A DNA stretch of 64,000 bases, taken from positions 480,001-544,000 of the forward strand of contig CAVYES010000005.1 of assembly GCA_963767735.1 (NCBI GenBank), read 5' to 3'. This DNA is from Candidatus Bathyarchaeota archaeon. GTDB taxonomy: Archaea; Thermoproteota; Bathyarchaeia; Bathyarchaeales; Bathycorpusculaceae. The notes beneath the pieces are model-generated. The model was given only the letters and a program-made list of their open reading frames with translations. It had not been told where the DNA came from and made no database searches. The first letter of the stretch is position 1. The number at the start of each line of letters is the position of its first letter. Shown piece by piece: positions 1 to 64,000 of the stretch. Both the position numbers and the translations under genes were made by a program.

Positions 1-1400
1 TTCTTGGAAGAGACCAAATAATGACAGCTTTCAAAGATGGCAAATATCAGATATTGCTTTCAAGCGAAGTTGGCGGTGAAGGACTTGACTTTCAATTTTG
101 TCATGCAATTATCAACTACGATCTGCCTTATAACCCAATGAGAGTTGAACAACGAATTGGAAGAATAGACCGATTCGGTCAGAAAGCTGACAAAATAATT
201 GTTACTAATCTCTTTATCGAAGGTACTATTGATGAAGAAATATACAATCGATTATACAAGCGCATTCGACTTATTGAAGATGGTATAGGTTCTTTGGAGA
301 CAATAATAGGAAAAGAGTTGGCTGACCTTCAAACCGCCATCATAACAGGGACGTTGAATATAGAACAAAAGGAAGAACTGCAAAGACGTGTAGAAGAACG
401 TGTGGCATCAGCAAAATCAGAGGCAGAAGAATTCGAAAAAAACCGTAAAGAACTATTGAGCGATGATTATCTTTCCGCTCCAATAAACAACTTATCCAAA
501 GGCGACTTCATTAGTCCAAAAGATGCTCAAGAACTAACCGAGATTTGTCTCTCAAAATGGAAAGGATGCAAATTCACTACAGACAGCAAAGGATTAGCAC
601 AAATACAAATATCACCAGAAATCTCAGCAGACCTAGAGCACTTCCTTCGAGCGCCTGGACGCGAAGGAGGTTATAACGAACTTCATCAATTGATTTCATC
701 CAAAGGATCTATCAAAATAATTTTTAATGGTCAAGAGGCTGAAGCGAACCCAGATAGAGTTTTCTTATCACCTACGGGTTATTGGTCTCGGTTTTTGGTT
801 GAAAAACTCGAACTTGAAAAAGCTATTTTCAAAACTTTCGGTTTTGCTTCCTCCAATATTGGCCTTCCAAATGGGAACTATATGATTTTCTTTTTTGAGA
901 TTAGAATGGAAGGAATTAAGACAGAAATTGAGCTTTTAGGTATTCCAATTGACCTTCTTGAAACCAAAGTCGCAGAGACAGATTTCAATACCTTGCCCAG
1001 ACTGATTGCTAATACAAAAGGATCCATAATTGAGCTAACGGAAAATGTTGACCCTAAATCCTACTTGGATTTAGCAATGGCATATCTTGATGAACTACTC
1101 GAAGACAAGAGGAAGAAAGTATCAGACGAAAATAGATACAGAGCTGAAAGCCGAATCGCCGCCCTGAAAAAAGGAACCGAAATAAGAAATGAACGACTTG
1201 AACAACAAATTAAAAATCATGTAACTAATAGAATAGATGAAGGAAGAGCGCCAGATGAGAACTATATTCGACTAACAAAATCAAGGATTGAAAAAGAAAA
1301 CGCAAAACTACTTTTTGCTGTAGAAACCCTGCAGAAAAAACAGATTCTAACACTTGATTACAATCTACAAGCGATAGCTTACATTATGGTTCGAGGATGA
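1..1400 (+). CDS. SNF2/SF2 helicase, C-terminal part (5' truncated by window edge)
   Basis: HELICc motifs V/VI: SSEVGGEGLDFQ, INYDLPYNPMRVEQRIGRIDRFGQ. Frame is open from the window start to ATG 21. Confidence 0.85.
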   Translation, partial: LGRDQIMTAFKDGKYQILLSSEVGGEGLDFQFCHAIINYDLPYNPMRVEQRIGRIDRFGQKADKIIVTNLFIEGTIDEEIYNRLYKRIRLIEDGIGSLETIIGKELADLQTAIITGTLNIEQKEELQRRVEERVASAKSEAEEFEKNRKELLSDDYLSAPINNLSKGDFISPKDAQELTEICLSKWKGCKFTTDSKGLAQIQISPEISADLEHFLRAPGREGGYNELHQLISSKGSIKIIFNGQEAEANPDRVFLSPTGYWSRFLVEKLELEKAIFKTFGFASSNIGLPNGNYMIFFFEIRMEGIKTEIELLGIPIDLLETKVAETDFNTLPRLIANTKGSIIELTENVDPKSYLDLAMAYLDELLEDKRKKVSDENRYRAESRIAALKKGTEIRNERLEQQIKNHVTNRIDEGRAPDENYIRLTKSRIEKENAKLLFAVETLQKKQILTLDYNLQAIAYIMVRG

Positions 1401-1403
1401 TTT

Positions 1404-4400
1404 TTGATGTTTGAAAATATATACGATCAAATTAGAGAAGAAAATAAAATAAACTATGGAACCAAGGTTAGTGTTTATGGGCCAATCTTACTGGGCAATT
1501 TGTATAGTGAAAGAACACATTTTATTTTTGAGATCCTTCAGAATGCAGAAGATGCTTGTGCAAGGGCCAGAAAAGCTGGCGAGATCAGAAAATTTGCGGT
1601 AAATTTCAGATTGTACCCTGATCGGTTGGAAGCGACTAACAATGGTATTCAATTTGACGATAGAGATGTTCGGGGAATTTGTGGAATAGTTGATTCCACT
1701 AAAGATCAAACTGTCACTCAGATTGGCAAGTTTGGAATTGGCTTCAAATCCGTTTACGCTTATACAGTTTCTCCCGAAGTCTTCAGCGGCCAACATTCTT
1801 TTTCAATAAAAGATCTTGTCCACCCGTTTTATGAAAAAAGAAAAGAACAAATCCATCAAGAAGAAACGGTTTTCATTATCCCGTTTAACAGACCTGACGT
1901 CAAACCCGAGACGGCATTTGAAGAGATTAAGAAAAAACTAAACAATCTAAGCCTAAGATCAATGCTCTTCTTAAATAACATAGAAGAAATTTCATTCAAA
2001 ATGGGATCAATTGAAAGCAAATACAATAGATCTTCAAAAAAAGAAGATGATCATTTCTTTATCACCCTTCGTAAAATTGAAAATGGTGTACAAAAGAGCA
2101 GGGAGAATTGGCTTGTATTTGAAAAACCGTTAGATGATTCCGGAAAGCACTCGCTGAATACCGCATACATGATTGTCACTGAAATACGTACTGGAAAAGA
2201 TAAAATAATGCCTGCAGATGACGCATTGCTCTTTGTTTATTTCCCAACAGACATGGAAACACATCTAAAATTCATAATTCACGGTCCATTCAATACTACG
2301 CCTGCAAGAGATAACATCAATAAGAACGATCAAAAAAATCTGAGAATTATTCAAGAAATAGGTGACTTTGTTGCAGAAAATATGACAAAAATCAAACAAC
2401 TAAATTTGTTTGATGTCGATTTTCTTAATGCACTTCCAATTGACACAGACCATTTTGCAGTGCGCGAGTCTATTTTTAGACCAATTTATGAAAAGGTTAA
2501 AGATAGACTTTGTTCAACCGAGGCTCTCCTGCCAACTTACGACAAAAGCTTTACAACTTCGAGGCAAGCGTTGATTTCAAGAAGTGAAGACCTTCGAAAG
2601 CTAATGTCAAGTGATCAACTTGATTTCTTATTTGGCAGAAAAAATAGCCGATGGCTTGATCCAGCCATAACAGAAAACAGGACGCCTGAACTTTGGAAAT
2701 ATTTGACTGGTACTCTGCTGATTGATGTTATCGACTCAGAGACTTTCGCTAAGTCTCTAACTGAAACTTTCTTTAAAAAACAGGCTGATGAGTGGATTAT
2801 TCGTTTCTACGACTTTCTTGGGGATCAAAAAGCTCTGTGGAGAGAGAACGACTGGGGGAACAACGGTATTCTTCGTTCAAAGCCAATAATAAGATTAGAA
2901 GACGATTCACACAAGCCTCCATTTGACGTTATTGGAAAATCCAACGTCTATCTTCCAAGCAAGGATCCGGCCATAAACAGTCAGTTCCGAAACATAGTAA
3001 AAAGTACGATATCATCCGACAAGAGAGCAAGAGGGTTTCTAAAAGCATTGGGCATTGAGGAACCCGATATAAGTGCCACAGTAATTGATTTGGTACTTCC
3101 TCTTTACGGAAAGGAAAACAAAGTTACGGATAACAATAATCTTTTGCATGTCAAAATGATCCTTCAATCTCTTGGAACCTGTTCCGAAAATAAGAAAGAA
3201 ACCTTGGTCGCTCAACTTCAGAAAATCTCATTTCTTAAAGCAGTTAATGCCGCAAAAAAAGAAAAAGGATACAAAAAACCCGGTGAGATTCATCTTGGGA
3301 AAGTTTATACAGGAATAGAAGGGGTCGAAGAATATTTTTCTGGGAACAATGCAATTTGGCTCTTAGATGAAAGCTATGTTTCAATTATGGAAAAAACCAG
3401 CTTGCTTCAAAAACTGAGAGAATTGGGTTGCTTTAGCGGAATCTGGTATTCTTGTACCAAACCTGATTACATGAATCATGTAGTAATAAATAACAGCTTT
3501 GGATGGCATTCGAGAGGATTGAATGGATTTGATCCCGATTGTGAGATAGAAGGTTTAGACTTCGCTTTAAAAAACATAAATGTTTTTCGCGCGAAAATTG
3601 TTTGGCAATTCGCGATGGATCTTAATCAAAGTATATTCGGTGAAGTGGAGAAAAGTACAAAACAAGACTATCAAGATTCCTCCAGGCAGTTTCAATATTC
3701 AAAAATGGGAAAGCTGCTCCACGAGAAAAAATGGGTTCCAGATTCAAAATCAATTTTCCACGAACCATCGACAATAAAGCTATCTGAAATTCCGGATGAT
3801 TTTGATAAAGAGAGCAACGAAGCAAAAAATGCCGCTGAGAAAATAGGTTTCAAATCGGAAACAAATCAGGAAATTGAGCGATTGTGCGCAAATGCTCCAG
3901 AAGATATTAAGCATCTACTCAAGCATGCTCAGCCACTTTTGGACATATTCAGTTCAGCAGGGCCAGAACAAAGAAACAAAATAATTGAAAGTGCGCGCCA
4001 AATCCTAATGGAGAAAAAAGAAATTTTGTTTGAAGATGATGGCAAAAATGTTTCGTACATTACACCAACGCGTTCAGAACTTTTGAGCGATTTTACATCG
4101 GCAATGAAAGCTGACCAAAATCAAGTGCCTATTCCAGGAGATAAAACCTGGACTGGCCCCACACCAGAGCAAGAAATCGAGATTCAAAAACGCAAACTTG
4201 AAGCATTATCAAAAATGTCTGAAGATCACCAAGTCATGTTGAAAGAAGAAAAACTGATTAAACGTGTGAAAAGCAAAGATAACCTTGAGCCCAATCTAAG
4301 AGCTTTCTTGCTTAACCAATACCACGGCAACTGCCAAGTCTGCAACGAGAGGCTCGACTTAGGTGTCTCTAAAGATCCATACTTTGAAATCTATCGTCTG

Positions 4401-4691
4401 GACGAAAAAAAGAACCTGCACGGCGAATGGAGCAACCAAGAACATAACGCAATATGTCTATGCCCAAACTGTCATGCACTAATGAAGTATGGCGGGAGAG
4501 ATTTGACAAAAATAATAGAGAAAGCTCAAAACGTCGCTAATCACGAAGAAGCACCCGATCCGGTTTCGAAAAGAAACGGAGATTTCTATATTACCGAAGT
4601 AAACATTGCTGGAGTAAAGAAAGAGATTTTCTACACTCCGATCCATATGGCAAGCATTATAGCCTTTCTAAAGTTTAGTCAACAGACATAA
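1404..4691 (+). CDS. Sacsin/NOV-like GHKL ATPase with C-terminal HNH-like Zn domain
   Basis: EILQNAEDA, NNG..F, IGKFGIGFKSVY and HGPF..TPARD motifs. C-terminal CQVC...N.ICLCPNCH. Confidence 0.8.
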   Translation: MMFENIYDQIREENKINYGTKVSVYGPILLGNLYSERTHFIFEILQNAEDACARARKAGEIRKFAVNFRLYPDRLEATNNGIQFDDRDVRGICGIVDSTKDQTVTQIGKFGIGFKSVYAYTVSPEVFSGQHSFSIKDLVHPFYEKRKEQIHQEETVFIIPFNRPDVKPETAFEEIKKKLNNLSLRSMLFLNNIEEISFKMGSIESKYNRSSKKEDDHFFITLRKIENGVQKSRENWLVFEKPLDDSGKHSLNTAYMIVTEIRTGKDKIMPADDALLFVYFPTDMETHLKFIIHGPFNTTPARDNINKNDQKNLRIIQEIGDFVAENMTKIKQLNLFDVDFLNALPIDTDHFAVRESIFRPIYEKVKDRLCSTEALLPTYDKSFTTSRQALISRSEDLRKLMSSDQLDFLFGRKNSRWLDPAITENRTPELWKYLTGTLLIDVIDSETFAKSLTETFFKKQADEWIIRFYDFLGDQKALWRENDWGNNGILRSKPIIRLEDDSHKPPFDVIGKSNVYLPSKDPAINSQFRNIVKSTISSDKRARGFLKALGIEEPDISATVIDLVLPLYGKENKVTDNNNLLHVKMILQSLGTCSENKKETLVAQLQKISFLKAVNAAKKEKGYKKPGEIHLGKVYTGIEGVEEYFSGNNAIWLLDESYVSIMEKTSLLQKLRELGCFSGIWYSCTKPDYMNHVVINNSFGWHSRGLNGFDPDCEIEGLDFALKNINVFRAKIVWQFAMDLNQSIFGEVEKSTKQDYQDSSRQFQYSKMGKLLHEKKWVPDSKSIFHEPSTIKLSEIPDDFDKESNEAKNAAEKIGFKSETNQEIERLCANAPEDIKHLLKHAQPLLDIFSSAGPEQRNKIIESARQILMEKKEILFEDDGKNVSYITPTRSELLSDFTSAMKADQNQVPIPGDKTWTGPTPEQEIEIQKRKLEALSKMSEDHQVMLKEEKLIKRVKSKDNLEPNLRAFLLNQYHGNCQVCNERLDLGVSKDPYFEIYRLDEKKNLHGEWSNQEHNAICLCPNCHALMKYGGRDLTKIIEKAQNVANHEEAPDPVSKRNGDFYITEVNIAGVKKEIFYTPIHMASIIAFLKFSQQT

Positions 4692-4711
4692 TGAAACTTT
4701 AATTCAGAACG

Positions 4712-5080
4712 TTACTCTTTCACAGAAACCCAATCGTACCTGTATCTAGGCACTTTACCTTTGCTCACATTTTTCTTCAGCATTTTCTTTCCAGCGACAA
4801 ACATATCTATCGCGGTTCTAACAACGTCACCGTATCCAGGTCCGCGTATTTGAAAAGCATCAATGAAATCACGTGTTCCCAAATCCTTTCCGCCTAATTG
4901 CTTCGCTATTTTTGGAATCGCAACCCGAAGTCTTTCAATAACTTTTGCTGTTCCCTCGATTCTTTCGTCACCATCATACATAACAGTTGTGAAAAGGCGC
5001 TCACCTGTTCGAGCATCTTTTAGATACTTTCGGTCTTCATATGAATTGGACATACAAATTTCTAACCAGATCAAATTCAA
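4712..5080 (-). CDS. hypothetical protein (likely start ATG 5053)
   Basis: 113-122 aa ORF with protein-like composition, convergent with the ATPase gene. No recognised motif. Confidence 0.55.
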   Translation of the reverse strand: MNLIWLEICMSNSYEDRKYLKDARTGERLFTTVMYDGDERIEGTAKVIERLRVAIPKIAKQLGGKDLGTRDFIDAFQIRGPGYGDVVRTAIDMFVAGKKMLKKNVSKGKVPRYRYDWVSVKE

Positions 5081-5221
5081 CAGTATTCTCTATTTACCTT
5101 TGCGGTTATTTCTTTAAACTCAATACTGTCAACCGATTGTAAGAACCAAAAGTCGGACCGATTAACCCTCATTTTTCAGTATGCTGTCTATTTCAGTGCT
5201 TATTTTCTTAATTCACCAAGT

Positions 5222-5305
5222 CTATGGTTCGTTTTCTGGGTTATCTTCTTCGCCATCGTCACCATCAAAGGCATCGTACGGTTCAGGCTCTTCTTCTTCA
5301 AACAT
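5222..5305 (-). CDS. putative 27-aa acidic micropeptide
   Basis: Read by hand: MFEEEEPEPYDAFDGDDGEEDNPENEP*. AT-rich TATA-like tract about 35 nt upstream. Confidence 0.3.
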   Translation of the reverse strand: MFEEEEPEPYDAFDGDDGEEDNPENEP

Positions 5306-5538
5306 TGTTTTTCATCCTTTAGATTTATTGACGCAATCTGATTATAAAGATTTTAGAAACTTGTCCCTCAACTTCTTTTCCCGCCGTCCTTTATCAAAAA
5401 TGACGCTCCTTGAATCCAATAATAAGTAGCAGCTATGTGCTCTATGAACAGATTCATCATCTCTTCTACGTTAATGCTTGCTGAGGGATCAGATACAGAA
5501 CTCCCCCCAAGCAATGGGTTTGGAGATTAACGACTAGT

Positions 5539-8298
5539 TTAGATTTCGTTGTTGCTAGGGAAAGGTTGAGGTAACTTCCCTGATTCTACGCTTGAATAGC
5601 CTTCTTTCTTCTTAACGGAATACACAACGTCAGCCACTTCTTCTATTTCGCTATGATGAGTAATTATAAGCATTTGTGGAATTATTCTGCCGCCTTCCCT
5701 AAAAAACGAGTTCAAAATGTTCACCAGTTCCTTGCGTCTTTCCTCATCCAGGTGCGTCGTGGGCTCATCCATAATAACAGTCTCAATCCTGCCGGACAGT
5801 ACCTGAGCAATGGCCAACCTTAGAGCTATTGCCAGAGCAACACGTTCACCCCCACTGATCTGATCGATATCTTGTTCTCCCGAAGGCCCTAATACACTAA
5901 TGTTGTAGTCATCATCAATTTTAATGTCGGAATAAGCAAGATTAAACCTTTCAAACAAGTCTCGTGTAGTTTTCTCAAGAAGAGGTCTAGCTCTAGCGCG
6001 AATCATCTTTTGAATGCCATCCTTGCCATAAGCATCTCTAATTTTGTTCAAAACGATGATGTAATTGTCCACCATTTTCTTTTCTGCGGCTTTTGCTTCA
6101 AGAACTTTAAGCTCTTCTCTATGTCTCTGTGCCTCATCTTCTGCGCTGATTTTGGCCTGCTCAGTTGCTGCAATATCTGCTGTAAAATTCTTCACTTCTT
6201 GGTTCTTGTACTTATAACCATCTTGCTTCGTTGAATGTTCTTTTTCATCATAGCCAAGGTCTTCTAACGCTCGAGTTGTTTTAGAATATTCATCTTTGCA
6301 GTTCCCTAACTCTTTTGAGGTTGATGTTACGCTTGATTCGTATTCAGCCTTTCTTTTCGCAATTGGGAGATTTTGATCGTACTGTTCTTTTATTTTTCTT
6401 AGTCTAACTAGCTCTTTTTGAGGTTCATTAGGTTCATGACCGAGTTTCTCAACCGATAGCGCAAGTGTTTTAGCGACTTCTTGAAGCGCTATACTCAAAG
6501 GTTTCTTTTCTTGTTCGATTGCTTCCTCAGCGGGCATTTTGTCCAGTTGTCGTTTTGCCAATTCATACTCCCTGTAAGAATAATCAAAGGCACCTTTTTC
6601 GCCTTCCACACACTTCAACTCTTCATCAATAGTCGCTAGCATTTCAACCTGATTCTCAAACTTTGAAATCTCCAACTTCGCGCTAGCAACCTCGTTTGAT
6701 GCTTCCGATAGCTCTAATGCCAGGCTCTCTAGCCTTCCAGAGTCAAGAGCATCAATCTGCTTCTTTTTTTCATAAATTTTGTCTCTTTCTCTTTCTGTCT
6801 CCTGAGACTTTATCTTTAATGCAGCAACGTCGTCATTCGCCACTCTTCGGTCCAAAGTATACTTGTTTATCAACTGTGCAACTCGTTCAGGAGACAACTC
6901 GGTGTCACACGTTGGACAGGCCTTAACCTCACTCTCGCTTGAAAATTTCAACAGGTTTTCATCCAATTCCTTAAGACTCTGATTCAAAACACCAATAGCT
7001 GAAGCATTAGCCTTGACTTTTACGTCAAATTCCTTTGCCTTATCCTCCAATCTCTTCTTAACCTTTTCGAGGACTAATCCAATGTTATAAATGGAAACTG
7101 TTTCTTCAAGGGCAGCACAATATTTTGCGATTTCTCCACTCAGGCGCTCATTCCTTCGCTTCTCCTCCTTTTCGCATTTTGCCAGCTCCTTCTTCGCCTT
7201 GACTAACGCCGTATCCGAACCTTCGAACTCTTTGCGGTCGCCTTTTTTCTCGATTAGCAGTTTTTCTTTTTCAAGGAAAAGCGCGTGGTCTTTCGCGTTT
7301 TCTTCTAAAGTCTTTTTGAGTGCCATTAATTCGTCTAGCTTGGTTTGAAGTGCACTTTGTTTGAGTTCTAAGCTATTCTTTTCGGCAAGACAATTTACAT
7401 ATGCGTCCAGAAAAGGAAGCCTATTGACGTTTCCTTCAAGAGTGATTATTATTTCTGTGGCTGAAACAGCTTTTCTGAGTTCCTCTTCCTCTTTTTTCAG
7501 TTTGCCCTCCAAATGTTCAATTCTCTGTCCAGTGATTCCTCTTTCTTTGTCAATCTTGTCAAAGTCTTTCTTCATAGCTGCTAGTTTCTCTAAGTCGGCT
7601 TCAAGATTCTTCAGCTCGCAATCAAGCACCCCTAACTTTTTCTTCTTAGATTCTAGCTGACCGCTGAGTTCTTTCATTCTACCTTCAGCTTGATCTTTTT
7701 GTTTTTCAACAATAGGTTTGCGTGCAAGTTCAGTTTCAAGTTTTATCTGATTATTGACATATTCCTGAATTACGGTTTTCATGCCGTTCCAGGCTCTATC
7801 TAGATCCTCAACTCCGAGTAATCTGGAGATGAGCTCTTTTCTGTCTCCTGGTCTCGCAGTGACAAGTTTTTCGATTTCACCTTGCCTAACGTAAACTGAC
7901 TGCATAAACATGTTTTTATCAATGCCAAGAATTTTCTGGACTTCAGGAACAACAGATCGCTCGCCACCTCTAACCAGCAGATTCTTCTTGTCTCCATCTA
8001 ATCGATATAGACTACCCTTGGCAGCGCCCTTTCGCTCCATTATCCAGTCACTTTCATAACCGATTCCGCCTTCCGTGAAGGCCAAACAAACTTTGCACTT
8101 ATCGGCCTTGGAATTGATGAGATTCTCTTTCTTTCCACGACTACTGCTATCACTGAACAAAGCGAAGCTTATACCGTCCAAAATCGAAGTCTTGCCAGAC
8201 CCGTTGGGTCCGACAATAACGTTGATGCCATAGCCTAACTCCAGCTCGGTTTTTTTATGCGAAATGAAATTTTCAAGCCTAATCTTGTTAAGAATCAT
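5539..8298 (-). CDS. rad50: DNA double-strand break repair ATPase Rad50
   Basis: Walker A GPNGSGKT, Q-loop VRQGE, coiled coil with CPTC zinc hook, ISGGE signature, MDEPT Walker B, ITHH. Confidence 0.95.
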   Translation of the reverse strand: MILNKIRLENFISHKKTELELGYGINVIVGPNGSGKTSILDGISFALFSDSSSRGKKENLINSKADKCKVCLAFTEGGIGYESDWIMERKGAAKGSLYRLDGDKKNLLVRGGERSVVPEVQKILGIDKNMFMQSVYVRQGEIEKLVTARPGDRKELISRLLGVEDLDRAWNGMKTVIQEYVNNQIKLETELARKPIVEKQKDQAEGRMKELSGQLESKKKKLGVLDCELKNLEADLEKLAAMKKDFDKIDKERGITGQRIEHLEGKLKKEEEELRKAVSATEIIITLEGNVNRLPFLDAYVNCLAEKNSLELKQSALQTKLDELMALKKTLEENAKDHALFLEKEKLLIEKKGDRKEFEGSDTALVKAKKELAKCEKEEKRRNERLSGEIAKYCAALEETVSIYNIGLVLEKVKKRLEDKAKEFDVKVKANASAIGVLNQSLKELDENLLKFSSESEVKACPTCDTELSPERVAQLINKYTLDRRVANDDVAALKIKSQETERERDKIYEKKKQIDALDSGRLESLALELSEASNEVASAKLEISKFENQVEMLATIDEELKCVEGEKGAFDYSYREYELAKRQLDKMPAEEAIEQEKKPLSIALQEVAKTLALSVEKLGHEPNEPQKELVRLRKIKEQYDQNLPIAKRKAEYESSVTSTSKELGNCKDEYSKTTRALEDLGYDEKEHSTKQDGYKYKNQEVKNFTADIAATEQAKISAEDEAQRHREELKVLEAKAAEKKMVDNYIIVLNKIRDAYGKDGIQKMIRARARPLLEKTTRDLFERFNLAYSDIKIDDDYNISVLGPSGEQDIDQISGGERVALAIALRLAIAQVLSGRIETVIMDEPTTHLDEERRKELVNILNSFFREGGRIIPQMLIITHHSEIEEVADVVYSVKKKEGYSSVESGKLPQPFPSNNEI

Positions 8299-9479
8299 GC
8301 CGTCTTCACTTTCTGGAAATATTCATCCGCAATTTTCTGAGCTTCATCAGAATCCCCAACCCTCAGATACTTCCACATCTCCAAAGCAAGCCCAGCCACC
8401 TTCTCGTCCTTGAAGAAGCTCTGAATAACCTGATTGACATTAAACGACCCAGCTTTCAATTCGGGTAATCTCATTTCCGAATCCTCCAAAATCTCAGGCC
8501 TAAAGCCCAAAACAACGTCAGCCAAAGCCCGAGTCAAAATCTGATGGACACTCTGTCTATCAATGTCTTTGCCCTCAACAACCACATGGACAAGAGGCAA
8601 CTTCAACATGCCTTCAAAAGTCTTAACCAGTTCCCTCAGGCTATCCTCAAAATGAACATAATTTAGCTTTACATCAACCTGTGGCCTAATACACTCAAGA
8701 TTAACATCTCTAACCTCGACATCATCGCCCTCAAGATCCACGAGGAAAAAGCCCTTTCCAATTTTCTTCCAACCGCTGATCTCAGTTCTGCTAATAATCT
8801 CCGAAGAACCCGGATAAGCCAGCTCACCCCCGCCAAAGGAAGCTTTAATCCGCTGGTGAAGATGCCCCATAGCAACGTAATCAAAATTTCGTGGAATCTC
8901 ATCTAAACAGACCTCAAAGGCGCCCTCAAAAGGCAAAAACTTGTCAATAGCTTCATGAAGCAGAAGAATTCCGCTTTTGCCATCCAACTGAAGGCCTCCA
9001 AGTTTCTTAAGTTCCTCCAGAAGTAACGGGCGATAGGTCCTGCTTAGATTAGACAACCCCGCAACCAAAACATCTTTTCCACCAATTTTCACCTGTTGAT
9101 GTTGAGCAGTTCCCCCAACACCAAGAATCTGCATTTGATCCTCAAAAAGCACATGAGGCGCCACACCACGACTTTTAGGTCTATCATGATCGCCCAACAC
9201 AGCAAAAACCTTAGCCTTTCCATCCAGCTTAGAGAGAAACCTCTTGAAAGCCCGGTACGCCTGTGGCGGAGGTCTTGGCGAATCAAAAAGATCCCCACAG
9301 TGAACAACAATATCCACATGCTCCTCAAGAATTTTATTGCCGATCTCATCTAAAGCGTCATAAATGTCCTTTTCCCGCTCATCCAAATTGTACTGTTTGT
9401 AACCAAGATGGGTGTCTGCCAGATGCGCAATTCTAACCATACTATTGCTTATCCTCCGCTGTGAAGCCTTCGAGTTCAT
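8295..9479 (-). CDS. mre11: DNA repair nuclease Mre11 (likely start ATG 9440)
   Basis: HLADTHLG, GDLFD, GDHD, LLHE, MGHLH, YPGS motifs. Overlaps the rad50 start. Confidence 0.93.
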   Translation of the reverse strand: MNSKASQRRISNSMVRIAHLADTHLGYKQYNLDEREKDIYDALDEIGNKILEEHVDIVVHCGDLFDSPRPPPQAYRAFKRFLSKLDGKAKVFAVLGDHDRPKSRGVAPHVLFEDQMQILGVGGTAQHQQVKIGGKDVLVAGLSNLSRTYRPLLLEELKKLGGLQLDGKSGILLLHEAIDKFLPFEGAFEVCLDEIPRNFDYVAMGHLHQRIKASFGGGELAYPGSSEIISRTEISGWKKIGKGFFLVDLEGDDVEVRDVNLECIRPQVDVKLNYVHFEDSLRELVKTFEGMLKLPLVHVVVEGKDIDRQSVHQILTRALADVVLGFRPEILEDSEMRLPELKAGSFNVNQVIQSFFKDEKVAGLALEMWKYLRVGDSDEAQKIADEYFQKVKTA

Positions 9480-11061
9480 CTCTCAAGCGTTTACTCTGGT
9501 TCTCAGAGGTCTCCTCATTCGCTTTCTCAATGGCCGACTTCATCTTGCTAACTATGTCAATGTCGCTGCCGCCTTCACGAGTCCGCCGACGCTTAACCTT
9601 TACCATAACAGGCGCTCTAGTCATCTCTCCGACAAGCACAGCTTCCCCTGTGTTAAGTCCAGGCAGATCTTCAAGTAAACTCTGCCCTAAGCGTTCCGAA
9701 CTTCTTGCAATCGCTAGTTGGTCGTCAGGATTGGTCATCCGCATAACAATCTGACTGTTGCACTGACTCAAAGCATCAGGATGAATCTTTGAAGGCCGCT
9801 GAGTAATCACAACCAAGAATACGCCAAACTTTCTGCCTTCCGCCGCAATCTTCTTAATAATTCGACTAGATTTTGTGTTGCCTTGAAAAGGAATAAACCG
9901 GTGCGCCTCTTCCACAAAAACAAAAACCGGAAATGGAAACTCGCCGTTAGAAACTTGATCATAAATATCCGATAGCAGCCTAAACGCAATGTAATCCGCA
10001 ACTTCGTCACTTAAACCTGAAAGATCAACATCAGACAAATGCCTGGGCCTAAGCAAAGCGTCAATACCCGTAGAAACGGAAGTGAATACATGCATCTTCA
10101 CAATTTGTTTAACATATTTCTGAGCAGATTTAGCACCTGCAATCTTGTTTTTTTCTACACCTTTTTCTTTCCAGCCATCAGCCTTCAGCTCTTCAAGCAA
10201 ATCCTCAGGCTGAAAAACATCTTTCTTTGCCCTCAAGTATTCAATTGCCTGCTCTAATCCTTCCTGGATATTAGTCATGTTCTTGCCAATATTTGCAATA
10301 AGGCAAATCTCATCAACGTCCAAGTCTGAGAAGCATATTTCATAAGGCTCAACCTTGCCAACTTCCCCCTCAGAGTATCTCCCAGTGCTCGCAGGGTTTC
10401 TGAATATAGTAATTCGGTCAGAAAGTTCATGTCTCTTGCCATCTGCGTTTCTTCCCAAAAACACATAGTCCGCATGTGGATCCAACATTACAATAGTTCC
10501 TCCCTTGGCAAGTAATTCATCAGCGAGAATGCCGGCAAGATACGTCTTCCCCGAACCCGTCTGTGCTAAAAGCGCCAAATGCCTTCTAAACCCTTTAATC
10601 GAAAGCGCCACAGGAACCTCGCTGCGAGTAATCAAACTGCCCACTGCTATTGATTCGTCGATTGGATACGAATAAAACTTCTCAAGCAACTCCGTTGGAG
10701 CAATATAAACGGGCTTTCCTGGAGTGATGGCTTTCTTAGGCAACTGAAGCTCACCTGAATCAGTTAAGAAACCAAGAACTCTTGCTCGCCCCCAAACCTT
10801 GCTGTCCGCAAGGCCTGACTCAATAATCTTTTTGATAATTTCAAAATTCAACTCTTTCGTCAAGGCCTGACTCGCTGACATAACTCTCTCAATCTGAGCA
10901 ATCACTTGAACCTGCTTCATCTGCCCATCCAACTCTTCTTCCGAATAGATCATCAAATACTCCCAACGCGACGGCATCTCACTGGGTTTAGAAGAAAAAT
11001 CAAAAGAAACTGAATTTGCCTCGCCGATTATTATTCCAACTTCTTTAAGGGAACCTGACAC
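9442..11061 (-). CDS. herA: HerA helicase/translocase
   Basis: N-terminal HAS barrel, HLALLAQTGSGKT, DPHADY, EEAHRF, EGRKFG, ITQRP. Confidence 0.93.
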   Translation of the reverse strand: MSGSLKEVGIIIGEANSVSFDFSSKPSEMPSRWEYLMIYSEEELDGQMKQVQVIAQIERVMSASQALTKELNFEIIKKIIESGLADSKVWGRARVLGFLTDSGELQLPKKAITPGKPVYIAPTELLEKFYSYPIDESIAVGSLITRSEVPVALSIKGFRRHLALLAQTGSGKTYLAGILADELLAKGGTIVMLDPHADYVFLGRNADGKRHELSDRITIFRNPASTGRYSEGEVGKVEPYEICFSDLDVDEICLIANIGKNMTNIQEGLEQAIEYLRAKKDVFQPEDLLEELKADGWKEKGVEKNKIAGAKSAQKYVKQIVKMHVFTSVSTGIDALLRPRHLSDVDLSGLSDEVADYIAFRLLSDIYDQVSNGEFPFPVFVFVEEAHRFIPFQGNTKSSRIIKKIAAEGRKFGVFLVVITQRPSKIHPDALSQCNSQIVMRMTNPDDQLAIARSSERLGQSLLEDLPGLNTGEAVLVGEMTRAPVMVKVKRRRTREGGSDIDIVSKMKSAIEKANEETSENQSKRLRDELEGFTAEDKQ

Positions 11062-12379
11062 GTCTATAACTCCTTCCGCGAATTATTTTCTCCCCGAACA
11101 ACTTTTCCATATAGGGGACATAGATATTATCAACCGTTTTCTTCTTAAGCCTGACTCTCTCGTCAACATTCTTCAGCCAAAAGTTGTGACAATCCAACCC
11201 ACAGTAACCCGTTGCCAAAACCTTCAAGGCCCCCTCCAAATCCAAAGTCGCTGGCTTATGCCAACCAACATCAACTAGCTTTTGATCCCAAAAAGGAATA
11301 TCAATTCTAATAGGGGAATCACGCCTGTCAAACAAAACATAAAAAGACGCAATAGCGGGAAACTCTGGAATCCCCGCAATAACCTGCGCCGCCTCATCCA
11401 CAAAACCCTTACCCACCTCTCTAAGGGTGTTCGGAAAATTCTTCCTCACATAAGACTTCGGATCTGAACGCGATTCCTCCAACCTCCTAGCCAACCGCGG
11501 TGAAGGCCCAAGAAGCAAAGGCTTAGTGTAGCCCACTGACCCAGAAAAATTCATGACCAGCTGGTAATCAGGCCTAGAACGCGCCAACTCATCAAAAACC
11601 AATCTAATCGTTTCCAACTTCTCGCCATACTTCTGCCTAAAACGCTCAAACTTATGCAACCCCAAAGTCGAGTTGTCCACAACCTCCATAAAAAGAGGCT
11701 TCAACATCCGAGCATCATCATCCTCAATTTCCAATCTCTTCAGATCCTCCCTAAAAATCAGGCTCAACAAATAATCCCTGAAAGAAGTGGACCGGCTCTC
11801 CTTGGCAACACCAAGCAAGAGAACATTGTTCTTTCTGCACAGATCAAGCAACTCTCGATAAACTTTGAAATAATCGAGAAGTATCAAACGCTCCTCTTCC
11901 ACCTTGGACTCAAGCGGAACATGCACCAACCGCCCAAAAAGTGAACCATCAATCAAAATCATGCCACACCCCAGACCGCTCTTCAAAGCATCTATAGCAA
12001 CCTGAAACTCCAGCATCTCCATTTTAACCGAAATAAACTCTCGCTCAGCAACAGAACCGCCTTTAGAGAAAAAGACGTCACTCTCAAGCCGCTTATGCTC
12101 TATTTCCCTGCAAACCGCTAAAGAACGGACAACATAGAAAACGCCTCCAGTTGAAAGCAGATTCGAGTAAACACTAGAATCAACAGCCATAACACTCAAT
12201 TCAGCCAAACTTGCACCAAGCTTCGCTGGATCACTTATTTCAACCCAAAAAGAAGGAAACTTTTCTCTAAAACGATTTGCCAACGGATTTGGCGTACCCT
12301 TCAAGACCTTATCTTTTACTGCATCTTTCTTGGGTGCTAAAGAAGCGGCAAACTCATCAAGAAACTCAGGCATAAACAT
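11045..12379 (-). CDS. nurA: NurA 5'-3' nuclease
   Basis: MAVDSS and ILIDGSL acidic motifs, GVAKES, C-terminal L..VDERV. Overlaps herA. Confidence 0.85.
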   Translation of the reverse strand: MFMPEFLDEFAASLAPKKDAVKDKVLKGTPNPLANRFREKFPSFWVEISDPAKLGASLAELSVMAVDSSVYSNLLSTGGVFYVVRSLAVCREIEHKRLESDVFFSKGGSVAEREFISVKMEMLEFQVAIDALKSGLGCGMILIDGSLFGRLVHVPLESKVEEERLILLDYFKVYRELLDLCRKNNVLLLGVAKESRSTSFRDYLLSLIFREDLKRLEIEDDDARMLKPLFMEVVDNSTLGLHKFERFRQKYGEKLETIRLVFDELARSRPDYQLVMNFSGSVGYTKPLLLGPSPRLARRLEESRSDPKSYVRKNFPNTLREVGKGFVDEAAQVIAGIPEFPAIASFYVLFDRRDSPIRIDIPFWDQKLVDVGWHKPATLDLEGALKVLATGYCGLDCHNFWLKNVDERVRLKKKTVDNIYVPYMEKLFGEKIIRGRSYRRVRFP

Positions 12380-12495
12380 ACCAACCTTAAGTCATTACAC
12401 ATTGTTGAAACAGAATACTACCGATTATAATTTAAGCGTATTTTCGTTTATGCTCACGCAATAAGCGGCATTTTTCTATCTCTTGAGTTCCGAAT

Positions 12496-13097
12496 TTACT
12501 GTGCTATTTGGCATTCTTTGTAATCTGCGAGGCAAGACTTTTTCCATTCAGAAGGCGTAAAAATCAGCCCTCGCTTAGAGAATGAATTAAACCTTTTTCC
12601 AACATTTATCATGATTTGGTGTTCAGTTACAATCGTGTCAAAGTCGAAACTTGATATTATCTTTACGCTCCCTTGAAATAATGCCCATAATTTTCATCAA
12701 CTGGAACAAAGGAGACTTTTCCTCTCAAGCGTTCGATCGGCAAGGTCTTATTCATTCTTGTTATGTTTTTCAAATAGACCCCATGATTCAAATCTATATA
12801 TTGTTCGTGAGATAATCTGTCAATCTCATCTTTGCATAGGGTAACAAACACAGAAGCAAGTGCAGCTGTCCCAAGAAACCGTTTTCCAAATTCTCCAATT
12901 AAATAGAAAACAATCCCATCATTTTCTTTTAAAGAACTTATGTTTGCCACTTTCCGCCCGTCAGAAGTATATTCTCGTAATCCCCAAAAGCCCTCAAGTA
13001 TCCTATGGTTGTAAATTTCAATCCCTTTTCTGTGATATTTCTTATTTTGGTCGTCCTTGACATTAAAAATCAAGAAATCTACCAATTGTTTTAACAC
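12496..13097 (-). CDS. EVE/PUA-like putative modified-base binding protein (apparent frameshift ~12677)
   Basis: FWGL...ISSLKENDGIVFY...FLGTA pattern. ORF 12663-13097 continues in another frame as QGSVKIISSFDFDTI to a stop at 12496. Confidence 0.55.
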
Positions 13098-14778
13098 AGC
13101 TTTTCTTAATCATAATAGTCTCAAAAATTTTCCCATGGATAGGCATTTTTTCTAAATCATGCGGCTCAAATTTCATGAGTCCACCAGCATATAACCGATA
13201 TCCCGATTCTTTTTGAACCCAATCAGCAACAGAAAAGTTCAGAACCTTGGTCAGTTCAACCAAGTCTTTAACAGAATATTTTTCTGGAAAATTAAGATAG
13301 ACTCCAAGCAGATTGGTAAGGATATGCACACGTGCTTCATTCACGACGAATTTTGGTATTCCTCTAAACATATAAGTAAATAGCAAATCAGGAGCCCTTT
13401 TTGGTGTCTTTACACTATACCAAGGATCCCTTGCTTTTGACGTAGCCAAAGTATGTAGTCCGAGCGCTTCTCCATCTCTAATATATTGCTTCAGAGTACC
13501 ATGCAAGTCATCAAATTTTATTTTTGAATCTATTGTAAGTAGATAGCATTGCTTTTTTTGTTTGCTGAAATTGTCCATTCTGTCATTGGTAAGAATTGCA
13601 TCGATGAAATCAATAGAAACCTTTGTAGGCATTATTTTTCTTAACCACTTTTGTGGAATAGCAAGTGAGGAAACAGAATCTTCTGTGAGTATGAAAAAAG
13701 CATTCGCTCCTGTTGATATGCCTCGATGGACTGAGGCTAAATCCTTTAACGTAATCGCATTCCTTTTCTTAGTTGCCACTTCTTCAGGTAATTTGGTTTC
13801 AGCTTTTTCCTCTACTGACTCAAAAAATATTACACTCGCAGCAGAATTAACAGCAAGTGATTGGGAAAAATCTCTTCTACTCAAAGGTCCGATAAAATAA
13901 TCATTTCTATCATTATAGATACCCATTTCGTCTATCGAAAACCTTCTTTCGAGACTTGAAAATAGTTTTGAGCCATACCCTGTTCGTCTCATCTCCGAAG
14001 GTAAAATAAAAGCCATTTTTCCTTTGTCGATAAAAGTTGCGGATCTGGCTAAGAAATACGAATGAAGCCCAGCAAGATTCGTTAGCCCGAGCAATTTGCT
14101 CGTTCGGTTTCTTTTTCCAAGTCTGTGAAACCTAACAAACGGTGGGTTAGAAATAATCACATCAAATTTGCTTATGCAAAGTTGTTCAAAATCGGTCCTC
14201 GATAATTCTAAGAAATTGCTATAAAAAATTTTCCATGAACATGGAGCCTTAACCCAGTCAAGGGATAAAGCGGCAGAGAGAGCAAGAAGGGGATCATTTT
14301 CCACGCCAATATAATGCATGGAGTCAGCAATTTCAGGATAAGACTTCAAAATCATAGTTGGAAAGATACCTGTTCCTGTTCCGGGTTCCAATATATTTTG
14401 TCCGTTCTTCAAAGCTAAGCGGTTGATGGTTTCTATCGCAACTTTTTGAGGAGTAAAATATTGTCCATGGTTTTTTCTATATTTTAATTCGGTAGCGTGT
14501 TCAAACAAAAAACTCAGTGTACTCGATATTTCAAAAGGGTTTGGCGTGGTTTTATGAAAAAGTTGCAACATATCTTGAAGATCTCGGGTAAACACCTTTG
14601 CGGGAAACGTCGGACAACAGACAATTCGATTAAGCGTACTATTTGTGCTTAGAGCAAGGAGCATTTGAGGGAGTAACCATTTGTCTTTTTCAACAAACCC
14701 TGTTAGTTCTATCAAAGAGCGATTTGCACCATTATTCTTGAAGGTTGTTGTCATTTTATGGCTCTTCCAAAACACCAT
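13063..14778 (-). CDS. N6-adenine DNA methyltransferase, gamma class with C-terminal TRD (likely start ATG 14754)
   Basis: GQYFTP (motif X), EPGTGTG (I), GVENDP (II), ISNPPF (IV), RGISTGAN.FF TRD-type motif. Confidence 0.9.
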   Translation of the reverse strand: MVFWKSHKMTTTFKNNGANRSLIELTGFVEKDKWLLPQMLLALSTNSTLNRIVCCPTFPAKVFTRDLQDMLQLFHKTTPNPFEISSTLSFLFEHATELKYRKNHGQYFTPQKVAIETINRLALKNGQNILEPGTGTGIFPTMILKSYPEIADSMHYIGVENDPLLALSAALSLDWVKAPCSWKIFYSNFLELSRTDFEQLCISKFDVIISNPPFVRFHRLGKRNRTSKLLGLTNLAGLHSYFLARSATFIDKGKMAFILPSEMRRTGYGSKLFSSLERRFSIDEMGIYNDRNDYFIGPLSRRDFSQSLAVNSAASVIFFESVEEKAETKLPEEVATKKRNAITLKDLASVHRGISTGANAFFILTEDSVSSLAIPQKWLRKIMPTKVSIDFIDAILTNDRMDNFSKQKKQCYLLTIDSKIKFDDLHGTLKQYIRDGEALGLHTLATSKARDPWYSVKTPKRAPDLLFTYMFRGIPKFVVNEARVHILTNLLGVYLNFPEKYSVKDLVELTKVLNFSVADWVQKESGYRLYAGGLMKFEPHDLEKMPIHGKIFETIMIKKSCVKTIGRFLDF

Positions 14779-17581
14779 CTATTATTTCCAAGAGCTTAGT
14801 CTGATTTACACAATAGTGAAGCCATTGACGCAGATCAGGATGACAAAGGATCCTAACAGGAGAAACTGATTCAAGAAGTGCGTCCTGTGCTTTATTTAGA
14901 CTCTCTGCTTCAGAAGGCAGTGTGCTTGGGTGATAATAGGTTTTCCTTTCAAGCTCTGGCATGTAAATTAAAGGACGCTCAGCATTAATTCGTTCTACAT
15001 TAGGAATGTCGACTAATATTGCAAGCTTATCTGAAAATACTTTTTCGATATCATCTGGGCATGAAAGGGATTTTGTCTGTATCTCTGAGGCTTTTTTCTC
15101 GATCAGTTCTTTAATACTTGATTGGATTTTTTCACTCAGTTCTACCCTTTTTGGCCAAGGTAATGCATTAAGGGTATTAATTAGCTTCTTATTGTGATCG
15201 TTACGAGGTATCGTTAAGACTCTTTTGTATAGTTCTCTTTTTTGGATCATGTTGATGAGAGCTATTCCACGGGAATCATCAGATAAGCCTTTTATCCATT
15301 CGAGCATAAGCCAATCTGTCCATGAAATGCCGGGATACCAATGTTTATCTTGAGAAACGTGAGGCTTATCCGCTTCTAACATTTTGAACGCATCATTGGA
15401 TTGTTTTTTGCCCTCAACGACTTCTTTAGAAATAGAAGATTTCTTAGAAATTTCAGTATTCCAGGCTAAGTTCTCAAAAGGTGGAGTGAGGTTCATTAGG
15501 AAAGTAATCAGTCTTGCTCTAATTCGCTTTATCTCGTTCTCTCCAGCTGTTGTGAATACTTCATCGGGCAAGAGCATGGTGGTAGCATATTGCAGCATTG
15601 CTTTCGAGATTCGAGAAGTATGATGCCAGTAGACAGAGGAATAAAGAAGATATCGAGCGAGACTGAATGCATCTGCACTCGCGCGACCTTTTTCATAAAC
15701 GCCAATCGTTACTTTGTGCTTAGCTCTTAAATGCTCAGGTATGGGAACAGCTGTTATGACTCTCAGTAACCGTTCAATGTCAAGTTGGCTCCCGTAAGGA
15801 ACTCGGCATTGAGCTGAATCTCTTATTATGTAGTCAGCCTTATCTGCGTCTATAGGTCCATCGATTAAAGCTGAAAGCATATCCGCTTTGAAGTCTCTGG
15901 TTTCTGATTCACCTAACTGACGACCTGAGTGTGCCCTGAGAATCTTCTTTAAGCAACTTAAGTTAACATTCCAACAATCTTTTCCCTCAATTATTTCAGC
16001 CAGAGTTCTGCCATCATCATCTTGTTTTGGATTTGATAGCAACTCAATCGAAATGCTGGAATGCCCAAAAATCTTTGGGACTACCTCACCAAGGTCATGA
16101 GCAAGAGGAAATTGCCCAAGGTCATGTACGAGTGCTGCAATTAGAACACCCTTAAGATATTGTTCGTCTACCACATTACGGAAGATGGGGTTTTGAGAGT
16201 CATGGAATAAAGCATTAACATAATTGGCAGTGTACGTATAAGCACCAAGGACATGATCGTATCGGGAATGATCAGCGGTTGGATAAACCAAAGAGACAAG
16301 ACCCAATTGGCTTATCATTTTTAACCTAGCAAGCAAAGGATGTTCAAGAAGCTTTCTCAATCGAGGAGTAATGACCGTATTTAAGTTGGGAACAACTCTT
16401 ACCACATTTTTAGCATAGATTCCTAATTCTGCGATTTTATCTTCAGGATTCCATGATCCAAGTTCTTTCTCGAGATCAATTAATACATCGTATAAATCAC
16501 TATAGAATATTGTTTTGTAGTCATATGATTGAAGACCAGGGAATGTCTCAGTTAATAAGTCTTGATCAACTAATCCCGTTTGGCTCCTTTTGCTTTCATT
16601 GGCTCCATTTAGAAGTCTTGTTGCAAGAAAATGTATGGAACGGAAAAGTGGTCTTTGGGGAAAATCATTTCTATGAGATTCAGAAATTATTGATAGTAAT
16701 TCTAAAATTGATTTTCCGATCGCGTAGTAATCCAAGTCTTTGGTAAGTTCTTTTCCTTTTACACCGCATCTAACTCTATTTGAAGATGATTTATCTAAGA
16801 ACTTTTCCTTTAGTCGAGGATCGGCGTAATAACGAGTAACAAAAACCTCAAATGATTCATTACTTTCAGGATTAATCTTTTGTGCCGATCCATAATCTAT
16901 TAAGAATAGATGCCCTTCTCTATCCAAAAGTGCGTTATCTGGTTTAACATCAAGATAGATGTAGCCTTTTTGATGGGTGTAAATAAGTGCTGATATCCAT
17001 TGATGTATCGCAAATATCAATTTCCTCATTGAATCATCAATGGCTTCCGGAGATATTTGGGCTTGATCTGAAAGTGCTAAAGATAGAGCATATTTTTTCA
17101 GCGTGACATTACCTTGTATGAAAGGCATTACTATGAAGGATAAAGAACGAAATTTATCACTGGCAACTTCAAAGTGGCCCACATCTAACGCTTGGATTAT
17201 ATTTGCGTGATTAAAAAGTGGAAGGATCTTACGCTCAGTCTCGACCATCGATGTAGGTTGACCATCTATTACAGGAAGCAGTTCTGGGGCTAAGGGTCGA
17301 TTAAACTTTAGAACGAGTTCTTGGCAAGAGATATTTCTGTGAATAGCCTTGAAAACAACGCCACTCCCACCCACAAAAAGTGGGGAAGTCATCGTACAGA
17401 TAGAATAATGGTTGATGTTAATCTGTTCATAAAGTGTTTTTAGGTACTCGACGAGGTAATTTTTTTCTTGCTCAAATTCCTTTTGCCTTTTTTCACCATA
17501 CAACTTTTTGATCTCTTCAAGCCAACGGTCGATCTCCGTTAATTTGTCCTTGTTTGGAACATCTACATGCGATTCAGCCAT
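14756..17581 (-). CDS. Fusion: Ser/Thr protein kinase + SAMHD1-like HD phosphohydrolase
   Basis: Kinase: GGSGVV, VLK, YLDVKPDN, DYG, DYYAIG. HD domain: RLKMISQLG, HSRYDHVLG, HDLG.FPLAH, DADKADYIIRD, VYWH. Confidence 0.88.
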   Translation of the reverse strand: MAESHVDVPNKDKLTEIDRWLEEIKKLYGEKRQKEFEQEKNYLVEYLKTLYEQININHYSICTMTSPLFVGGSGVVFKAIHRNISCQELVLKFNRPLAPELLPVIDGQPTSMVETERKILPLFNHANIIQALDVGHFEVASDKFRSLSFIVMPFIQGNVTLKKYALSLALSDQAQISPEAIDDSMRKLIFAIHQWISALIYTHQKGYIYLDVKPDNALLDREGHLFLIDYGSAQKINPESNESFEVFVTRYYADPRLKEKFLDKSSSNRVRCGVKGKELTKDLDYYAIGKSILELLSIISESHRNDFPQRPLFRSIHFLATRLLNGANESKRSQTGLVDQDLLTETFPGLQSYDYKTIFYSDLYDVLIDLEKELGSWNPEDKIAELGIYAKNVVRVVPNLNTVITPRLRKLLEHPLLARLKMISQLGLVSLVYPTADHSRYDHVLGAYTYTANYVNALFHDSQNPIFRNVVDEQYLKGVLIAALVHDLGQFPLAHDLGEVVPKIFGHSSISIELLSNPKQDDDGRTLAEIIEGKDCWNVNLSCLKKILRAHSGRQLGESETRDFKADMLSALIDGPIDADKADYIIRDSAQCRVPYGSQLDIERLLRVITAVPIPEHLRAKHKVTIGVYEKGRASADAFSLARYLLYSSVYWHHTSRISKAMLQYATTMLLPDEVFTTAGENEIKRIRARLITFLMNLTPPFENLAWNTEISKKSSISKEVVEGKKQSNDAFKMLEADKPHVSQDKHWYPGISWTDWLMLEWIKGLSDDSRGIALINMIQKRELYKRVLTIPRNDHNKKLINTLNALPWPKRVELSEKIQSSIKELIEKKASEIQTKSLSCPDDIEKVFSDKLAILVDIPNVERINAERPLIYMPELERKTYYHPSTLPSEAESLNKAQDALLESVSPVRILCHPDLRQWLHYCVNQTKLLEIIDGVLEEP

Positions 17582-17738
17582 TTTGATCCCCCTTAGACAG
17601 TCAATTTGTTGGATCTTACCTATATCTTATGCGCAAATCTGATATACGGAGGGGACCGTTTTGGAATTATGCAAAAACTTACACAGCACTTGCACAATCT
17701 AAGACTTTCTTTGCCTCTAAAAGGAGTCATAGCAAATT

Positions 17739-18686
17739 ATGGGTTTTAATAAGAAACTTAAAATTACGAACACAGAAGACTATGTTAAACACTTAACAAT
17801 TATCGAAGACATTGCTTATGTAAAATTGATTAGACACATAATCGCTCAACTTAAAAGTGAGCAAAAAATTGGAAAAGGTATCACCGTTTTTGGCAGATTG
17901 ATTTATTTAACGTTGCCGTGGGATGCGACAATTATAGGGGACATTCACGGAGATCTAAAAAGTTTGGTTCGTATATTAGATGGTAGCCTGTTTTTTAGAA
18001 GCGATAACTCTTATCTAATATTTTTAGGGGATTATGGGGACAGGGGCCTTTATTCACCTGAGGTTATTGCTGTTGTTCTAAGGCTGAAAGAGGCATTCCC
18101 CGACAGGGTCATAATGTTGCGAGGCAATCATGAAGGACCACAAGATATGATTCCGTTCCCCTACGATTTACCAATGCAATTTCAACAAAAATATGGATTG
18201 GAAAATGGGAACAAAATTGTGGTCGAACTACGCAAACTCTTTGATTATCTCTACAATATCGCGATAATAAAGGACAAGGCGGTACTAATTCACGGAGGGT
18301 TCCCGAGCGAAGCAAATAGTATACAGGATGTGGCTTTTGCTCATAAGAATTTTGAAAATACAAATATGGAAGAAATGCTTTGGAGTGATCCTCATGATTG
18401 CGTAAGATTGACCAAATCATCCCCTTGCGGGTCTGGCAAATTTTTTGGCAAGGAGATTACTGAGAGGTTTCTCAAAATGCTTAGTGTTAACGTTCTAATT
18501 CGCGGACATGAATATTGCAAAGAAGGTTTTAAAATTAACCATGACGGAAAAGTATTAACTTTATTTTCAAATATAGGGTCCCATTATGGTAGCAAGCAGG
18601 CGGCATATCTAGAACTTAAGACAACTGATAAATTTGAAAATGCATTCGGGCTCGAAAAAAATATTAGAATTTTAAAGGATGATTAA
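17739..18686 (+). CDS. PPP-family Ser/Thr protein phosphatase
   Basis: GDIHG, GDYGDRG, LRGNHE, HGG, LWSDP, IRGHE, TLFS signature motifs. Confidence 0.93.
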   Translation: MGFNKKLKITNTEDYVKHLTIIEDIAYVKLIRHIIAQLKSEQKIGKGITVFGRLIYLTLPWDATIIGDIHGDLKSLVRILDGSLFFRSDNSYLIFLGDYGDRGLYSPEVIAVVLRLKEAFPDRVIMLRGNHEGPQDMIPFPYDLPMQFQQKYGLENGNKIVVELRKLFDYLYNIAIIKDKAVLIHGGFPSEANSIQDVAFAHKNFENTNMEEMLWSDPHDCVRLTKSSPCGSGKFFGKEITERFLKMLSVNVLIRGHEYCKEGFKINHDGKVLTLFSNIGSHYGSKQAAYLELKTTDKFENAFGLEKNIRILKDD

Positions 18687-18999
18687 TAATCTAAGTGTGG
18701 AGTAATGCTGAAATCGCTATTAGCTAGGGCATGTTTTGGTTTAATGCGTTGACCTCATCAGTTACGGGGAAGCGCTCAGTGCGAAGAAAGGAATTCCCTA
18801 TGTCGTAAACGCGATTTAATTTGAAAAACGCATTTTTGATTAAAAACGTTTTTATGAAATAGGATCTTCGTATCTTCACACCGAAGGTTTTTCTAAATGA
18901 AGTTTTGACACCGCGTAATTATCGCGATTTTTATGACTCGCCCTCTAGAATTAATCGTTTTAATACTTGAATCGATTCCGCAGAGAGACATTAGACGAA

Positions 19000-20583
19000 T
19001 TAGTCTAACTCTATGAGGTTAATCACTTCGTTAATGTTTGAAAAATAGATATCTTTCCTTGTGGTTGCTATAACAATTTGTGTGAAATTGTTTCTTAATT
19101 CGCTTAAGAGATTTAGAAACTTCTTGATTCGTTTTTCGTCGAAGCAAATTATAGGGTCCTCCAGAATTAGTAGATTATTTTGTCCTAATTCTTCCAATGT
19201 GCCAATTCTTATAAGCATATTCAGGAAACCTTTTTCGCCTGCGCTCAATACATCAAAGTCTGTTTCTACATCACTATTTTTGAACTTAGCCATGACTTGA
19301 TCTTCTGTAATTTTAAGATCGATGCCTACGTCTATTTTGCCCAAATACCTGTTTACTCGTTCAGCAATTCGTTTAAGAGTTATTGAGATTGTAGAATCCA
19401 TGGCGGTAACTGCTAAATTTCTTAGAGATTCAGAAATTAGATTTTCTTTTTTGTAGTTTTCCAAATCGAGAGTGTAACTTTCAAGTAGCAGCTTTGTTTT
19501 CTCTTGTTCTCTTAAGAATGTGGATGTCAAAGCTAAATCATGTGAGATACGTTCAAGCCTTGAAATATGAACTACAATGTTTTTGCGCTCTTCATCTAAT
19601 TGATATGATAATTTCATTCTTTTCTCAGATAGATTATCTTGGGCATCTTTTTGATAAGCGATTATTTGATCTATGAATTTTTTGAAGTCTTGAGTTTGAT
19701 TCAAAAAAAGGTTGCTTCTACTTTGGTATTCCCCGTAAAAGTCATTCATATACTTGTCTTCAAAGAGTTTTTTGAATTTATCATCAGAAAAAAGAAATCG
19801 AATTTTCTGTTCAAAGCGGTCAATTTGTTTTAATTCATTTTCTATGTCTGCTATTGATTTAGCTCTTTCTCTTTCCTTAACTTCTTCAGCAATTTTCATG
19901 TCCTCCAGTCTTCTCAGGGTTGCTTGTTTTACTTCTAACTCGCCATCTAATTTGCTCTGTTCTTCTTCAAGTTCTGCTATTTTTTTATCTGTAATACTTA
20001 TTTCAGCCAATTGCTTTTCTGATTTGCTAACCATGTCGTTAAGAAGAGATTGTTTTGATTTTAGGTATATCGAGAATGATTTCATGTTATCTAAAACCAT
20101 TTGAGGATTCCACTGAAGACGATAAGCTGATAATATTTGACGGAATCTTTGCTGATTTAAGTCAGCCAAGTCTTGTCTTAGGTTATCGATAAACATTAGC
20201 TCATAGAATACATCCTTAGAAGGGAGATTCTTGTCGATTTTTGACAAATCTGTTACTGAGATTTCTTTGCCGTTAAAAATCGTTTTTTGGTTCGCAATGC
20301 TGTTAGATAGCCTTATTTCTCGCGATATCTCAAGTTTTTTAGAGTTTGACATTGTTAGGCTAACGGTAGCAAGATTTGATCTACCTCTAAGACCATAATG
20401 TAAATTGTCTCGTAAATTAGTACCTGAAATGGGCTCGCCATAAATGGCATAACCGATTGCATCAAGAATAGTGCTCTTCCCAGAGCCGTTTAACCCCATG
20501 ATCAAATTTATTCCTGGCTTGAAAGAGAATTGCGCTTCTTCAAATTTTCTATATCCTTTAAATCGAATACTTTCCACAATCAT
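19000..20583 (-). CDS. Short Rad50/SMC-like ABC ATPase without zinc hook
   Basis: GLNGSGKS Walker A, coiled coil, LSAGE signature, atypical LILEDP Walker B. Confidence 0.8.
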   Translation of the reverse strand: MIVESIRFKGYRKFEEAQFSFKPGINLIMGLNGSGKSTILDAIGYAIYGEPISGTNLRDNLHYGLRGRSNLATVSLTMSNSKKLEISREIRLSNSIANQKTIFNGKEISVTDLSKIDKNLPSKDVFYELMFIDNLRQDLADLNQQRFRQILSAYRLQWNPQMVLDNMKSFSIYLKSKQSLLNDMVSKSEKQLAEISITDKKIAELEEEQSKLDGELEVKQATLRRLEDMKIAEEVKERERAKSIADIENELKQIDRFEQKIRFLFSDDKFKKLFEDKYMNDFYGEYQSRSNLFLNQTQDFKKFIDQIIAYQKDAQDNLSEKRMKLSYQLDEERKNIVVHISRLERISHDLALTSTFLREQEKTKLLLESYTLDLENYKKENLISESLRNLAVTAMDSTISITLKRIAERVNRYLGKIDVGIDLKITEDQVMAKFKNSDVETDFDVLSAGEKGFLNMLIRIGTLEELGQNNLLILEDPIICFDEKRIKKFLNLLSELRNNFTQIVIATTRKDIYFSNINEVINLIELD

Positions 20584-20771
20584 AGAATTCTCTCCAATAA
20601 TGCCATATTTTTATGAATAATTTTGTCAGCTTCCTCAATTTCGCCTTTGTTTAGGGCGTTAATGTAAGCCGACATTATATCCGCAATTTCCTTTCTTTTG
20701 TTCTCAGGGATTTCCGGTAATTTTTCCTGAAGAATTGACAATAGAAGACTCTGGAAACTAAATTCGCTCAT
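20580..20771 (-). CDS. small helical protein (63 aa)
   Basis: 4-nt ATGA overlaps with both neighbours, indicating translational coupling. Confidence 0.7.
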   Translation of the reverse strand: MSEFSFQSLLLSILQEKLPEIPENKRKEIADIMSAYINALNKGEIEEADKIIHKNMALLERIL

Positions 20772-21971
20772 CTAAGACACTCCTTTATTTTTGCCATAAT
20801 ATTATCAATTGTACCCTGGTTATCGAGAAAAATTGTTTTTATCTCAATGCCATTAGCACTTGATATTTCTTGGATTTTTTCTTCAACTGCTTGTTTATTC
20901 TGATCCGCAATGTTAACAACAAAATTCATTTTTATGCTTGGATTTTTCAAATTAGCCACTTTCTCAATTTTGCCATTTATATCAGTAATGTCACTTGCGG
21001 AAAGTCTGTCACTGAATGCGCGATCTTTAGTTTCAAATATTACTAAATTATTCGAGTAAGCCGCTAGAACATCCGCTTCGATGGTAATTCCGCCTGAAGA
21101 CAGGAGCGCGTTCAATAGACGACTCGAACAACCTGCTTTTTCAAGCGTTAAAAAAATGTACGATTCAAACCAATTTCCATTCTTAAAAAAATTAACAAAA
21201 TTCTCTCTCGCTTCTTCTATTGACGAGAAACCCTTCTTATCGAAAACCTTTGTTCCCAAAAATAGATCATGAATATTTCGAGGGAGTGGATCCAATGCAG
21301 CTACTTGTTCTGGTCTGTAGGCCCTAACCAGATTTAACGTATTTGTTCTTTGTTGAATATTGGATAATTCTTTTAGAAACGTAGTCATTCCAGGAAAACG
21401 AAGAATTTTTTTATTGAGTTCTATCCTCTCATCTTGACTATAGCTGATATTAACTCCATTAGCCAATGTCATATATTCATCAAAATTGTCCTCAAAAACA
21501 GGTGGCGGGCCGTCAGCAATTAAGTCAAAGGCTTTTTTTAAGCAATCTGTTATTGCATGTTCTTTTTGGCTGTTCTCGGAAATATATTCATAATGTGCAG
21601 TCAACCGGCTTATTAAGGCTAACATGTTTGATTCTATACTTAAAAGAGCCGTTGAAATTGCTGCCTCATTATTATGCACTATTCCTGCAATAATCGCATT
21701 GGCTTGACCATCCACCCTTCTTGCCTAGATCTGCACAACTGTTAGCAAGTGTAACTTCGTCCGTTTCTATGTTGACTATATCAATTAGCTCTTTGGTTTT
21801 TATAGGTAAAGATAATCTTATAACTTCTGTATTTCTAAGAAAGTCACTTAACTTAATTTGTTTTGTCTGATATTTGGAGAATTCAAACCCTAAATTTGAA
21901 TATAGACTAACAATTGGAGGTATTCTATTTAGGATTGAATTGAGTAGTGGCATTGGCTTACTATTTTGCAC
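20768..21971 (-). CDS. PD-(D/E)xK nuclease (Card1/DUF1887-like C-terminal domain); ORFs 21672-21971 and 20768-21715 probably one gene split at ~21725
   Basis: GNWFESYI...EADVL...IFETKD. Removing one G at CTAGG joins the frames as ...SCADL-ARRVDGQANA... Confidence 0.65.
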
Positions 21972-22362
21972 TGCAAATGCTTTTAAGTTATTTGTTCCGC
22001 ATAGCCATCTAAACCTTTCGGGTTCAAATCGACACAGACTAATGCCTGTTAAAAAGATTCATAAAAATGCAAAAACGCAACGACGGTTTAAACGACGGCT
22101 TCAAGTTAACCCCTGCACCCTCATAAGTTAAAAAGGCCTATGGTCCAGCTGGTGATGCTTAGATTTTTTTCGCACGTTAGACTTTTCTTTTTCGGAAGAT
22201 TTTAGCGTCTTCAAATTCTGTGACGTATTCCATTCAAAACGGCTATAATCCCTAGCTGCCTTAGGGAAAAGGAGCTGAAGATTCTGACTGATACGATAAT
22301 TTTTCTTTGAAAGACAACATGCTGCAAATTTTTCAGGTGCAGGAGTAAGGTCATAGGTAAAA

Positions 22363-22725
22363 ATGAACTTGGAGCTTTTTCATCGTCGAAAACAGCTTTT
22401 AGCCGCTTATTACAGCGGTATCTTAAATCCGGCTTCCATGCGTGTGCTTGCGGAGCAGTATCATTGTAGCCAGGCAGCGCTATATGCGGATTGGGAGCGT
22501 CGGGCGAAATGGGAGCCTTTCATCTGGGCAAGCCAAGAAGCTCACGAAGACGGCAAAGCTTTACTTTTTCAACTGCAGCTTGCCCGTGAAGCAGCTTTGA
22601 GTCATATGCTAAATCCGCGGATAGGCGAGGGTGTAAGGGTCGGCGCCATTGGCCAATTTACTAAAGCAGTTAAAACAGAGATTGAGATGAGGCAGAGCCT
22701 TGGCTTGCTGCCAAAGGTAACTTAA
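22363..22725 (+). CDS. HTH protein resembling virus/MGE terminase-small-subunit-like proteins, possibly truncated
   Basis: N-terminal HTH-like LAEQYHCSQAALYADW and C-terminal QSLGLLPK. Resemblance is from memory only. Confidence 0.4.
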   Translation: MNLELFHRRKQLLAAYYSGILNPASMRVLAEQYHCSQAALYADWERRAKWEPFIWASQEAHEDGKALLFQLQLAREAALSHMLNPRIGEGVRVGAIGQFTKAVKTEIEMRQSLGLLPKVT

Positions 22726-22859
22726 CCTCCGCAAGTGCAGGTAAAGCAGCAGTAAACTTTGATGCCCAACAGAACCAGAAATCCAGCAATCGGGGGCGCA
22801 GGAACACTCTCAGAAATCGCTTACGCATGGTCACTAAAACGATTGTAATAGCTTTCGAC

Positions 22860-23207
22860 CTATGAAATCTTAAGGTAACTCTTTATTAGTAGTTTGATTT
22901 GGTCAAAGTGGCATTGTTCAATTACGCCAAACCTGTCCAGGAATCTTGTGGATGAAGCAGTGAGGCAACGCATTTGATAAATTAATGCAACAGAATTCAT
23001 TGAGAGTCCGTTGGTGTTTGACATTTTTACTTGGTATGAGTAAGGAAAACGCAAGCAATCTTGATTTTTGGTCAGTGGTACAACCATAGTTACATTGGCT
23101 TGAGGATGCATGGCCATTACGATTGCGGGGCGCTCCCCTGTCTGTTCGTGCCCCTCAGCATCGGGCAAATTGACTCTCCATATTTCACCAGGTTGCATAC
23201 GTGGCAT
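22860..23207 (-). CDS. mazF: MazF/PemK endoribonuclease toxin
   Basis: GEIWRVNLP...GHEQTGERPAIV...VVPLT...NGL...S.ALIYQMR. Confidence 0.9.
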   Translation of the reverse strand: MPRMQPGEIWRVNLPDAEGHEQTGERPAIVMAMHPQANVTMVVPLTKNQDCLRFPYSYQVKMSNTNGLSMNSVALIYQMRCLTASSTRFLDRFGVIEQCHFDQIKLLIKSYLKIS

Positions 23208-23217
23208 CGGTTCTCAA

Positions 23218-23742
23218 CTAACTGTCAAGTCTATCCCATTCGTCCATTTCTTTCGCTATTTCCTCAGTCAAATACTCGGGTTTGAATAAGAGCTCCTTGG
23301 CTCGGGTTATTCCAATAGTCCGTTCTCCATCGGTTAAGTGAGGTTTAAGCCATTTCAATCTTACAAACAAATCATCATCTGTAAGTTCAGGATTTTGTGT
23401 CTTCAAATATACAATTGTAGAGACCGCTTCCATAAGACCCATGTTATCGTAGATATCAGAACAAGCCTTAATTTTTTCCAACACTTGAACATCTGACTGT
23501 GTCAATTCATAATCTGTTTGGAGCGATTGAAGTTTTGTACTTTGTGCATAATAGTCGCAAGTTAATTCGCGCGAATATGGTCCAGCAACATAAACTGTGA
23601 AATCATATGTAATCTCCATGCCCAACGCCTTTGCCAAGAAAGCGGTTTTTTGGGTAAAAAAACGACCGCGGTATTCGTGGACATTTGGAGATAACCCTAA
23701 GAATTTGAGTCCTGCAATTACTTTGTCAAGGTTATTTGGCAT
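23218..23742 (-). CDS. YwgA/Panacea(SocA)-like putative antitoxin
   Basis: GR...QK..FL...YDF.VYVAGPYSREL pattern. Sits directly upstream of mazF. Confidence 0.6.
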   Translation of the reverse strand: MPNNLDKVIAGLKFLGLSPNVHEYRGRFFTQKTAFLAKALGMEITYDFTVYVAGPYSRELTCDYYAQSTKLQSLQTDYELTQSDVQVLEKIKACSDIYDNMGLMEAVSTIVYLKTQNPELTDDDLFVRLKWLKPHLTDGERTIGITRAKELLFKPEYLTEEIAKEMDEWDRLDS

Positions 23743-24101
23743 TTTTCATCCCCTTCTTTTGCTACTTTCTCAATTATCTTCATCCACTCGGTAATCTTGT
23801 TCAATTCGTTTCGCCCTTTTTGGTTCAGACTGTAAACATCTATCTTTTTTCGGTCTACTTCAACTTCATTCTTCTCAACATATCCCAGTTTTTTCAAGAG
23901 CTTGAGATTTGAAATGAGTTTTCCATCCGAAATCTTCAATGATGCTTTCAATTCCCGGAACTGCACGCCGTCAACAAAATAAGCGAGCAACGCAAGAATG
24001 ACACATCTTGTCAAAGATAGAACCTGACTGTTTAATGTTTCAGAAGTTTCCAAAAGACGATTGACATCGTCATTCACTACTACTCCCTCGACACTTTGCA
24101 T
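23718..24101 (-). CDS. winged-HTH transcriptional regulator (ArsR/MarR-like)
   Basis: FRELKASLKISDGKLISNL..L...GYV...YSLNQKGR. Confidence 0.85.
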   Translation of the reverse strand: MQSVEGVVVNDDVNRLLETSETLNSQVLSLTRCVILALLAYFVDGVQFRELKASLKISDGKLISNLKLLKKLGYVEKNEVEVDRKKIDVYSLNQKGRNELNKITEWMKIIEKVAKEGDEKCQITLTK

Positions 24102-24238
24102 TTTACTTTCAAAACTAAAGTAATTGTGAAAGTTATTTAAAGTTTGTTAGACCCTAATGTCAATCTGCACGTTTAAAAAAGACGAGGACCGCACTTTTAT
24201 CTGAATGCTGGGTTCTGCAAGCTTTGTAAACAAATGTT

Positions 24239-24781
24239 TTACTGTATTGTTCCTCTGTCCGGTGAGTATTCGCTGACTCGTTCTGCCAGAAAATAAAATC
24301 TTGGAAGCGTACGTTGAGGATTTGCCACGACTTTGCCTTTGCGCCTTAAGCGCAGTATGATTCTGCGAAAAGCGTCATGTTTGATTTCCAAGAAGTCCCT
24401 ATAGCTAAATTCCCTCGTTAAATCTCGCGCTTTGTTGAGAACGTAGGACTCAAAAAGAATACTACTGATTGTTTTCTGATACTCCTTCTTTACACAACTC
24501 AAGTCGTACGGTTCTCGGCGAGGCTTAGAAACCTGATACTGGAAAACATTATTCTGCTGAATGTTAACGACCTGTTTTCCATTGCGAACCTCAGCTGCCC
24601 CCTCAATACCCTTCATAAAAGAATCAGTCAAGCTCAGCGTCAAGTGACAGACATCCATGCCATTGTCTTTAGCCCATTGAACATACTCTTTCCAGCGCTG
24701 AAACTCCTCTAAGTTAGGGGCCCGAAAATTACAAATTAGATTCTTAGGCTGAATAACAGAAACCGCGTGTGATTCAACCAC
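24239..24781 (-). CDS. hypothetical MGE-type DNA-binding protein (C-terminal wHTH-like)
   Basis: 180 aa. FSYRDF...AFRRIILRLRRKGKV looks like a winged helix. Confidence 0.5.
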   Translation of the reverse strand: MVESHAVSVIQPKNLICNFRAPNLEEFQRWKEYVQWAKDNGMDVCHLTLSLTDSFMKGIEGAAEVRNGKQVVNIQQNNVFQYQVSKPRREPYDLSCVKKEYQKTISSILFESYVLNKARDLTREFSYRDFLEIKHDAFRRIILRLRRKGKVVANPQRTLPRFYFLAERVSEYSPDRGTIQ

Positions 24782-25203
24782 CCTTGGTTCAGTCTCCTAT
24801 TCGAAATCGGAACAAAGAAAAAAGGGGAAAAAAGCTAATTACCCGAGGCTTAATTTCGTATGTATTCATGCCTGGGCGCCCGTCTCTCCCGGGCTACTAC
24901 ATCAAAATGGATTAGGTGAAAAGTATGGCTGATTTGAAAGGTTGCCCCTATGGTCAAGACACAAAAGGTGACTGCAAAGGCTGTGATTACGGTAAAACGT
25001 ATCATTTTGATAGTGCTACTGAGCAATGTGTCAAGCGATAATTTCTCCCTATCGAAACTCATATTTGGCATTAGTTAGGCGTTCTTTAGCCCTTGGTGAG
25101 AGTTCGAATTGCTCATGGTTGCAATGGAAAAAAGTGCTGATAAGAGCAGTTATAAAGATTTTTGGCTAAACTCTTTTAAGAACCTAATAAAATACTTGAC
25201 TCG

Positions 25204-26124
25204 ATGATTATGGGTCAAAAAGCCTTCATATCGGATGCCGACTTGGCACTGGCAAACTTTATCTGGAACGGCATAAAAAATGGACCTGCAGCAAAAAACA
25301 TGGTCTCAAGCCAAGAACAAATTTCGTTTTCCTCTCCAAAAGCCACTAGTGCTCATGGAAACAGGAAACTGTCGATTTTTCTATACAACATTACTGAAGA
25401 AACGGCAAAAAGAAACATGTCGTCCACCATAGATTGCTCGAACAAAAACACAGAGTCGTTTGCTCTGCGCTATATTATTACGCCATTAACCGGAAATGAC
25501 AAAGACGACCATGCATTACTTGAAGAAATAATTCATTTGTTTTTGGCCACGCAGCTTCTTGTTAGTTCAGATGATGAAAACAAGGGCGGGCTCACGGTGA
25601 AAATGGATTCACTTTCTTTAGAGGAGCTAAGTAAACTATGGAATGCGTTGGGGTCTCCACTTAGGCTTTCAATAAGCTTAACCGTTTCTCCTGCTGTGCC
25701 GCGGTATAGCTCACAAGCACAGGTAACACGCGACGCGGTAGCGTCTCAAAAATCCGAACCTGACACAGAACATGTTGTCCAACTCTACCAAGCCGTGCTC
25801 AAAACCTTCACTGAACAATCTACTGGATGGAAAAAACGCAATATGGTCGTCAAACAATGGTTGCTTCAAAACTTTGAGAAAAACACAGATATGACCGTGG
25901 AGGAGATGCTCACCGCGCTTAACAATTTAGGCGACAAACTGGGACAACACGGGTCGACTGCACAGTTTATAAAGCCTCTAAATATGCTGGCGGGATACTA
26001 CCAACTCCAACTTGATCAACTAAAAGGAATGCAGAAGGTGTCACATGGACAGAGAGAGAACCTCGAAGCAATAAACATGTGGATTAAAGACGTCAAGACT
26101 TTAGTAGAAGCGCTGGGCAGCTAG
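25204..26124 (+). CDS. DUF4255/Pvc16-like N-terminal domain protein
   Basis: ISFSSP...LSIFLYNITE...LRYIITP...LSLEELSKLWNALGSPLRLS. Confidence 0.7.
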   Translation: MIMGQKAFISDADLALANFIWNGIKNGPAAKNMVSSQEQISFSSPKATSAHGNRKLSIFLYNITEETAKRNMSSTIDCSNKNTESFALRYIITPLTGNDKDDHALLEEIIHLFLATQLLVSSDDENKGGLTVKMDSLSLEELSKLWNALGSPLRLSISLTVSPAVPRYSSQAQVTRDAVASQKSEPDTEHVVQLYQAVLKTFTEQSTGWKKRNMVVKQWLLQNFEKNTDMTVEEMLTALNNLGDKLGQHGSTAQFIKPLNMLAGYYQLQLDQLKGMQKVSHGQRENLEAINMWIKDVKTLVEALGS

Positions 26125-26265
26125 AAGAGCGGGCTGCAAATATGCCCAGATGACCGAACTTAGGGTCTCACTTACGAGAGTTTGAACCTAATCCAGCTGC
26201 TTTAGATTTCTCTTTTCTTATGAGAAAATCGTTAATTTGGGTTTATCATTTTTCTGTTTGCTGGG

Positions 26266-26679
26266 TTATGGGCAACATTTGCCTTTTGGGATAGCGTGTC
26301 CATGGGGGCATTTTCTTGGGTGATTAAGTTGTGTGCATAGGGCATCCATGAATTCTTCGTCCATGTGGTGTTCCATGCCGCAAACGCTTTCTTCTTGAAT
26401 GTCAGTTTTTAGCGCTTCTTTCATCAATACTTCGGTCAGTCTGTGTGCACGTATGATTCTTTTTGCTATTTTTCTTCCTTTTTCAGTAAGTTCGATGCCC
26501 TGTCTTGCCAAGTAAATTACGTAGCCTTCTTTTTCTAATTTCTTAAGCATTTCTAAGGCACTTGGCGCCGCTACTCCGAGGTGATCTGCCACCCACGTAA
26601 GGTGAGCCAATTTTTCGCCTCTTTCTTCCGATACCCAAAGTGCTTCAAGATATTCTTCAACGCTTTCGGAGGTTGGCAT
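26266..26679 (-). CDS. mntR: DtxR/MntR metal-dependent repressor
   Basis: VEEYLEAL, HTH, R.HRL.E, EHHM, CPHGHAIP. Confidence 0.92.
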   Translation of the reverse strand: MPTSESVEEYLEALWVSEERGEKLAHLTWVADHLGVAAPSALEMLKKLEKEGYVIYLARQGIELTEKGRKIAKRIIRAHRLTEVLMKEALKTDIQEESVCGMEHHMDEEFMDALCTQLNHPRKCPHGHAIPKGKCCP

Positions 26680-26762
26680 TAGTTATGTTCTCATTAGTTA
26701 ATTGTTTGATTTTAGATATAAGTTTTGAAGGCTGAGTGTTTATTGTTTACGGAGGAAATGAC

Positions 26763-26814
26763 TTAGGTTTGCCTAAAAGTTAATATATCTATAGATACTT
26801 AGGTTGACCTAAGT
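26763..26814. promoter_or_regulatory. Two DtxR/MntR-type operator palindromes flanking a TATA-like box
   Basis: TTAGG-TTTG-CCTAA (26763-26776) and perfect ACTTAGGT-TG-ACCTAAGT (26797-26814), with TTAATATA between them. Confidence 0.8.
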
Positions 26815-26852
26815 GCATGCGATTTTGACCTGCACATTAAAGAGGCACCAAA

Positions 26853-28037
26853 ATGAATTTCAAAGTAGGCGACTGGCTCAGAAACTTCGGTCCAGCCTGG
26901 ATAGTGATGATAGCAGACATAGATATAGCCTCAATCATCACCGCCCTACAATCCGGCGCAAGCTACGGCTACAGAATGGCGTTTATTCTTCTATTATTGA
27001 TTTTTCCGCTTTTTATTATCCAAGATGCAGCTGGCAGACTGGGAACGTGTGCGGGACTTGGGCTTGGAGAGGCAACCAGAAAACAATTCGGAAGCCGCAA
27101 GGCACTATTCGCCGCCATCCCTATGGGTATAAGCGATTTTCTTGAGTACGTAGCTGAATACGCGGGCATGGCCATTGGCCTTTACTTACTGCGCTTTCCT
27201 ATCCTCCTTGGACTTATACTAATTTTCTTGATTCACACAGGTGTGGTGGTTGGTAAGCAGTACCGTAGAGCAGAGATGGTGCTTATACCTTTGAGTTTCA
27301 TGTTGGTTGCAGCTATAGTAGCCTCAGCATTCATATTTCCCGTAAATCTAAAAGAATTCATTTCTCTGGGGCTCTCTCCATTGCAACCATACACTAAACC
27401 ATCTTTTGACTTCCTTCTCGCCGCCAGTGTAGGGGCAGTTATTATGCCGTGGATGCTCTACTATCATTCTGGCGCTGATGCCCGCAGAAAGAAACAGCCA
27501 AAGGACCTAAAGAACGAGCGCATCGAAACGATTCTCGGAGCTGTAGTATCGGAAGTTCTTATGGTCATACTGATTTTTCCAGGAATACGTCTTGCCAACG
27601 GAGGCAGCTTGATCAGCGCGCTGGCGCTGTCAAACGTGCTCTCATTCTTTGGACCATATGCAATGCCCATCATGGGCGCGTTGTTTCTATTTGCAGGTTT
27701 TCTTGCACTTATCGTTATATCCCTTGGCTCAGCTTGGGGTGTTCTCGAAGCAACAGGCAAAACCTCACAAACCTCCTTCATGACGGTGTATCTGCTCGAA
27801 AGTGTTCCCGCAATAATCATAGTAGCCACAATAACAGGTTACATTCAACTGATGCTAAGTCTAATGGTTATCTATCCAATAGTGATTATACCGTCTCTGT
27901 ACTTTCTGGGGAAGCTTGTTTCAGATAAAAAAGTGATGTCAGGCTACCAGTACAACAAATACGAGGTAGCCGCCTTCGTAATAGCATCAATAATGATTGT
28001 AGCAGGCGGAATCCTAGGCTTATACGCTCTACTCTAA
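26853..28037 (+). CDS. mntH: NRAMP-family divalent metal transporter
   Basis: FGPAWIVMIADID, G..YGY, VGAVIMPWMLYYH, multiple TM helices. Confidence 0.9.
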   Translation: MNFKVGDWLRNFGPAWIVMIADIDIASIITALQSGASYGYRMAFILLLLIFPLFIIQDAAGRLGTCAGLGLGEATRKQFGSRKALFAAIPMGISDFLEYVAEYAGMAIGLYLLRFPILLGLILIFLIHTGVVVGKQYRRAEMVLIPLSFMLVAAIVASAFIFPVNLKEFISLGLSPLQPYTKPSFDFLLAASVGAVIMPWMLYYHSGADARRKKQPKDLKNERIETILGAVVSEVLMVILIFPGIRLANGGSLISALALSNVLSFFGPYAMPIMGALFLFAGFLALIVISLGSAWGVLEATGKTSQTSFMTVYLLESVPAIIIVATITGYIQLMLSLMVIYPIVIIPSLYFLGKLVSDKKVMSGYQYNKYEVAAFVIASIMIVAGGILGLYALL

Positions 28038-28552
28038 AAACTTGCCTCTGCTAACGAGACAAACAGTTTTGAGACAGGCGCCAGCAAGGAACCCTTCCTC
28101 TCAGCAAAGCTTCATTTACGAACCTGCAGAAACCTCGTTTGGTTAAGAAGGTGCTGTTAACTTGGTGTAAGATTTCGGTTTAGATAGAAGTATTTGTGTG
28201 TGCCTACAGTCTACCCCCCGGTCTACTAGATGATCCTATTTAGGCTCCAAATATGTTTCAACATACTTCAACGGAGAAGCGGAGTGCGCACTTTTCTATG
28301 CAGAATTGGTGAAATTACATGTTGAATTGTAGCAAATTTGTTAGCTTAACATCTTGCCTATAAAAATCCTAAAAATACCTCCTAAGATAAAGCGACTTAT
28401 CACCCGATGTGTTCCGCCTAGAAAAAAATGCCCATCATCCTAAAACACACCAGAACTAGATGATGAGTTGTAATCAATAATAGCAATTCATAAAAGATTA
28501 CTATTTCAACTAACATTTGTTTGGACGAGTGGTTTGTAAATAAGCTTGTGAG

Positions 28553-29716
28553 ATGACTAAGTTGATGAGAATATCTCTTATCTTAAGTTTGTGTCTTTTG
28601 TTAGCGGTTTCTTTAATGTTGCCAGGTTTTGCTGCAGCTCAGGCGGCGAGTTCAGGTAATCAGTCGCCTTCTTCGTCGAGCCAAAGCGGTCAAGTGCCTG
28701 CCCCGACAGTATCATTCAGCAATAGCCCAAGGCCGGGTTCTGGTGACTTGATTAACCTTGCTGTATCGGTTATTCAGGGGCAACCGCAAGTTTGCGGAAC
28801 TGCTTGGAGCGCGCACAAGACAATTTTGCCTATTGGCGGAGCGCTAGGTGAAGGGTTCCAAGGCGAAATAGGAACAACCGTCGGCAATGTCTCAAGTACC
28901 CTTGAGATTAATCTTGGAGACAACTATCCACAAGGGCTTCAGCTTCCCGCGATGTTCATAGATTCGCAGTACGGCAGTATCCCCATAAGCTTCTGCAACG
29001 CCAGCTCCTTTAACATGCAGGTCGGCAACGTAACCTACGTTAACGGTTTACCCACTGTGACAAACACCGTAACTTTCAACAACATTGCCCTTCCAACCTA
29101 TGGTCAAGGCTCATCCTCAATCACGCTTGTAATATCCCAAACCGTTATAGCTAACTGGACTAACATGATAGTTAGTATTGGCGTTTACGCTGACCTCACA
29201 AACATGAAACTCTTCCTGCCAGATGGCGCGGAGATTCCTCAAAACACCGACTTCTCTTTTAATCTAATGTATGGAATTGACATGAATACCCCTGCTCCTT
29301 CAGGAACTCCAGGTCCGATTGACTATCCCCCGTCAAACATAACTCCGACAAGCGTGTTCTTTGCGGTTAATGGCACAGCAGGCACACAATTATCAATCGC
29401 AAATATGAATTTCGGAGGCACATACACCGATATTCAAGGCTCAAATCAATTTGCAGATAAAACGCCTATAATATATTTCTCACAGTCAGCTGCGCCAACT
29501 TGGGCAGTTAACTGCTTTCAGACCTTTCCCAACCTAATATATGGGGTAACTACAGCCGTTGAGAGTGACCCAACCATCACTATGCAGCACAACGCAGTTT
29601 CTGCCGCGGGCGGGATCTCGACTGGCAATTTGATATTTTATGCTGCAATCGTTGGAGTTGTAGCTTCCGTTGCTGTTGTAGGAACCGTTATTTCTGTTAA
29701 ACGAAGAAAACAATAG
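28553..29716 (+). CDS. secreted, C-terminally membrane-anchored surface protein
   Basis: Signal peptide, Ser/Gln linker, T/N/S-rich beta-like body, C-terminal TM helix followed by KRRKQ. Confidence 0.75.
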   Translation: MTKLMRISLILSLCLLLAVSLMLPGFAAAQAASSGNQSPSSSSQSGQVPAPTVSFSNSPRPGSGDLINLAVSVIQGQPQVCGTAWSAHKTILPIGGALGEGFQGEIGTTVGNVSSTLEINLGDNYPQGLQLPAMFIDSQYGSIPISFCNASSFNMQVGNVTYVNGLPTVTNTVTFNNIALPTYGQGSSSITLVISQTVIANWTNMIVSIGVYADLTNMKLFLPDGAEIPQNTDFSFNLMYGIDMNTPAPSGTPGPIDYPPSNITPTSVFFAVNGTAGTQLSIANMNFGGTYTDIQGSNQFADKTPIIYFSQSAAPTWAVNCFQTFPNLIYGVTTAVESDPTITMQHNAVSAAGGISTGNLIFYAAIVGVVASVAVVGTVISVKRRKQ

Positions 29717-29861
29717 GGACATGCTCCCACCTATGACTACTAATCGCTTCAAACTAGGCGTAATAGGCCTGAAAAGCAAAGAAGCATGTTGACAAAACAA
29801 ATTTTTTTTAGGTATAGATATTAAGCTTGCTTACACTTATTTCTGGAAGACTTGATTAAAA

Positions 29862-30272
29862 ATGAGTGTTAAGCTGCAAATTTTCGAGCATAACGGTAAG
29901 GATGATAATCCTTTTCGAAGAAGCTTTCGCTTCGCTGTTGTTGACTTCAGTAAGTCTCAGAGTTACCCCTCAAACTTCGTTTGCATGTTACCATTAAAAT
30001 TAGGAGTCGGAAAACCAGATAGCGTTTTCTTGAAGGTTTATGGGAATAGAAGTTTAGAACAAGCTAAAATATTGTTAACTGGCGCTTTGAAGGCCGAAAA
30101 TGACATTGAAATCAAAGCTGAAATCGAAAGACGGTTAAAACTGCTTGATCCTTCACAGGCAACGCAAATCAAGTGCAGTTCTTGCGGCAAACTTTTTCAA
30201 CCTCAAAGAATAAGACGGTATAAGAAAAATTTTTGCCAAGCTTGCATGAAAAAAAGGTACGGCAACCGATAA
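29862..30272 (+). CDS. hypothetical protein with C-terminal zinc ribbon
   Basis: CSSC...CQAC. Confidence 0.7.
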   Translation: MSVKLQIFEHNGKDDNPFRRSFRFAVVDFSKSQSYPSNFVCMLPLKLGVGKPDSVFLKVYGNRSLEQAKILLTGALKAENDIEIKAEIERRLKLLDPSQATQIKCSSCGKLFQPQRIRRYKKNFCQACMKKRYGNR

Positions 30273-30401
30273 GTTATCCTATTTTTTAGGCAGCTTATTT
30301 AATGGACTGAGACGGGTTTAACTTTAGAATTTTGATATTAAAATTTTATTAAAATTCCTTATTACTCAAACATATACCTTTTAAATTTGCCAAAACCGAC
30401 T

Positions 30402-30656
30402 TTAGTCTTTTGTTTCAATTGTCCCGTTAGGGTGCTTTCCCATCCAGTCCAAGGCGAAGGCTTCGGCTTTAGTTTCTTTGGAGAAGTCAGGCGAGATTTT
30501 TTTACTCTCCTCTTCGTTCGTTTGCTCTCCAGCAAAGAGCAATACATGGTAGTTTGCACTGAATTCTTTTTTGGAAATGATTAAAGTTTGCCCAGTGTTT
30601 TCGTTAACATAGCCGCCTTGATTGCTTATTTTCTTCCATCCTTTAATGATCTTCAA
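30402..30656 (-). CDS. hypothetical protein
   Basis: 84 aa globular-looking ORF, TTG start. Confidence 0.55.
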   Translation of the reverse strand: MKIIKGWKKISNQGGYVNENTGQTLIISKKEFSANYHVLLFAGEQTNEEESKKISPDFSKETKAEAFALDWMGKHPNGTIETKD

Positions 30657-30740
30657 GGTATTTGCCTTTTTGTAAGTTACTTACTGGTTTTCTCTGCCGT
30701 TAGAAATAGTAGTTAAAATAAAATAAAAGGTGCTTGGCTA

Positions 30741-30935
30741 CTATCTTCGCCGTGCCCACGCTTGTTTAGGCTCAAAATTAGCGTGTGTGCTTCCGGTTCT
30801 TAGCGGTTGATTAGTTGATTGTTTGGCAAAGCAAGCTTTGCAGTAAACTGGCTTGCCTGGAGTAGGCTTGAATGGCACAGTGGCGATTTGATTGCAAGAA
30901 GTACATTTTACCTCATAAACAGTCCTTTGAGACAT
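30741..30935 (-). CDS. CxxC-x17-CxxC zinc-binding protein
   Basis: CTSC..ATVPFKP..GKPVYCKACF. GAGGTGA RBS. Confidence 0.85.
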   Translation of the reverse strand: MSQRTVYEVKCTSCNQIATVPFKPTPGKPVYCKACFAKQSTNQPLRTGSTHANFEPKQAWARRR

Positions 30936-31002
30936 TATTTCACCTCGATTATCTTATAGTGAGAAAAATTTAGCATTGAAATTTGGAAATTTTGGTTTGG
31001 AA

Positions 31003-31143
31003 TTAAGCTTTTTCGCCTTTTTTCTTGTTATCTGTAAAGCTCTTTTTTGATGCTTTCTTTCTTGATACACAAGTTAGCCGTACAGAAGATTTGCATCTGC
31101 GACAGTTCTTAACTAAACCCGCTCTCAACATACACATTTTCAT
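31003..31143 (-). CDS. putative small basic Cys-containing protein (46 aa)
   Basis: Read by hand: MKMCMLRAGLVKNCRRCKSSVRLTC...; GAGGT RBS immediately upstream. Confidence 0.35.
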   Translation of the reverse strand: MKMCMLRAGLVKNCRRCKSSVRLTCVSRKKASKKSFTDNKKKGEKA

Positions 31144-31428
31144 TTACCTCAATATTTCTTTTGAAAAGAATCAATTATACGAAAGGGGAAGCCCGAGAGG
31201 ATAAGAGAAACTCTTCAACTAACAGTTCTTCTGTCGAGCTTATAAAGGCACTTCTAAAGAAACGGTTTTTTAGAATAACAAAAAGCTATTTTCCAGATAA
31301 ATTAAACAAACGTAAAGTAAACCATAGAAAAACGATTTACCGTTAAGCCAAGCTAATATAGTTCTACACGCCTTTGTGTTTAAGGATTAGAATTCTTTGG
31401 AGAAGAGTTATACTCGGCATTCGCAAGT

Positions 31429-31656
31429 GTGCTTTCTTTCCAGATTGTTCTAAAAGAAGTGTTACGGAAAGAGGTTAACAAAATAATCTTAAAATGCTCA
31501 GAATGCGGAAATACCTTCAAAATAAATGAAGTTAAAGAGGGCGAGATAGTCGCTTGCCCAATTTGTGAAGCTGACTATAAAGTAGTAATTAAAGATGGAA
31601 AAACCCGATTAGAAGAATACGTTTATGAAACCGAAGACTTAGGCGAATTATCATAA
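31429..31656 (+). CDS. LysW/ArgW-like zinc-finger amino-group carrier protein (start uncertain)
   Basis: CSECG...GEIVACPICEADY...EDLGE. Confidence 0.65.
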   Translation: MLSFQIVLKEVLRKEVNKIILKCSECGNTFKINEVKEGEIVACPICEADYKVVIKDGKTRLEEYVYETEDLGELS

Positions 31657-31708
31657 TAACGCTGACTTTGCATAAAGTAAATTAATTTTTATACAAACAC
31701 AAACTGCG

Positions 31709-32020
31709 TTAACTTGCTAGTTCAACCCTTGTGCCTATCGCTTGACCGGGAACCCCATGCGTGAATCTTACTATGACCATTCCGTTTCTTCCGTGGGTAC
31801 TCATAATTTTTCCAACAAACTTGTTGTTGCCGCTTTTCCAAGTTACTTTTTGTCCCACGAGTTTGCCCGCTGAGGATGCGGAATCAATCGTTTCTAATTC
31901 AATTAAGCATTGTCTTGAGTACTGTGCTTTTGGACCTGTTCTGTAATTAACTATTCTTCCGTGTACTATTTGACTCAAAATATTCACCGCTTCGCTCCCC
32001 CAGTTAAGGTATACTAGCAT
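31709..32020 (-). CDS. rpl35ae: 50S ribosomal protein L35Ae (likely start TTG 31978)
   Basis: GRIVNYRTG...GKI..THG.NG.V.VRF..GVPGQAIG. Confidence 0.92.
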   Translation of the reverse strand: MLVYLNWGSEAVNILSQIVHGRIVNYRTGPKAQYSRQCLIELETIDSASSAGKLVGQKVTWKSGNNKFVGKIMSTHGRNGMVIVRFTHGVPGQAIGTRVELAS

Positions 32021-32298
32021 TTAAAGCTGCACTATTACACTTGGATAACGACTCCGATTTTGACAGCCAACTTCAGTAAATTTACCGTTTCATAAGTTTT
32101 TCATTATTTCTTTTGCAATAGCTTGATCTCTTTTTCCTTTTCTTAGTGCGGATTTAGAAATAGGGTCGCCGTTTCTGCTATCTTTGTTGGGGGTATCAAT
32201 TCCTCTTATTAGGGAGCCAAGCGGTAAACATTAAAAACCGAGATACTGATTTTGGGTTTCAAGGTTTTCCCGTTATTTTGTTTTAGGCGAAAGCATCT

Positions 32299-33240
32299 TT
32301 AGGTCGGCATATGTTTCCTCAAAAAGCCGATCCTCTTACATAGAAGGGGCAAGAGTTGGTCTGCTGCGAAGAACGCGATTGTGGCGTAGGCAATTCCACC
32401 TAAGACATCAGTAAAATAGTGTTCGCCAAGGTAGACTGCGCTAAACCAAGTTCCGACAGGTATCGATAATGCTGGGAGTGCTTTCCATTTCCAGATTTTG
32501 AACGCGAAAAGAAAGACCAGCCAGGGCATAGCTGAATGCATGCTGGGAAATGCGGCGTATGCGTTTGGGCTTAGAAAATCAAACAAGGTTTTGTAGACTG
32601 GAAGGCCTAGGCTGGCATCAACTGAACCAGTTAAGATTCGAGTAACGTCTGGAACGGCAATCCATGGAGGCGCGACGGGGTAAAAGAGGAAAGTTATCAA
32701 AGCACTGTATGTTAATACGGCGAAGGCAATGGTGTATTTCCAGTAGTGCTTGGGGGCTTTTTTCCAAACAATATAAGCAAAGACGGTTGGCACAAAAAAG
32801 TATATGCCGTAGAAAAAGGCTCCCATGTAATTTAAAACAGGCATCTTTATCGTTTCTTGAAGAATTAGGCTTGGCACTTGCCCGAACATTTGCATATCCA
32901 AATTGTAGGGTCCCGTCTGAAGACTGTACTGCGAGATAGTGCCTATAAAACTGTACATTACTTCATAAGAGACAAACACAGTGACGAATGGAAGCCAATC
33001 TTTAAGGGCATGCCAGGTCCGTTCATTATACGTACAGTAAATTAGGATGCCTAAAACTAGAAATTCAGGTCCAGGAATAATTTTGTATATAATGCAGAAA
33101 ATAGCCACCGCTACAATGTATAATGCTGATAAAAGAAGAGAGAAGAAGCGGGTAGAGCGATAATTAATATTTTTCAATGCACCCTTTGATTTCTCGCCTT
33201 CTTCTCGGTTTTTTTCCATTACCCAATCATTACCAGACAC
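32299..33240 (-). CDS. PAP2-family (Aur1/IPC synthase-like) membrane protein
   Basis: YPVAPPW, AAFPSMH, VYLGEHYFTD motifs and TM helices. Confidence 0.85.
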   Translation of the reverse strand: MSGNDWVMEKNREEGEKSKGALKNINYRSTRFFSLLLSALYIVAVAIFCIIYKIIPGPEFLVLGILIYCTYNERTWHALKDWLPFVTVFVSYEVMYSFIGTISQYSLQTGPYNLDMQMFGQVPSLILQETIKMPVLNYMGAFFYGIYFFVPTVFAYIVWKKAPKHYWKYTIAFAVLTYSALITFLFYPVAPPWIAVPDVTRILTGSVDASLGLPVYKTLFDFLSPNAYAAFPSMHSAMPWLVFLFAFKIWKWKALPALSIPVGTWFSAVYLGEHYFTDVLGGIAYATIAFFAADQLLPLLCKRIGFLRKHMPT

Positions 33241-33429
33241 TTAGCTTGTATGTTGCTTTTTAAATGCTTTTTCCCAATTCCACCCCTAAAAAACAAAAAA
33301 TGCTTTAGACGCATACTGGGTAAAACCGACTATTGCACTTTAATTTGCCACTTCACGGGTATAGAGTGCATTTCAGCATTAGCCAACGTCTAAATGGATT
33401 GCTATGTAATAAAAAGTGCAGGCAAAAAT

Positions 33430-34065
33430 TTAGGCTGGCATAAAATAGCTCGGGCTGCCGTAAAAAGCTACGTTTCTAGCCATGGTTCGAGCTGCATGCG
33501 AGCTTTGGCAAAGCTTACTGATATTTGACATAAGCTGATAGGACGCTTTTAAAGCCAAGTTTAAGTCGTGGTTTGTTAAGAATTTTGCTTCTATATTTAG
33601 CGCTGTCCCTTGAATGTTTGCTGCTATTTGGATGCCGCCGTCTTCCGTAATCCACTTCAAGGTGACGCCTTGATTATTTTCTGATATGCCTAGCCAACGT
33701 AGACAACCAAACCATTTACCTTTAAGCGACAGAATGAGTTGTTGCGTCATAAGGTCTGATGGAAGGAAAGTCTGAATCAGCGGCGTCGTTGATTCCTCTT
33801 TGCGCGGTTGGTTAAGTTTCAGTTCAGTTATCTTTGGAGTGACCCTGTAGCCTTCGGGTCCTTTTCTCACGATGCCCTCTTCCTCCAGTCGAACAAGTAT
33901 GCGCGAGAGTGTTTCCGAATGCAGTCCTGTTCTTCGTTTTAACCCATCAAACGTGAATATAGCTAAGTCTTCTGTTTCAATTAGTGCCAACACGTCAGCG
34001 TCGCGTTCGCTAAGGGAGTAGTCAGCTGGAAGGCTTTGCCAATTAACATTCAGAACAGGTATCAT
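33430..34065 (-). CDS. winged-helix domain protein
   Basis: FTFDGLKRRTGLHSETLSRIL.RLEEEG. Confidence 0.7.
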   Translation of the reverse strand: MIPVLNVNWQSLPADYSLSERDADVLALIETEDLAIFTFDGLKRRTGLHSETLSRILVRLEEEGIVRKGPEGYRVTPKITELKLNQPRKEESTTPLIQTFLPSDLMTQQLILSLKGKWFGCLRWLGISENNQGVTLKWITEDGGIQIAANIQGTALNIEAKFLTNHDLNLALKASYQLMSNISKLCQSSHAARTMARNVAFYGSPSYFMPA

Positions 34066-34198
34066 TATTCTAATTTTAGGTTACGGAGTTGCTTTTGAAT
34101 GTTGCTTATTTTTTTCATGAAAAGCAACAATGCAAAGGATACTTGGATTACTGAATAGTTGCCTTGCTTTTGCTTGAACTTTACCTTTCTTTGGATTG

Positions 34199-34843
34199 TT
34201 ACCTTAAGGTCACTTTTTCGCCGGTGGCAATGTAGACTACGGCTTCCATAATGTGTGTGGCATGATCCGCAATACGTTCAAGATATCTTACTACGAGCGT
34301 ACTTGATACGGTGCAGTCATTTGTGACGCCTGCAGTCTTCACCAGTTTACCCAGAAATTCGAGGTACATGTCATCTACTCCTTGCTCGGTTTTAGTCATC
34401 TTCTTAACGAGCTCTACATCCAAGCTTCTTAGGGAGTTAATGCTTGTTGTGACCATTTGGAGAACTTTTTCAGCCATTTTCTCTATGTACTCAAATACCC
34501 ACCCATCACAAGTGCTGTGTCCATTGAAACGTGTGCTGATAAAAGAGATGTCCCAAGCATACCTGCCGTAACGCTCAAAATCGTAGGCTACTTTCATGTA
34601 AGAGTTTATGATTCGTAAGTCAGAAGCTACTGGCTGATACTTTGCGATCAAACTGAAAGCTTTTTCTTCAACCTCGACAGTGTTTCCTACGAGAATTTCG
34701 GAGATTTCATGGACATCGTTTGAAGTATCTTTGCTTTCGAGAAAGCCTCTTAACGATATTGCTACCGCTTTTTCGGCATCTTTACCCATCTTGACAACCA
34801 TTGTTGTTATTTCTTCTAAGCCTTTATCTAGCAGTCTTTGCAT
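34199..34843 (-). CDS. phoU: phosphate signalling protein PhoU
   Basis: QPVASDLR, DFERYGRYA, YLERIADHA. Last gene of the pst operon. Confidence 0.9.
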   Translation of the reverse strand: MQRLLDKGLEEITTMVVKMGKDAEKAVAISLRGFLESKDTSNDVHEISEILVGNTVEVEEKAFSLIAKYQPVASDLRIINSYMKVAYDFERYGRYAWDISFISTRFNGHSTCDGWVFEYIEKMAEKVLQMVTTSINSLRSLDVELVKKMTKTEQGVDDMYLEFLGKLVKTAGVTNDCTVSSTLVVRYLERIADHATHIMEAVVYIATGEKVTLR

Positions 34844-34852
34844 AATTTCACT

Positions 34853-35659
34853 TTATCCGAACTTTCCAGTTATGTATTTTTCTGTTAACTCACTTTTTGG
34901 ATTCTCGAATACTTCTGAGGTTGTGTCGAACTCTATTAGCTGACCTAGATACATGAAAGCGGTGAAATCTGAAACCCGAGCAGCCTGTTGCATATTATGA
35001 GTCACAATTATAATCGTGAACTCCTTTTTAAGCTCAACAATTGACTCTTCAATTTTAGCTGTGGCGATAGGGTCAAGCGCTGAGCAGGGCTCGTCCATAA
35101 GAATTATTTCTGGCTCGACCGCAAGAGCTCGTGCTATGCATAGTCTCTGCTGTTGTCCCCCGGACAAGTCAACTCCCGATTTTTTAAGATCATCTTTGAC
35201 TTCGTCCCAGAGGAAAGCCATCCGAAGGCTTCTTTCTGCCACCTGGTCAAGTGTCTCTTTGTTTCTTACACCAGCGAGTTTCAAGCCTGCTATCGTATTT
35301 TCAAATATGGACATTGTAGGAAAAGGATTGGCCTTCTGGAAAACCATACCTATTCTTCTGCGAATAGCAACTGGATCAACCTGCGGCGAATAAATGTTCA
35401 CTCCATCCAAAATGACCTCTCCTTCGACTTTTGCATTCGGCGTCAATTCATGAATTCGGTTGAGACATCTTATCAACGTGGTTTTTCCACATCCAGAAGG
35501 ACCCATAATAGCAGTTACCTTATTTTCAGGGAAGCTTAAGTTGATCCCCTTTAGAACTTGTACTTTCCCAAAATTGGCTTTCAAGTCTTTCGTTGATAAC
35601 TTAACCGTCGTTGAATCAAGGTTTTTATTTTTGCTTATTTTAATTGTCCCTCCTAACAT
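34853..35659 (-). CDS. pstB: phosphate ABC transporter ATPase
   Basis: [43 protein letters not shown]. Confidence 0.97.
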
Positions 35660-35697
35660 AATTTTGCATGCGACCTATTGAATTTTTAGTCATTATC

Positions 35698-36576
35698 CTA
35701 CGCATACATCCTTGCTCCTTTTATTTTTCTTCCTACCGTAAGCTTGACCAAAAGATTCAATGCGAGCATAATAAGTATTAGGACTAAAGCTGCACCCCAC
35801 GCCTGAGTTTGCCAAGATGTGTACGGAGAAGTAGCGTAATTGTAGATGAGTACGGTCATTGAAGCTGTCGGCTGAAATATACTTTTGGCAAAGTAAATGC
35901 TTGAAGATGCTGTTAATAGGATAGGAGCTGTTTCTCCTGTCGCACGCGCCACGGCCAACAATATGCCAGTTAACAGCCCGTTTTTCCCTGTGCCTATAAC
36001 GATTCTAAGCACAGTTTTCCATCTTGGGATTCCAAGAGCCAGCGACGCTTCCCTCAATGTCATTGGAACAAGCTTAAGAGATTCACCTGTTGTCCTCGCG
36101 ATGATAGGAAGCATCACGAAACTAAGGGCGACACCACCTGCAAAAGCAGAAAACTGTTTCGAAGGTAAGACAATTATGACAAAAACGAACAGTCCCAACA
36201 CAATTGAGGGAAATCCAGTAAGCACATCGTTCATAAAACTTGAAAACGTGGAAAGCTTAGAGTTAGACCATTCTGAAAAAAAGATGCCGGCCCCAATACC
36301 TATGGGTACAGAGATAAGAGCGGCTATACCCACCATCGTGAAAGTTCCAACTATGGCGTTGGCTATTCCTCCGCTTGAAACATTTAGTGGGTTCTGCGCA
36401 CGGGTAAGAAAACCTATGCTTAGAGCGGGTGCCCCTCGCATGAAAACGTCTCCGAGTATGAGTATTAGCGGTATTATTGCCAAGGCAACAGCGATTATAA
36501 CTAATACAGTCATTAATTTGTTAACGATTTTTCGCCAGAGTGAAATACTCGCGGGCAGATTATATTTTGTTGCCAC
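35698..36576 (-). CDS. pstA: phosphate ABC transporter permease
   Basis: PSIVLGLF, LREASLALG, ARATGETAP. Confidence 0.95.
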   Translation of the reverse strand: MATKYNLPASISLWRKIVNKLMTVLVIIAVALAIIPLILILGDVFMRGAPALSIGFLTRAQNPLNVSSGGIANAIVGTFTMVGIAALISVPIGIGAGIFFSEWSNSKLSTFSSFMNDVLTGFPSIVLGLFVFVIIVLPSKQFSAFAGGVALSFVMLPIIARTTGESLKLVPMTLREASLALGIPRWKTVLRIVIGTGKNGLLTGILLAVARATGETAPILLTASSSIYFAKSIFQPTASMTVLIYNYATSPYTSWQTQAWGAALVLILIMLALNLLVKLTVGRKIKGARMYA

Positions 36577-36587
36577 CTCAAACCCCC

Positions 36588-37517
36588 CTAAGCTTTAATT
36601 TCCTTTCCACGAGTCATCCTCCAAAGCAGTATCCGAGCAAGACCATTAATTAATACAGCTACAAAAAACAAGATTAAACCTAATTCGATTAAAGCCCCTA
36701 GAAAAACCCCTGAAGACTCGCCGAATTGATTGGCGATAATTGAAGATAAAGTGGCGCCAGGCGAGAACAAACTTGAAGAAACCGAAGGAATGTTACCGAT
36801 CACCATGGTAACAGCCATAGTTTCGCCGAAAGCCCGTCCCAGCCCCAAAATAAACCCACCAAATATACCCGACCGGGCATACGGCAAAACGCTTTTCTGA
36901 GTAACCTCCCAATCTGTAGCGCCAAGCGAGTACATTGCTTCACGCTGACTATTTGGAACCACACTTAAAACATCTCTAGTGACTGCTGACATCGTTGGAA
37001 TAATCATTATTGCTAATATGATTCCAGCGGTAAAAAAATCGTATCCAAAAGGATGTCCCGAGAATAAAGAGATGAAACCAAGAGACTTATTCAGGGGCTT
37101 TTCAACATAATCCTTCAAAAGTGGTATTAAGACAAAAACTCCCCATAGACCGTAAATAACACTGGGCACAGCAGCGAGGAGATCAACTATTGTTCCTAAC
37201 ATATAACCAAAGGTTTGATGGCTTTTTAGCTTCTCAGAGATAAAGATAGCTATCCCCAAACTGATTGGGAAACCGATTACAATAGCAATCGCCGAAGTAA
37301 CCAATGTTCCATAAATAAACGGCCAAGCACCAAATACATTATTACTTGGTTGCCATTTCGATCCAACCAAAAAGCTTGGCCCGAATTTAAATAATGATGG
37401 CGCTGAGCCGAGAAAAAGTTCAACAGCAAGTCCAACAACAACGCCGATAACGAACAAAGCTGTTGCTGCAAGAAGGATTTTTAGTATTACATCTCCTCTT
37501 AGCAGCCTGAATCGCAA
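36588..37517 (-). CDS. pstC: phosphate ABC transporter permease
   Basis: LAAVPSVIYGLWG, GRAFGETMAV. Confidence 0.95.
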   Translation of the reverse strand: MRFRLLRGDVILKILLAATALFVIGVVVGLAVELFLGSAPSLFKFGPSFLVGSKWQPSNNVFGAWPFIYGTLVTSAIAIVIGFPISLGIAIFISEKLKSHQTFGYMLGTIVDLLAAVPSVIYGLWGVFVLIPLLKDYVEKPLNKSLGFISLFSGHPFGYDFFTAGIILAIMIIPTMSAVTRDVLSVVPNSQREAMYSLGATDWEVTQKSVLPYARSGIFGGFILGLGRAFGETMAVTMVIGNIPSVSSSLFSPGATLSSIIANQFGESSGVFLGALIELGLILFFVAVLINGLARILLWRMTRGKEIKA

Positions 37518-37583
37518 TTTTGCGGTCCTCAGTATTTTTGGTTAATTTAAAAAAGATAGGGAAGAATAGCTATTAAATTATAG

Positions 37584-38926
37584 CTAAACTATTGGTGCTC
37601 CACCGTTGTAGGTTATTGTATCGATTGATGCTGTGTCTACCGCGACTACGTTGGCTGGCAACGGGACGTATCCTAAACCTGATCCTAATGATTGACCGGC
37701 GGGGCTTACGACCCACTGTAGGAAGTTGACGAGGGCTGCGGCTGAGGCAGCGTTAGTAATGGACGATGGAGTCTGGTTTTGATATACTAGCGCATAGGTC
37801 ATGGTTGCAATTGGATACACAGTTGTGGCTGCTGTATCGGTGAATATGTTGTCGACTATCGATACGCTTGTCCATGAGGCACTTCCCAATGGAAGACCGT
37901 AGAGGCTCCGGCTGAAAGGGCTGCTCCAATGTTTGTTACGTTAGCTAAGATGAAGTTGCTTGCGGCGTTTTCAACAGCGCCGTAGTAAAGTGAGCTTTGA
38001 CCTGTGTTTTCAAGTATATAAGCTATTTCAAGTGGACCGATTGCTCCATTATTTCCGGAAATGGCTGCTGCTACACCTGCATTTTTGGGAGCTGCTATAG
38101 TACCGCCTGAAGTAGTTACCCAATTGGGGGTTGTACTCTCTCCAATGGTTGTCTTAAATGCTGAGCTTGAGTCAGATAAGAAATCGCTGAAGGCGAACAT
38201 GGTTCCGCTTCCATCAGATCGATGAACAGTGATTATAGGCGTACTAGGCAATTGAGCTGCTACGGCTGGACTTTGTAAAGCTTGAATTGAAGGGTCATTC
38301 CAAGTTGTTACAGTTCCCAAGAAAATATTTGCAAGAACTGCGCCAGTGAAATTGAGACCATTCTGACAAACTGAACCGTTGAGAAGCTTTAGATTATATG
38401 CTGGTACGACTGCGCTGGCGGATATTGGAATTGTTAATGCTGTTGTGCCCGAGGGAAGTGCCGCGTACTGTGCTGCGGTCATAGGTGCATCTGATTCACC
38501 GAAATTGACTACTTGATTCTTAAAATCCGTAATTCCTGCGCCGCTTCCTTCTGCATTGTAGTTAACTGTTATTTGTGGTTCGGCTGATCCATAGGCGCCT
38601 TGCCAAACAGACATTAGCGGAGCGACAAGTGTACCTCCGCCGCCGTTTATCGTTGCTGACGCTAACGGCGCTGCGGTTGGTACTGGGGTTGCTGTTGGAA
38701 CTGGAGTTTCAATTATAACTATGGGTGTAGGTGCAGGTGCAGTTGTGGGTGCAACAGTGGGTTTAGCCGTTGGTGCAGCTGTTGGTGTAGCTGTTGGTGC
38801 AGGCGTTGCTGCGGGTTTTGAGGGGGTTGATAACGCTATGTACGCAAAAGCTCCTCCTACGATGATAACGATTACAATGATTGCTGCTACAATTATATAC
38901 GTAGTTTTCATTTTTTTAACCTTCAA
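37584..38926 (-). CDS. pstS: phosphate-binding protein PstS, frameshifted at ~37895
   Basis: N-terminal TM plus P/T/A linker, GSGAG, HRSDGSGT. The second frame (GLPLGSASW...YPI...LGYVPLP) completes the protein. Confidence 0.88.
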
Positions 38927-38972
38927 TAGCCTATTTAGTGCCTCATTATAAGAGTGTGACCTCCATAAACAC

Positions 38973-38983
38973 TATAGACTATA
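38973..38983 (-). promoter_or_regulatory. candidate phosphate-regulon box upstream of pstS
   Basis: TATAGTCTATA on the minus strand, identical to 39392-39402. Confidence 0.4.
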
Positions 38984-39391
38984 TATAAAATCAATTCACA
39001 TATGTATAATACATAATATTTTAAAATGGCAAAGAATCAGCCTATAAACATATAAAAAAAAGCTTAGATGCGACTAATTGCAAAAGGGACAGAAAAATAG
39101 GAACAAAGAAAATTCCAATTTACAAGGGTTCGGATTCTTTTCATTTCCAAATCAAGGGGTAATGCGGAATAAGCTTAAAGGATGGAGCCCTCTGCGTTCC
39201 ATTAAGTTACCGGTGGGCTGTGAGTTGTTTGTGAGTGGTGAGCGTACGTTGTTGTTATGCGCCTATCGCGGTGATGGCAATTATTGTGATTATTTGCATG
39301 TATTTAGGTCTCATAGTTTTCGTTCATCGGTTTTTTAAAACTGAAAATGCCTGATTTTTATATAGTAAATTTAGTAAATATCCATAAAATT

Positions 39392-39402
39392 TATAGTCTA
39401 TA
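39392..39402 (+). promoter_or_regulatory. candidate phosphate-regulon box upstream of AbrB-PhoU regulator
   Basis: TATAGTCTATA, same 11-mer as upstream of pstS. Confidence 0.4.
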
Positions 39403-39419
39403 TAGATATAACTAATATA

Positions 39420-40505
39420 TTGATGCACCATAAAAGAGCTAACTTGGCGTTAAGCGTGACTAAAGAAGTAGAGAAGCAAAACGAAGAGCAACGCAAGCTT
39501 CAGGTGACAGGCGGATCAACCTTTATACTTTCATTACCCAAAGATTGGGCGATTCGAAATGAGCTTAAACGGGGAAGCTCAATGGTGGTACGCGAGGAAG
39601 ACGATGGATCTCTGTCTATATCGCCTTCAAAGTTTGTAAAGAAAGAGAAGCAAGATGAAGCTTTCATCAAAGCATCCTTAAACGATAATCCTGACGCCGT
39701 TATGAGAACCGCCATTTCCGCCTATTTAGACGGCTTCAACATCCTGCACATTAGAGCGCAGGGACAAAAACTTCTCTCCTCAAAACTTAGAAATCACCTC
39801 AAAACCTTTGCCCGACACTACTTGGTTGGAACAGAAATCGTGATAGATACCCCAACCGAGTTGACCCTGCAGGTTTTGCTTAATTATCCTGAACTCACGG
39901 TTCAAAACGCACTTAGCCGAATGTCAATAATAGCCTCCTCTATGCATAAAGAAGCCATAGCAGCACTAAAAAAGCTGGATTATTCAGCTGCAAAATCGGT
40001 TATTGAAACCGACCGTGAAGTTAACCGCTTCGGCCTCTACATAGTGCGGTTGCTTAAGCTGGCTGTTTCAAACCCAAGAATCGTCAAAGAAATCGGATTA
40101 AACAGCCAAAAAGACTGTTTAGGGTACAGGCTTATAGCGAAAGCCGTTGAGAGAACCGCGGACCACGCAACAAAAATCGCTGAAAACACCCTTCTCCTGA
40201 AAGAGATTGTAAATGTGGAGCTTATAGAAAAAATAAGTCAGCTGAGTAGTTTGGCCAATTCAATGTTTGAAACCTCTATGGACGCGTTATTTAGACATGA
40301 CTTTAACTTAGCTGAAGGCGTAATTGAAAAAATAAGCCAAGTGCACAAATTAGAGAAAGAAACCGTTCTTTACTCCCAAAATGTCAAGGTTGAAGAAATC
40401 GCTAACCTAAGGCTACTGATCGAGAGTGTAAGGAGAACAGCAGAATACGCCAGTGACATTTCCGAAATTGTGCTAAACTTAAATGTCGAATCAGTCCTAA
40501 GCTAG
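39420..40505 (+). CDS. AbrB-PhoU archaeal phosphate uptake regulator
   Basis: RKLQVTGGSTFILSLPKDW AbrB domain plus two PhoU repeats (ERTADHA, RRTAEYA). Confidence 0.92.
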   Translation: MMHHKRANLALSVTKEVEKQNEEQRKLQVTGGSTFILSLPKDWAIRNELKRGSSMVVREEDDGSLSISPSKFVKKEKQDEAFIKASLNDNPDAVMRTAISAYLDGFNILHIRAQGQKLLSSKLRNHLKTFARHYLVGTEIVIDTPTELTLQVLLNYPELTVQNALSRMSIIASSMHKEAIAALKKLDYSAAKSVIETDREVNRFGLYIVRLLKLAVSNPRIVKEIGLNSQKDCLGYRLIAKAVERTADHATKIAENTLLLKEIVNVELIEKISQLSSLANSMFETSMDALFRHDFNLAEGVIEKISQVHKLEKETVLYSQNVKVEEIANLRLLIESVRRTAEYASDISEIVLNLNVESVLS

Positions 40506-41095
40506 TTTCTTAAACCTACTTTTTTTGATTGCCTAGCAAAAACGCTATCTCTCTTATGCTAGGGAGCGAAAAACAGAAAAGAAATTAATATAGGCTTAGT
40601 GAGTCCCGGACCCATTTTGGGACATATTGAGTTAAGCTACGCGCGGTTTACTGAAAGGCTTCAAAGAAACAGATTACATCGGGGCTTTGATTTATGCTGG
40701 AATTGTCAATCAGATGAGCTGTTCCGTCTGGGCAATAAACTTTGTCGCCTTTAAAAGTTTTTTTGTATCGTACACTGCATTCCTTAAGCATGGTGCAACC
40801 GTCGCAATCTCTTGAGAGCATTCATTTTTCACCTCTACTTATTTTCAAATAGAAATTGGTTTGAGGCACCTATAGAGATTCTGTCCATAATATATATAGA
40901 AAACAATGCACAGATTAACTCTTAAAAAATATGAGGAACGAGCGTACTCAGCAATTGGTTTGTTAAGCTTCAAATTTAGCGTTTTTAGATTTCAGACGCA
41001 ATTTTTCTGCAAACCGCGCATTCAATTTAGTTTGGCAAGTAAATGCTTCCAAGTATGTCAACTCCGAAACGGAAAGCAACATTTTTCAACGCCAT

Positions 41096-41155
41096 TAAAC
41101 AGAAAGAAACGCTGTTAAACAGAAAGAAACGCTGCTAAACGGAAAAGAACGCAGA
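41096..41155 (+). repeat. 20-bp tandem repeat, ~3 copies
   Basis: TAAACAGAAAGAAACGCTGT / ...GCTGC / TAAACGGAAAAGAACGCAGA. Confidence 0.75.
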
Positions 41156-41160
41156 AAAAC

Positions 41161-41200
41161 GCAACCTGCAAATGTTCCTAACCCTGAATCAAAAAAGCAG
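41161..41200 (+). repeat. dispersed ~40-bp intergenic repeat, copy 1
   Basis: GCAACCTGCAAATGTTCCTAACCCTGAATCAAAAAAGCAG. Its reverse complement matches 44225-44263 at 33/39 by manual alignment. Confidence 0.7.
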
Positions 41201-41302
41201 ACAGAAACGCAAAGAACAAAATCTTAGACCAAGACAAACTAAAAGCGCACTGAGAAACATTTAAGAAATAAGAAACAACCTGTAAAGAGCCCGAGACGGC
41301 TG

Positions 41303-41959
41303 ATGAAGCAAATCGGATTGAAAGTGAAAGGCATTTTCTTGGATTTAGACGGCACAATAGTTGACTCCAGAGAAGCCTACAAGGAAGCTGCAAGAATAGC
41401 TTGTGAAGCCGTCGGGCAAAAACCGCTAGCTGACAAAGCTGCCTTTGAGATTCCTAGAAGGCTCGAGCAGGGTCTCACAATCAGCGACATCGTAAAGGGC
41501 AACTCTAAAAAATTTCTAAGCATATACTTTGAAACTTACTACTCCATTACCCGAGAAAAAACCAGACTTATACCTAATGTTTCCGAAACGCTTGAAAGCT
41601 TATCGGCAAAAACCAAACTTGCCCTAATAACCATGCGGTATGCCCCCAAACAAGCCATAATAGCAGAGCTAGAGTGCTTTGGCATATCAAAATATTTCAC
41701 TCATGTTGTAACCGCGCTGGATACTTCTAAGCCAAAGCCATCTCCTGATGCGTTAATTGCATGTGTCAAAGCCTTAGATGTTGAAATATGTGACTGTATC
41801 ATTGCAGGGGACTCGGTTAACGATGTTCGCGCTGGGAAAGCCGCGGGCGCGAGAACTGTGGCAGTTTTATCTGGGCTTTTTCAATGCGAAGAGCTACTCA
41901 AAGAACGCCCCGATTTAATTTTAAACGATGTCAATGCTCTTCCAAAGTTTATCAAATAA
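41303..41959 (+). CDS. HAD-family phosphatase (phosphoglycolate phosphatase-like)
   Basis: DLDGTIVDS, KPSPD, GDSVND. Confidence 0.9.
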   Translation: MKQIGLKVKGIFLDLDGTIVDSREAYKEAARIACEAVGQKPLADKAAFEIPRRLEQGLTISDIVKGNSKKFLSIYFETYYSITREKTRLIPNVSETLESLSAKTKLALITMRYAPKQAIIAELECFGISKYFTHVVTALDTSKPKPSPDALIACVKALDVEICDCIIAGDSVNDVRAGKAAGARTVAVLSGLFQCEELLKERPDLILNDVNALPKFIK

Positions 41960-42058
41960 CTCCTATGGCATATTTCAGAATTTGAAATATTGCTAGAACC
42001 TGAATAGCCAGTTATATTCCTCAATAAAAATAAGGTTTAATAAAAACCTCAATCTAAC

Positions 42059-42709
42059 ATGAATATGGAGAAGGGCTTCGGAGCGGGAGTCAGTATGAAC
42101 TTTGTTGAATTGATGATAGGAGAGAAATTGAAAGAAGCGGATTCAGCCCTGGACGTTATGGGGTCAGACCGCAAAGTTTTGCAGGTTGCTTGCCAAGACT
42201 TTACGAATTTTCTTAAATTTCATTGGAACTTGATGGGGAAAGAAGCATGCCAATGCGAACTAGTTGAGCGGTTGGAGAACATTTTCAAGGAAGATTCATC
42301 GGAGCTAGACGCGTTCTTAACTGTTTGGATTGGCATCTGGTTCAAAAAATGGAAGGAACGAGTCAAGCTTCTCATAGGTGACCAGAACGCTAGCCGATGG
42401 AATAAAGTTTCAAAAACTCTCGCTAACGCTGAACCTCTATGGAAGAAAATTGAGCAAAAGCAAGAACTTCAAGAGCTCATAGTCTCCACGCTGGTTAAAA
42501 ACGGAGAAATCTGCGGAACCGACATCTTATCCGAGAATCTGCTGAAGATGGAGCTTGGAGAAGGCTGCGTTCAAAATCTAAGCGACAGAGACAGAGTTTT
42601 TACTGTAGTTAATGAGGCGTTGAGGAAAGCTCGTGAGATGGCTCAAAGCAAAGGTCCGCTAATCTTTGTCAAGGTCGACAAAGGCTACTACAGTTCAGGA
42701 ACCGAGTAA
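42059..42709 (+). CDS. hypothetical protein
   Basis: 216 aa clean ORF, no motif recognised. Confidence 0.7.
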   Translation: MNMEKGFGAGVSMNFVELMIGEKLKEADSALDVMGSDRKVLQVACQDFTNFLKFHWNLMGKEACQCELVERLENIFKEDSSELDAFLTVWIGIWFKKWKERVKLLIGDQNASRWNKVSKTLANAEPLWKKIEQKQELQELIVSTLVKNGEICGTDILSENLLKMELGEGCVQNLSDRDRVFTVVNEALRKAREMAQSKGPLIFVKVDKGYYSSGTE

Positions 42710-42773
42710 GCGTTCAGCTTACTTTAGTTTTTTTATAAAGCAGATTTATTAGCTGTCAGCCTTACTGTTTTTT

Positions 42774-43331
42774 ATGGCTCGTTTTGTTATTTTCCTTCGG
42801 GCAATTAATGTTGGCGGCCACACTGTCGCTAAGGCAAAGTTGCAAGAAGCCTTCATCTGCTTAGGATACCAAAACGTTTCCACATTCAAACAAAGCGGCA
42901 ATGTAATCCTTGAAACCGACGAGCCGGATCCAACTGAAATTAAGAGAAATGTAGAGAAAACTCTTCGCAACTTGTTGGGCTACGATGTGGCGGCGTTTGT
43001 ACGCACAATCCCGCAGATCAAAGCAATAGTTAATCTTGAACCCTTCAAGGGCTATGATAAAGAAGGCGCCAGTTTTCTGGTAACATTTCTTGAAGATGCT
43101 CCCTCGGAGTTTCCACTCAAGTTGCCCCTGATTATTCCGAAATCGACGGCGCAGATAATTTCAGTGAAAGGTAACGAGGTTTTCAATGTGACTCATGGCG
43201 GCGGTGAGGGCGGGCTGCCTAACCCTTTTCTTGAGTCCAAGCTAAAACTGAAGGCAACCACCCGAAATATGAACACAATTGCTCAAATAGTCGAAAAGTT
43301 CTCTGAAAAAGATCAGAAAGGAAAGGGCTGA
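42774..43331 (+). CDS. DUF1697 domain protein
   Basis: FLRAINVGG, QSGNV, ATTRN.NT. Confidence 0.9.
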   Translation: MARFVIFLRAINVGGHTVAKAKLQEAFICLGYQNVSTFKQSGNVILETDEPDPTEIKRNVEKTLRNLLGYDVAAFVRTIPQIKAIVNLEPFKGYDKEGASFLVTFLEDAPSEFPLKLPLIIPKSTAQIISVKGNEVFNVTHGGGEGGLPNPFLESKLKLKATTRNMNTIAQIVEKFSEKDQKGKG

Positions 43332-43406
43332 GAAAAGTTTGGAAGAACAGCTTAACAGTCTTTCTTAAAGAATGAAATCAATAATAGAGGTACTGGAGCT
43401 TGAGGA

Positions 43407-43604
43407 TTAGACGACTCTGACTCTTTGGAGAGTCTTTCGCATCCAAGTGTAATGTCTCATGGTTGTAGTTTCGCCGTATCCGCATGCTGCGCAACGTTTA
43501 TGTCGTACGTGGTATGCGCGTCTTCCGCAGCGCCTGCATTTTATGTGAACGGTTTTGCCTTGGCGCTTGCCCATTGATGGTGTGCCTTTTCCCACGGCGG
43601 TCAC
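43407..43604 (-). CDS. rpl37e: 50S ribosomal protein L37e
   Basis: KGTPSMGKR, HIKCRRCGRRAYH...CAACGYG. Confidence 0.96.
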   Translation of the reverse strand: MTAVGKGTPSMGKRQGKTVHIKCRRCGRRAYHVRHKRCAACGYGETTTMRHYTWMRKTLQRVRVV

Positions 43605-43828
43605 CTAGGCGAAGGCGAAATAAGGACTACGTTGTCTCCTCGGACGATTATTAGTCCCAGTCTCTTTTGGTTTTCAATGTTTGTGGTGTCTTCTGTCTCT
43701 TCTAAAACTAGGTTTAGATGCTGGTCGAAACCCTTCAGTCTTCCTCTGAGGCTTTTTCCGCCTTTGAGTCGTACAAGTACGATTTTGCTGAGGTTCTGCT
43801 CAAGAATTTCGGTTGTCATTTCGCTCAT
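43601..43828 (-). CDS. Sm-like (Lsm) RNA-binding protein
   Basis: GRLKGFDQHLNLVL, IVRGDNV. Canonical lsm-rpl37e pairing. Confidence 0.95.
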   Translation of the reverse strand: MSEMTTEILEQNLSKIVLVRLKGGKSLRGRLKGFDQHLNLVLEETEDTTNIENQKRLGLIIVRGDNVVLISPSPR

Positions 43829-44086
43829 TTGGAATCCTCACGAATCTATATCTCTTCTATACTCGAACTCTCCACATTTAAACCTTATCTAGCATGAGCG
43901 GCGTTCTATTAGTTTGCTTAGGTTAAGTTAACTTTGAGCTTGAACGCGGTTGTCGAACTTTATTGATTTAAAGGTGCGTCTAACGGGTTGCTTAAAGATC
44001 AAGTGCATTGGTGATTGCGCTTTTTATCAGGTATTTTTTTCCGATCCTAAGTACGTTTAGCGAACTTCTATAAAGCTTGCTTTGGG

Positions 44087-44126
44087 TTGTTTTTTTGGTT
44101 TAGGGTTTGAATTGTTTGCAGGTTGC
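44087..44126 (-). repeat. dispersed ~40-bp repeat, copy 2
   Basis: TTGTTTTTTTGGTTTAGGGTTTGAATTGTTTGCAGGTTGC. Confidence 0.65.
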
Positions 44127-44224
44127 GTACACAGAAGGACACAGAAGGATAAGGAAGGGCAAGCGAGGCAAAAAAAGTATTTCATGCAGAACTGTTGCGT
44201 CGCCACTGATCTGGTTGTTTTGGG

Positions 44225-44263
44225 CTGCTTTTTTGATTCAGGACTTGGATTGTTTGCAGGTTG
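44225..44263 (-). repeat. dispersed ~40-bp repeat, copy 3
   Basis: CTGCTTTTTTGATTCAGGACTTGGATTGTTTGCAGGTTG. Confidence 0.7.
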
Positions 44264-44447
44264 AGTTAATAAAAGTCGGTAAAAGTCGAATAAAGTTGAT
44301 AAAGGAGTCGGAGGAAGGCGCTTGAGATGAGTACGGGTGAGCGCCTGGATAAAACCGTTTAACCGGCTCCACAAAAAGCAGGGGTATAATGCACAATGTA
44401 GCGCAAAGTTAAATTTAGGTCTGCAGTGACTATGAGCGAGACTCCCT

Positions 44448-44951
44448 ATGCCCTCAAAGCAGCGAAGATACGCCTTAAAAACAAAGGATGCAAAACAAGT
44501 TTTAACTGAAGCCCAAGCAAAACTCAAACTTGACCTTGACGCGCTATTCGGCTCCAAAGCCGTCGTTGAAGTTGTTGAATCCGACGTAGGCGAAGTTTAC
44601 CTCATCGGCGAAAAACCGCTGCTCTTCAAAGCCCAAGACAAGGTCCTGCCGACCCTCCACTTCACCGAGTTCACCGCGAAGGCTCCGAAAATCGTGGTTG
44701 ACATGGGCGCCGTCCCATACGTCTGCAAGGGCGCAACCGTGATGGCTCCAGGCATCGTACGCATCGAAGGAGAATTCGGCAAAGGCGACCTCGTTCTCGT
44801 GGTGGACGTGAAGTTTGGCAAAGCCCTGGCGCTGGGCGAAAGCCTCATGGACGCGGAAACTGGCCGAACGATAAAGAAAGGACCCGTAGTTAAAACGCTG
44901 CATTACGTCAGCGACAAAATCTGGGACTACACCAAAACAATAACTGAATAA
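44448..44951 (+). CDS. DUF1947/PUA RNA-binding protein (MCT-1/Tma20-like)
   Basis: LPTL...VVDMGAVPYVCKGATVMAPGI...TLHYVSDKIW. Confidence 0.9.
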   Translation: MPSKQRRYALKTKDAKQVLTEAQAKLKLDLDALFGSKAVVEVVESDVGEVYLIGEKPLLFKAQDKVLPTLHFTEFTAKAPKIVVDMGAVPYVCKGATVMAPGIVRIEGEFGKGDLVLVVDVKFGKALALGESLMDAETGRTIKKGPVVKTLHYVSDKIWDYTKTITE

Positions 44952-45027
44952 CCGTTAACTCTCTTTTTGTAGGAAGTTTTAAGATCGTAGTACATTAATT
45001 TTATAGTAAGGCAATATTACTATTACC

Positions 45028-45513
45028 ATGCAAACTGTTAAAGTTACTAGAAAAGGCCAAACCACTATTCCCGCCAAAATCAGGAAAAGCCTTGGAATAA
45101 AAGAAGGCGATACTTTAGAAGTCGAAAAAATGGACGAAATGGTTACTTTCAAAAGAGTGCCAAAATAGAAACCTCGCTGGAATTTTCCTGGAGATCAGAA
45201 ATCGCTGAGTTGAAGAAACAATTAGATAAATTACGCGAGGAATACTAATCTTTGAGGGAAGTGCTAAGACACACGCTTTTTTTTGGAGCACCTTTATTCG
45301 CAAGACCCAAAAATGCGTCAGAAAACCATCCAAAAAATGAATGAGTTAAAGCAAGTCGCCAATGGGATTATCCCAACTATAGTCCTCCTCGAAACAGTTC
45401 AATTTGTTTGCTCAAAAAGGGGTAAAGAAAGCGCAGAAATGACATATCGCTCAATCAATGCTAGCGGGTTAAAAATAGAGGGTTTGAATTCTTTAATCGC
45501 TAAGGAATCTTAA
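45028..45513 (+). pseudogene. degraded AbrB(VapB)-PIN(VapC) toxin-antitoxin pair
   Basis: 45028-45168 reads MQTVKVTRKGQTTIPAKIRKSLGIKEGDTL. Then a frameshifted PIN (..DTRFFLEH..IPTIVLLE..) truncated at 45513. Confidence 0.75.
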
Positions 45514-45627
45514 GACCCGTTCCTAAATGAACATTCGTTAGAATTGCTAAAAACACGTAGCCTAGTGGATTTTATTTTTGGCAAAATAAGAAGAAAGATT
45601 AACCCTTGGCTATGATTGCTAATGTTT

Positions 45628-45687
45628 ATTGGGCTTTGACGTACCTTTGTGGGTTCGTATGTTCTCCTTGCTCCTCCAGTTAAGCAC
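45628..45687 (-). other. 3' arm of 16S processing stem (bulge-helix-bulge)
   Basis: Complementary to 47276-47330. Confidence 0.8.
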
Positions 45688-45705
45688 TCTTCATGCTTTT
45701 TACTT

Positions 45706-47201
<1,496 letters not shown>

Positions 47202-47275
47202 TATGCACTCCAAATTGAATCTGCGGATCTTGTTGTTTTTTGTGTGGTACGTTCGTACACTTATTCGCACGATTT

Positions 47276-47330
47276 GTGCCTAACTGGATTTGGAGGGAAA
47301 AACATTCCACTCAATACGTCAAAGCCCAAT
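47276..47330 (-). other. 5' arm of 16S processing stem (bulge-helix-bulge)
   Basis: CUCC/GGAG 4-bp helix with AAA and CAA 3-nt bulges. Perfect 16-bp inverted repeat 47315-47330 vs 45628-45643. Confidence 0.8.
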
Positions 47331-47499
47331 TCAGACCTAACTGAGCAATTAGTCAGGTCCACATTCGTGTCCCCGCAATTGGAGGCCAACTCCGTCATTC
47401 CTGCAAGGCAAACGCCGTTACGGTAGGGGTTGAGCCGCCGCCATGTGAAAATTGCGGGGCTAGCAATTATAGCTGAATTCTATCAGAAGCGCATTAATC

Positions 47500-47515
47500 C
47501 GATATAAACATTTCT
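47500..47515 (-). promoter_or_regulatory. putative rRNA promoter (TATA with purine-rich upstream element)
   Basis: Minus strand reads AGAAATGTTTATATC, upstream of the leader. Confidence 0.5.
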
Positions 47516-47811
47516 TAAACATTAAAATAAACATTATCCCGTGAACCGTTGACCATCATAAGCCCATTGTGTTCATGCATTTAAGTGAATTTTTGCTTAG
47601 CCGCTAAAAAATGGCTTAAAGTCTTAGGTATAAATAGGCTACCAGCCTTTACTGCCGCTGCTTTTCAAATGCGCTTCTGAGCAGTAGATAAAGCGAAAAA
47701 AACTCTTAAGACTATGTGACTGCACACAACCAACAATGAAACTTTAAATTTCGCCAAAAGATGTTGGCGTCGATATTTTTAAAATTTAAGCTTGCTTTTT
47801 TAGGAGAGCAT

Positions 47812-48063
47812 CTACTTTATGACTTTTGCTTCTGCCGTTGTGCCGCCAACCTGAGTTATCTTTATTTTCACATGCTCTCCCGGTTTTGCGTCGGCAACAT
47901 GTATGACTAAACCCTGAACTCTAGCCATGGCTTCCCCTTTTGGGTTACATTCCACAATATCTACTTCTAATTCTTCGCCCACTGCAACAGGGCACCGTTT
48001 AAAACCCTTGCCATGACCCTGCCTTCCCTCGTAACTACCACCTTGCCTTTTTGAATAACCCAA
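47812..48063 (-). CDS. TRAM-domain RNA-binding protein
   Basis: PVAVGEELEVDI...GEAMARVQGLVIHV..AKPGEHVKIKI. Confidence 0.88.
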   Translation of the reverse strand: MGYSKRQGGSYEGRQGHGKGFKRCPVAVGEELEVDIVECNPKGEAMARVQGLVIHVADAKPGEHVKIKITQVGGTTAEAKVIK

Positions 48064-48186
48064 AATAACCTACGCTCTTTTTGCTAAAAATATCTAATAT
48101 AAACATCAAGTTTCTGATGTTTAAGCGTTTTCACCAAACATTCACTCTAACCATTGCAGCCTCAGCTTTTCCGATTTCTCAAAAAA

Positions 48187-49203
48187 TTAGATGTTGACGT
48201 GAAATGCCCAGTGCATGTACGCTTTAAAATCCCATGAAAGCGCCAAAGAAGGCTCAACATAGCAGTGAAGGCTGCATTTCCTGCAGTTTTTTATTTTTTC
48301 CCAGTCAAACTCTGTAACCGCACTTTTAATGTCAGTTTCAAAGATGGAGACGCTACTTGCATAATCATTGTGGACGTAGCAAGGCAAAACCACTTTCCCG
48401 TTCGGGTCAACGTTAACCATCGCCCACGGTTTGCATTGCCAGTTTTTTTCTTTAGCTATAATTCTAAAATACCCAATAGAATTCATAATAGGATAGCCTT
48501 TTCTTTTTAATTCAATGAGCTGTTTCGCAACCTTTTCGATTTCACCGGCTTGAGGCGCAGATGCGTTGGCATTGCAGTACTCGTGAGCTACCGACAACAC
48601 TATTTTTACACCTAAATCCTTTGCCAATTTCACAGTATCTTCCACGTCATGAACGTTATCGCCCATTATGGTCATGTTGATTGTTACAGAAACCTTCCCT
48701 TTGGATGCTGTTATGCCCTCTATCGCTCTTTTGAAACAACCGTTAACTCCTCTTATTTGGTCATGAGTTTTCTCCAAACCATCTAATGAAACAAATACAA
48801 TGCCGTTGATGTATGGTGCTATTTCATCTATCCTTGATTTGAGGAGCGTACCATTGGTGATAAGGCTTGTATGCAGAGGCAGAGAACGAGAATAAGCCAG
48901 AATTTCAGGCAAGTCTTTTCTCAAAAGCGGCTCTCCCCCTTCAAACCCAACACCGCAAACACCCGAATCGAACATTTGCTTCAGAATCTGTTTTTCCTTT
49001 TGGGTGCTTAAATTTTCGCTGGATCGTTTCCAGAAGGGGCACATTTTACATTTAAGGTTACAGTTATAAGTTAACTTATGTCCACTAAAAACTGGCGCTT
49101 TTCCTCCGAACGAGTTTAAAATTAATCCATGGTATAGTCTAAGACCTATCCTTAATGTTTCCTGATAGCTGTGTGCGCCGTTTTTCAAAAATTCAATCTC
49201 CAT
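48187..49203 (-). CDS. radical SAM/SPASM-like protein
   Basis: CNLKCKMC, GGEPLLR, TNG, SLDG. C-terminal C...PC...CRKC...C. Confidence 0.92.
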   Translation of the reverse strand: MEIEFLKNGAHSYQETLRIGLRLYHGLILNSFGGKAPVFSGHKLTYNCNLKCKMCPFWKRSSENLSTQKEKQILKQMFDSGVCGVGFEGGEPLLRKDLPEILAYSRSLPLHTSLITNGTLLKSRIDEIAPYINGIVFVSLDGLEKTHDQIRGVNGCFKRAIEGITASKGKVSVTINMTIMGDNVHDVEDTVKLAKDLGVKIVLSVAHEYCNANASAPQAGEIEKVAKQLIELKRKGYPIMNSIGYFRIIAKEKNWQCKPWAMVNVDPNGKVVLPCYVHNDYASSVSIFETDIKSAVTEFDWEKIKNCRKCSLHCYVEPSLALSWDFKAYMHWAFHVNI

Positions 49204-49417
49204 TAAAATTTATGGTATTCGCCCGTGTGTTGCATCGGAGATTGCATTTGTAAGTCAATTTATGTCCGCAAAACAAAGGGGTCTTAACGTTAAATAAGTT
49301 TGAGACAAACCCACGATAATTTCTCATACCCAGCAAAAAATTCTCTATGTCATGGTGAATATTTTTTTCTTCCAACGAATAGTTGAGAACTCTCCCCATC
49401 CTCCAAGAAGTTTGCAC
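49193..49417 (-). pseudogene. truncated N-terminal paralog of the adjacent radical SAM gene
   Basis: PLFCGHKLTYKCNLRC vs PVFSGHKLTYNCNLKC. Breaks off before the third Cys. Confidence 0.7.
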
Positions 49418-49491
49418 TCTGCGAATTCAAATAGATAAAAACAAGTACTTTTCTTTTTTGTTTTGGAGAAAAAGAGAATTTTGCTCTCTTA

Positions 49492-49638
49492 TTATTTTTT
49501 CTTGAGTTCTTTCTTTATTCCCTTTCCAACGTCTTCAACGGCTTTAGCGCCTTTCTTGAGGCCTTTACCGACTGCCTCTCCAGTTTTTTCAGCAGCATTC
49601 TCAACTTTTTTCTCAACCTTTTTCTTTTCGCCAGGCAT
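49492..49638 (-). CDS. small Lys/Glu/Gly/Ala-rich amphipathic protein (48 aa)
   Basis: Read by hand: MPGEKKKVEKKVENAAEKTGEAVGKGLKKGAKAVEDVGKGIKKELKKK*. GAGGTGA RBS. Confidence 0.75.
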   Translation of the reverse strand: MPGEKKKVEKKVENAAEKTGEAVGKGLKKGAKAVEDVGKGIKKELKKK

Positions 49639-49894
49639 TCATATCACCTCTATATAGAGGTCGTTTATTGCCGAATTAAAGTTTGTGACTGTGTTGGCAC
49701 GCCGATTTTGTATATCGACCAAGGTTTTGACTGCGAAATTACATTTGCAAGGAAGAAATCGAGCTTTATGGCAAAATGCAGCTGGAAAGTCTGCGCTTAA
49801 TGCGGTTAAACTCTTTGCATCGGTTATTCGGAACTTGAGTCGGGGCAATAGTTTATAAACTAAAAAATTTTAATTATTATTTAGGTGAAGTTTT

Positions 49895-50359
49895 TTGAGT
49901 AACATAATTATTGCAAATATGACTTTGACAAGTCTGCTCGTAACCATCGTTGGCTTGATTATTCTGTGGATAATAGTCTCAATACCAGTGTGGTTAGCTG
50001 GCAAAGCAGTGACTGGCGGAAAAGCCACCTTTGGCGAAGCTATGATTGCGACGCTGGTTGGCCCAATAGTTTACGCTATCACATTGTTTATAGTGGGTTA
50101 CTTTCTCGGAGCGGTAATCGGTTCAGCGGCATACATAATCGCATTAATTTTAGCTCTTATAGCTTGGATATGGGTTTACAAAGCAAGTTTCAGAACGGGC
50201 TGGCTGGGCGGCATCGCAATAGCCATATTGGCATGGATAATCTTCATTGTAATAAGCATAATATTCGGAGCCCTCTTCGGCGTAGTAGTTCCCCACACAT
50301 TCTTCCCCAAATCTATAGAATCACAACAAATACTAAACAGACTTACATTCGAACCATAA
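49895..50359 (+). CDS. multi-pass membrane protein
   Basis: About four hydrophobic helices. Confidence 0.75.
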   Translation: MSNIIIANMTLTSLLVTIVGLIILWIIVSIPVWLAGKAVTGGKATFGEAMIATLVGPIVYAITLFIVGYFLGAVIGSAAYIIALILALIAWIWVYKASFRTGWLGGIAIAILAWIIFIVISIIFGALFGVVVPHTFFPKSIESQQILNRLTFEP

Positions 50360-50529
50360 GGCACTAAAAGAAAAAAGACAATAATCAGATAGCGTAAGCT
50401 TTGAGTTAGAATTGAATTGTCCAGCCGTACCTTTGAACATAGCAGGCGCTCTGTTGCTGTGTGCCTACAGCCACACAAGTTAAATAGCCACTTGCAAACT
50501 TCAGTGACTTAATTGTGGAGTTGTAGATT

Positions 50530-50856
50530 TTGGACGCGTTAGGTGAAGTATTTCATTTTATTACTTCTGGAAGCATAGCCGGCTTGCCACCAATTGTCTT
50601 AATGATAATAATATTTGTCGTCGGATTGATTGTGGGTTATCTGGTCCATTTATTCCTAAAGATTGCCATTATAGCTGCAATTATCCTCTTCGTAGTTGCA
50701 TACTTCGGCTTATTCGGATTAAGCCTTAGCGCATTGAAAAATTACGCAACCCAATACGGATCAATAGTATATCAATACGGAGCACTCATTATAGGCATCC
50801 TACCACTAACCATCGGATTCATAATAGGTCTAATCATCGGCTTCGTACTTTCGTAA
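50530..50856 (+). CDS. small membrane protein
   Basis: About three hydrophobic helices. Confidence 0.7.
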   Translation: MDALGEVFHFITSGSIAGLPPIVLMIIIFVVGLIVGYLVHLFLKIAIIAAIILFVVAYFGLFGLSLSALKNYATQYGSIVYQYGALIIGILPLTIGFIIGLIIGFVLS

Positions 50857-51022
50857 ACTGAACAGCCGTTGGTCTAAGATACTAATTGTGAAATCAACAC
50901 TTTTCCGTGATCGAAATAGGATTTTTTTTAAATTGAAGCATGTGATATCAAGAAATTTCGATTTGTCCTCACTTATAGGAAAAGAATTAAATTTCTTGTG
51001 TGTTAAATCAGAATAAGGTACT

Positions 51023-53041
51023 TTGATGAGAGATCTTGAAAGCCGACTAATCCACCTGCTGAGAAGCGATTCTTATCTTGCGCCGTTTTCCAGTCAGATT
51101 CTACATAGGTTGGAGCGTCTCGAAGAGACGGAGCAGCGTCTCACAGATGGGAAAATGAGCCTTGCAGACTTTGCGTCGGGTCACGAATATTTCGGTCTAC
51201 ATTTCCGACGAGGCGAATGGGTTTTCCGTGAATGGGCGCCCAATGCAACGTCGATTTACCTGATAGGAGACATGAGCGGATGGCAAGAGCAAAGAGAATT
51301 TGAGCTGGCAAAGATCAACGATTCTGGTGTCTGGGAATTTCATCTGGCCGCCGGCAAATTGTCTCATGGTGATCTTTTTCGGCTCCGTATTCATTGGGCA
51401 GGAGGCGAAGGTGATCGTATTCCAGCTTATGCCAGACGAGTTGTTCAGGACCCCAAAACTTTGATTTTCAACGCCCAAGTCTGGTCGCCTCCGGAACCGT
51501 ATTGCTGGAAAACCGATTTCAAACACCCTAAAGAGGCTCCGTTAATCTATGAAGCACACGTCGGTATGGCACAAGAAGAAGAAAAAATCGGTTCCTTCCG
51601 TGAATTTACCCAAGGCGTGCTTCCGCGAATCGTCAACGCTGGTTACAACACGTTACAGTTAATGGCTATTCAGGAACATCCTTACTATGGATCATTTGGA
51701 TATCAGGTGTCAAGCTTTTTCGCCCCTTCATCGCGGTATGGGACGCCTGAGGATTTGAAACTCCTAATTGACACGGCTCACGCCCAAGGGCTCACCGTTT
51801 TTATGGATCTGATTCATTCTCACTCCGTGTCCAACGAGGTGGAGGGATTAAGCTACTTCGACGGGACACCATTTCAGTATTTTCATGGGGGGCCACGTGG
51901 GAAGCATGCGGCATGGGATTCACGTGTTTTTGATTACGGCAAAACTGAGGTTTTGCATTTCTTGCTTTCTAATTGTCGATATTGGCTAGACGAATTCCAC
52001 TTTGACGGCTTTCGATTCGACGGCGTCACCAGCATGCTCTACCTAGACCATGGTCTCAAAAGAGAATTCACTTCTTACAACGATTACTTTGACAGCAACG
52101 TGGATGAAGATGCATTAACCTATTTGGCTCTGGCGAACCGGGTGGTTCACGCTGTTCGACGCAGCGGCGTCACCATAGCCGAAGATGTCAGCGGGATGCC
52201 TGGTTTGGCGGTTCTACAGAAAGAGGGTGGGATAGATTTCGATTATCGCTTTGCAATGGGAGTACCCGACTATTGGATTCGCCTCGTAAAAGATTTCAAA
52301 GATGAGGATTGGCCCATCGGTCATCTATGGTTTGAACTAAACAACCACAGGAAAGATGAGAAAACCATCAGTTACGTCGAATCACACGACCAGGCGTTAG
52401 TAGGAGATCAGACACTTATTTTCCGACTCATCGGCGAAGACATGTATCATCATATGCGGATCGATGATGACAACTTTAGGGTTGCCCGTGGAATGGCGTT
52501 GCACAAGATGATCCGTTTGATAACCCTTGCCACCGCAGACCGCGGATATCTAAACTTTATGGGCAACGAATTCGGTCACCCAGACTGGATAGATTTTCCA
52601 CGCGAAGGGAACAACTGGTCATTCAAATTTGCTCGCCGACAATGGCATCTAGAAGACGATGTTAACCTGAAGTATCATTTGCTAGCCCGATTCGACCGCG
52701 ACATGATATCGCTCGCTCAGAAACACCGTTTTCTCGAAGGTTCCATCCCGCAACTGCTGCATGAAGATTCCTCACAAAAAATTATCATTTTCAAAAGAGC
52801 TAATCTGGTTTTTGCCTTCAATTTTCATCCCTCTCAATCCTTTACTGATTACCGATTTGAAGCTCCACCTGGAAAATACATGATGATCCTAGACTGTGAC
52901 GCGCAAAAGTACGGCGGATATGGCAGGCTGTTGCCGCAACAGACTCACTTCACTTTGTTGGACGCTACGGAAGCAAAAAGCCGAAATATGCTCAGTCTCT
53001 ATTTGCCAGCTCGCTCCGCTTTTGTCCTATGCCCGACATAG
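51023..53041 (+). CDS. glgB: 1,4-alpha-glucan branching enzyme (GH13_8-type)
   Basis: FREWAPNA, IYEAHVGM, GFRFDGVTSM, AEDVSG, ESHDQALVGD, LNFMGNEFGHP. Confidence 0.95.
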   Translation: MMRDLESRLIHLLRSDSYLAPFSSQILHRLERLEETEQRLTDGKMSLADFASGHEYFGLHFRRGEWVFREWAPNATSIYLIGDMSGWQEQREFELAKINDSGVWEFHLAAGKLSHGDLFRLRIHWAGGEGDRIPAYARRVVQDPKTLIFNAQVWSPPEPYCWKTDFKHPKEAPLIYEAHVGMAQEEEKIGSFREFTQGVLPRIVNAGYNTLQLMAIQEHPYYGSFGYQVSSFFAPSSRYGTPEDLKLLIDTAHAQGLTVFMDLIHSHSVSNEVEGLSYFDGTPFQYFHGGPRGKHAAWDSRVFDYGKTEVLHFLLSNCRYWLDEFHFDGFRFDGVTSMLYLDHGLKREFTSYNDYFDSNVDEDALTYLALANRVVHAVRRSGVTIAEDVSGMPGLAVLQKEGGIDFDYRFAMGVPDYWIRLVKDFKDEDWPIGHLWFELNNHRKDEKTISYVESHDQALVGDQTLIFRLIGEDMYHHMRIDDDNFRVARGMALHKMIRLITLATADRGYLNFMGNEFGHPDWIDFPREGNNWSFKFARRQWHLEDDVNLKYHLLARFDRDMISLAQKHRFLEGSIPQLLHEDSSQKIIIFKRANLVFAFNFHPSQSFTDYRFEAPPGKYMMILDCDAQKYGGYGRLLPQQTHFTLLDATEAKSRNMLSLYLPARSAFVLCPT

Positions 53042-53103
53042 AAGGTTAATATTAAAACTGCACATTATAGAGATGCTTTATCAGCCTATGAGTCATGGAA
53101 TGT

Positions 53104-54135
53104 CTAGCCGAAGAATGTTGCTGCTATGTCGTAGAGCTTAGAATCAACTGTTTTCAGTTTACCGATAACGTCTTTTAAGGGCACGGATACCATGGCGTTT
53201 CCTTGGATGGCAACCATCTGGCCGAATCTGCCCTCATGCACTAGGTCAATCGCAGCGATTCCAAATCGGGTGGCTAAAACCCTGTCAAACGCTGTCGGAG
53301 AACCACCGCGTTGAAGATGACCCAGAACCACCACCCTAGTTTCAATGTTTTCGCAGCTCTTCTCTACTTCCTTCCCTATGTAGAAACCCACGCCGCCAAA
53401 CCTTACATGCCCAAACTCGTCTACCCCACTACTATAAAGGATCTCTTCGCCACCTTTTGGTTTAGCGCCTTCAGCGGCAACTATTATGCTGAAGTTTCGA
53501 CCGCGTTTTTGCCTCTTTTTGATGCAATCGCAGACTTCTTCAATGTCAAAGGGCTTTTCAGGAATCAGAATGTCGTCTGCCCCTCCGGCAATCCCTGCCT
53601 CCAAGGCGATCCAACCGGTGTGTCTACCCATAACTTCAAGGATTAATACCCTGTGATGCGCTTCTGCCGTTGTATGAAGCCTATCGAGTGCTTCACAAGC
53701 AATTGCAACCGCCGTTTGAAAACCAAAGGTATAGTCCGTGCCAACAAGGTCATTGTCGATCGTTTTTGGGACTCCGACGACGGGAAGCCCCATTTCGTAT
53801 AGTTTGTAGGCTACACCAAGCGTATCTTCTCCGCCTATTGCGATAACTGCTTCAATGCCGTTCTCGGAAACGTTTTTCAGGATATATTTTGCTCCGTCTT
53901 CGCTCTTGAAAGGGTTGGTCCTCGACGTGCCTAGTATTGATCCGCCCTTGGGAAGCAGGCCTGTAATGGTATTCAGGTCTAAGGGGATGAATTCACCTTC
54001 GATTAATCCTTTCCAGCCGTCTTTAATGCCTACAGTTTCATATTCGTAGTCTTGAATTGCTTTTCTAACGATGGCTCTTAGGGCGGCGTTGATTCCAGGT
54101 GCGTCTCCCCCGCCGCTCAATATACCAACTTTCAT
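53104..54135 (-). CDS. pfkA: 6-phosphofructokinase (PfkA family, PPi-dependent signature)
   Basis: GGDAPG.N, GGEDT, PKTIDND, EVMGR, LGHLQRGG. Confidence 0.93.
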   Translation of the reverse strand: MKVGILSGGGDAPGINAALRAIVRKAIQDYEYETVGIKDGWKGLIEGEFIPLDLNTITGLLPKGGSILGTSRTNPFKSEDGAKYILKNVSENGIEAVIAIGGEDTLGVAYKLYEMGLPVVGVPKTIDNDLVGTDYTFGFQTAVAIACEALDRLHTTAEAHHRVLILEVMGRHTGWIALEAGIAGGADDILIPEKPFDIEEVCDCIKKRQKRGRNFSIIVAAEGAKPKGGEEILYSSGVDEFGHVRFGGVGFYIGKEVEKSCENIETRVVVLGHLQRGGSPTAFDRVLATRFGIAAIDLVHEGRFGQMVAIQGNAMVSVPLKDVIGKLKTVDSKLYDIAATFFG

Positions 54136-54423
54136 CTTATCTTCTCCCCTTTTGTTACTATCCTTTCTGCCTATTCAACAAAATGTAGCTTGATGCTATT
54201 ATAGATAGGAGTAACTGGACATTAATTCAACCAGTTATGAGTACGAAAATTGGATTGGAATATTTTTTGGATAATAGGTTACCGTCAGACCCGTCATAGG
54301 CATCTTGTCACTACGAGTAAACATTTGACCTCAAAAAAAGACGGGGTTCGCGGAGAAATAAGCTGGAGTAGGGAGGAATCCTTTCTTTCGAGGAAGATCT
54401 ATGCATTCACAGGGTTGAAACGG

Positions 54424-54657
54424 TTATTGATAGGTTTTATGTCTGTCGCTTGTTTCTTTGCTCACTTTGGTTTTTCCTAAACCGCCGTTGTGTGCGCTCA
54501 ACACGAATTGCAGCGTATTTTCCTTGAAAAATTCTCTAAATTGATTTCCACATTTACTACACTTATACATCTTAACTCGGAATCGCCCAAAGTCCCACTC
54601 CTTTTCAGGTTCTTTCACATGGGCTGCACAATTTGGACATTTCGGCATAACTTTCAA
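54424..54657 (-). CDS. small zinc-ribbon protein (Cren7-like pattern)
   Basis: CPNC...PEKEW...VKMYKCSKCGNQFR. Confidence 0.65.
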   Translation of the reverse strand: MKVMPKCPNCAAHVKEPEKEWDFGRFRVKMYKCSKCGNQFREFFKENTLQFVLSAHNGGLGKTKVSKETSDRHKTYQ

Positions 54658-54710
54658 CCTGCTAAGCTAAAAGACAAAATTGCTATATATACGCATTTCA
54701 AGCGATATCC

Positions 54711-54974
54711 TTAAGGCTGATTTGCGTTTCCGAAAATGGGTAATTTAACCCTGAGTGGCGAATTTAGATCATAATCCGTCTTATCCTCTGTTAGGGGCAA
54801 GTTTGAATTGTCGTCTCTGTTTTTTTCCGCGAGATTGGCGTATCCCGTTTCCGTTTCATTTAGCTTCTCGGGAACTTTCTTGTTCGCACCTGTGTATCGT
54901 CTCACTTCTTTTACGGGAGATTTTTGTGGCTTTTTTTCTTGTTCATCAGTCTTCACGCTTTCTTTTTCACTCAT
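54711..54974 (-). CDS. hypothetical charged protein
   Basis: 87 aa, GAGGTGA RBS upstream. Confidence 0.55.
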   Translation of the reverse strand: MSEKESVKTDEQEKKPQKSPVKEVRRYTGANKKVPEKLNETETGYANLAEKNRDDNSNLPLTEDKTDYDLNSPLRVKLPIFGNANQP

Positions 54975-55057
54975 GTTCTTTCACCTCGGCTTTTCGGTTT
55001 TTCTATTTTTCGAACAAAATAGTTAGTGAAGATAATGCACTTTTAGAATTGGATCCG

Positions 55058-55366
55058 TTAAGGCTTTAGTTCTCTGTCTTCCCTGTAGTCTCTATCCTCG
55101 TGTACTTCCTCTTCAGCTTCGTCTTCGTTTTCTTCTTCAGCCTCGCTTGCTTCTTCACCTTCAGCCATTGCTCTGTCTTCAGCTTCACCTTTTGGCGGAT
55201 AAGCTTTATCCAACCAAACTTCAAACTGTGTCTTGCTGTCCGAGCTAGAAAAAGCCCATTTGCACAATCCACTAATGACCTTGCTAACATCAATGTCACG
55301 GTCGTCAGCTAAACGTTTCAAAAACTCTTCCCAATTTGCAGGTAAAGACACTGAGAAACTACCCAT
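55058..55366 (-). CDS. RHH-like protein with acidic tail
   Basis: FSVSLP...FL.RLA......SKVI followed by an E-rich tail. Confidence 0.6.
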   Translation of the reverse strand: MGSFSVSLPANWEEFLKRLADDRDIDVSKVISGLCKWAFSSSDSKTQFEVWLDKAYPPKGEAEDRAMAEGEEASEAEEENEDEAEEEVHEDRDYREDRELKP

Positions 55367-55533
55367 TCAAAAACGATCTCCACTATCATCTTAGTGTCAA
55401 GTAATATTTAAGTTTCAATGCACGTGAGAATTTTTACGCTCAGAAATTTACTTCAATTTTCTTCGTTTATTTGATAGGCTTAAAGTTCCTAAAGACCAAA
55501 TAGACTGGCTCGAAAAACTGGTAATTACCTAAT

Positions 55534-55686
55534 CTATCTTTGTTCTTTTAACTGTTGCAGGCGTTTGGCGACTTCTTTGGAAATTTTTTCTAAACCCACC
55601 GCTAATTCTTCACGATCAACTTCGTCTAAGGGGTACAATTTTCCTTCTTTATCGATGAAAACAAGTTCCAATTTCTTGTTAACCAT
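55534..55686 (-). CDS. small hypothetical protein (50 aa)
   Basis: Read by hand: MVNKKLELVFIDKEGKLYPLDEVDREELAVGLEKISKEVAKRLQQLKEQR*. GGAG RBS. Confidence 0.55.
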   Translation of the reverse strand: MVNKKLELVFIDKEGKLYPLDEVDREELAVGLEKISKEVAKRLQQLKEQR

Positions 55687-55799
55687 TATCTCCACCCGTT
55701 AATCATATTATTATTTGTTTACGCATCGCTTAAACTTCTCTTGCTCATTACTCCATCCAGGCAAACGTAACTTGCTTGAATTGCCCTTCTACAAAGAGC

Positions 55800-56053
55800 A
55801 AGACTTTGCAGGATAACCCGTTTAAAATTTTGGATGTGAAAGGGGTTGGCAGGTTGATGTCTATCACTGTTGAGTGGGGATGCAAAACAAGGCCTGAATC
55901 TCAAAATTGGAATTACGGTGAACAGGGCGGAGAGCCATCATCAATCGAGTTTTGTCACAGAATAAACTTGGATTACGTCAGTTGCTCACCTACAGGTTCT
56001 AGCGGCGCGATTGGCAGCGGCGCAAGCGAGCATTAAGAAAAAGAAGGGCATGA
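55800..56053 (+). pseudogene. C-terminal fragment of pyruvate,phosphate dikinase
   Basis: NPF.ILD..GVGRLM...GEQGGEPSSIEFCH...LDYVSCSP, then a shifted frame gives RLAAAQA. Confidence 0.8.
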
Positions 56054-56080
56054 TAAAACCATTGGCATGATAAAACCATT
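56047..56080 (+). repeat. 17-bp perfect tandem duplication
   Basis: GGCATGATAAAACCATT x2. Confidence 0.85.
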
Positions 56081-56148
56081 CCAATAAAGCCTATCCTGTC
56101 TTCTTTTGTCGTCTAATTTTTCGGCTAATAGCCTACCCTTTCATCCTG

Positions 56149-56496
56149 TTATATTGTGTAGTTGTCGCCTGTTTTGCTTTCTTCCGTTGTATAAAAGGTT
56201 GAGCAAAGCTTGCAGAAGTCAAGTGTTACTTCGTCCCAGGTTGTTTCTTGTTTTGCGAGGCGTTTAGCGGTTTCTTTGGCTTCTGCTTGGATTCTGGGTA
56301 GGATGTCGGTGAATTGTTGGGTGCCTTTGATTGCCCGTTTGGAGTTTATGTATTGGCTTACGGCTGCTTGGGTGGTTTTGAGTTTCTTTGCCGCTTCAAC
56401 CTGTGTTAAATGGTAAGTGTTGATGAGTTCTTTGGCGACAAGGGACCTGAAGACTGGAAGCACGTATTTTCCTATGGTTTCGCATCGAGCACTCAT
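56149..56496 (-). CDS. XRE-type HTH transcriptional regulator
   Basis: CE...YVLPVFRSLVAKEL...TQVEAAKKL.TTQAAVSQY...KR, C-terminal CKLC. Confidence 0.85.
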   Translation of the reverse strand: MSARCETIGKYVLPVFRSLVAKELINTYHLTQVEAAKKLKTTQAAVSQYINSKRAIKGTQQFTDILPRIQAEAKETAKRLAKQETTWDEVTLDFCKLCSTFYTTEESKTGDNYTI

Positions 56497-56510
56497 TTTG
56501 ATTCAGCAAA

Positions 56511-56525
56511 TATAACAGCATTATA
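56511..56525. promoter_or_regulatory. TATAAC-N3-GTTATA-like operator upstream of HTH regulator
   Basis: TATAAC-AGC-ATTATA. Confidence 0.55.
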
Positions 56526-56708
56526 CCTTAATAAATTAAATGGCAAAGCGTGCACTTGGCCTTTTTTTTCCAATAGACCAACTTATGGCAAATTATGAAT
56601 CATATCGACGTAAAATTGGTAATTAGCTAAAATGGCTGGACCACCTACTTATCCTGAATTATTGTTTTTTTTCTTATTATTTTGTTCGGTTTTGTGAAGT
56701 AAAGCTTT

Positions 56709-56739
56709 TATAACACCGTTATATTATAACATTGATATA
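56709..56739. promoter_or_regulatory. tandem TATAAC-N3-GTTATA operators upstream of cysK
   Basis: TATAAC-ACC-GTTATA (56709-56723) and TATAAC-ATT-GATATA (56725-56739). Confidence 0.65.
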
Positions 56740-56755
56740 ACAGGTGAATTAAAAA

Positions 56756-57704
56756 ATGACAAAAATCGCAAATAACGTTTTAGAAACAATCGGCAACACA
56801 CCATTAGTACGCTTAAACAAACTAACAAAAGACACAAAAGCCACAGTTGTAGGCAAACTTGAAGCACGCAACCCCGGAGGAAGCGTAAAAGACCGCATTT
56901 GCTTCAGCATGATAGTTGAAGCAGAAAAACAAGGCTTAATCAAACCGAACACTGTAATTATTGAACCGACAAGCGGAAACACAGGCATCGGCCTAGCCAT
57001 GGTAGCGGCGGTAAAAGGCTACAAACTCATCTTAACAATGCCAGAGACCATGAGTATCGAAAGACGCAACCTGCTCAAAGCTTACGGTGCAGAGTTAGTT
57101 TTAACTCCTGGTCCAGAAGGCATGAGCGGAGCCATAAGAATAGCTGAAGAATTGGCAGCAAAAACCCCTAACTCGTTCGTACCTCAACAGTTCAAGAACA
57201 TAGCAAACCCCAAAATTCACAGAGAAACCACAGGGCCAGAAATCTGGAATGATACAGACGGGAAAGTAGACATTCTAATATCTGGTGTCGGTACAGGCGG
57301 AACAATAACTGGGGTAGCACAGTACATAAAACCACTTAAAGCCCAATTTCAAAGCAATAGCCGTAGAGCCAGCAGCTTCACCAGTTCTAAGCGGAGGCAA
57401 AAAGGGACCACACAAAATCCAAGGAATAGGCGCAGGTTTCGTGCCTGACGTTTTAAAACGTGATTTAGTTGATGAAATCATACAGGTTAAGGATGAAGAT
57501 GCACTTCAAACAGCTCGACAATTAGCCAAGCAGGAAGGTTTACTTGTTGGCATATCCTCAGGCGCAGCAGTTTTTGCAGCAATCGAAGTAGCTAAAAGAA
57601 AGGAAAACGAAGGCAAACTCATAGTAGTCATCCTTCCAGACACAGGCGAACGCTACCTCAGCACAATACTGTTCCAAGAACCAGCTCCCACGCCATCTCT
57701 CTAA
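56756..57704 (+). CDS. cysK: cysteine synthase A, frameshifted at ~57338
   Basis: [24 protein letters not shown]. The shifted frame gives AVEP...[12 protein letters not shown]...PDTGERYLS. Confidence 0.92.
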
Positions 57705-57797
57705 CCTTTTTTCTTTTTTGTTAGCAAAAAACTCATAAGTCTATGTTTTATTGGCTGACTGGTCACAATTCATCTCGCAAAATAGGGGGTAAAGTAT

Positions 57798-59021
57798 TTG
57801 GATGTTAACAAAATTCGAGAAGACTTTCCGATTCTAAAGCGTAAAATAAACGACAATACTTTAGTGTATTTTGACAATGCGGCAACTTCACAAAAACCAA
57901 TACAAGTAATCAACGCTATAGTGGATTTCTACGAGAACCATAACGCCAATACCGGCAGAGCCGTCCATACGCTTTCTCAAGAAGCAACAGAGATGCAAAA
58001 AGAAGCCCGCGAAAAAGTCGCACACTTCATAAACGCCGCAGATAACGAAGTTGTTTTTGTTAGGGGCACCACCGAAGCAATCAATTTAGTTGCTTACTCG
58101 CTGGGTCTGCATACGCTGAAAAAAGGTGATGAAATCTTGATTTCAATGATGGAGCACCATAGCAACATTGTGCCCTGGGATATAATTTCGCGATTAAGCG
58201 GTTTAAAAGTCAAATATGTGAACGTTAACGATGACGGTTCGCTGAATTATGAAGACTTTGAAAGCAAATTATCCAATAAAACTAAAATTGTTTCTTTAAC
58301 TCATGTTTCAAACGTAACCGGCGCAATTAACTACATTAAAAAAATAGCTCGGGCGGCACATGATCATGGCGCATTAATGTTTGTCGATGGGGCTCAGTCT
58401 GTTCCACACTTGCCCGTTGATGTTAAAGATTTAGATATCGATTTTTTAGCGTTCTCTGGTCATAAAATGCTTGGACCAACAGGAATAGGCGTACTTTACG
58501 GCAAAGCGGAGATTCTTGAAAAGATGGCTCCTTTCCAAGGTGGTGGAAGCATGATAAGCGATGTTTCTTTCAGCAAGGAACAAGGGCAATGTAATATTGC
58601 TTTTAATAGTTTGCCTGGGAAATTTGAGGCTGGTACGCCCGATATTTCCGGTATTGTAGGTTTAGGCGCTGCCGTTAAATATCTTGAGCAAATAGGGCAA
58701 AAGGAAGTCTTCGAGCATGAGAGACTTTTAACTAATTACGCAATTAAGAGAATGCGTGAACTCAAGAACGTTGTTATTTACGGGCATAGTGATGAATCCT
58801 TGAGCAGTGGAATTATTCCATTCAACGTTGAAGGCTTATCATCTCACGATGTTGCCCTCTTTCTTGACAACTACGGCATAGCCATTAGAAGCGGTTTTCA
58901 CTGTGCACAGCCGCTGCATCAAATTTTCAAGTTGCAGTCAACTGCACGGGCAAGTTTCTACATATACAACACACTTGAGGAGATTGACCGTTTTGCGGAT
59001 ATTTTAAGAAAAGTTGTATAA
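57798..59021 (+). CDS. sufS: cysteine desulfurase SufS/Csd
   Basis: YFDNAATSQKP, EHHSN, FSGHKM, RSGFHCAQP. Confidence 0.93.
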   Translation: MDVNKIREDFPILKRKINDNTLVYFDNAATSQKPIQVINAIVDFYENHNANTGRAVHTLSQEATEMQKEAREKVAHFINAADNEVVFVRGTTEAINLVAYSLGLHTLKKGDEILISMMEHHSNIVPWDIISRLSGLKVKYVNVNDDGSLNYEDFESKLSNKTKIVSLTHVSNVTGAINYIKKIARAAHDHGALMFVDGAQSVPHLPVDVKDLDIDFLAFSGHKMLGPTGIGVLYGKAEILEKMAPFQGGGSMISDVSFSKEQGQCNIAFNSLPGKFEAGTPDISGIVGLGAAVKYLEQIGQKEVFEHERLLTNYAIKRMRELKNVVIYGHSDESLSSGIIPFNVEGLSSHDVALFLDNYGIAIRSGFHCAQPLHQIFKLQSTARASFYIYNTLEEIDRFADILRKVV

Positions 59022-59065
59022 CGTGGGTTCAATATTTTTCTATATATAATTTTCTTTTTATTTTT

Positions 59066-59654
59066 TTATTGATTTCTCGCTTTTAATTGTTGTATTTCAT
59101 TGTATATTTCGTTCCAGTTGTAAACTCGTTTTGTTAGGTTTTTAACGTTTAATGTTTTGTTCCATGGTTGATCGTAAACTAGAACATTTTTGACTTTTTG
59201 CGTCCATCCTAATGCTTCTTCAAGCGAATCTTCCACGATCAGATCTAATGGGTCAACTTTTGCAAGATATTTTTCACCCATATTTAAAAGGTGCAGTTGA
59301 GTGTATGGTACGCCTTTTTCTTTTAGCCAAGACTGCGTTATGTCTCGGAGAATGGTCGTATCGGCTTGTTAATAGATAGATGTTATGGCCTTCCCGGCTT
59401 AGTCGTTCTCTAAGGTTTCTTTGGCGCCTGAAGTTTAACGGTAAATCTTTCTTTAAAACTTCAATTATCAGTTGCTTTCCTTCAGATTTGGTTATTCCTA
59501 AAACAATGTTTAAGTCAAAACAGTAAATGTCTGTTTTCTTTAAAGCTAAACCGTAATTCTTCTTTATCGTTTCCAGAAGCGCTTGCGAGAAATCCGCGAT
59601 TACTCCATCAATGTCAAAGCCTAAATTCATCTTCCGTTTCCCATTTGAAACCAT
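59066..59654 (-). CDS. 5'(3')-deoxyribonucleotidase-like HAD protein, multiply frameshifted
   Basis: FDIDGVIAD, LLTSR, IVEDS, DQPWN. Three small insertions at ~59351-59431. Confidence 0.75.
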
Positions 59655-59877
59655 TCTGATTCTGTCCTTTCTAGGAAAAATAATCCAGATTGAACAGGAG
59701 TAACGTAAATAGGTTCAGTTAGCATCACGCAAAAGTTAATGGAGGAATTACGGTTTTTCTTCTGAGACGAGATTGTTTCGAATAGTTTTGCGTGCTTTCC
59801 AATTTTTCAGTCAGCATAAACTTTGCCTTCGTTAGGAATGTTCTGTCGCTTTTCTGTCGTAGCGCTTTTGGGATCAA

Positions 59878-60432
59878 CTATAGCATTCTCAATAAATCGG
59901 CTTTAGTGATGATGCCTATCACATGTCCCTTTTTCGCCACTAAAACCGCTTGGTAAGTTTGTAGTAGACTGGAAATCAATGATAGGGGCGCATCTTCCGA
60001 AACCTGGGGAAAAGCTTCTTCCATGATGTCTTCTGTGGGCAGGTTGGAAATTTGGTCTAAATCTTTGCCAGCCAGAATCTGCCTTAGAATGGTTTTTTCC
60101 GAAACACTTCCTACTGACTGTTTACCGTTAAACACGGGAATTTGGGAGTAACCATGCTCTTTCATTAGTTTAACAACCTTTAAGATTGGCTCATCTTTTT
60201 GTATGCTGATAATTTCGTTTGGTACGATTTTTCGTTCTTGGATTTTCGTTTTGGCTTCTAGCCGTTCAAGGATGTCGAAGATTGTTTTAACTTTGGTGTA
60301 GGATGAATCGATTGTTCCTGCTTCCAGCTTGGCGATTAGGGATTGGCTTACGCCTGCCATTTTGGCTAGTTCGGACTGATTTATGCCGAGTTGTCTTCTG
60401 CGTTTGGCAATGTCTTCTAGGGTTGGGAACAT
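59878..60432 (-). CDS. HTH + CBS-domain transcriptional regulator
   Basis: QSELAKMAGVSQSLIAKLE HTH plus CBS pair (YSQIPV, GIITKADLL). Confidence 0.92.
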   Translation of the reverse strand: MFPTLEDIAKRRRQLGINQSELAKMAGVSQSLIAKLEAGTIDSSYTKVKTIFDILERLEAKTKIQERKIVPNEIISIQKDEPILKVVKLMKEHGYSQIPVFNGKQSVGSVSEKTILRQILAGKDLDQISNLPTEDIMEEAFPQVSEDAPLSLISSLLQTYQAVLVAKKGHVIGIITKADLLRML

Positions 60433-60493
60433 GTTTTATGTAGTTGGCTTGATGAGTTAATATTCTTTTTGGAATATTTCTTGCAAAAAGGCA

Positions 60494-60508
60494 TATAACG
60501 GCGTTATT
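60494..60508. promoter_or_regulatory. TATAAC-N3-GTTAT operator upstream of metY
   Basis: TATAAC-GGC-GTTATT. Confidence 0.6.
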
Positions 60509-60519
60509 GGATGTCTTGA

Positions 60520-61851
<1,332 letters not shown>

Positions 61852-61860
61852 ACTTTCATT

Positions 61861-63009
61861 TTGGAGGCAATACATTTAGCAACAATTAACCAAACACTTC
61901 AAGACTCTGAAACAAAGCACTTTACATTCGCTAACCCACCGGAGGAACTGGTTCTTGAATCAGGCGAGAAACTTGGTCCAATAACGCTTGCCTACGAAAC
62001 TTACGGCGAACTCAATGATCAAAAATCAAATGCGATTTTGGTGCTTCATGCGCTCAGCGGAGACGCCCATGCCGCTGGAGTCAACGGCTGGTGGGACAGC
62101 TTAATTGGTCCAGGTAAAGGCTTAGATACAAACAAGTATTTTGTAATCTGCTCCAACATAATCGGCGGCTGCCAAGGCTCAACAGGTCCATCTTCCACTA
62201 ACCCGAAAACGGGCAAACCCTACGCCACCGATTTTCCCATAGTAACTATTGGCGATATGGTGAACGCTCAAGTTCATCTAATTGACCATTTAGGCATAGA
62301 GAAACTTCTCTCGGTAATCGGCGGCTCCATGGGCGGCATGCAAGTTCTCCAATGGATGGTCACCTACCCAGAAAAAATACGGTCTGCAATCCCAATTGCA
62401 ACGACGTTGAAGCATACGCCACAGCAGATAGCGTTCAACGAGGTTGGCCGCCAAGCAATCATGGCTGATCCAGATTGGAAGAAGGGGCATTATTACGGCT
62501 CTAAGGTTCCATCGAAAGGCTTAGCTGTGGCACGAATGATTGGGCACATAACCTACATGAGTGATGCTTCCATGGCTGAAAAGTTCGGCAGGCGCCTCAA
62601 AGAAGACAAAGAACCCTTCAAGTTCGGCGCAGAATTTGAGGTTGAAGGCTACTTGCATTATCGAGGCGACAACTTTGTCAAACGATTCGACGCCAACTCA
62701 TACCTCTACATCACCAAAGCCATCGACTACTTCAACATCCTCAACGGAAACAAAAACCTCGGTAACATTTTCGCTGGGCTAAAGTCAAAAGTGCTCGTAA
62801 TATCCTTCAAATCGGACTGGCTGTACCCATCCTATCAGTCTCAAGAAATTATGAAAGCCTGCAAACTTGCAGGAGTCGACACTACCTACTGTGACATAAA
62901 CTCAACTTATGGGCACGACGCATTCCTTTTAGAAACAGAGCAAGAAACTCAATTAATCAAACATTTCCTGAACACGGCTTCAAATGGACATAACGGCGGT
63001 GCACAATGA
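61861..63009 (+). CDS. metX: homoserine O-acetyltransferase
   Basis: [29 protein letters not shown]. Confidence 0.95.
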
Positions 63010-63599
63010 AGCAGGCACCAGTCAAAGCAGAGCACAAAATCATCCTAAACTGGATTAACAAAGACGCTTCAGTGCTGGACCTTGGATGCGGCGACGGAGA
63101 ACTTTTAGCACGCCTCATAAACGAAAAGCAGGTACATGCGCAGGGAATAGAACTAAGTGAAACAGCAATTCAACGATGCGTCGCCCAAGGATTAAGCGTT
63201 TTTCAACAAGACATAGATACAGGTCTCTCTGAATACGCCGACAACTCATTCGACTACGTCATACTAAACCAGACACTACAGCAAGTGAAAAAACCAGACT
63301 TAGCCCTAAAAGAGGCCTTGCGAGTTGGAAAAAAGGTTATTGTTGGCTTTCCCAATTTCGTGCAGGCCTCAGCCAGATTCCAAATATTCTTCAAAGGAAG
63401 AGTCCCAGTAACAAAAGCGCTGCCTTACGAGTGGTATGACACACCAAACTTGCATTTTTTAGGTATTGCCGACTTCAAGGGTTACTGCAAAAAAAGAAAC
63501 ATACGCATCTCAGACTCAGCATTTATCAGAAAAAATAGAAAAATCAAGCTTCTTCCAAATTTGTTTGCAGAAATTGGGCTGTTTCTTTTATCGTCATAA
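63006..63599 (+). CDS. metW: methionine biosynthesis protein MetW
   Basis: [27 protein letters not shown]. Overlaps metX. Confidence 0.93.
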
Positions 63600-64000
63600 G
63601 AAAAATATTTTTTTAAACTATATTTCTTAAAATTGGATATTGGTAGCTGTTTTGCTATACATTCTCAGTGAATACTCTCTTTTTAGCTGTTTATTCTATC
63701 GTATAAATTCTAAGTTCCGTTTCGGAGTTTAATGTGACATTTAAAAGTGTATAGTTTAAAATTTTCTATCTATTGTAGGTCATAAAGCATTGATTCTTCT
63801 TAATTTTTAGTTAAAGTGACTTTAGAATACATGCTATTTTTGCAAGATAACAGCGATTCCTTCAGCCTAATGTATAGTTATTCTCTGAAATACTAAATTT
63901 AAAGGTGACTTCAACTCTTTATAGAAACTTTACCCTCATGTTTCGCTTCATTAGGCAAATGTGTAGAAAGCTTAAATCTAAATTAAACCTAATGGAAGCA

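What the first reader, a model, noticed from the sequence alone, without database searches (positions are those of the whole stretch)
12496..18686. Candidate new defence system: kinase-dNTPase + adenine MTase + EVE reader, with divergent PPP phosphatase
Seen: three tightly coupled minus-strand genes. The kinase-HD stop is 1 nt from the MTase ATG 14754, and the MTase overlaps the EVE-like ORF. An intact PPP phosphatase starts 157 bp away on the opposite strand, and there is no restriction endonuclease in the operon. Known: dNTP depletion is an antiviral strategy (bacterial dGTPases, SAMHD1), SAMHD1 is regulated by CDK phosphorylation and PP2A, and EVE domains bind modified bases. Inference: a self/non-self methylation mark coupled to a phospho-switched nucleotide-depleting effector, a combination I cannot match to a named system.
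Basis: partly seen in the sequence, partly recalled or inferred. Interest (0 to 1): 0.88.

Follow-up and report, generated by a model that had tools for sequence, protein, structure and literature searches.

The report
Kinase-dNTPase plus adenine methylase module
A protein kinase fused to a SAMHD1-like enzyme that destroys DNA building blocks sits next to a DNA adenine methylase, and this gene pair recurs in scattered archaea and bacteria, so it looks like an undescribed, probably antiviral, two-gene system.

Summary
They are a 941-aa Ser/Thr kinase fused to a complete SAMHD1/EF1143-type dNTPase (14756-17581, -), an Eco57I-like N6-adenine MTase whose ATG at 14754 lies 1 nt past the kinase-HD stop, an overlapping small ORF, and an intact PPP phosphatase 157 bp away on the other strand.

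- **MTase link:** among 31 non-redundant full-length fusions (>=40% identity) from Bathyarchaeia, Acidobacteriota, Hydrogenedentota, Burkholderiaceae and metagenomes, 29 of the 30 assessable have the homologous MTase directly downstream. The two proteins co-diverge (Mantel r 0.92).
- **Phosphatase:** it is an optional accessory, PPP in 5 loci and PP2C in 2.
- **Small ORF:** it is weakly EVE/YTH-like. Its tail carries two frameshifts, no other locus has it, and its closest genome-held relative found sits among housekeeping genes.
- **Rarity:** the fusion was found in 0 of 40 relatives and in 1 of 401 sampled genomes of the phylum (the window's own). This genome also keeps its standalone HD dNTPase.

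No PADLOC or NCBIfam system model fits; MADS scores fall far below cut-off. My literature searches found no description.

Best reading (about 0.5): a methylation-associated, phospho-regulated, nucleotide-depleting defence module. Nothing functional was tested.

The parts
14756..17581 (-). Kinase-dNTPase fusion (941 aa, P0001). It has an N-terminal helical hairpin, a Hanks-type Ser/Thr kinase (about residues 61-300, nt 16682-17401), a conserved linker (301-400) and a SAMHD1/EF1143-type HD dNTP triphosphohydrolase core (about residues 400-941, nt 14759-16384) with a disordered insert at 705-745.
   Evidence: Pfam. PDB phmmer hits 2q14, 2hek, EF1143 and SAMHD1. AF2 pLDDT 84.5, pTM 0.82. Foldseek: EF1143 E 6e-12 and SAMHD1, target TM 0.63-0.70 over about 550-590 columns. 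Kinase K92, E116, D211, K213, N216 and HD H443, H486, D487, D580, D583 are invariant in 34 homologues.
13063..14754 (-). N6-adenine DNA methyltransferase (563 aa from ATG 14754; 571 aa from ATG 14778). It is gamma-class, Eco57I/TaqI-like, with a C-terminal target-recognition-type domain. It is the conserved partner of the fusion.
   Evidence: Pfam Eco57I 9.5e-9, N6_Mtase 1.5e-7, M_Eco57I_C 2.4e-3. PADLOC MTase_II 1.3e-45. Motif I G125/G127 and N203-P204-P205 are invariant in 29 family members. A homologue lies directly downstream in 29 of 30 assessable loci.
12564..13097 (-). Small EVE/YTH-like (PUA-like fold) ORF. The intact reading is 12663-13097 (144 aa; probable start TTG 13085). The C-terminal tail continues in two other frames to about 12564. 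It is specific to this locus.
   Evidence: Eight homologues of 51-82% identity and 112-175 aa, mostly 161-175. Two frameshifts. Pfam EVE matched by 7 of 9 members at E<=1, best 4e-4. Foldseek top hits are MJECL36, YTH domains, VcaM4I, PH1033 and the McrB N-domain.
17739..18686 (+). PPP-family Ser/Thr phosphatase (315 aa), divergent from the fusion gene. It is an optional accessory of the module.
   Evidence: Metallophos 1.1e-24. Catalytic motifs are present. A PPP homologue is adjacent in 5 of 31 related loci, with the same divergent layout in L046. PP2C takes the same upstream divergent position in L065 and L073. The window's copy falls outside the clade formed by the four same-genus PPP genes in the tree.
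17582..17738 (.). 157-bp divergent intergenic region between the fusion gene and the phosphatase gene. It presumably carries both promoters.
   Evidence: Coordinates. Promoters were not analysed.

Best explanation
The functional unit is a horizontally mobile two-gene operon: a Ser/Thr kinase fused to a SAMHD1-type dNTPase, followed by an N6-adenine DNA methyltransferase.

Most likely it is a methylation-associated immune module of the RM/BREX/MADS kind, in which the nuclease is replaced by nucleotide depletion. All of the following steps are inferred.
- The MTase marks the host's own DNA.
- The MTase, or a fusion-MTase complex, reports unmethylated incoming DNA.
- The kinase converts that report into phosphorylation of itself or of the dNTPase.
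- The dNTPase then hydrolyses dNTPs and stalls viral replication.
- Where present, a PPP or PP2C phosphatase resets the switch.

Shown here: the architecture, intact catalytic residues, strict gene linkage, co-divergence of the two proteins, and a rare, patchy, cross-domain distribution in variable regions.

In this window the EVE/YTH-like ORF is a local, decaying add-on and not a core part.
For: - **Linkage:** 29 of 30 assessable non-redundant loci have the MTase immediately downstream on the same strand, with a gap of -3 to 174 nt.
- **Co-divergence:** Mantel r 0.915; 0 of 2000 permutations reach it.
- **Spread:** hosts span Bathyarchaeia, Acidobacteriota, Hydrogenedentota and Burkholderiaceae.
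- **Rarity:** the fusion is absent from 40 of 40 relatives, which all keep only a ~430-aa HD protein, as does this genome in addition. It was found in 1 of 401 sampled genomes of the phylum. The island DNA 12402-22800 is not in 60 genomes of the genus.
- **Catalysis:** kinase and HD residues are invariant, and the fold is a full dNTPase.
- **Phosphatases:** Ser/Thr phosphatases of three lineages were recruited next to the pair in 7 of 31 loci.
- **Neighbours elsewhere:** they include type I, IIG and II RM genes, TmtA, SNF2 helicases, integrases and a relaxase.
- **This window:** the module lies between a DrmD/TmtA-like pair, an ATPase+nuclease pair and a MazF-like gene.
- **Precedent:** dNTPase effectors that a partner enzyme restrains exist, e.g. 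Clover CloA/CloB (passages of PMC12265719).
Against: - No experiment and no expression data exist.
- The fusion has no recognisable DNA-binding or methyl-reading domain, so how methylation status would reach the effector is unknown.
- The MTase C-terminal (specificity-type) region is as conserved as its catalytic region (mean pairwise identity 0.42 against 0.41). This is unlike the usual diversification of RM specificity.
- L023 keeps a catalytically intact fusion with no adjacent MTase.
- A wider family of kinase-dNTPase fusions lacks the MTase. The N-terminal 400 aa gave 153 representatives at E<=1e-10. The six distant (25-33% identity) full-length fusions recovered had no P0002-like MTase. 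Of the three whose neighbours were scanned, L029 and L031 sit among metabolic genes and L030 has a GmrSD-like neighbour.
- Some neighbours are nucleotide-metabolism genes: thymidylate kinase x2, nucleoside deoxyribosyltransferase x3, RNR x1.
Confidence: 0.5

Rival explanations
1. This is a non-immune regulatory module. A kinase-controlled dNTPase tunes dNTP pools with the cell cycle or stress, and the MTase is an epigenetic or replication-timing partner in the manner of Dam or CcrM.
For: The broader kinase-dNTPase family exists without the MTase: L029 and L031 have metabolic neighbours, while L030 has a GmrSD-like one. The MTase specificity-type region is not hypervariable. Thymidylate kinase, RNR and deoxyribosyltransferase genes occur among the neighbours. 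A paper listed (title and abstract seen only) reports a dNTPase that promotes cell-cycle progression in Caulobacter.
Against: The module is in 1 of 401 sampled genomes of the phylum and 0 of 40 close relatives. The host keeps its ordinary standalone HD dNTPase. Close homologues are scattered across two domains. It lies in a segment missing from 60 genomes of the genus, among defence-type genes.
Confidence: 0.2
2. This is a selfish addiction or toxin-restraint pair. The kinase-dNTPase is a growth-arresting toxin. The MTase keeps it off either by maintaining genome methylation (RM-like post-segregational arrest) or by a direct regulatory act unrelated to marking self DNA (Clover-like restraint).
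For: The linkage is tight, with a fixed gene order, overlapping or near-overlapping coding regions and co-divergence. Clover's CloA is toxic without CloB (passages of PMC12265719). The pair occurs near integrases, transposases and a relaxase.
Against: L023 carries an intact, catalytically complete fusion with no adjacent MTase. Addiction and defence are not mutually exclusive, so this is partly a sub-case of the best explanation.
Confidence: 0.15
3. One reading: an obligatory four-part system in which the EVE-like protein reads the methyl mark and the PPP phosphatase is a fixed component.
For: The small ORF overlaps the MTase 3' end. Its fold resembles the EVE and YTH domains that bind modified bases, including m6A readers. 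The phosphatase is divergently adjacent here and in L046.
Against: No EVE-like homologue is present in any of 78 related loci. The window copy has two frameshifts. The homologue in G190 lies between a zinc-ribbon gene, CTP synthase and UbiA genes. The family is near-universal in two other families of the phylum that lack the fusion. A phosphatase is present in only 7 of 31 loci.
Confidence: 0.05
4. This is chance adjacency of an orphan MTase and an unrelated kinase-HD gene.
For: None beyond the lack of functional data.
Against: 29 of 30 loci across phyla keep the same order and strand, with Mantel r 0.915.
Confidence: 0.02

Closest known systems
MADS (methylation-associated defence system, mad1-mad8; Pseudomonas aeruginosa)
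   Same: It combines an N6-adenine MTase with a Ser/Thr kinase in one defence operon. The best PADLOC hit of the kinase part is mad6 (1.1e-15), and mad2 hits the MTase at 8.6e-15.
   Different: MADS has eight genes with two ATPase-nuclease modules (passages of PMC13662399). Here there are two genes, no nuclease, and the kinase is fused to a dNTPase. NCBIfam MADS6, MADS2 and MADS3 score 23.5, 27 and 22.7 bits against cut-offs of 460, 720 and 420.
BREX type 2 / Pgl (PglW kinase, PglX MTase, PglY/BrxC ATPase, PglZ phosphatase)
   Same: It has the kinase + adenine MTase + phosphatase logic, and the MTase carries the Eco57I Pfam domain. That PglX carries the same domain is recalled, not tested here.
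   Different: PglW couples its kinase to a NERD nuclease and DNA-binding modules (passages of PMC12839542). Here there is no BrxC, PglZ or helicase. None of the 25 best PADLOC families shown for any of the four proteins is a BREX/Pgl component.
Bacterial dGTPase/dNTPase defence genes and the Clover system (CloA dNTPase + CloB)
   Same: The effector is an HD-type dNTP triphosphohydrolase whose activity must be restrained by a partner. Clover is likewise a two-gene layout (passages of PMC12265719).
   Different: Regulation there is by nucleotide signals (dTTP, p3diT). Here it would be by a fused protein kinase with an MTase partner. 'Kinase' and 'methyltransferase' occur 0 times in the main texts of PMC12265719 and of the dGTPase fusion survey PMC13519002. 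Supplements were not seen.
Human SAMHD1
   Same: The catalytic core fold and the catalytic residue pattern match. From recall, SAMHD1 is controlled by CDK phosphorylation and PP2A dephosphorylation, a logic mirrored here by the fused kinase and the neighbouring phosphatase.
   Different: The kinase is fused in cis, there is no SAM domain, and there is a partner MTase. Sequence identity is 14-17% in the structural alignments. Whether phosphorylation regulates this enzyme is untested.
Type II restriction-modification (gamma-class N6A MTase such as the Eco57I/TaqI group)
   Same: The MTase matches the PADLOC type II MTase model at 1.3e-45, including the C-terminal domain.
   Different: There is no restriction endonuclease in the operon here. 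No single nuclease family recurred beside the pair across the 26 loci scanned, although one type II REase, three type I REase and one Mrr-like ORF occur singly.

Membership tests
MADS | MAD6 kinase equivalog (NCBIfam NF047741, cut-off 460 bits) | tested here: not met
   23.5 bits
MADS | MAD2 MTase equivalog (NF047738, cut-off 720 bits) | tested here: not met
   27 bits
MADS | Eight-gene operon with MAD3/MAD4 and MAD7/MAD8 ATPase-nuclease modules | tested here: not met
   The conserved unit has two genes. The adjacent NurA-HerA-Mre11-Rad50 operon occurs without the pair in G430, and the homology ends at window 12401.
BREX type 2 / Pgl | PglX, PglZ, BrxC/PglY and PglW components | tested here: not met
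   No BREX/Pgl family is among the PADLOC hits shown for the four proteins. The phosphatase and the small ORF have 0 PADLOC families.
Type II restriction-modification | N6-adenine MTase with motif I and NPPF/Y motif IV | tested here: met
   Pfam and PADLOC hits. G125, G127 and N203-P205 are invariant.
Type II restriction-modification | Cognate restriction endonuclease in the operon | tested here: not met
   No nuclease domain in the three minus-strand genes. No recurrent nuclease neighbour in 26 loci.
SAMHD1/EF1143-type dNTP triphosphohydrolase | HD metal-binding residues (H...HD...D) and the DxDKxDYxxRD motif | tested here: met
   H443, H486, D487, D578, D580, K581, D583, Y584, R587 and D588 are invariant in 34 sequences. 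The mapping to SAMHD1 residue numbers is recalled, not computed.
SAMHD1/EF1143-type dNTP triphosphohydrolase | Whole catalytic-core fold, including the C-terminal lobe | tested here: met
   Foldseek: 3irh E 6.2e-12, target TM 0.68; SAMHD1 target TM 0.65-0.70 over about 570-590 columns.
SAMHD1/EF1143-type dNTP triphosphohydrolase | dNTP hydrolysis to nucleoside + triphosphate; allosteric nucleotide activation | not testable with these tools
   Needs an enzyme assay.
Hanks-type Ser/Thr protein kinase | Gly-rich loop, VAIK Lys, alphaC Glu, catalytic D-x-K-x-x-N, DFG Asp | tested here: met
   G71, G72, K92, E116, D211, K213 and N216 are invariant; D229 is conserved in >=90%. Pkinase 66.7 bits against a cut-off of 31.7.
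EVE domain (PF01878) | Pfam gathering score of 23 bits | tested here: not met
   The window ORF scores 12 bits, E 0.22. The G190 homologue scores 22.1 bits, E 1.6e-4.
EVE/YTH (PUA-like) fold | Structural similarity to solved EVE or YTH domains | tested here: inconclusive
   Model pLDDT 64. The top Foldseek hits are consistently EVE/YTH proteins but weak: E 1.5e-3 to 5e-2, TM 0.31-0.47.
PPP-family Ser/Thr phosphatase | GDxHG, GDxxDRG and GNHE motifs; Metallophos domain | tested here: met
   Motifs read in the translation. Metallophos 88.4 bits against a cut-off of 21.5.

The most novel reading that the evidence does not exclude
The pair is a new class of immunity shared by archaea and bacteria. 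DNA adenine methylation provides self/non-self information to a protein-kinase switch that turns on a SAMHD1-type dNTPase. That would make it a nuclease-free 'restriction' system acting through nucleotide starvation. It would also be a prokaryotic counterpart, and possibly an evolutionary precedent, of the kinase/phosphatase control of human SAMHD1.
Probability: 0.3. Interest if true: 0.85.

Novelty: new variant of a known kind. Interest (0 to 1): 0.66.

Why it matters
If the pair is a defence system, it joins two known immune principles: methylation-based self-marking and dNTP starvation. The link would be a Hanks-type kinase switch, with no nuclease involved. That would widen the idea of 'restriction'. 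It would also give a tractable two-gene model for how a SAMHD1-type enzyme is controlled by phosphorylation, and it would add a system present in poorly studied soil archaea and Acidobacteriota. Even if it is not immune, a conserved kinase-dNTPase/MTase couple would be a new link between DNA methylation and nucleotide-pool control.

Tried and rejected
- **Locus search with the single protein:** The search for related loci in genome contigs found no relative.
- **Complex prediction:** fusion residues 1-400 against the MTase scored 0.00. The verdict was 'no answer', so it is evidence neither for nor against binding. The dNTPase half plus the whole MTase exceeded the size limit and was not tried.
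- **Sequencing runs:** no RNA holder was listed. Contigs of four soil-metagenome runs lie on parts of 12400-18700 with no differences, but none covers 12611-12821, where the first frameshift lies; the second, near 12,590, falls in a bin with only partial cover. Whether the frameshifts are real or assembly errors stays open.
- **Plasmids and phages:** tblastn found no full-length fusion. There was one HD-only hit on a Thermomicrobium megaplasmid and nothing in phages. One viral contig holds a distant (29%) fusion; I did not follow it up.
- **PPP tree:** it did not resolve whether the window's phosphatase came in with the module. It shows only that the window copy lies outside the clade of the four same-genus PPP genes in the tree.
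- **A larger MADS-like system:** I considered whether the adjacent NurA-HerA-Mre11-Rad50 operon and the pair form one such system (mad3 and mad8 PADLOC hits). I rejected this because G430 has that operon at about 86% nt identity without the pair, and no related locus carries it.
- **Effector swapping:** I searched the N-terminal kinase+linker for other fusion partners. Nearly all long matches are proteins of about 850-1000 aa with the same layout.
- **Literature:** searches found no paper describing a kinase-dNTPase fusion with an MTase. Supplements are closed, so tables of predicted systems or domain fusions (for example in PMC13519002) could hold it unseen. The original MADS paper, Tal et al. 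2022, Gao et al. 2020 and the SAMHD1 phosphorylation literature were not read here and are cited from recall or through citing papers.
- **Rfam:** nothing on 4000-26000.


Full report
**Observation**

The four ORFs are as described.
- Kinase-HD fusion: 14756-17581(-), 941 aa.
- MTase: 13063-14778(-).
- Small ORF: 12663-13097(-).
- PPP phosphatase: 17739-18686(+).

Direct reading shows the fusion's TAA at 14758-14756, with an ATG at 14754 one base later; an upstream ATG at 14778 is also open. The MTase stop is at 13065-13063. The small ORF starts at GTG 13097 or, in line with its homologues' N-termini, at TTG 13085. The divergent intergenic space to the phosphatase is 157 bp.

Pfam results:
- fusion: Pkinase 2.9e-18, HD_assoc_2 3.4e-12, HD;
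- MTase: Eco57I, N6_Mtase and M_Eco57I_C;
- phosphatase: Metallophos 1.1e-24;
- small ORF: nothing at threshold.

The phosphatase carries the GDxHG, GDxxDRG and GNHE motifs.

**The fusion protein**

An alignment of 34 homologues keeps these residues invariant or nearly so:
- the kinase Gly loop, K92, E116, D211-x-K213-x-x-N216 and D229;
- the HD residues R440, H443, H486-D487, H495, H507 and D578-x-D580-K-x-D583-Y-x-x-R587-D588.

A PDB sequence search hits the EF1143, 2q14 and 2hek phosphohydrolases and SAMHD1. The AF2 model is confident (pLDDT 84.5, pTM 0.82). Foldseek aligns about 550-590 columns to EF1143 (E 6e-12) and SAMHD1, with target TM 0.63-0.70. Residues from about 400 to 941 are therefore a whole dNTPase core and not merely an HD motif. 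Residues 705-745 are a low-confidence insert.

**The conserved unit**

More than 120 clusters of full-length homologues (40-63% identity) exist. Where they are named, the names are Bathyarchaeia or Nitrososphaerota MAGs.

Pattern scans gave 25 loci from species genomes and 53 from metagenomes. After merging copies that are >=97% identical, 31 full-length fusions of >=40% identity remain.
- 30 of them have >=400 bp of downstream sequence.
- 29 of those 30 have a homologue of the window's MTase directly downstream on the same strand, with an aligned gap of -3 to 174 nt.
- The exception is L023 (duplicate L059). L024 ends 2 bp after the gene.
- Four further C-terminal fragments also have the MTase downstream.

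All-against-all comparison of neighbours found only these two genes shared across loci, plus the phosphatase. Pairwise identities of the fusion and the MTase correlate strongly: Mantel r 0.915, with 0 of 2000 permutations reaching it, across 26 loci including the window.

**Accessory parts**

A PPP homologue is adjacent in 5 of the 31 loci, in three arrangements.
- Divergent upstream, as in the window: L046.
- Upstream on the same strand: L055, L077.
- Downstream of the MTase: L022, L079.

Two more loci, L065 and L073, have a PP2C phosphatase divergently upstream.

The PPP genes fall into two well-separated clades. The window's copy lies outside the well-supported clade formed by the four same-genus PPP genes placed in the tree, and the tree is otherwise unresolved. 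PPP homologues of 33-49% identity also exist in 17 of 30 relatives that lack the fusion; the four I examined lie in a different gene context. Repeated, independent recruitment of Ser/Thr phosphatases argues that reversible phosphorylation matters to the module. It is nevertheless optional.

**The small ORF**

It has eight real homologues (51-82% identity; 112-175 aa, mostly 161-175).

The window copy loses frame twice in its last ~35 codons.

Evidence for the fold:
- Pfam EVE is matched weakly by 7 of 9 members (best E 4e-4; window copy 12 bits).
- The G190 homologue scores 22.1 bits against a cut-off of 23.
- The AF2 model is mediocre (pLDDT 64), yet its best Foldseek hits are consistently EVE and YTH proteins: MJECL36, YTH m6A readers, VcaM4I, PH1033 and the McrB N-domain (E 1.5e-3 and weaker).

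Evidence against membership of the system:
- No homologue is in any of the 78 related loci.
- The family occurs in 43 of 401 genomes of the phylum and is near-universal in two families (14 of 17 and 17 of 24). That draw held no fusion in any family other than the window's own genome.
- The G190 copy sits between CTP synthase, a zinc-ribbon gene, UbiA and radical-SAM genes.

It is EVE/YTH-like, but it is not a conserved member of the system.

**Context and distribution**

The fusion was not found in 40 relatives (24 of the same genus, 16 of the same order). All of them, and this genome too, carry a ~430-aa standalone HD protein. At E<=1e-40 the fusion is in 1 of 401 sampled genomes of the phylum, the window's own. 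The DNA 12402-22800 has no counterpart longer than about 240 nt in 60 genomes of the genus.

The neighbouring NurA-HerA-Mre11-Rad50 operon is itself rare in the genus: NurA is in 3 of 26 genomes. It is present in G430 at about 86% nt identity, with homology ending at window 12401 and no pair beside it. It is therefore a separate unit.

Among 144 neighbour ORFs from 26 related loci, PADLOC and Pfam found:
- defence genes: type I, IIG and II RM genes, TmtA and SNF2 helicases;
- mobility genes: integrases, transposases and a relaxase;
- other genes: response regulators, thymidylate kinase, nucleoside deoxyribosyltransferase and RNR.

In the window the pair lies between a DrmD/TmtA-like pair, an SMC-like ATPase plus a PD-(D/E)xK-like gene, and a MazF-like gene.

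**Evidence against the defence reading**

- L023 keeps every catalytic residue without an adjacent MTase.
- More distant fusions (25-33% identity; Dehalococcoidia, Microbacterium, Solirubrobacteraceae, Chloroflexi) have no such MTase. Of the three scanned, L029 and L031 have metabolic neighbours and L030 has a GmrSD-like one.
- The kinase+linker module is found almost only in proteins of about 850-1000 aa, so the fusion is an old and broad family of which the MTase-linked clade is one branch (ESM Atlas clusters).
- The MTase C-terminal region is no more variable than its catalytic region.
- No DNA-binding domain is evident in the fusion.

**Comparison with known systems**

- PADLOC's best hits are domain-level only: mad6 and PD-T4-6 for the kinase, MTase_II and mad2 for the MTase.
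- NCBIfam MADS equivalogs score 23-27 bits against cut-offs of 420-720.
- MADS is an eight-gene system with two ATPase-nuclease modules (passages of PMC13662399).
- PglW of BREX type 2 couples its kinase to a nuclease (passages of PMC12839542).
- A 2026 survey of dGTPase fusions lists SAM, NLR, TIR, CARD, death and SIR2 partners, and its main text never uses the word kinase.
- Clover shows that a dNTPase effector can be held in check by a partner enzyme.
- Six literature searches found no description of this pair. Supplements were not available.

**Verdict**

I rate it a new variant of the methylation-associated defence kind with a nucleotide-depleting, kinase-switched effector. Confidence is about 0.5 for the defence reading and lower for the mechanistic steps, all of which are inferred.

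Noticed in passing
window 5539-12379 (-): An archaeal-type NurA-HerA-Mre11-Rad50 operon lies directly downstream of the module. NurA was found in only 3 of 26 genomes of the genus. HerA is single-copy in this genome. G430 carries the operon at about 86% nt identity. GC here is 0.44-0.45, against 0.35-0.39 in the adjacent segment. A DSB-repair operon that is accessory within a genus is unusual.
   Followed up: partly
window 19000-21715 (-): An SMC/Rad50-like ABC ATPase (527 aa; PADLOC mad3 1.5e-17, PtuA, GajA) lies next to a 315-aa protein that matches the nuclease part of the CARF_PDDEXK/Csx1 models (5e-10). It is a possible separate ATPase-nuclease defence pair. It is not found beside the kinase-dNTPase pair in other loci.
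   Followed up: partly
window 3-4691 (+): The C-terminal part of a DrmD-like SNF2 helicase (1.3e-55) is followed by a 1095-aa TmtA-like sacsin/HATPase protein (2.2e-69) with a C-terminal type IV methyl-directed REase-like stretch. A TmtA-like gene also neighbours the pair in one other locus.
   Followed up: no
window 22860-23207 (-): A MazF/PemK-like toxin ORF (PemK_toxin 1.8e-14) lies at the far edge of the variable segment.
   Followed up: no
window ~22050-22230 and 22348-22789: A short element (about 40-150 nt) matches at 72-97% identity in many genomes of the genus, several times in some. ORF120 (22363-22725) has an 87% nt copy elsewhere in this genome at C4:188866-189309. No Rfam family or tRNA was found there. 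It may be a mobile-element or island-border repeat.
   Followed up: partly
L047:7052-7717 and other neighbours in A3: Nucleotide-metabolism genes recur next to the pair in other genomes: thymidylate kinase in 2 ORFs, nucleoside 2-deoxyribosyltransferase in 3 and the RNR large subunit in 1, out of 144 neighbour ORFs.
   Followed up: partly
L025:4080-7550; L057:6216-7958; L046:10947-11843: There are variants of the locus. L025 has two tandem MTase paralogues after the fusion. L057 has a second Eco57I-like MTase upstream on the opposite strand. The closest locus, L046, has an Mrr_cat nuclease-like gene about 550 bp after the MTase.
   Followed up: no
L133:5641-7998: An IMG/VR viral contig encodes a distant (29% identity) kinase-dNTPase fusion.
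   Followed up: no
G000:C5:54880-55587: The genome's ordinary standalone HD dNTPase-like gene (~430 aa, 29% identical to the fusion's HD part) is present alongside the fusion. All 40 relatives have one too.
   Followed up: partly

Follow-up and report, generated by a model that had tools for sequence, protein, structure and literature searches.

A protein kinase fused to a SAMHD1-type HD domain and paired with a DNA methyltransferase in an archaeal variable island: a candidate methylation-linked defence module

We asked what is encoded by a gene in a 64,000-nucleotide stretch of archaeal DNA (the window) that was predicted to fuse a Hanks-type kinase to a SAMHD1-like HD domain with altered active-site residues, and what its product might do. 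By sequence, the product is confirmed to be one polypeptide joining a Hanks-type Ser/Thr kinase to a SAMHD1/EF1143-type HD domain. The frame has no internal stop codon, all motifs quoted in the original prediction lie at their mapped positions, and the architecture recurs in homologues (Table 1). Our preferred reading, which we judge to have an even chance, is that the kinase-HD protein and an adjoining methyltransferase form an undescribed, horizontally mobile, methylation-linked antiviral defence module, in which a phospho-regulated (d)NTP hydrolase would act as effector.

Table 1. Features of the kinase-HD locus, in window coordinates.
Feature	Position	Strand	Basis or remark
Kinase-HD fusion gene P0001	14756..17581	-	941 aa ORF, ATG start, uninterrupted
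N-terminal helical hairpin, residues 1-60	17402..17581	-	AF2 helices 11-28 and 33-56; no Pfam family
Hanks-type Ser/Thr kinase domain, residues 61-325	16607..17401	-	Pfam and homologue alignment
Conserved kinase-HD linker, residues 326-400	16382..16606	-	
SAMHD1/EF1143-type HD core, residues 401-700	15482..16381	-	Sequence and fold comparison
Low-confidence variable insert, residues 705-745	15347..15469	-	pLDDT <50; columns align poorly
C-terminal lobe, residues 746-941	14759..15346	-	Part of EF1143/SAMHD1 fold
Gamma-class N6-adenine DNA methyltransferase P0002, 571 aa	13063..14778	-	EPGTGTG at 131, NPPF at 211
Intergenic region, kinase-HD to phosphatase gene, 157 bp	17582..17738	.	Coordinates only
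PPP-family (PP2A/PP5/PP1-like) Ser/Thr phosphatase P0003, 315 aa	17739..18686	+	Divergently transcribed

More than 100 independent full-length homologues share the kinase-HD architecture at 40-63% identity (120 among the matches listed, plus 45 other fetched loci, from many assemblies), a recurrence far beyond chance. Read-derived contigs from public runs (151-404 bp, none covering the whole gene) were all identical to the window and had no joints or loose ends, and one bridges the junction between the kinase-HD and methyltransferase genes. Mean pairwise identity is highest in the HD core (0.64, against 0.47 in the kinase), and the N-terminal hairpin evolves fastest (0.26). For practical purposes, these results refute both a chimeric assembly and pseudogene decay with loss of activity in the HD half.

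The kinase was proposed to be catalytically intact, and this holds by sequence. The Pfam Pkinase match covers residues 71-297 (E 2.9e-18, 66.7 bits against a cut-off of 31.7), and the motifs GGSGVV (71-76), LVLKFNRP (89-96, including Lys92), YLDVKPDN (209-216) and IDYGS (228-232) are all present. Conservation was assessed across 33 full-length homologues (41-63% identity), which retain all kinase and HD catalytic residues. Gly71 and Gly72 of the Gly loop, Lys92, Glu116, Asp211, Lys213 and Asn216 are invariant among them, and Asp229 and Gly231 nearly so.

The HD core carries ADHSRYDH (436-443), HDLGQFPLAHDL (486-497), FGHSS (505-509) and DADKADYIIRD (578-588). The predicted H..HD..D metal ligands (His443, His486, Asp487 and the DADKADY aspartates) are present and kept in the 33 homologues, and His495 and His507 are retained. 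The two claimed substitutions are real: the core reads HDLGQ, with Gln490 replacing the His of HDxGH, and GHSS, with H-S for 'HE'. Pfam HD_assoc_2 matches residues 628-675 (46.7 bits, cut-off 23.1), and sequence matches of the HD half include the HD phosphohydrolases 2q14, 2hek and EF1143 (2o6i) and the SAMHD1 proteins of C. elegans and human. The suggested structural comparison agrees, as a predicted model of residues 385-941 (pLDDT 85.9) matches the EF1143 and SAMHD1 folds in Foldseek (E 6.7e-13, target-normalised TM 0.62-0.69). These alignments span about 560 columns of the 557-residue model, covering the HD half with its C-terminal lobe, and a weak colinear HD_assoc_2 match also falls in the C-terminal region. 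The C-terminal 'extension' of about 250 aa, once proposed as a sensor, is therefore mostly the normal C-lobe of this fold and no new sensor domain; an oligomerisation role, as in SAMHD1, is possible.

Gln490 is one of the points against the preferred reading. H210 of SAMHD1 is reported to be needed for substrate coordination, and H210A to disrupt catalysis (PMC7045340); the Gln490 enzyme could hence be weak or different. It is quite unlikely, in our estimate, that the HD domain is no dNTPase and acts on another substrate, such as a signalling nucleotide or unmethylated nucleic acid (as the restriction arm of a restriction-modification-like pair), with the kinase as regulator or as a second effector phosphorylating viral or host proteins. 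This would fit the presence of Gln490 in 118 of the 120 close homologues among the matches listed, the canonical HDxGH in the 16 loci fetched for the closest unfused relatives (mostly Myxococcota/Bradymonadia; HD[LIV]GHYPFAH in 15), and the loss of 'HE' after the third His. Tight pairing with a methyltransferase would also call for a DNA-directed partner, and defence effectors that consist of a single kinase gene are known (PADLOC PD-T4-6 matches cover the kinase core). However, the protein retains the complete triphosphohydrolase fold and all of that family's other catalytic or substrate residues, and no nuclease-type insertion was seen. Moreover, the position toggles among 135 more distant fused representatives (Q in 74, H in 36, Y in 3, motif pattern unmatched in 22), which makes new chemistry unlikely and shows that kinase-HD fusions do not all carry Gln.

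The strongest functional clue, missed by the original prediction, is a near-obligate operon with a methyltransferase, together with a recurrent PP2A-like phosphatase. An M.BseCI-like methyltransferase lies directly downstream of the kinase-HD gene in 42 of 46 loci, and in 34 of the 36 non-redundant lineage groups obtained by merging these loci at 95% identity. Of the other two groups, one is cut off by the end of its contig and the other genuinely has no such gene. In the window the two genes overlap by 23 bp (methyltransferase start, kinase-HD stop), and a 4-bp stop/start overlap occurs in 13 of 23 pairs. The two genes are co-inherited, with correlated identity matrices (Mantel r 0.91; none of 2000 permutations as high). 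By profile, the methyltransferase matches the DNA adenine methylases M.BseCI (3.6e-15) and CamA; those found in the 300 other genomes of the class are all distant (27-34% identity). The phosphatase, which matches the PP2A catalytic subunit at 7.6e-30, joins the module in 6 of the 36 groups, including that of the window, at three different positions. Judging from coordinates, the intergenic region between it and the kinase-HD gene presumably holds divergent promoters.

Near-obligate pairing and translational coupling could also mark a selfish addiction pair resembling a toxin-antitoxin system, in which the methyltransferase neutralises a toxic kinase-HD protein and the pair ensures post-segregational killing with no protection from viruses. 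Frameshifts break the kinase-HD frame in 5 of the 46 loci, with the methyltransferase intact in all 4 where it is visible, and the methyltransferase, kinase and ATPase of Pgl have been presented as a toxin/antitoxin-like set (PMC4365076). These frameshifts may, however, be assembly errors. In addition, the lineage that lacks the methyltransferase (G111, comprising L003 and L045; 95% complete) has an intact kinase-HD gene with all motifs and no such methyltransferase beside it or found elsewhere in the genome, so the kinase-HD protein alone is not obligatorily lethal. We consider such an addiction pair highly improbable; addiction and defence are not mutually exclusive.

The distribution is patchy: of 301 genomes of the class, 2 carry the full-length fusion, none of 14 other genomes of the genus does, and it also occurs in Acidobacteriota, Hydrogenedentota and one Burkholderiaceae contig. 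Of 20 same-genus genomes, 19 lacked any long match to window positions 1-20000, and all 20 matched positions 20001-40000. The module in this genome thus sits in a variable island with defence-type genes, including DrmD-like, TmtA-like, CARF-like and SMC-like ATPase neighbours. Fifteen loci, picked by size and closeness and not blind, were inspected for neighbours, and defence or mobile genes adjoin the module in 9 of them, the window locus included. The other eight have type I R-M (L001), a second MTase with Z1 (L005), Cas1 with PolB (L007), TmtA (L041), HEPN-STAND-HD-CE (L043), a relaxase with coupling protein (L046), a REase-like HATPase (L059) and an IetA-like AAA (L063).

Nucleotide-metabolism genes adjoin the module in 4 of the 15 loci. 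In L039 the neighbour is an RNR, with a 4-bp overlap between its start and the methyltransferase stop; L063 has a nucleoside deoxyribosyltransferase, L033 has FGAM synthase and L008 has a DHODH-like gene. A metabolic role fits these loci as well, which counts against defence. The kinase- and phosphatase-switched dNTPase might then be an accessory module for nucleotide-pool or replication control, tuning dNTP levels for the host or a carrier mobile element, with the methyltransferase acting as Dam or CcrM do to tie it to the replication state of DNA. SAMHD1 is itself described as a cell-cycle-regulated dNTP homeostat (PMC7045340). The recognition (C-terminal) half of the methyltransferase is no more variable than the catalytic half (identity 0.40 vs 0.42), unlike diversifying restriction-modification systems; this and the kinase-HD gene without a methyltransferase in G111 favour such a control function and count against defence. 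Yet the rarity of the fusion, its spread across domains, its island location and its defence or mobile neighbours all speak against such a function, as does a separate 428-aa HD-only paralogue already carried by the same genome. We regard nucleotide-pool control as fairly unlikely.

Further points against the defence reading are that no viral contigs with relatives and no plasmids with full-length relatives were found, that neither the kinase-HD protein nor the methyltransferase has a recognisable DNA-sensing or nuclease domain, and that the PADLOC models, dGTPase included, did not match the HD half. In the defence module as we propose it, all enzymatic activities, the defence role itself, the trigger and the direction of phospho-control are predictions. 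The mobile unit would be a bifunctional protein, with an active-type Hanks Ser/Thr kinase and a SAMHD1/EF1143-type HD nucleotide triphosphohydrolase, plus the translationally coupled downstream methyltransferase, and in a subset, including the window, the PP2A-like phosphatase as third member. The methyltransferase would mark the host's own DNA, and the HD domain, as effector, would strip (d)NTPs or a related nucleotide needed by an invading virus; nucleotide depletion is reported as an established defence strategy. Phosphorylation by the fused kinase may gate HD activity, and the phosphatase may reset it, in a manner likened to the switching of human SAMHD1 by CDK1/2-cyclin A and PP2A-B55alpha (PMC7045340; CDK-cyclin A control). 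Gln490, replacing the phosphate-contacting His, may hold basal activity low or shift substrate choice.

Among known systems, MADS (methylation-associated defence system, mad1-8) similarly has an N6-adenine methyltransferase (MAD2) alongside a kinase (MAD6), together with ATPase-nuclease modules. PADLOC mad6 and mad2 models weakly match the kinase core (profile positions 62-224 of 659 only) and the methyltransferase, respectively, and HerA- and SMC-like genes with mad8 and mad3 matches lie near the module in the window. We rejected MADS membership because the NCBIfam scores fall short of their cut-offs (MAD6, 23.5 bits against 460; MAD2, 27 bits against 720), and because HerA, NurA, Mre11 or Rad50 genes go with the module at none of the other 45 loci. 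Pgl/type 2 BREX (PglW kinase, PglX methyltransferase, PglZ phosphatase) likewise features methylation-linked defence, a Ser/Thr kinase fused to an effector domain and a phosphatase-family protein (PMC12839542). As described there, PglW differs in its size (1400-1600 aa) and its NERD nuclease, pseudokinase, kinase and wHTH modules and inactive STAND domain, and the system also needs BrxC, PglZ, BrxD and BrxHI. Membership was rejected because these components and the PglW architecture are absent; the listed matches of the kinase-HD protein and methyltransferase include no PADLOC Pgl/Brx models.

Bacterial defence dGTPases share the proposed principle of an HD-superfamily dNTPase as antiviral effector. 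A 2026 survey reports dGTPase domains fused to TIR, NLR, CARD, death and SIR2 modules, and the words 'kinase' and 'methyltransferase' are absent from its main text (PMC13519002). Membership in the known defence dGTPases was rejected for want of a PADLOC dGTPase match. The HD half is matched best, in sequence and in fold, by EF1143 of E. faecalis, BT4208 (2q14) and Aquifex 2hek. These have the same motif order (R-x-x-H, HD, H, DxDKxDY, Y-x-H), but each stands alone at about 370-480 aa, carries HDxGH and HE, and has no kinase or known methyltransferase partner. Human SAMHD1 is only about 16% identical to the HD half in fold alignments; the archaeal protein differs in its kinase fused in cis, its lack of a SAM domain, the Gln at the H210-equivalent position and its near-obligate DNA-methyltransferase partner. 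The two share the HD triphosphohydrolase fold including the C-terminal lobe, the metal ligands and the His215- and His233-type residues. Both are also associated with a Ser/Thr kinase and a PP2A-family phosphatase (PMC7045340), an association that is here genetic, through fusion and a neighbouring gene.

The main new point of this analysis is a conserved operon in which the gene for a kinase-HD fusion protein is followed by a methyltransferase gene, with or without a gene for a PP2A-like phosphatase. The fusion protein of the window (P0001) is encoded by an ATG-started ORF of 941 codons (14756-17581, - strand) and is, as originally predicted, a single polypeptide without an internal stop. Every motif quoted in that prediction is present at its mapped position (see table). 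Residues 71-297 match Pkinase (PF00069) with 66.7 bits, above the curated Pfam cut-off of 31.7. The kinase residues that had been described as intact are so in an alignment of 33 full-length sequences: G71, G72, K92, E116, D211, K213 and N216 are invariant, and D229 and G231 are conserved in at least 90%. We take these motifs to be the Gly-rich loop, the ATP-anchoring Lys, the alphaC Glu, the catalytic-loop D-x-K-x-x-N and the DFG-type Asp. P0001 therefore carries the sequence hallmarks of a Hanks-type (eukaryotic-like) Ser/Thr protein kinase, and kinase activity is predicted.

Features of the kinase-HD protein, the window and the neighbourhoods of related loci (L, other loci with a kinase-HD gene)
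Source	Feature	Position	Strand	Remark
P0001	GGSGVV	residues 71-76		
P0001	LVLKFNRP	residues 89-96		
P0001	YLDVKPDN	residues 209-216		
P0001	IDYGS	residues 228-232		
P0001	ADHSRYDH	residues 436-443		
P0001	HDLGQFPLAHDL	residues 486-497		
P0001	FGHSS	residues 505-509		
P0001	DADKADYIIRD	residues 578-588		
Window	DrmD-like SNF2 helicase, C-terminal part	21-1400	+	gene start lies before the window
Window	TmtA-like (Tiamat) protein, 1095 aa	within 21-4691	+	after the DrmD-like part
Window	NurA-HerA-Mre11-Rad50 cluster	5539-12379	-	inside the island
Window	methyltransferase (P0002), 571 aa	13063-14778	-	downstream of kinase-HD, 23-bp overlap
Window	PPP-family phosphatase (P0003), 315 aa	17739-18686	+	upstream of kinase-HD, divergent
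Window	three head-to-tail overlapping ORFs	19000-21715	-	CARF/Csx1-like (315 aa), 63-aa ORF, SMC/AAA ATPase (527 aa)
L001	type I R-M system			neighbour
L003	Fe-S oxidoreductase			neighbour
L005	second methyltransferase and Z1 protein			neighbour
L006	GH99-like protein			neighbour
L007	Cas1 (515 aa) and family-B DNA polymerase-like protein (PolB, 961 aa)	14576-20942		flank the module; Acidobacteriaceae genome
L008	DHODH-like gene			neighbour
L033	FGAM synthase			neighbour
L039	ribonucleotide reductase large subunit	12511-14409		start overlaps methyltransferase stop by 4 bp
L041	full TmtA			after the module; metagenome locus
L043	HEPN-STAND-HD-CE protein			neighbour
L046	TrwB-type coupling protein and TrwC relaxase	2-4127		directly upstream of kinase-HD
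L053	histidine kinase			neighbour
L059	restriction-enzyme-like HATPase			neighbour
L063	IetA-like AAA protein; nucleoside deoxyribosyltransferase			neighbours

The second half of P0001 matches solved HD phosphohydrolases by sequence (2q14 at 9.7e-18, 2hek and EF1143/2o6i) as well as C. elegans and human SAMHD1 proteins, and residues 628-675 match HD_assoc_2 (46.7 bits, Pfam cut-off 23.1). The H...HD...D metal ligands are kept, as had been claimed: H443, H486 and D487, together with D578, D580 and D583 of DADKADY, are invariant in the 33 full-length members, and their motifs align with the equivalent motifs in 2q14, 2hek and EF1143. Also invariant are Q490, H495, H507, K581, Y584, R587, D588, Y651, W652, H653 and H654. 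The full-length AlphaFold model (pLDDT 76.6) starts with a hairpin of two helices (11-28 and 33-56), followed by a kinase fold, a linker and a mostly helical second half. Because Foldseek searches with the whole 941-aa model returned eukaryotic-type kinases only (ERK2, CDKs, p38), we folded the HD half separately. Residues 385-941, modelled alone with 60 sequences (pLDDT 85.9, pTM 0.86), matched EF1143 (3irh/4lrl; E 6.7e-13, TM(target) 0.62-0.67), BT4208 (2q14), the C. elegans SAMHD1 orthologue and many human SAMHD1 entries (TM(target) up to 0.69), in line with the proposed SAMHD1-like fold.

The C-terminal extension of about 250 aa had been read as a possible sensor, and this part of the original interpretation did not stand; the kinase-HD fusion, the retained metal ligands and the altered residues did. 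The extension is mostly an ordinary C-terminal lobe of the EF1143/SAMHD1 fold plus a disordered insert (residues 705-745), because the Foldseek alignments to EF1143 and SAMHD1 run over about 560 columns; a weak colinear HD_assoc_2 match (E 0.052) within the last 252 residues points the same way. The fold alignments and this match rule out a new sensor in the C-terminal 250 aa. P0001 agrees with SAMHD1 and EF1143 in fold and metal site throughout except at the His210-type residue, and dNTPase activity is predicted from sequence and model.

A search of 5.8 billion proteins with P0001 gave 256 matches, the best 120 of which were analyzed. Most of these 120 have lengths of 930-1000 aa, query coverage of 95-100% and identities of 40-63%, and the named ones are from Bathyarchaeia and Nitrososphaerota MAGs. 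At the level of the fused superfamily, 827 clusters (50% identity) reach E <= 1e-30 with the profile, and ESM Atlas clusters with Pkinase and HD_assoc_2 occur in Acidobacteriota and Actinomycetota. The kinase-HD family is large and has no name in the databases queried. Single ORF, quoted motifs, Pfam and fold matches and recurrent homologues together confirm the original observation as a whole.

Across 23 non-redundant pairs, mean pairwise identity was highest in the HD core (0.64), followed by the kinase (0.47), the C-terminal lobe (0.42) and the first 60 residues (0.26), indicating that the HD domain is under selection. Contigs from four public metagenome runs aligned over 12500-19000 (151-404 bp, partially covering this stretch) were identical to the window, without joints or loose ends, and one spans the junction between kinase-HD and the next gene. 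The conserved HD core, the recurrent fusion and the joint-free contigs therefore dispose of both objections foreseen in the original prediction, an inactive HD domain free of selection and a chimeric assembly. Partial as the contig coverage is, an artefact is hardly credible.

Other forms of the gene were also seen. Seven close relatives (P0005, P0011, P0087, P0104, P0117, P0121 and P0122; 564-663 aa, up to 82% identical) consist of the HD half only; they may represent forms without the kinase, split genes or start sites that were miscalled. A frameshift breaks the kinase-HD frame in 5 of 46 loci (L005, L036, L050, L059 and L065); the methyltransferase is intact in all four visible cases among them. 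L060 (3-2823) has an inverted methyltransferase fragment where the kinase half would be. The frameshifts and the inversion may be assembly errors, decay or rearrangement.

Both active-site alterations noted originally are real. In profile alignments, the family motif HDlGqyPlAH aligns on HDxGHxPxxH of 2q14, 2hek, EF1143 and the C. elegans protein, with HDLGQ replacing HDxGH, and Gln490 falls at the position of human SAMHD1 H210 according to the H206/D207 numbering in PMC8177086. According to reviews, H210 of SAMHD1 contacts the substrate phosphates and the H210A mutation disrupts catalysis and substrate coordination (PMC7045340 and PMC8177086). Since the replaced His is important in SAMHD1 according to the literature, we count Gln490 against a role in defence. 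GHSS likewise replaces HE: the Glu that follows the second His in homologues is Ser508 in P0001, a position variable within the family. H495 and H507 occupy the SAMHD1 H215- and H233-type positions, are invariant in the 33 sequences and line up with His residues of the homologues. A reading in which the HD domain has another substrate, possibly as a restriction arm, has to be weighed here, with Gln490 and Ser508 on one side and the retained metal ligands, H495 and H507 on the other; we regard it as unlikely.

Position 490 is Gln in 118 of the best 120 of the 256 homologues (His in one, motif unmatched in one), and His in all 16 of the nearest unfused relatives fetched (mostly Myxococcota/Bradymonadia), 15 of which read HD[LIV]GHYPFAH. 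Among 135 more distant kinase-HD representatives, it is Gln in 74, His in 36 and Tyr in 3 (pattern unmatched in 22); L069, a fusion at 31% identity, has Gln. The substitution is therefore a lineage trait at a tolerant position and not a hallmark of the fusion. That Gln490 arose with the kinase fusion was dropped as an explanation, given the 36 distant fusions with His.

The methyltransferase P0002, encoded downstream of kinase-HD, has the motifs EPGTGTG (at 131) and NPPF (at 211), Pfam matches to Eco57I, N6_Mtase and M_Eco57I_C and a PADLOC match to MTase_II (1.3e-45). Its profile resembles the DNA adenine methylases M.BseCI (3.6e-15) and CamA; the single sequence had no PDB match by phmmer. 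This evidence points to a predicted DNA adenine methyltransferase. A single-protein search of species-representative contigs found no locus, whereas an alignment-based search found eight full-length loci (three Bathyarchaeia/ota, three Acidobacteriota, one Hydrogenedentota and one Burkholderiaceae). Together with 37 further loci from metagenomes and the window, this gave 46 loci, or 36 groups after merging those with kinase-HD at least 95% identical. The methyltransferase lies directly downstream of kinase-HD in 42 of the 46 loci and 34 of the 36 groups; the two remaining groups are L004, whose contig ends 2 bp past the gene, and L003/L045, which is truly without it. A 4-bp overlap between the stop of one gene and the start of the next is seen in 13 of 23 pairs. 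Matrices of pairwise identity for kinase-HD and the methyltransferase are correlated (Mantel r 0.91, a value reached by 0 of 2000 permutations); kinship alone would produce some correlation as well. No other gene is conserved next to the pair in the 46 loci, and only distant methyltransferases (27-34% identity) were found in the 300 other genomes of the class. A complex prediction for the methyltransferase and kinase-HD residues 1-400 scored 0.00 against a mark of 0.32 and carries no weight either way.

Two observations on the methyltransferase count against a defence role. The L003/L045 lineage has an intact kinase-HD gene with no methyltransferase found beside it or in its 95%-complete genome (G111), and no hypervariable recognition half was seen in the methyltransferase. 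A dead enzyme in this lineage was ruled out, as the alignment shows all catalytic residues. These data also bear on a purely selfish addiction pair: the two genes are nearly always paired and translationally coupled, and one lineage keeps the first gene alone. We consider such a pair very unlikely. Beside the operon, a 144-aa ORF (12663-13097, - strand) overlaps the end of the methyltransferase gene; it belongs to no family, has a non-significant EVE-domain match (E 0.22) and is not conserved in the other loci.

The phosphatase has the motifs GDIHGD, GDYGDRG, GNHE, LWSDP and RGHE, and among solved structures it is closest to the PP2A catalytic subunit (7.6e-30), PP5 and PP1. Six of 36 groups (the window, L002, L032, L041, L063 and L065) have such a phosphatase with the module, placed upstream and divergent, upstream and co-directional, or after the methyltransferase.

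Among 301 genomes of the window's class (Bathyarchaeia), the full-length fusion is found only in two, G000 and G111; the other four matches have the HD part alone, at 28-36% identity. All 14 other genomes of the genus lack the fusion. The window's genome has a separate HD paralogue of 428 aa. In 19 of 20 same-genus genomes, long matches to the DNA of window positions 1-20000 are absent, with only 7759-11175 matching in one genome, whereas 20001-40000 matches all 20. The gene is therefore part of a variable island. Positions 1-22300 behave as a variable genomic island whose left border is outside the window. The island contains the DrmD-like helicase part, the TmtA-like protein, the Rad50/Mre11/HerA/NurA cluster, an SMC-like ATPase and a CARF/Csx1-like protein. 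The cluster has mad3, mad8 and HerA matches in PADLOC, its NurA is present in one of five same-genus genomes, its DNA (7759-11175) in one of 20, and a second Mre11-like gene (30% identity) lies elsewhere in the genome; it is possibly not the housekeeping repair operon but an accessory or defence-type copy. The 527-aa ATPase of the three overlapping ORFs has PtuA, GajA and mad3-like matches, and the three may form a further small defence operon. At window ~28150-28305 lies a short repeat (about 80-150 bp) with many copies on several contigs of the same genome and in other genomes of the genus (78-89% identity). The window yielded no tRNA.

Neighbours were inspected at 15 loci, the window and 14 others picked by size and closeness and not blind. 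Neighbours of a defence or mobile type are present in the window and at L001, L005, L007, L041, L043, L046, L059 and L063. The L046 module rides on a conjugative element, and the Cas1 and PolB genes at L007 are a casposon-like pair. At L039, the overlap of the ribonucleotide reductase and methyltransferase genes suggests co-transcription of a dNTP-making enzyme with the presumed dNTP-degrading one. Genes of nucleotide metabolism lie nearby in 4 of the 15 loci (L008, L033, L039 and L063), which we count against a defence role, and they bring up an accessory dNTP or replication control module, which we consider rather unlikely; the same set of loci includes the restriction, TmtA and conjugative neighbours. 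No kinase-HD relative was found on viral contigs, and matches on plasmids are unfused HD proteins only (26-30% query coverage).

An undescribed defence module is the simplest explanation of these findings, and we hold it to be about as likely as not. It is favoured because this is a rare, cross-domain two-gene unit, its methyltransferase is translationally coupled to an enzyme-rich partner, and it is located in defence islands and on a conjugative element; against it, the module proteins contain no recognisable DNA sensor or nuclease. In such a module, methylation would mark self, the HD domain would be the nucleotide-depleting effector, and the fused kinase and the optional phosphatase would switch it. 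Such switching would have a parallel in human SAMHD1, which is controlled by CDK1/2-cyclin A and PP2A-B55alpha (PMC7045340). The full proposal is an archaeal and bacterial immune system of two or three genes, with methylation denoting self and a SAMHD1-like dNTPase switched by its fused kinase and a PP2A-like phosphatase; it is tentative and on the whole doubtful.

If the module defends, it would bring a new logic to prokaryotic immunity, in which the partner of the methyltransferase is not a nuclease but a phospho-regulated enzyme that depletes nucleotides, and kinase/phosphatase control of a SAMHD1-type enzyme would not be an animal invention. If the full proposal is true, the system would amount to a prokaryotic, hard-wired counterpart of the animal CDK/PP2A-SAMHD1 antiviral axis, and the coupling of epigenetic self-marking to nucleotide depletion, not DNA cleavage, would be new. 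The system is small and self-contained, with two or three genes, and its members in Acidobacteriota and on the Burkholderiaceae contig are directly testable in laboratory hosts.

A full-text literature search yielded no description of a kinase-HD and methyltransferase system, and the supplements of the MADS preprint, PMC12839542 and PMC13519002 might mention one. Membership of the defence dGTPases was ruled out, as no PADLOC model matches the HD half (557 aa) at E <= 0.01, a result that also counts against a defence role; the separate HD paralogue has a weak dGTPase match (E 3.7e-4). The partners listed in a 2026 survey of fusions to dGTPase domains are SAM, NLR, TIR, CARD, death and SIR2, and the words "kinase" and "methyltransferase" are absent from its main text (PMC13519002). 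Compared with MADS, kinase-HD scores 23.5 bits against the NCBIfam MAD6 cut-off of 460 and the methyltransferase 27 bits against the MAD2 cut-off of 720, and the window's HerA and NurA, which would correspond to the MAD7/MAD8 ATPase-nuclease module, have no relative in the 45 other loci. With scores this far below the cut-offs, and the neighbours at 5539-12379 absent from those loci, the module is not part of MADS or of a HerA-NurA-Mre11-Rad50 system. Pgl/type 2 BREX was excluded as well, because no Pgl/Brx model is among the PADLOC matches (best 25 of 28 for P0001, best 25 of 26 for P0002) and the architecture is unlike that of PglW, a protein of 1400-1600 aa with NERD nuclease, pseudokinase, kinase and wHTH modules and an inactive STAND domain, which works with BrxC, PglX and PglZ (PMC12839542). 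With type II restriction-modification the module shares a methyltransferase with SAM-binding and NPPF/Y catalytic motifs, but a cognate endonuclease was not found, neither as a nuclease family in kinase-HD nor as another conserved neighbour. The kinds of immunity to which the module would belong, nucleotide-depletion defence and methylation-linked defence, are both already known.
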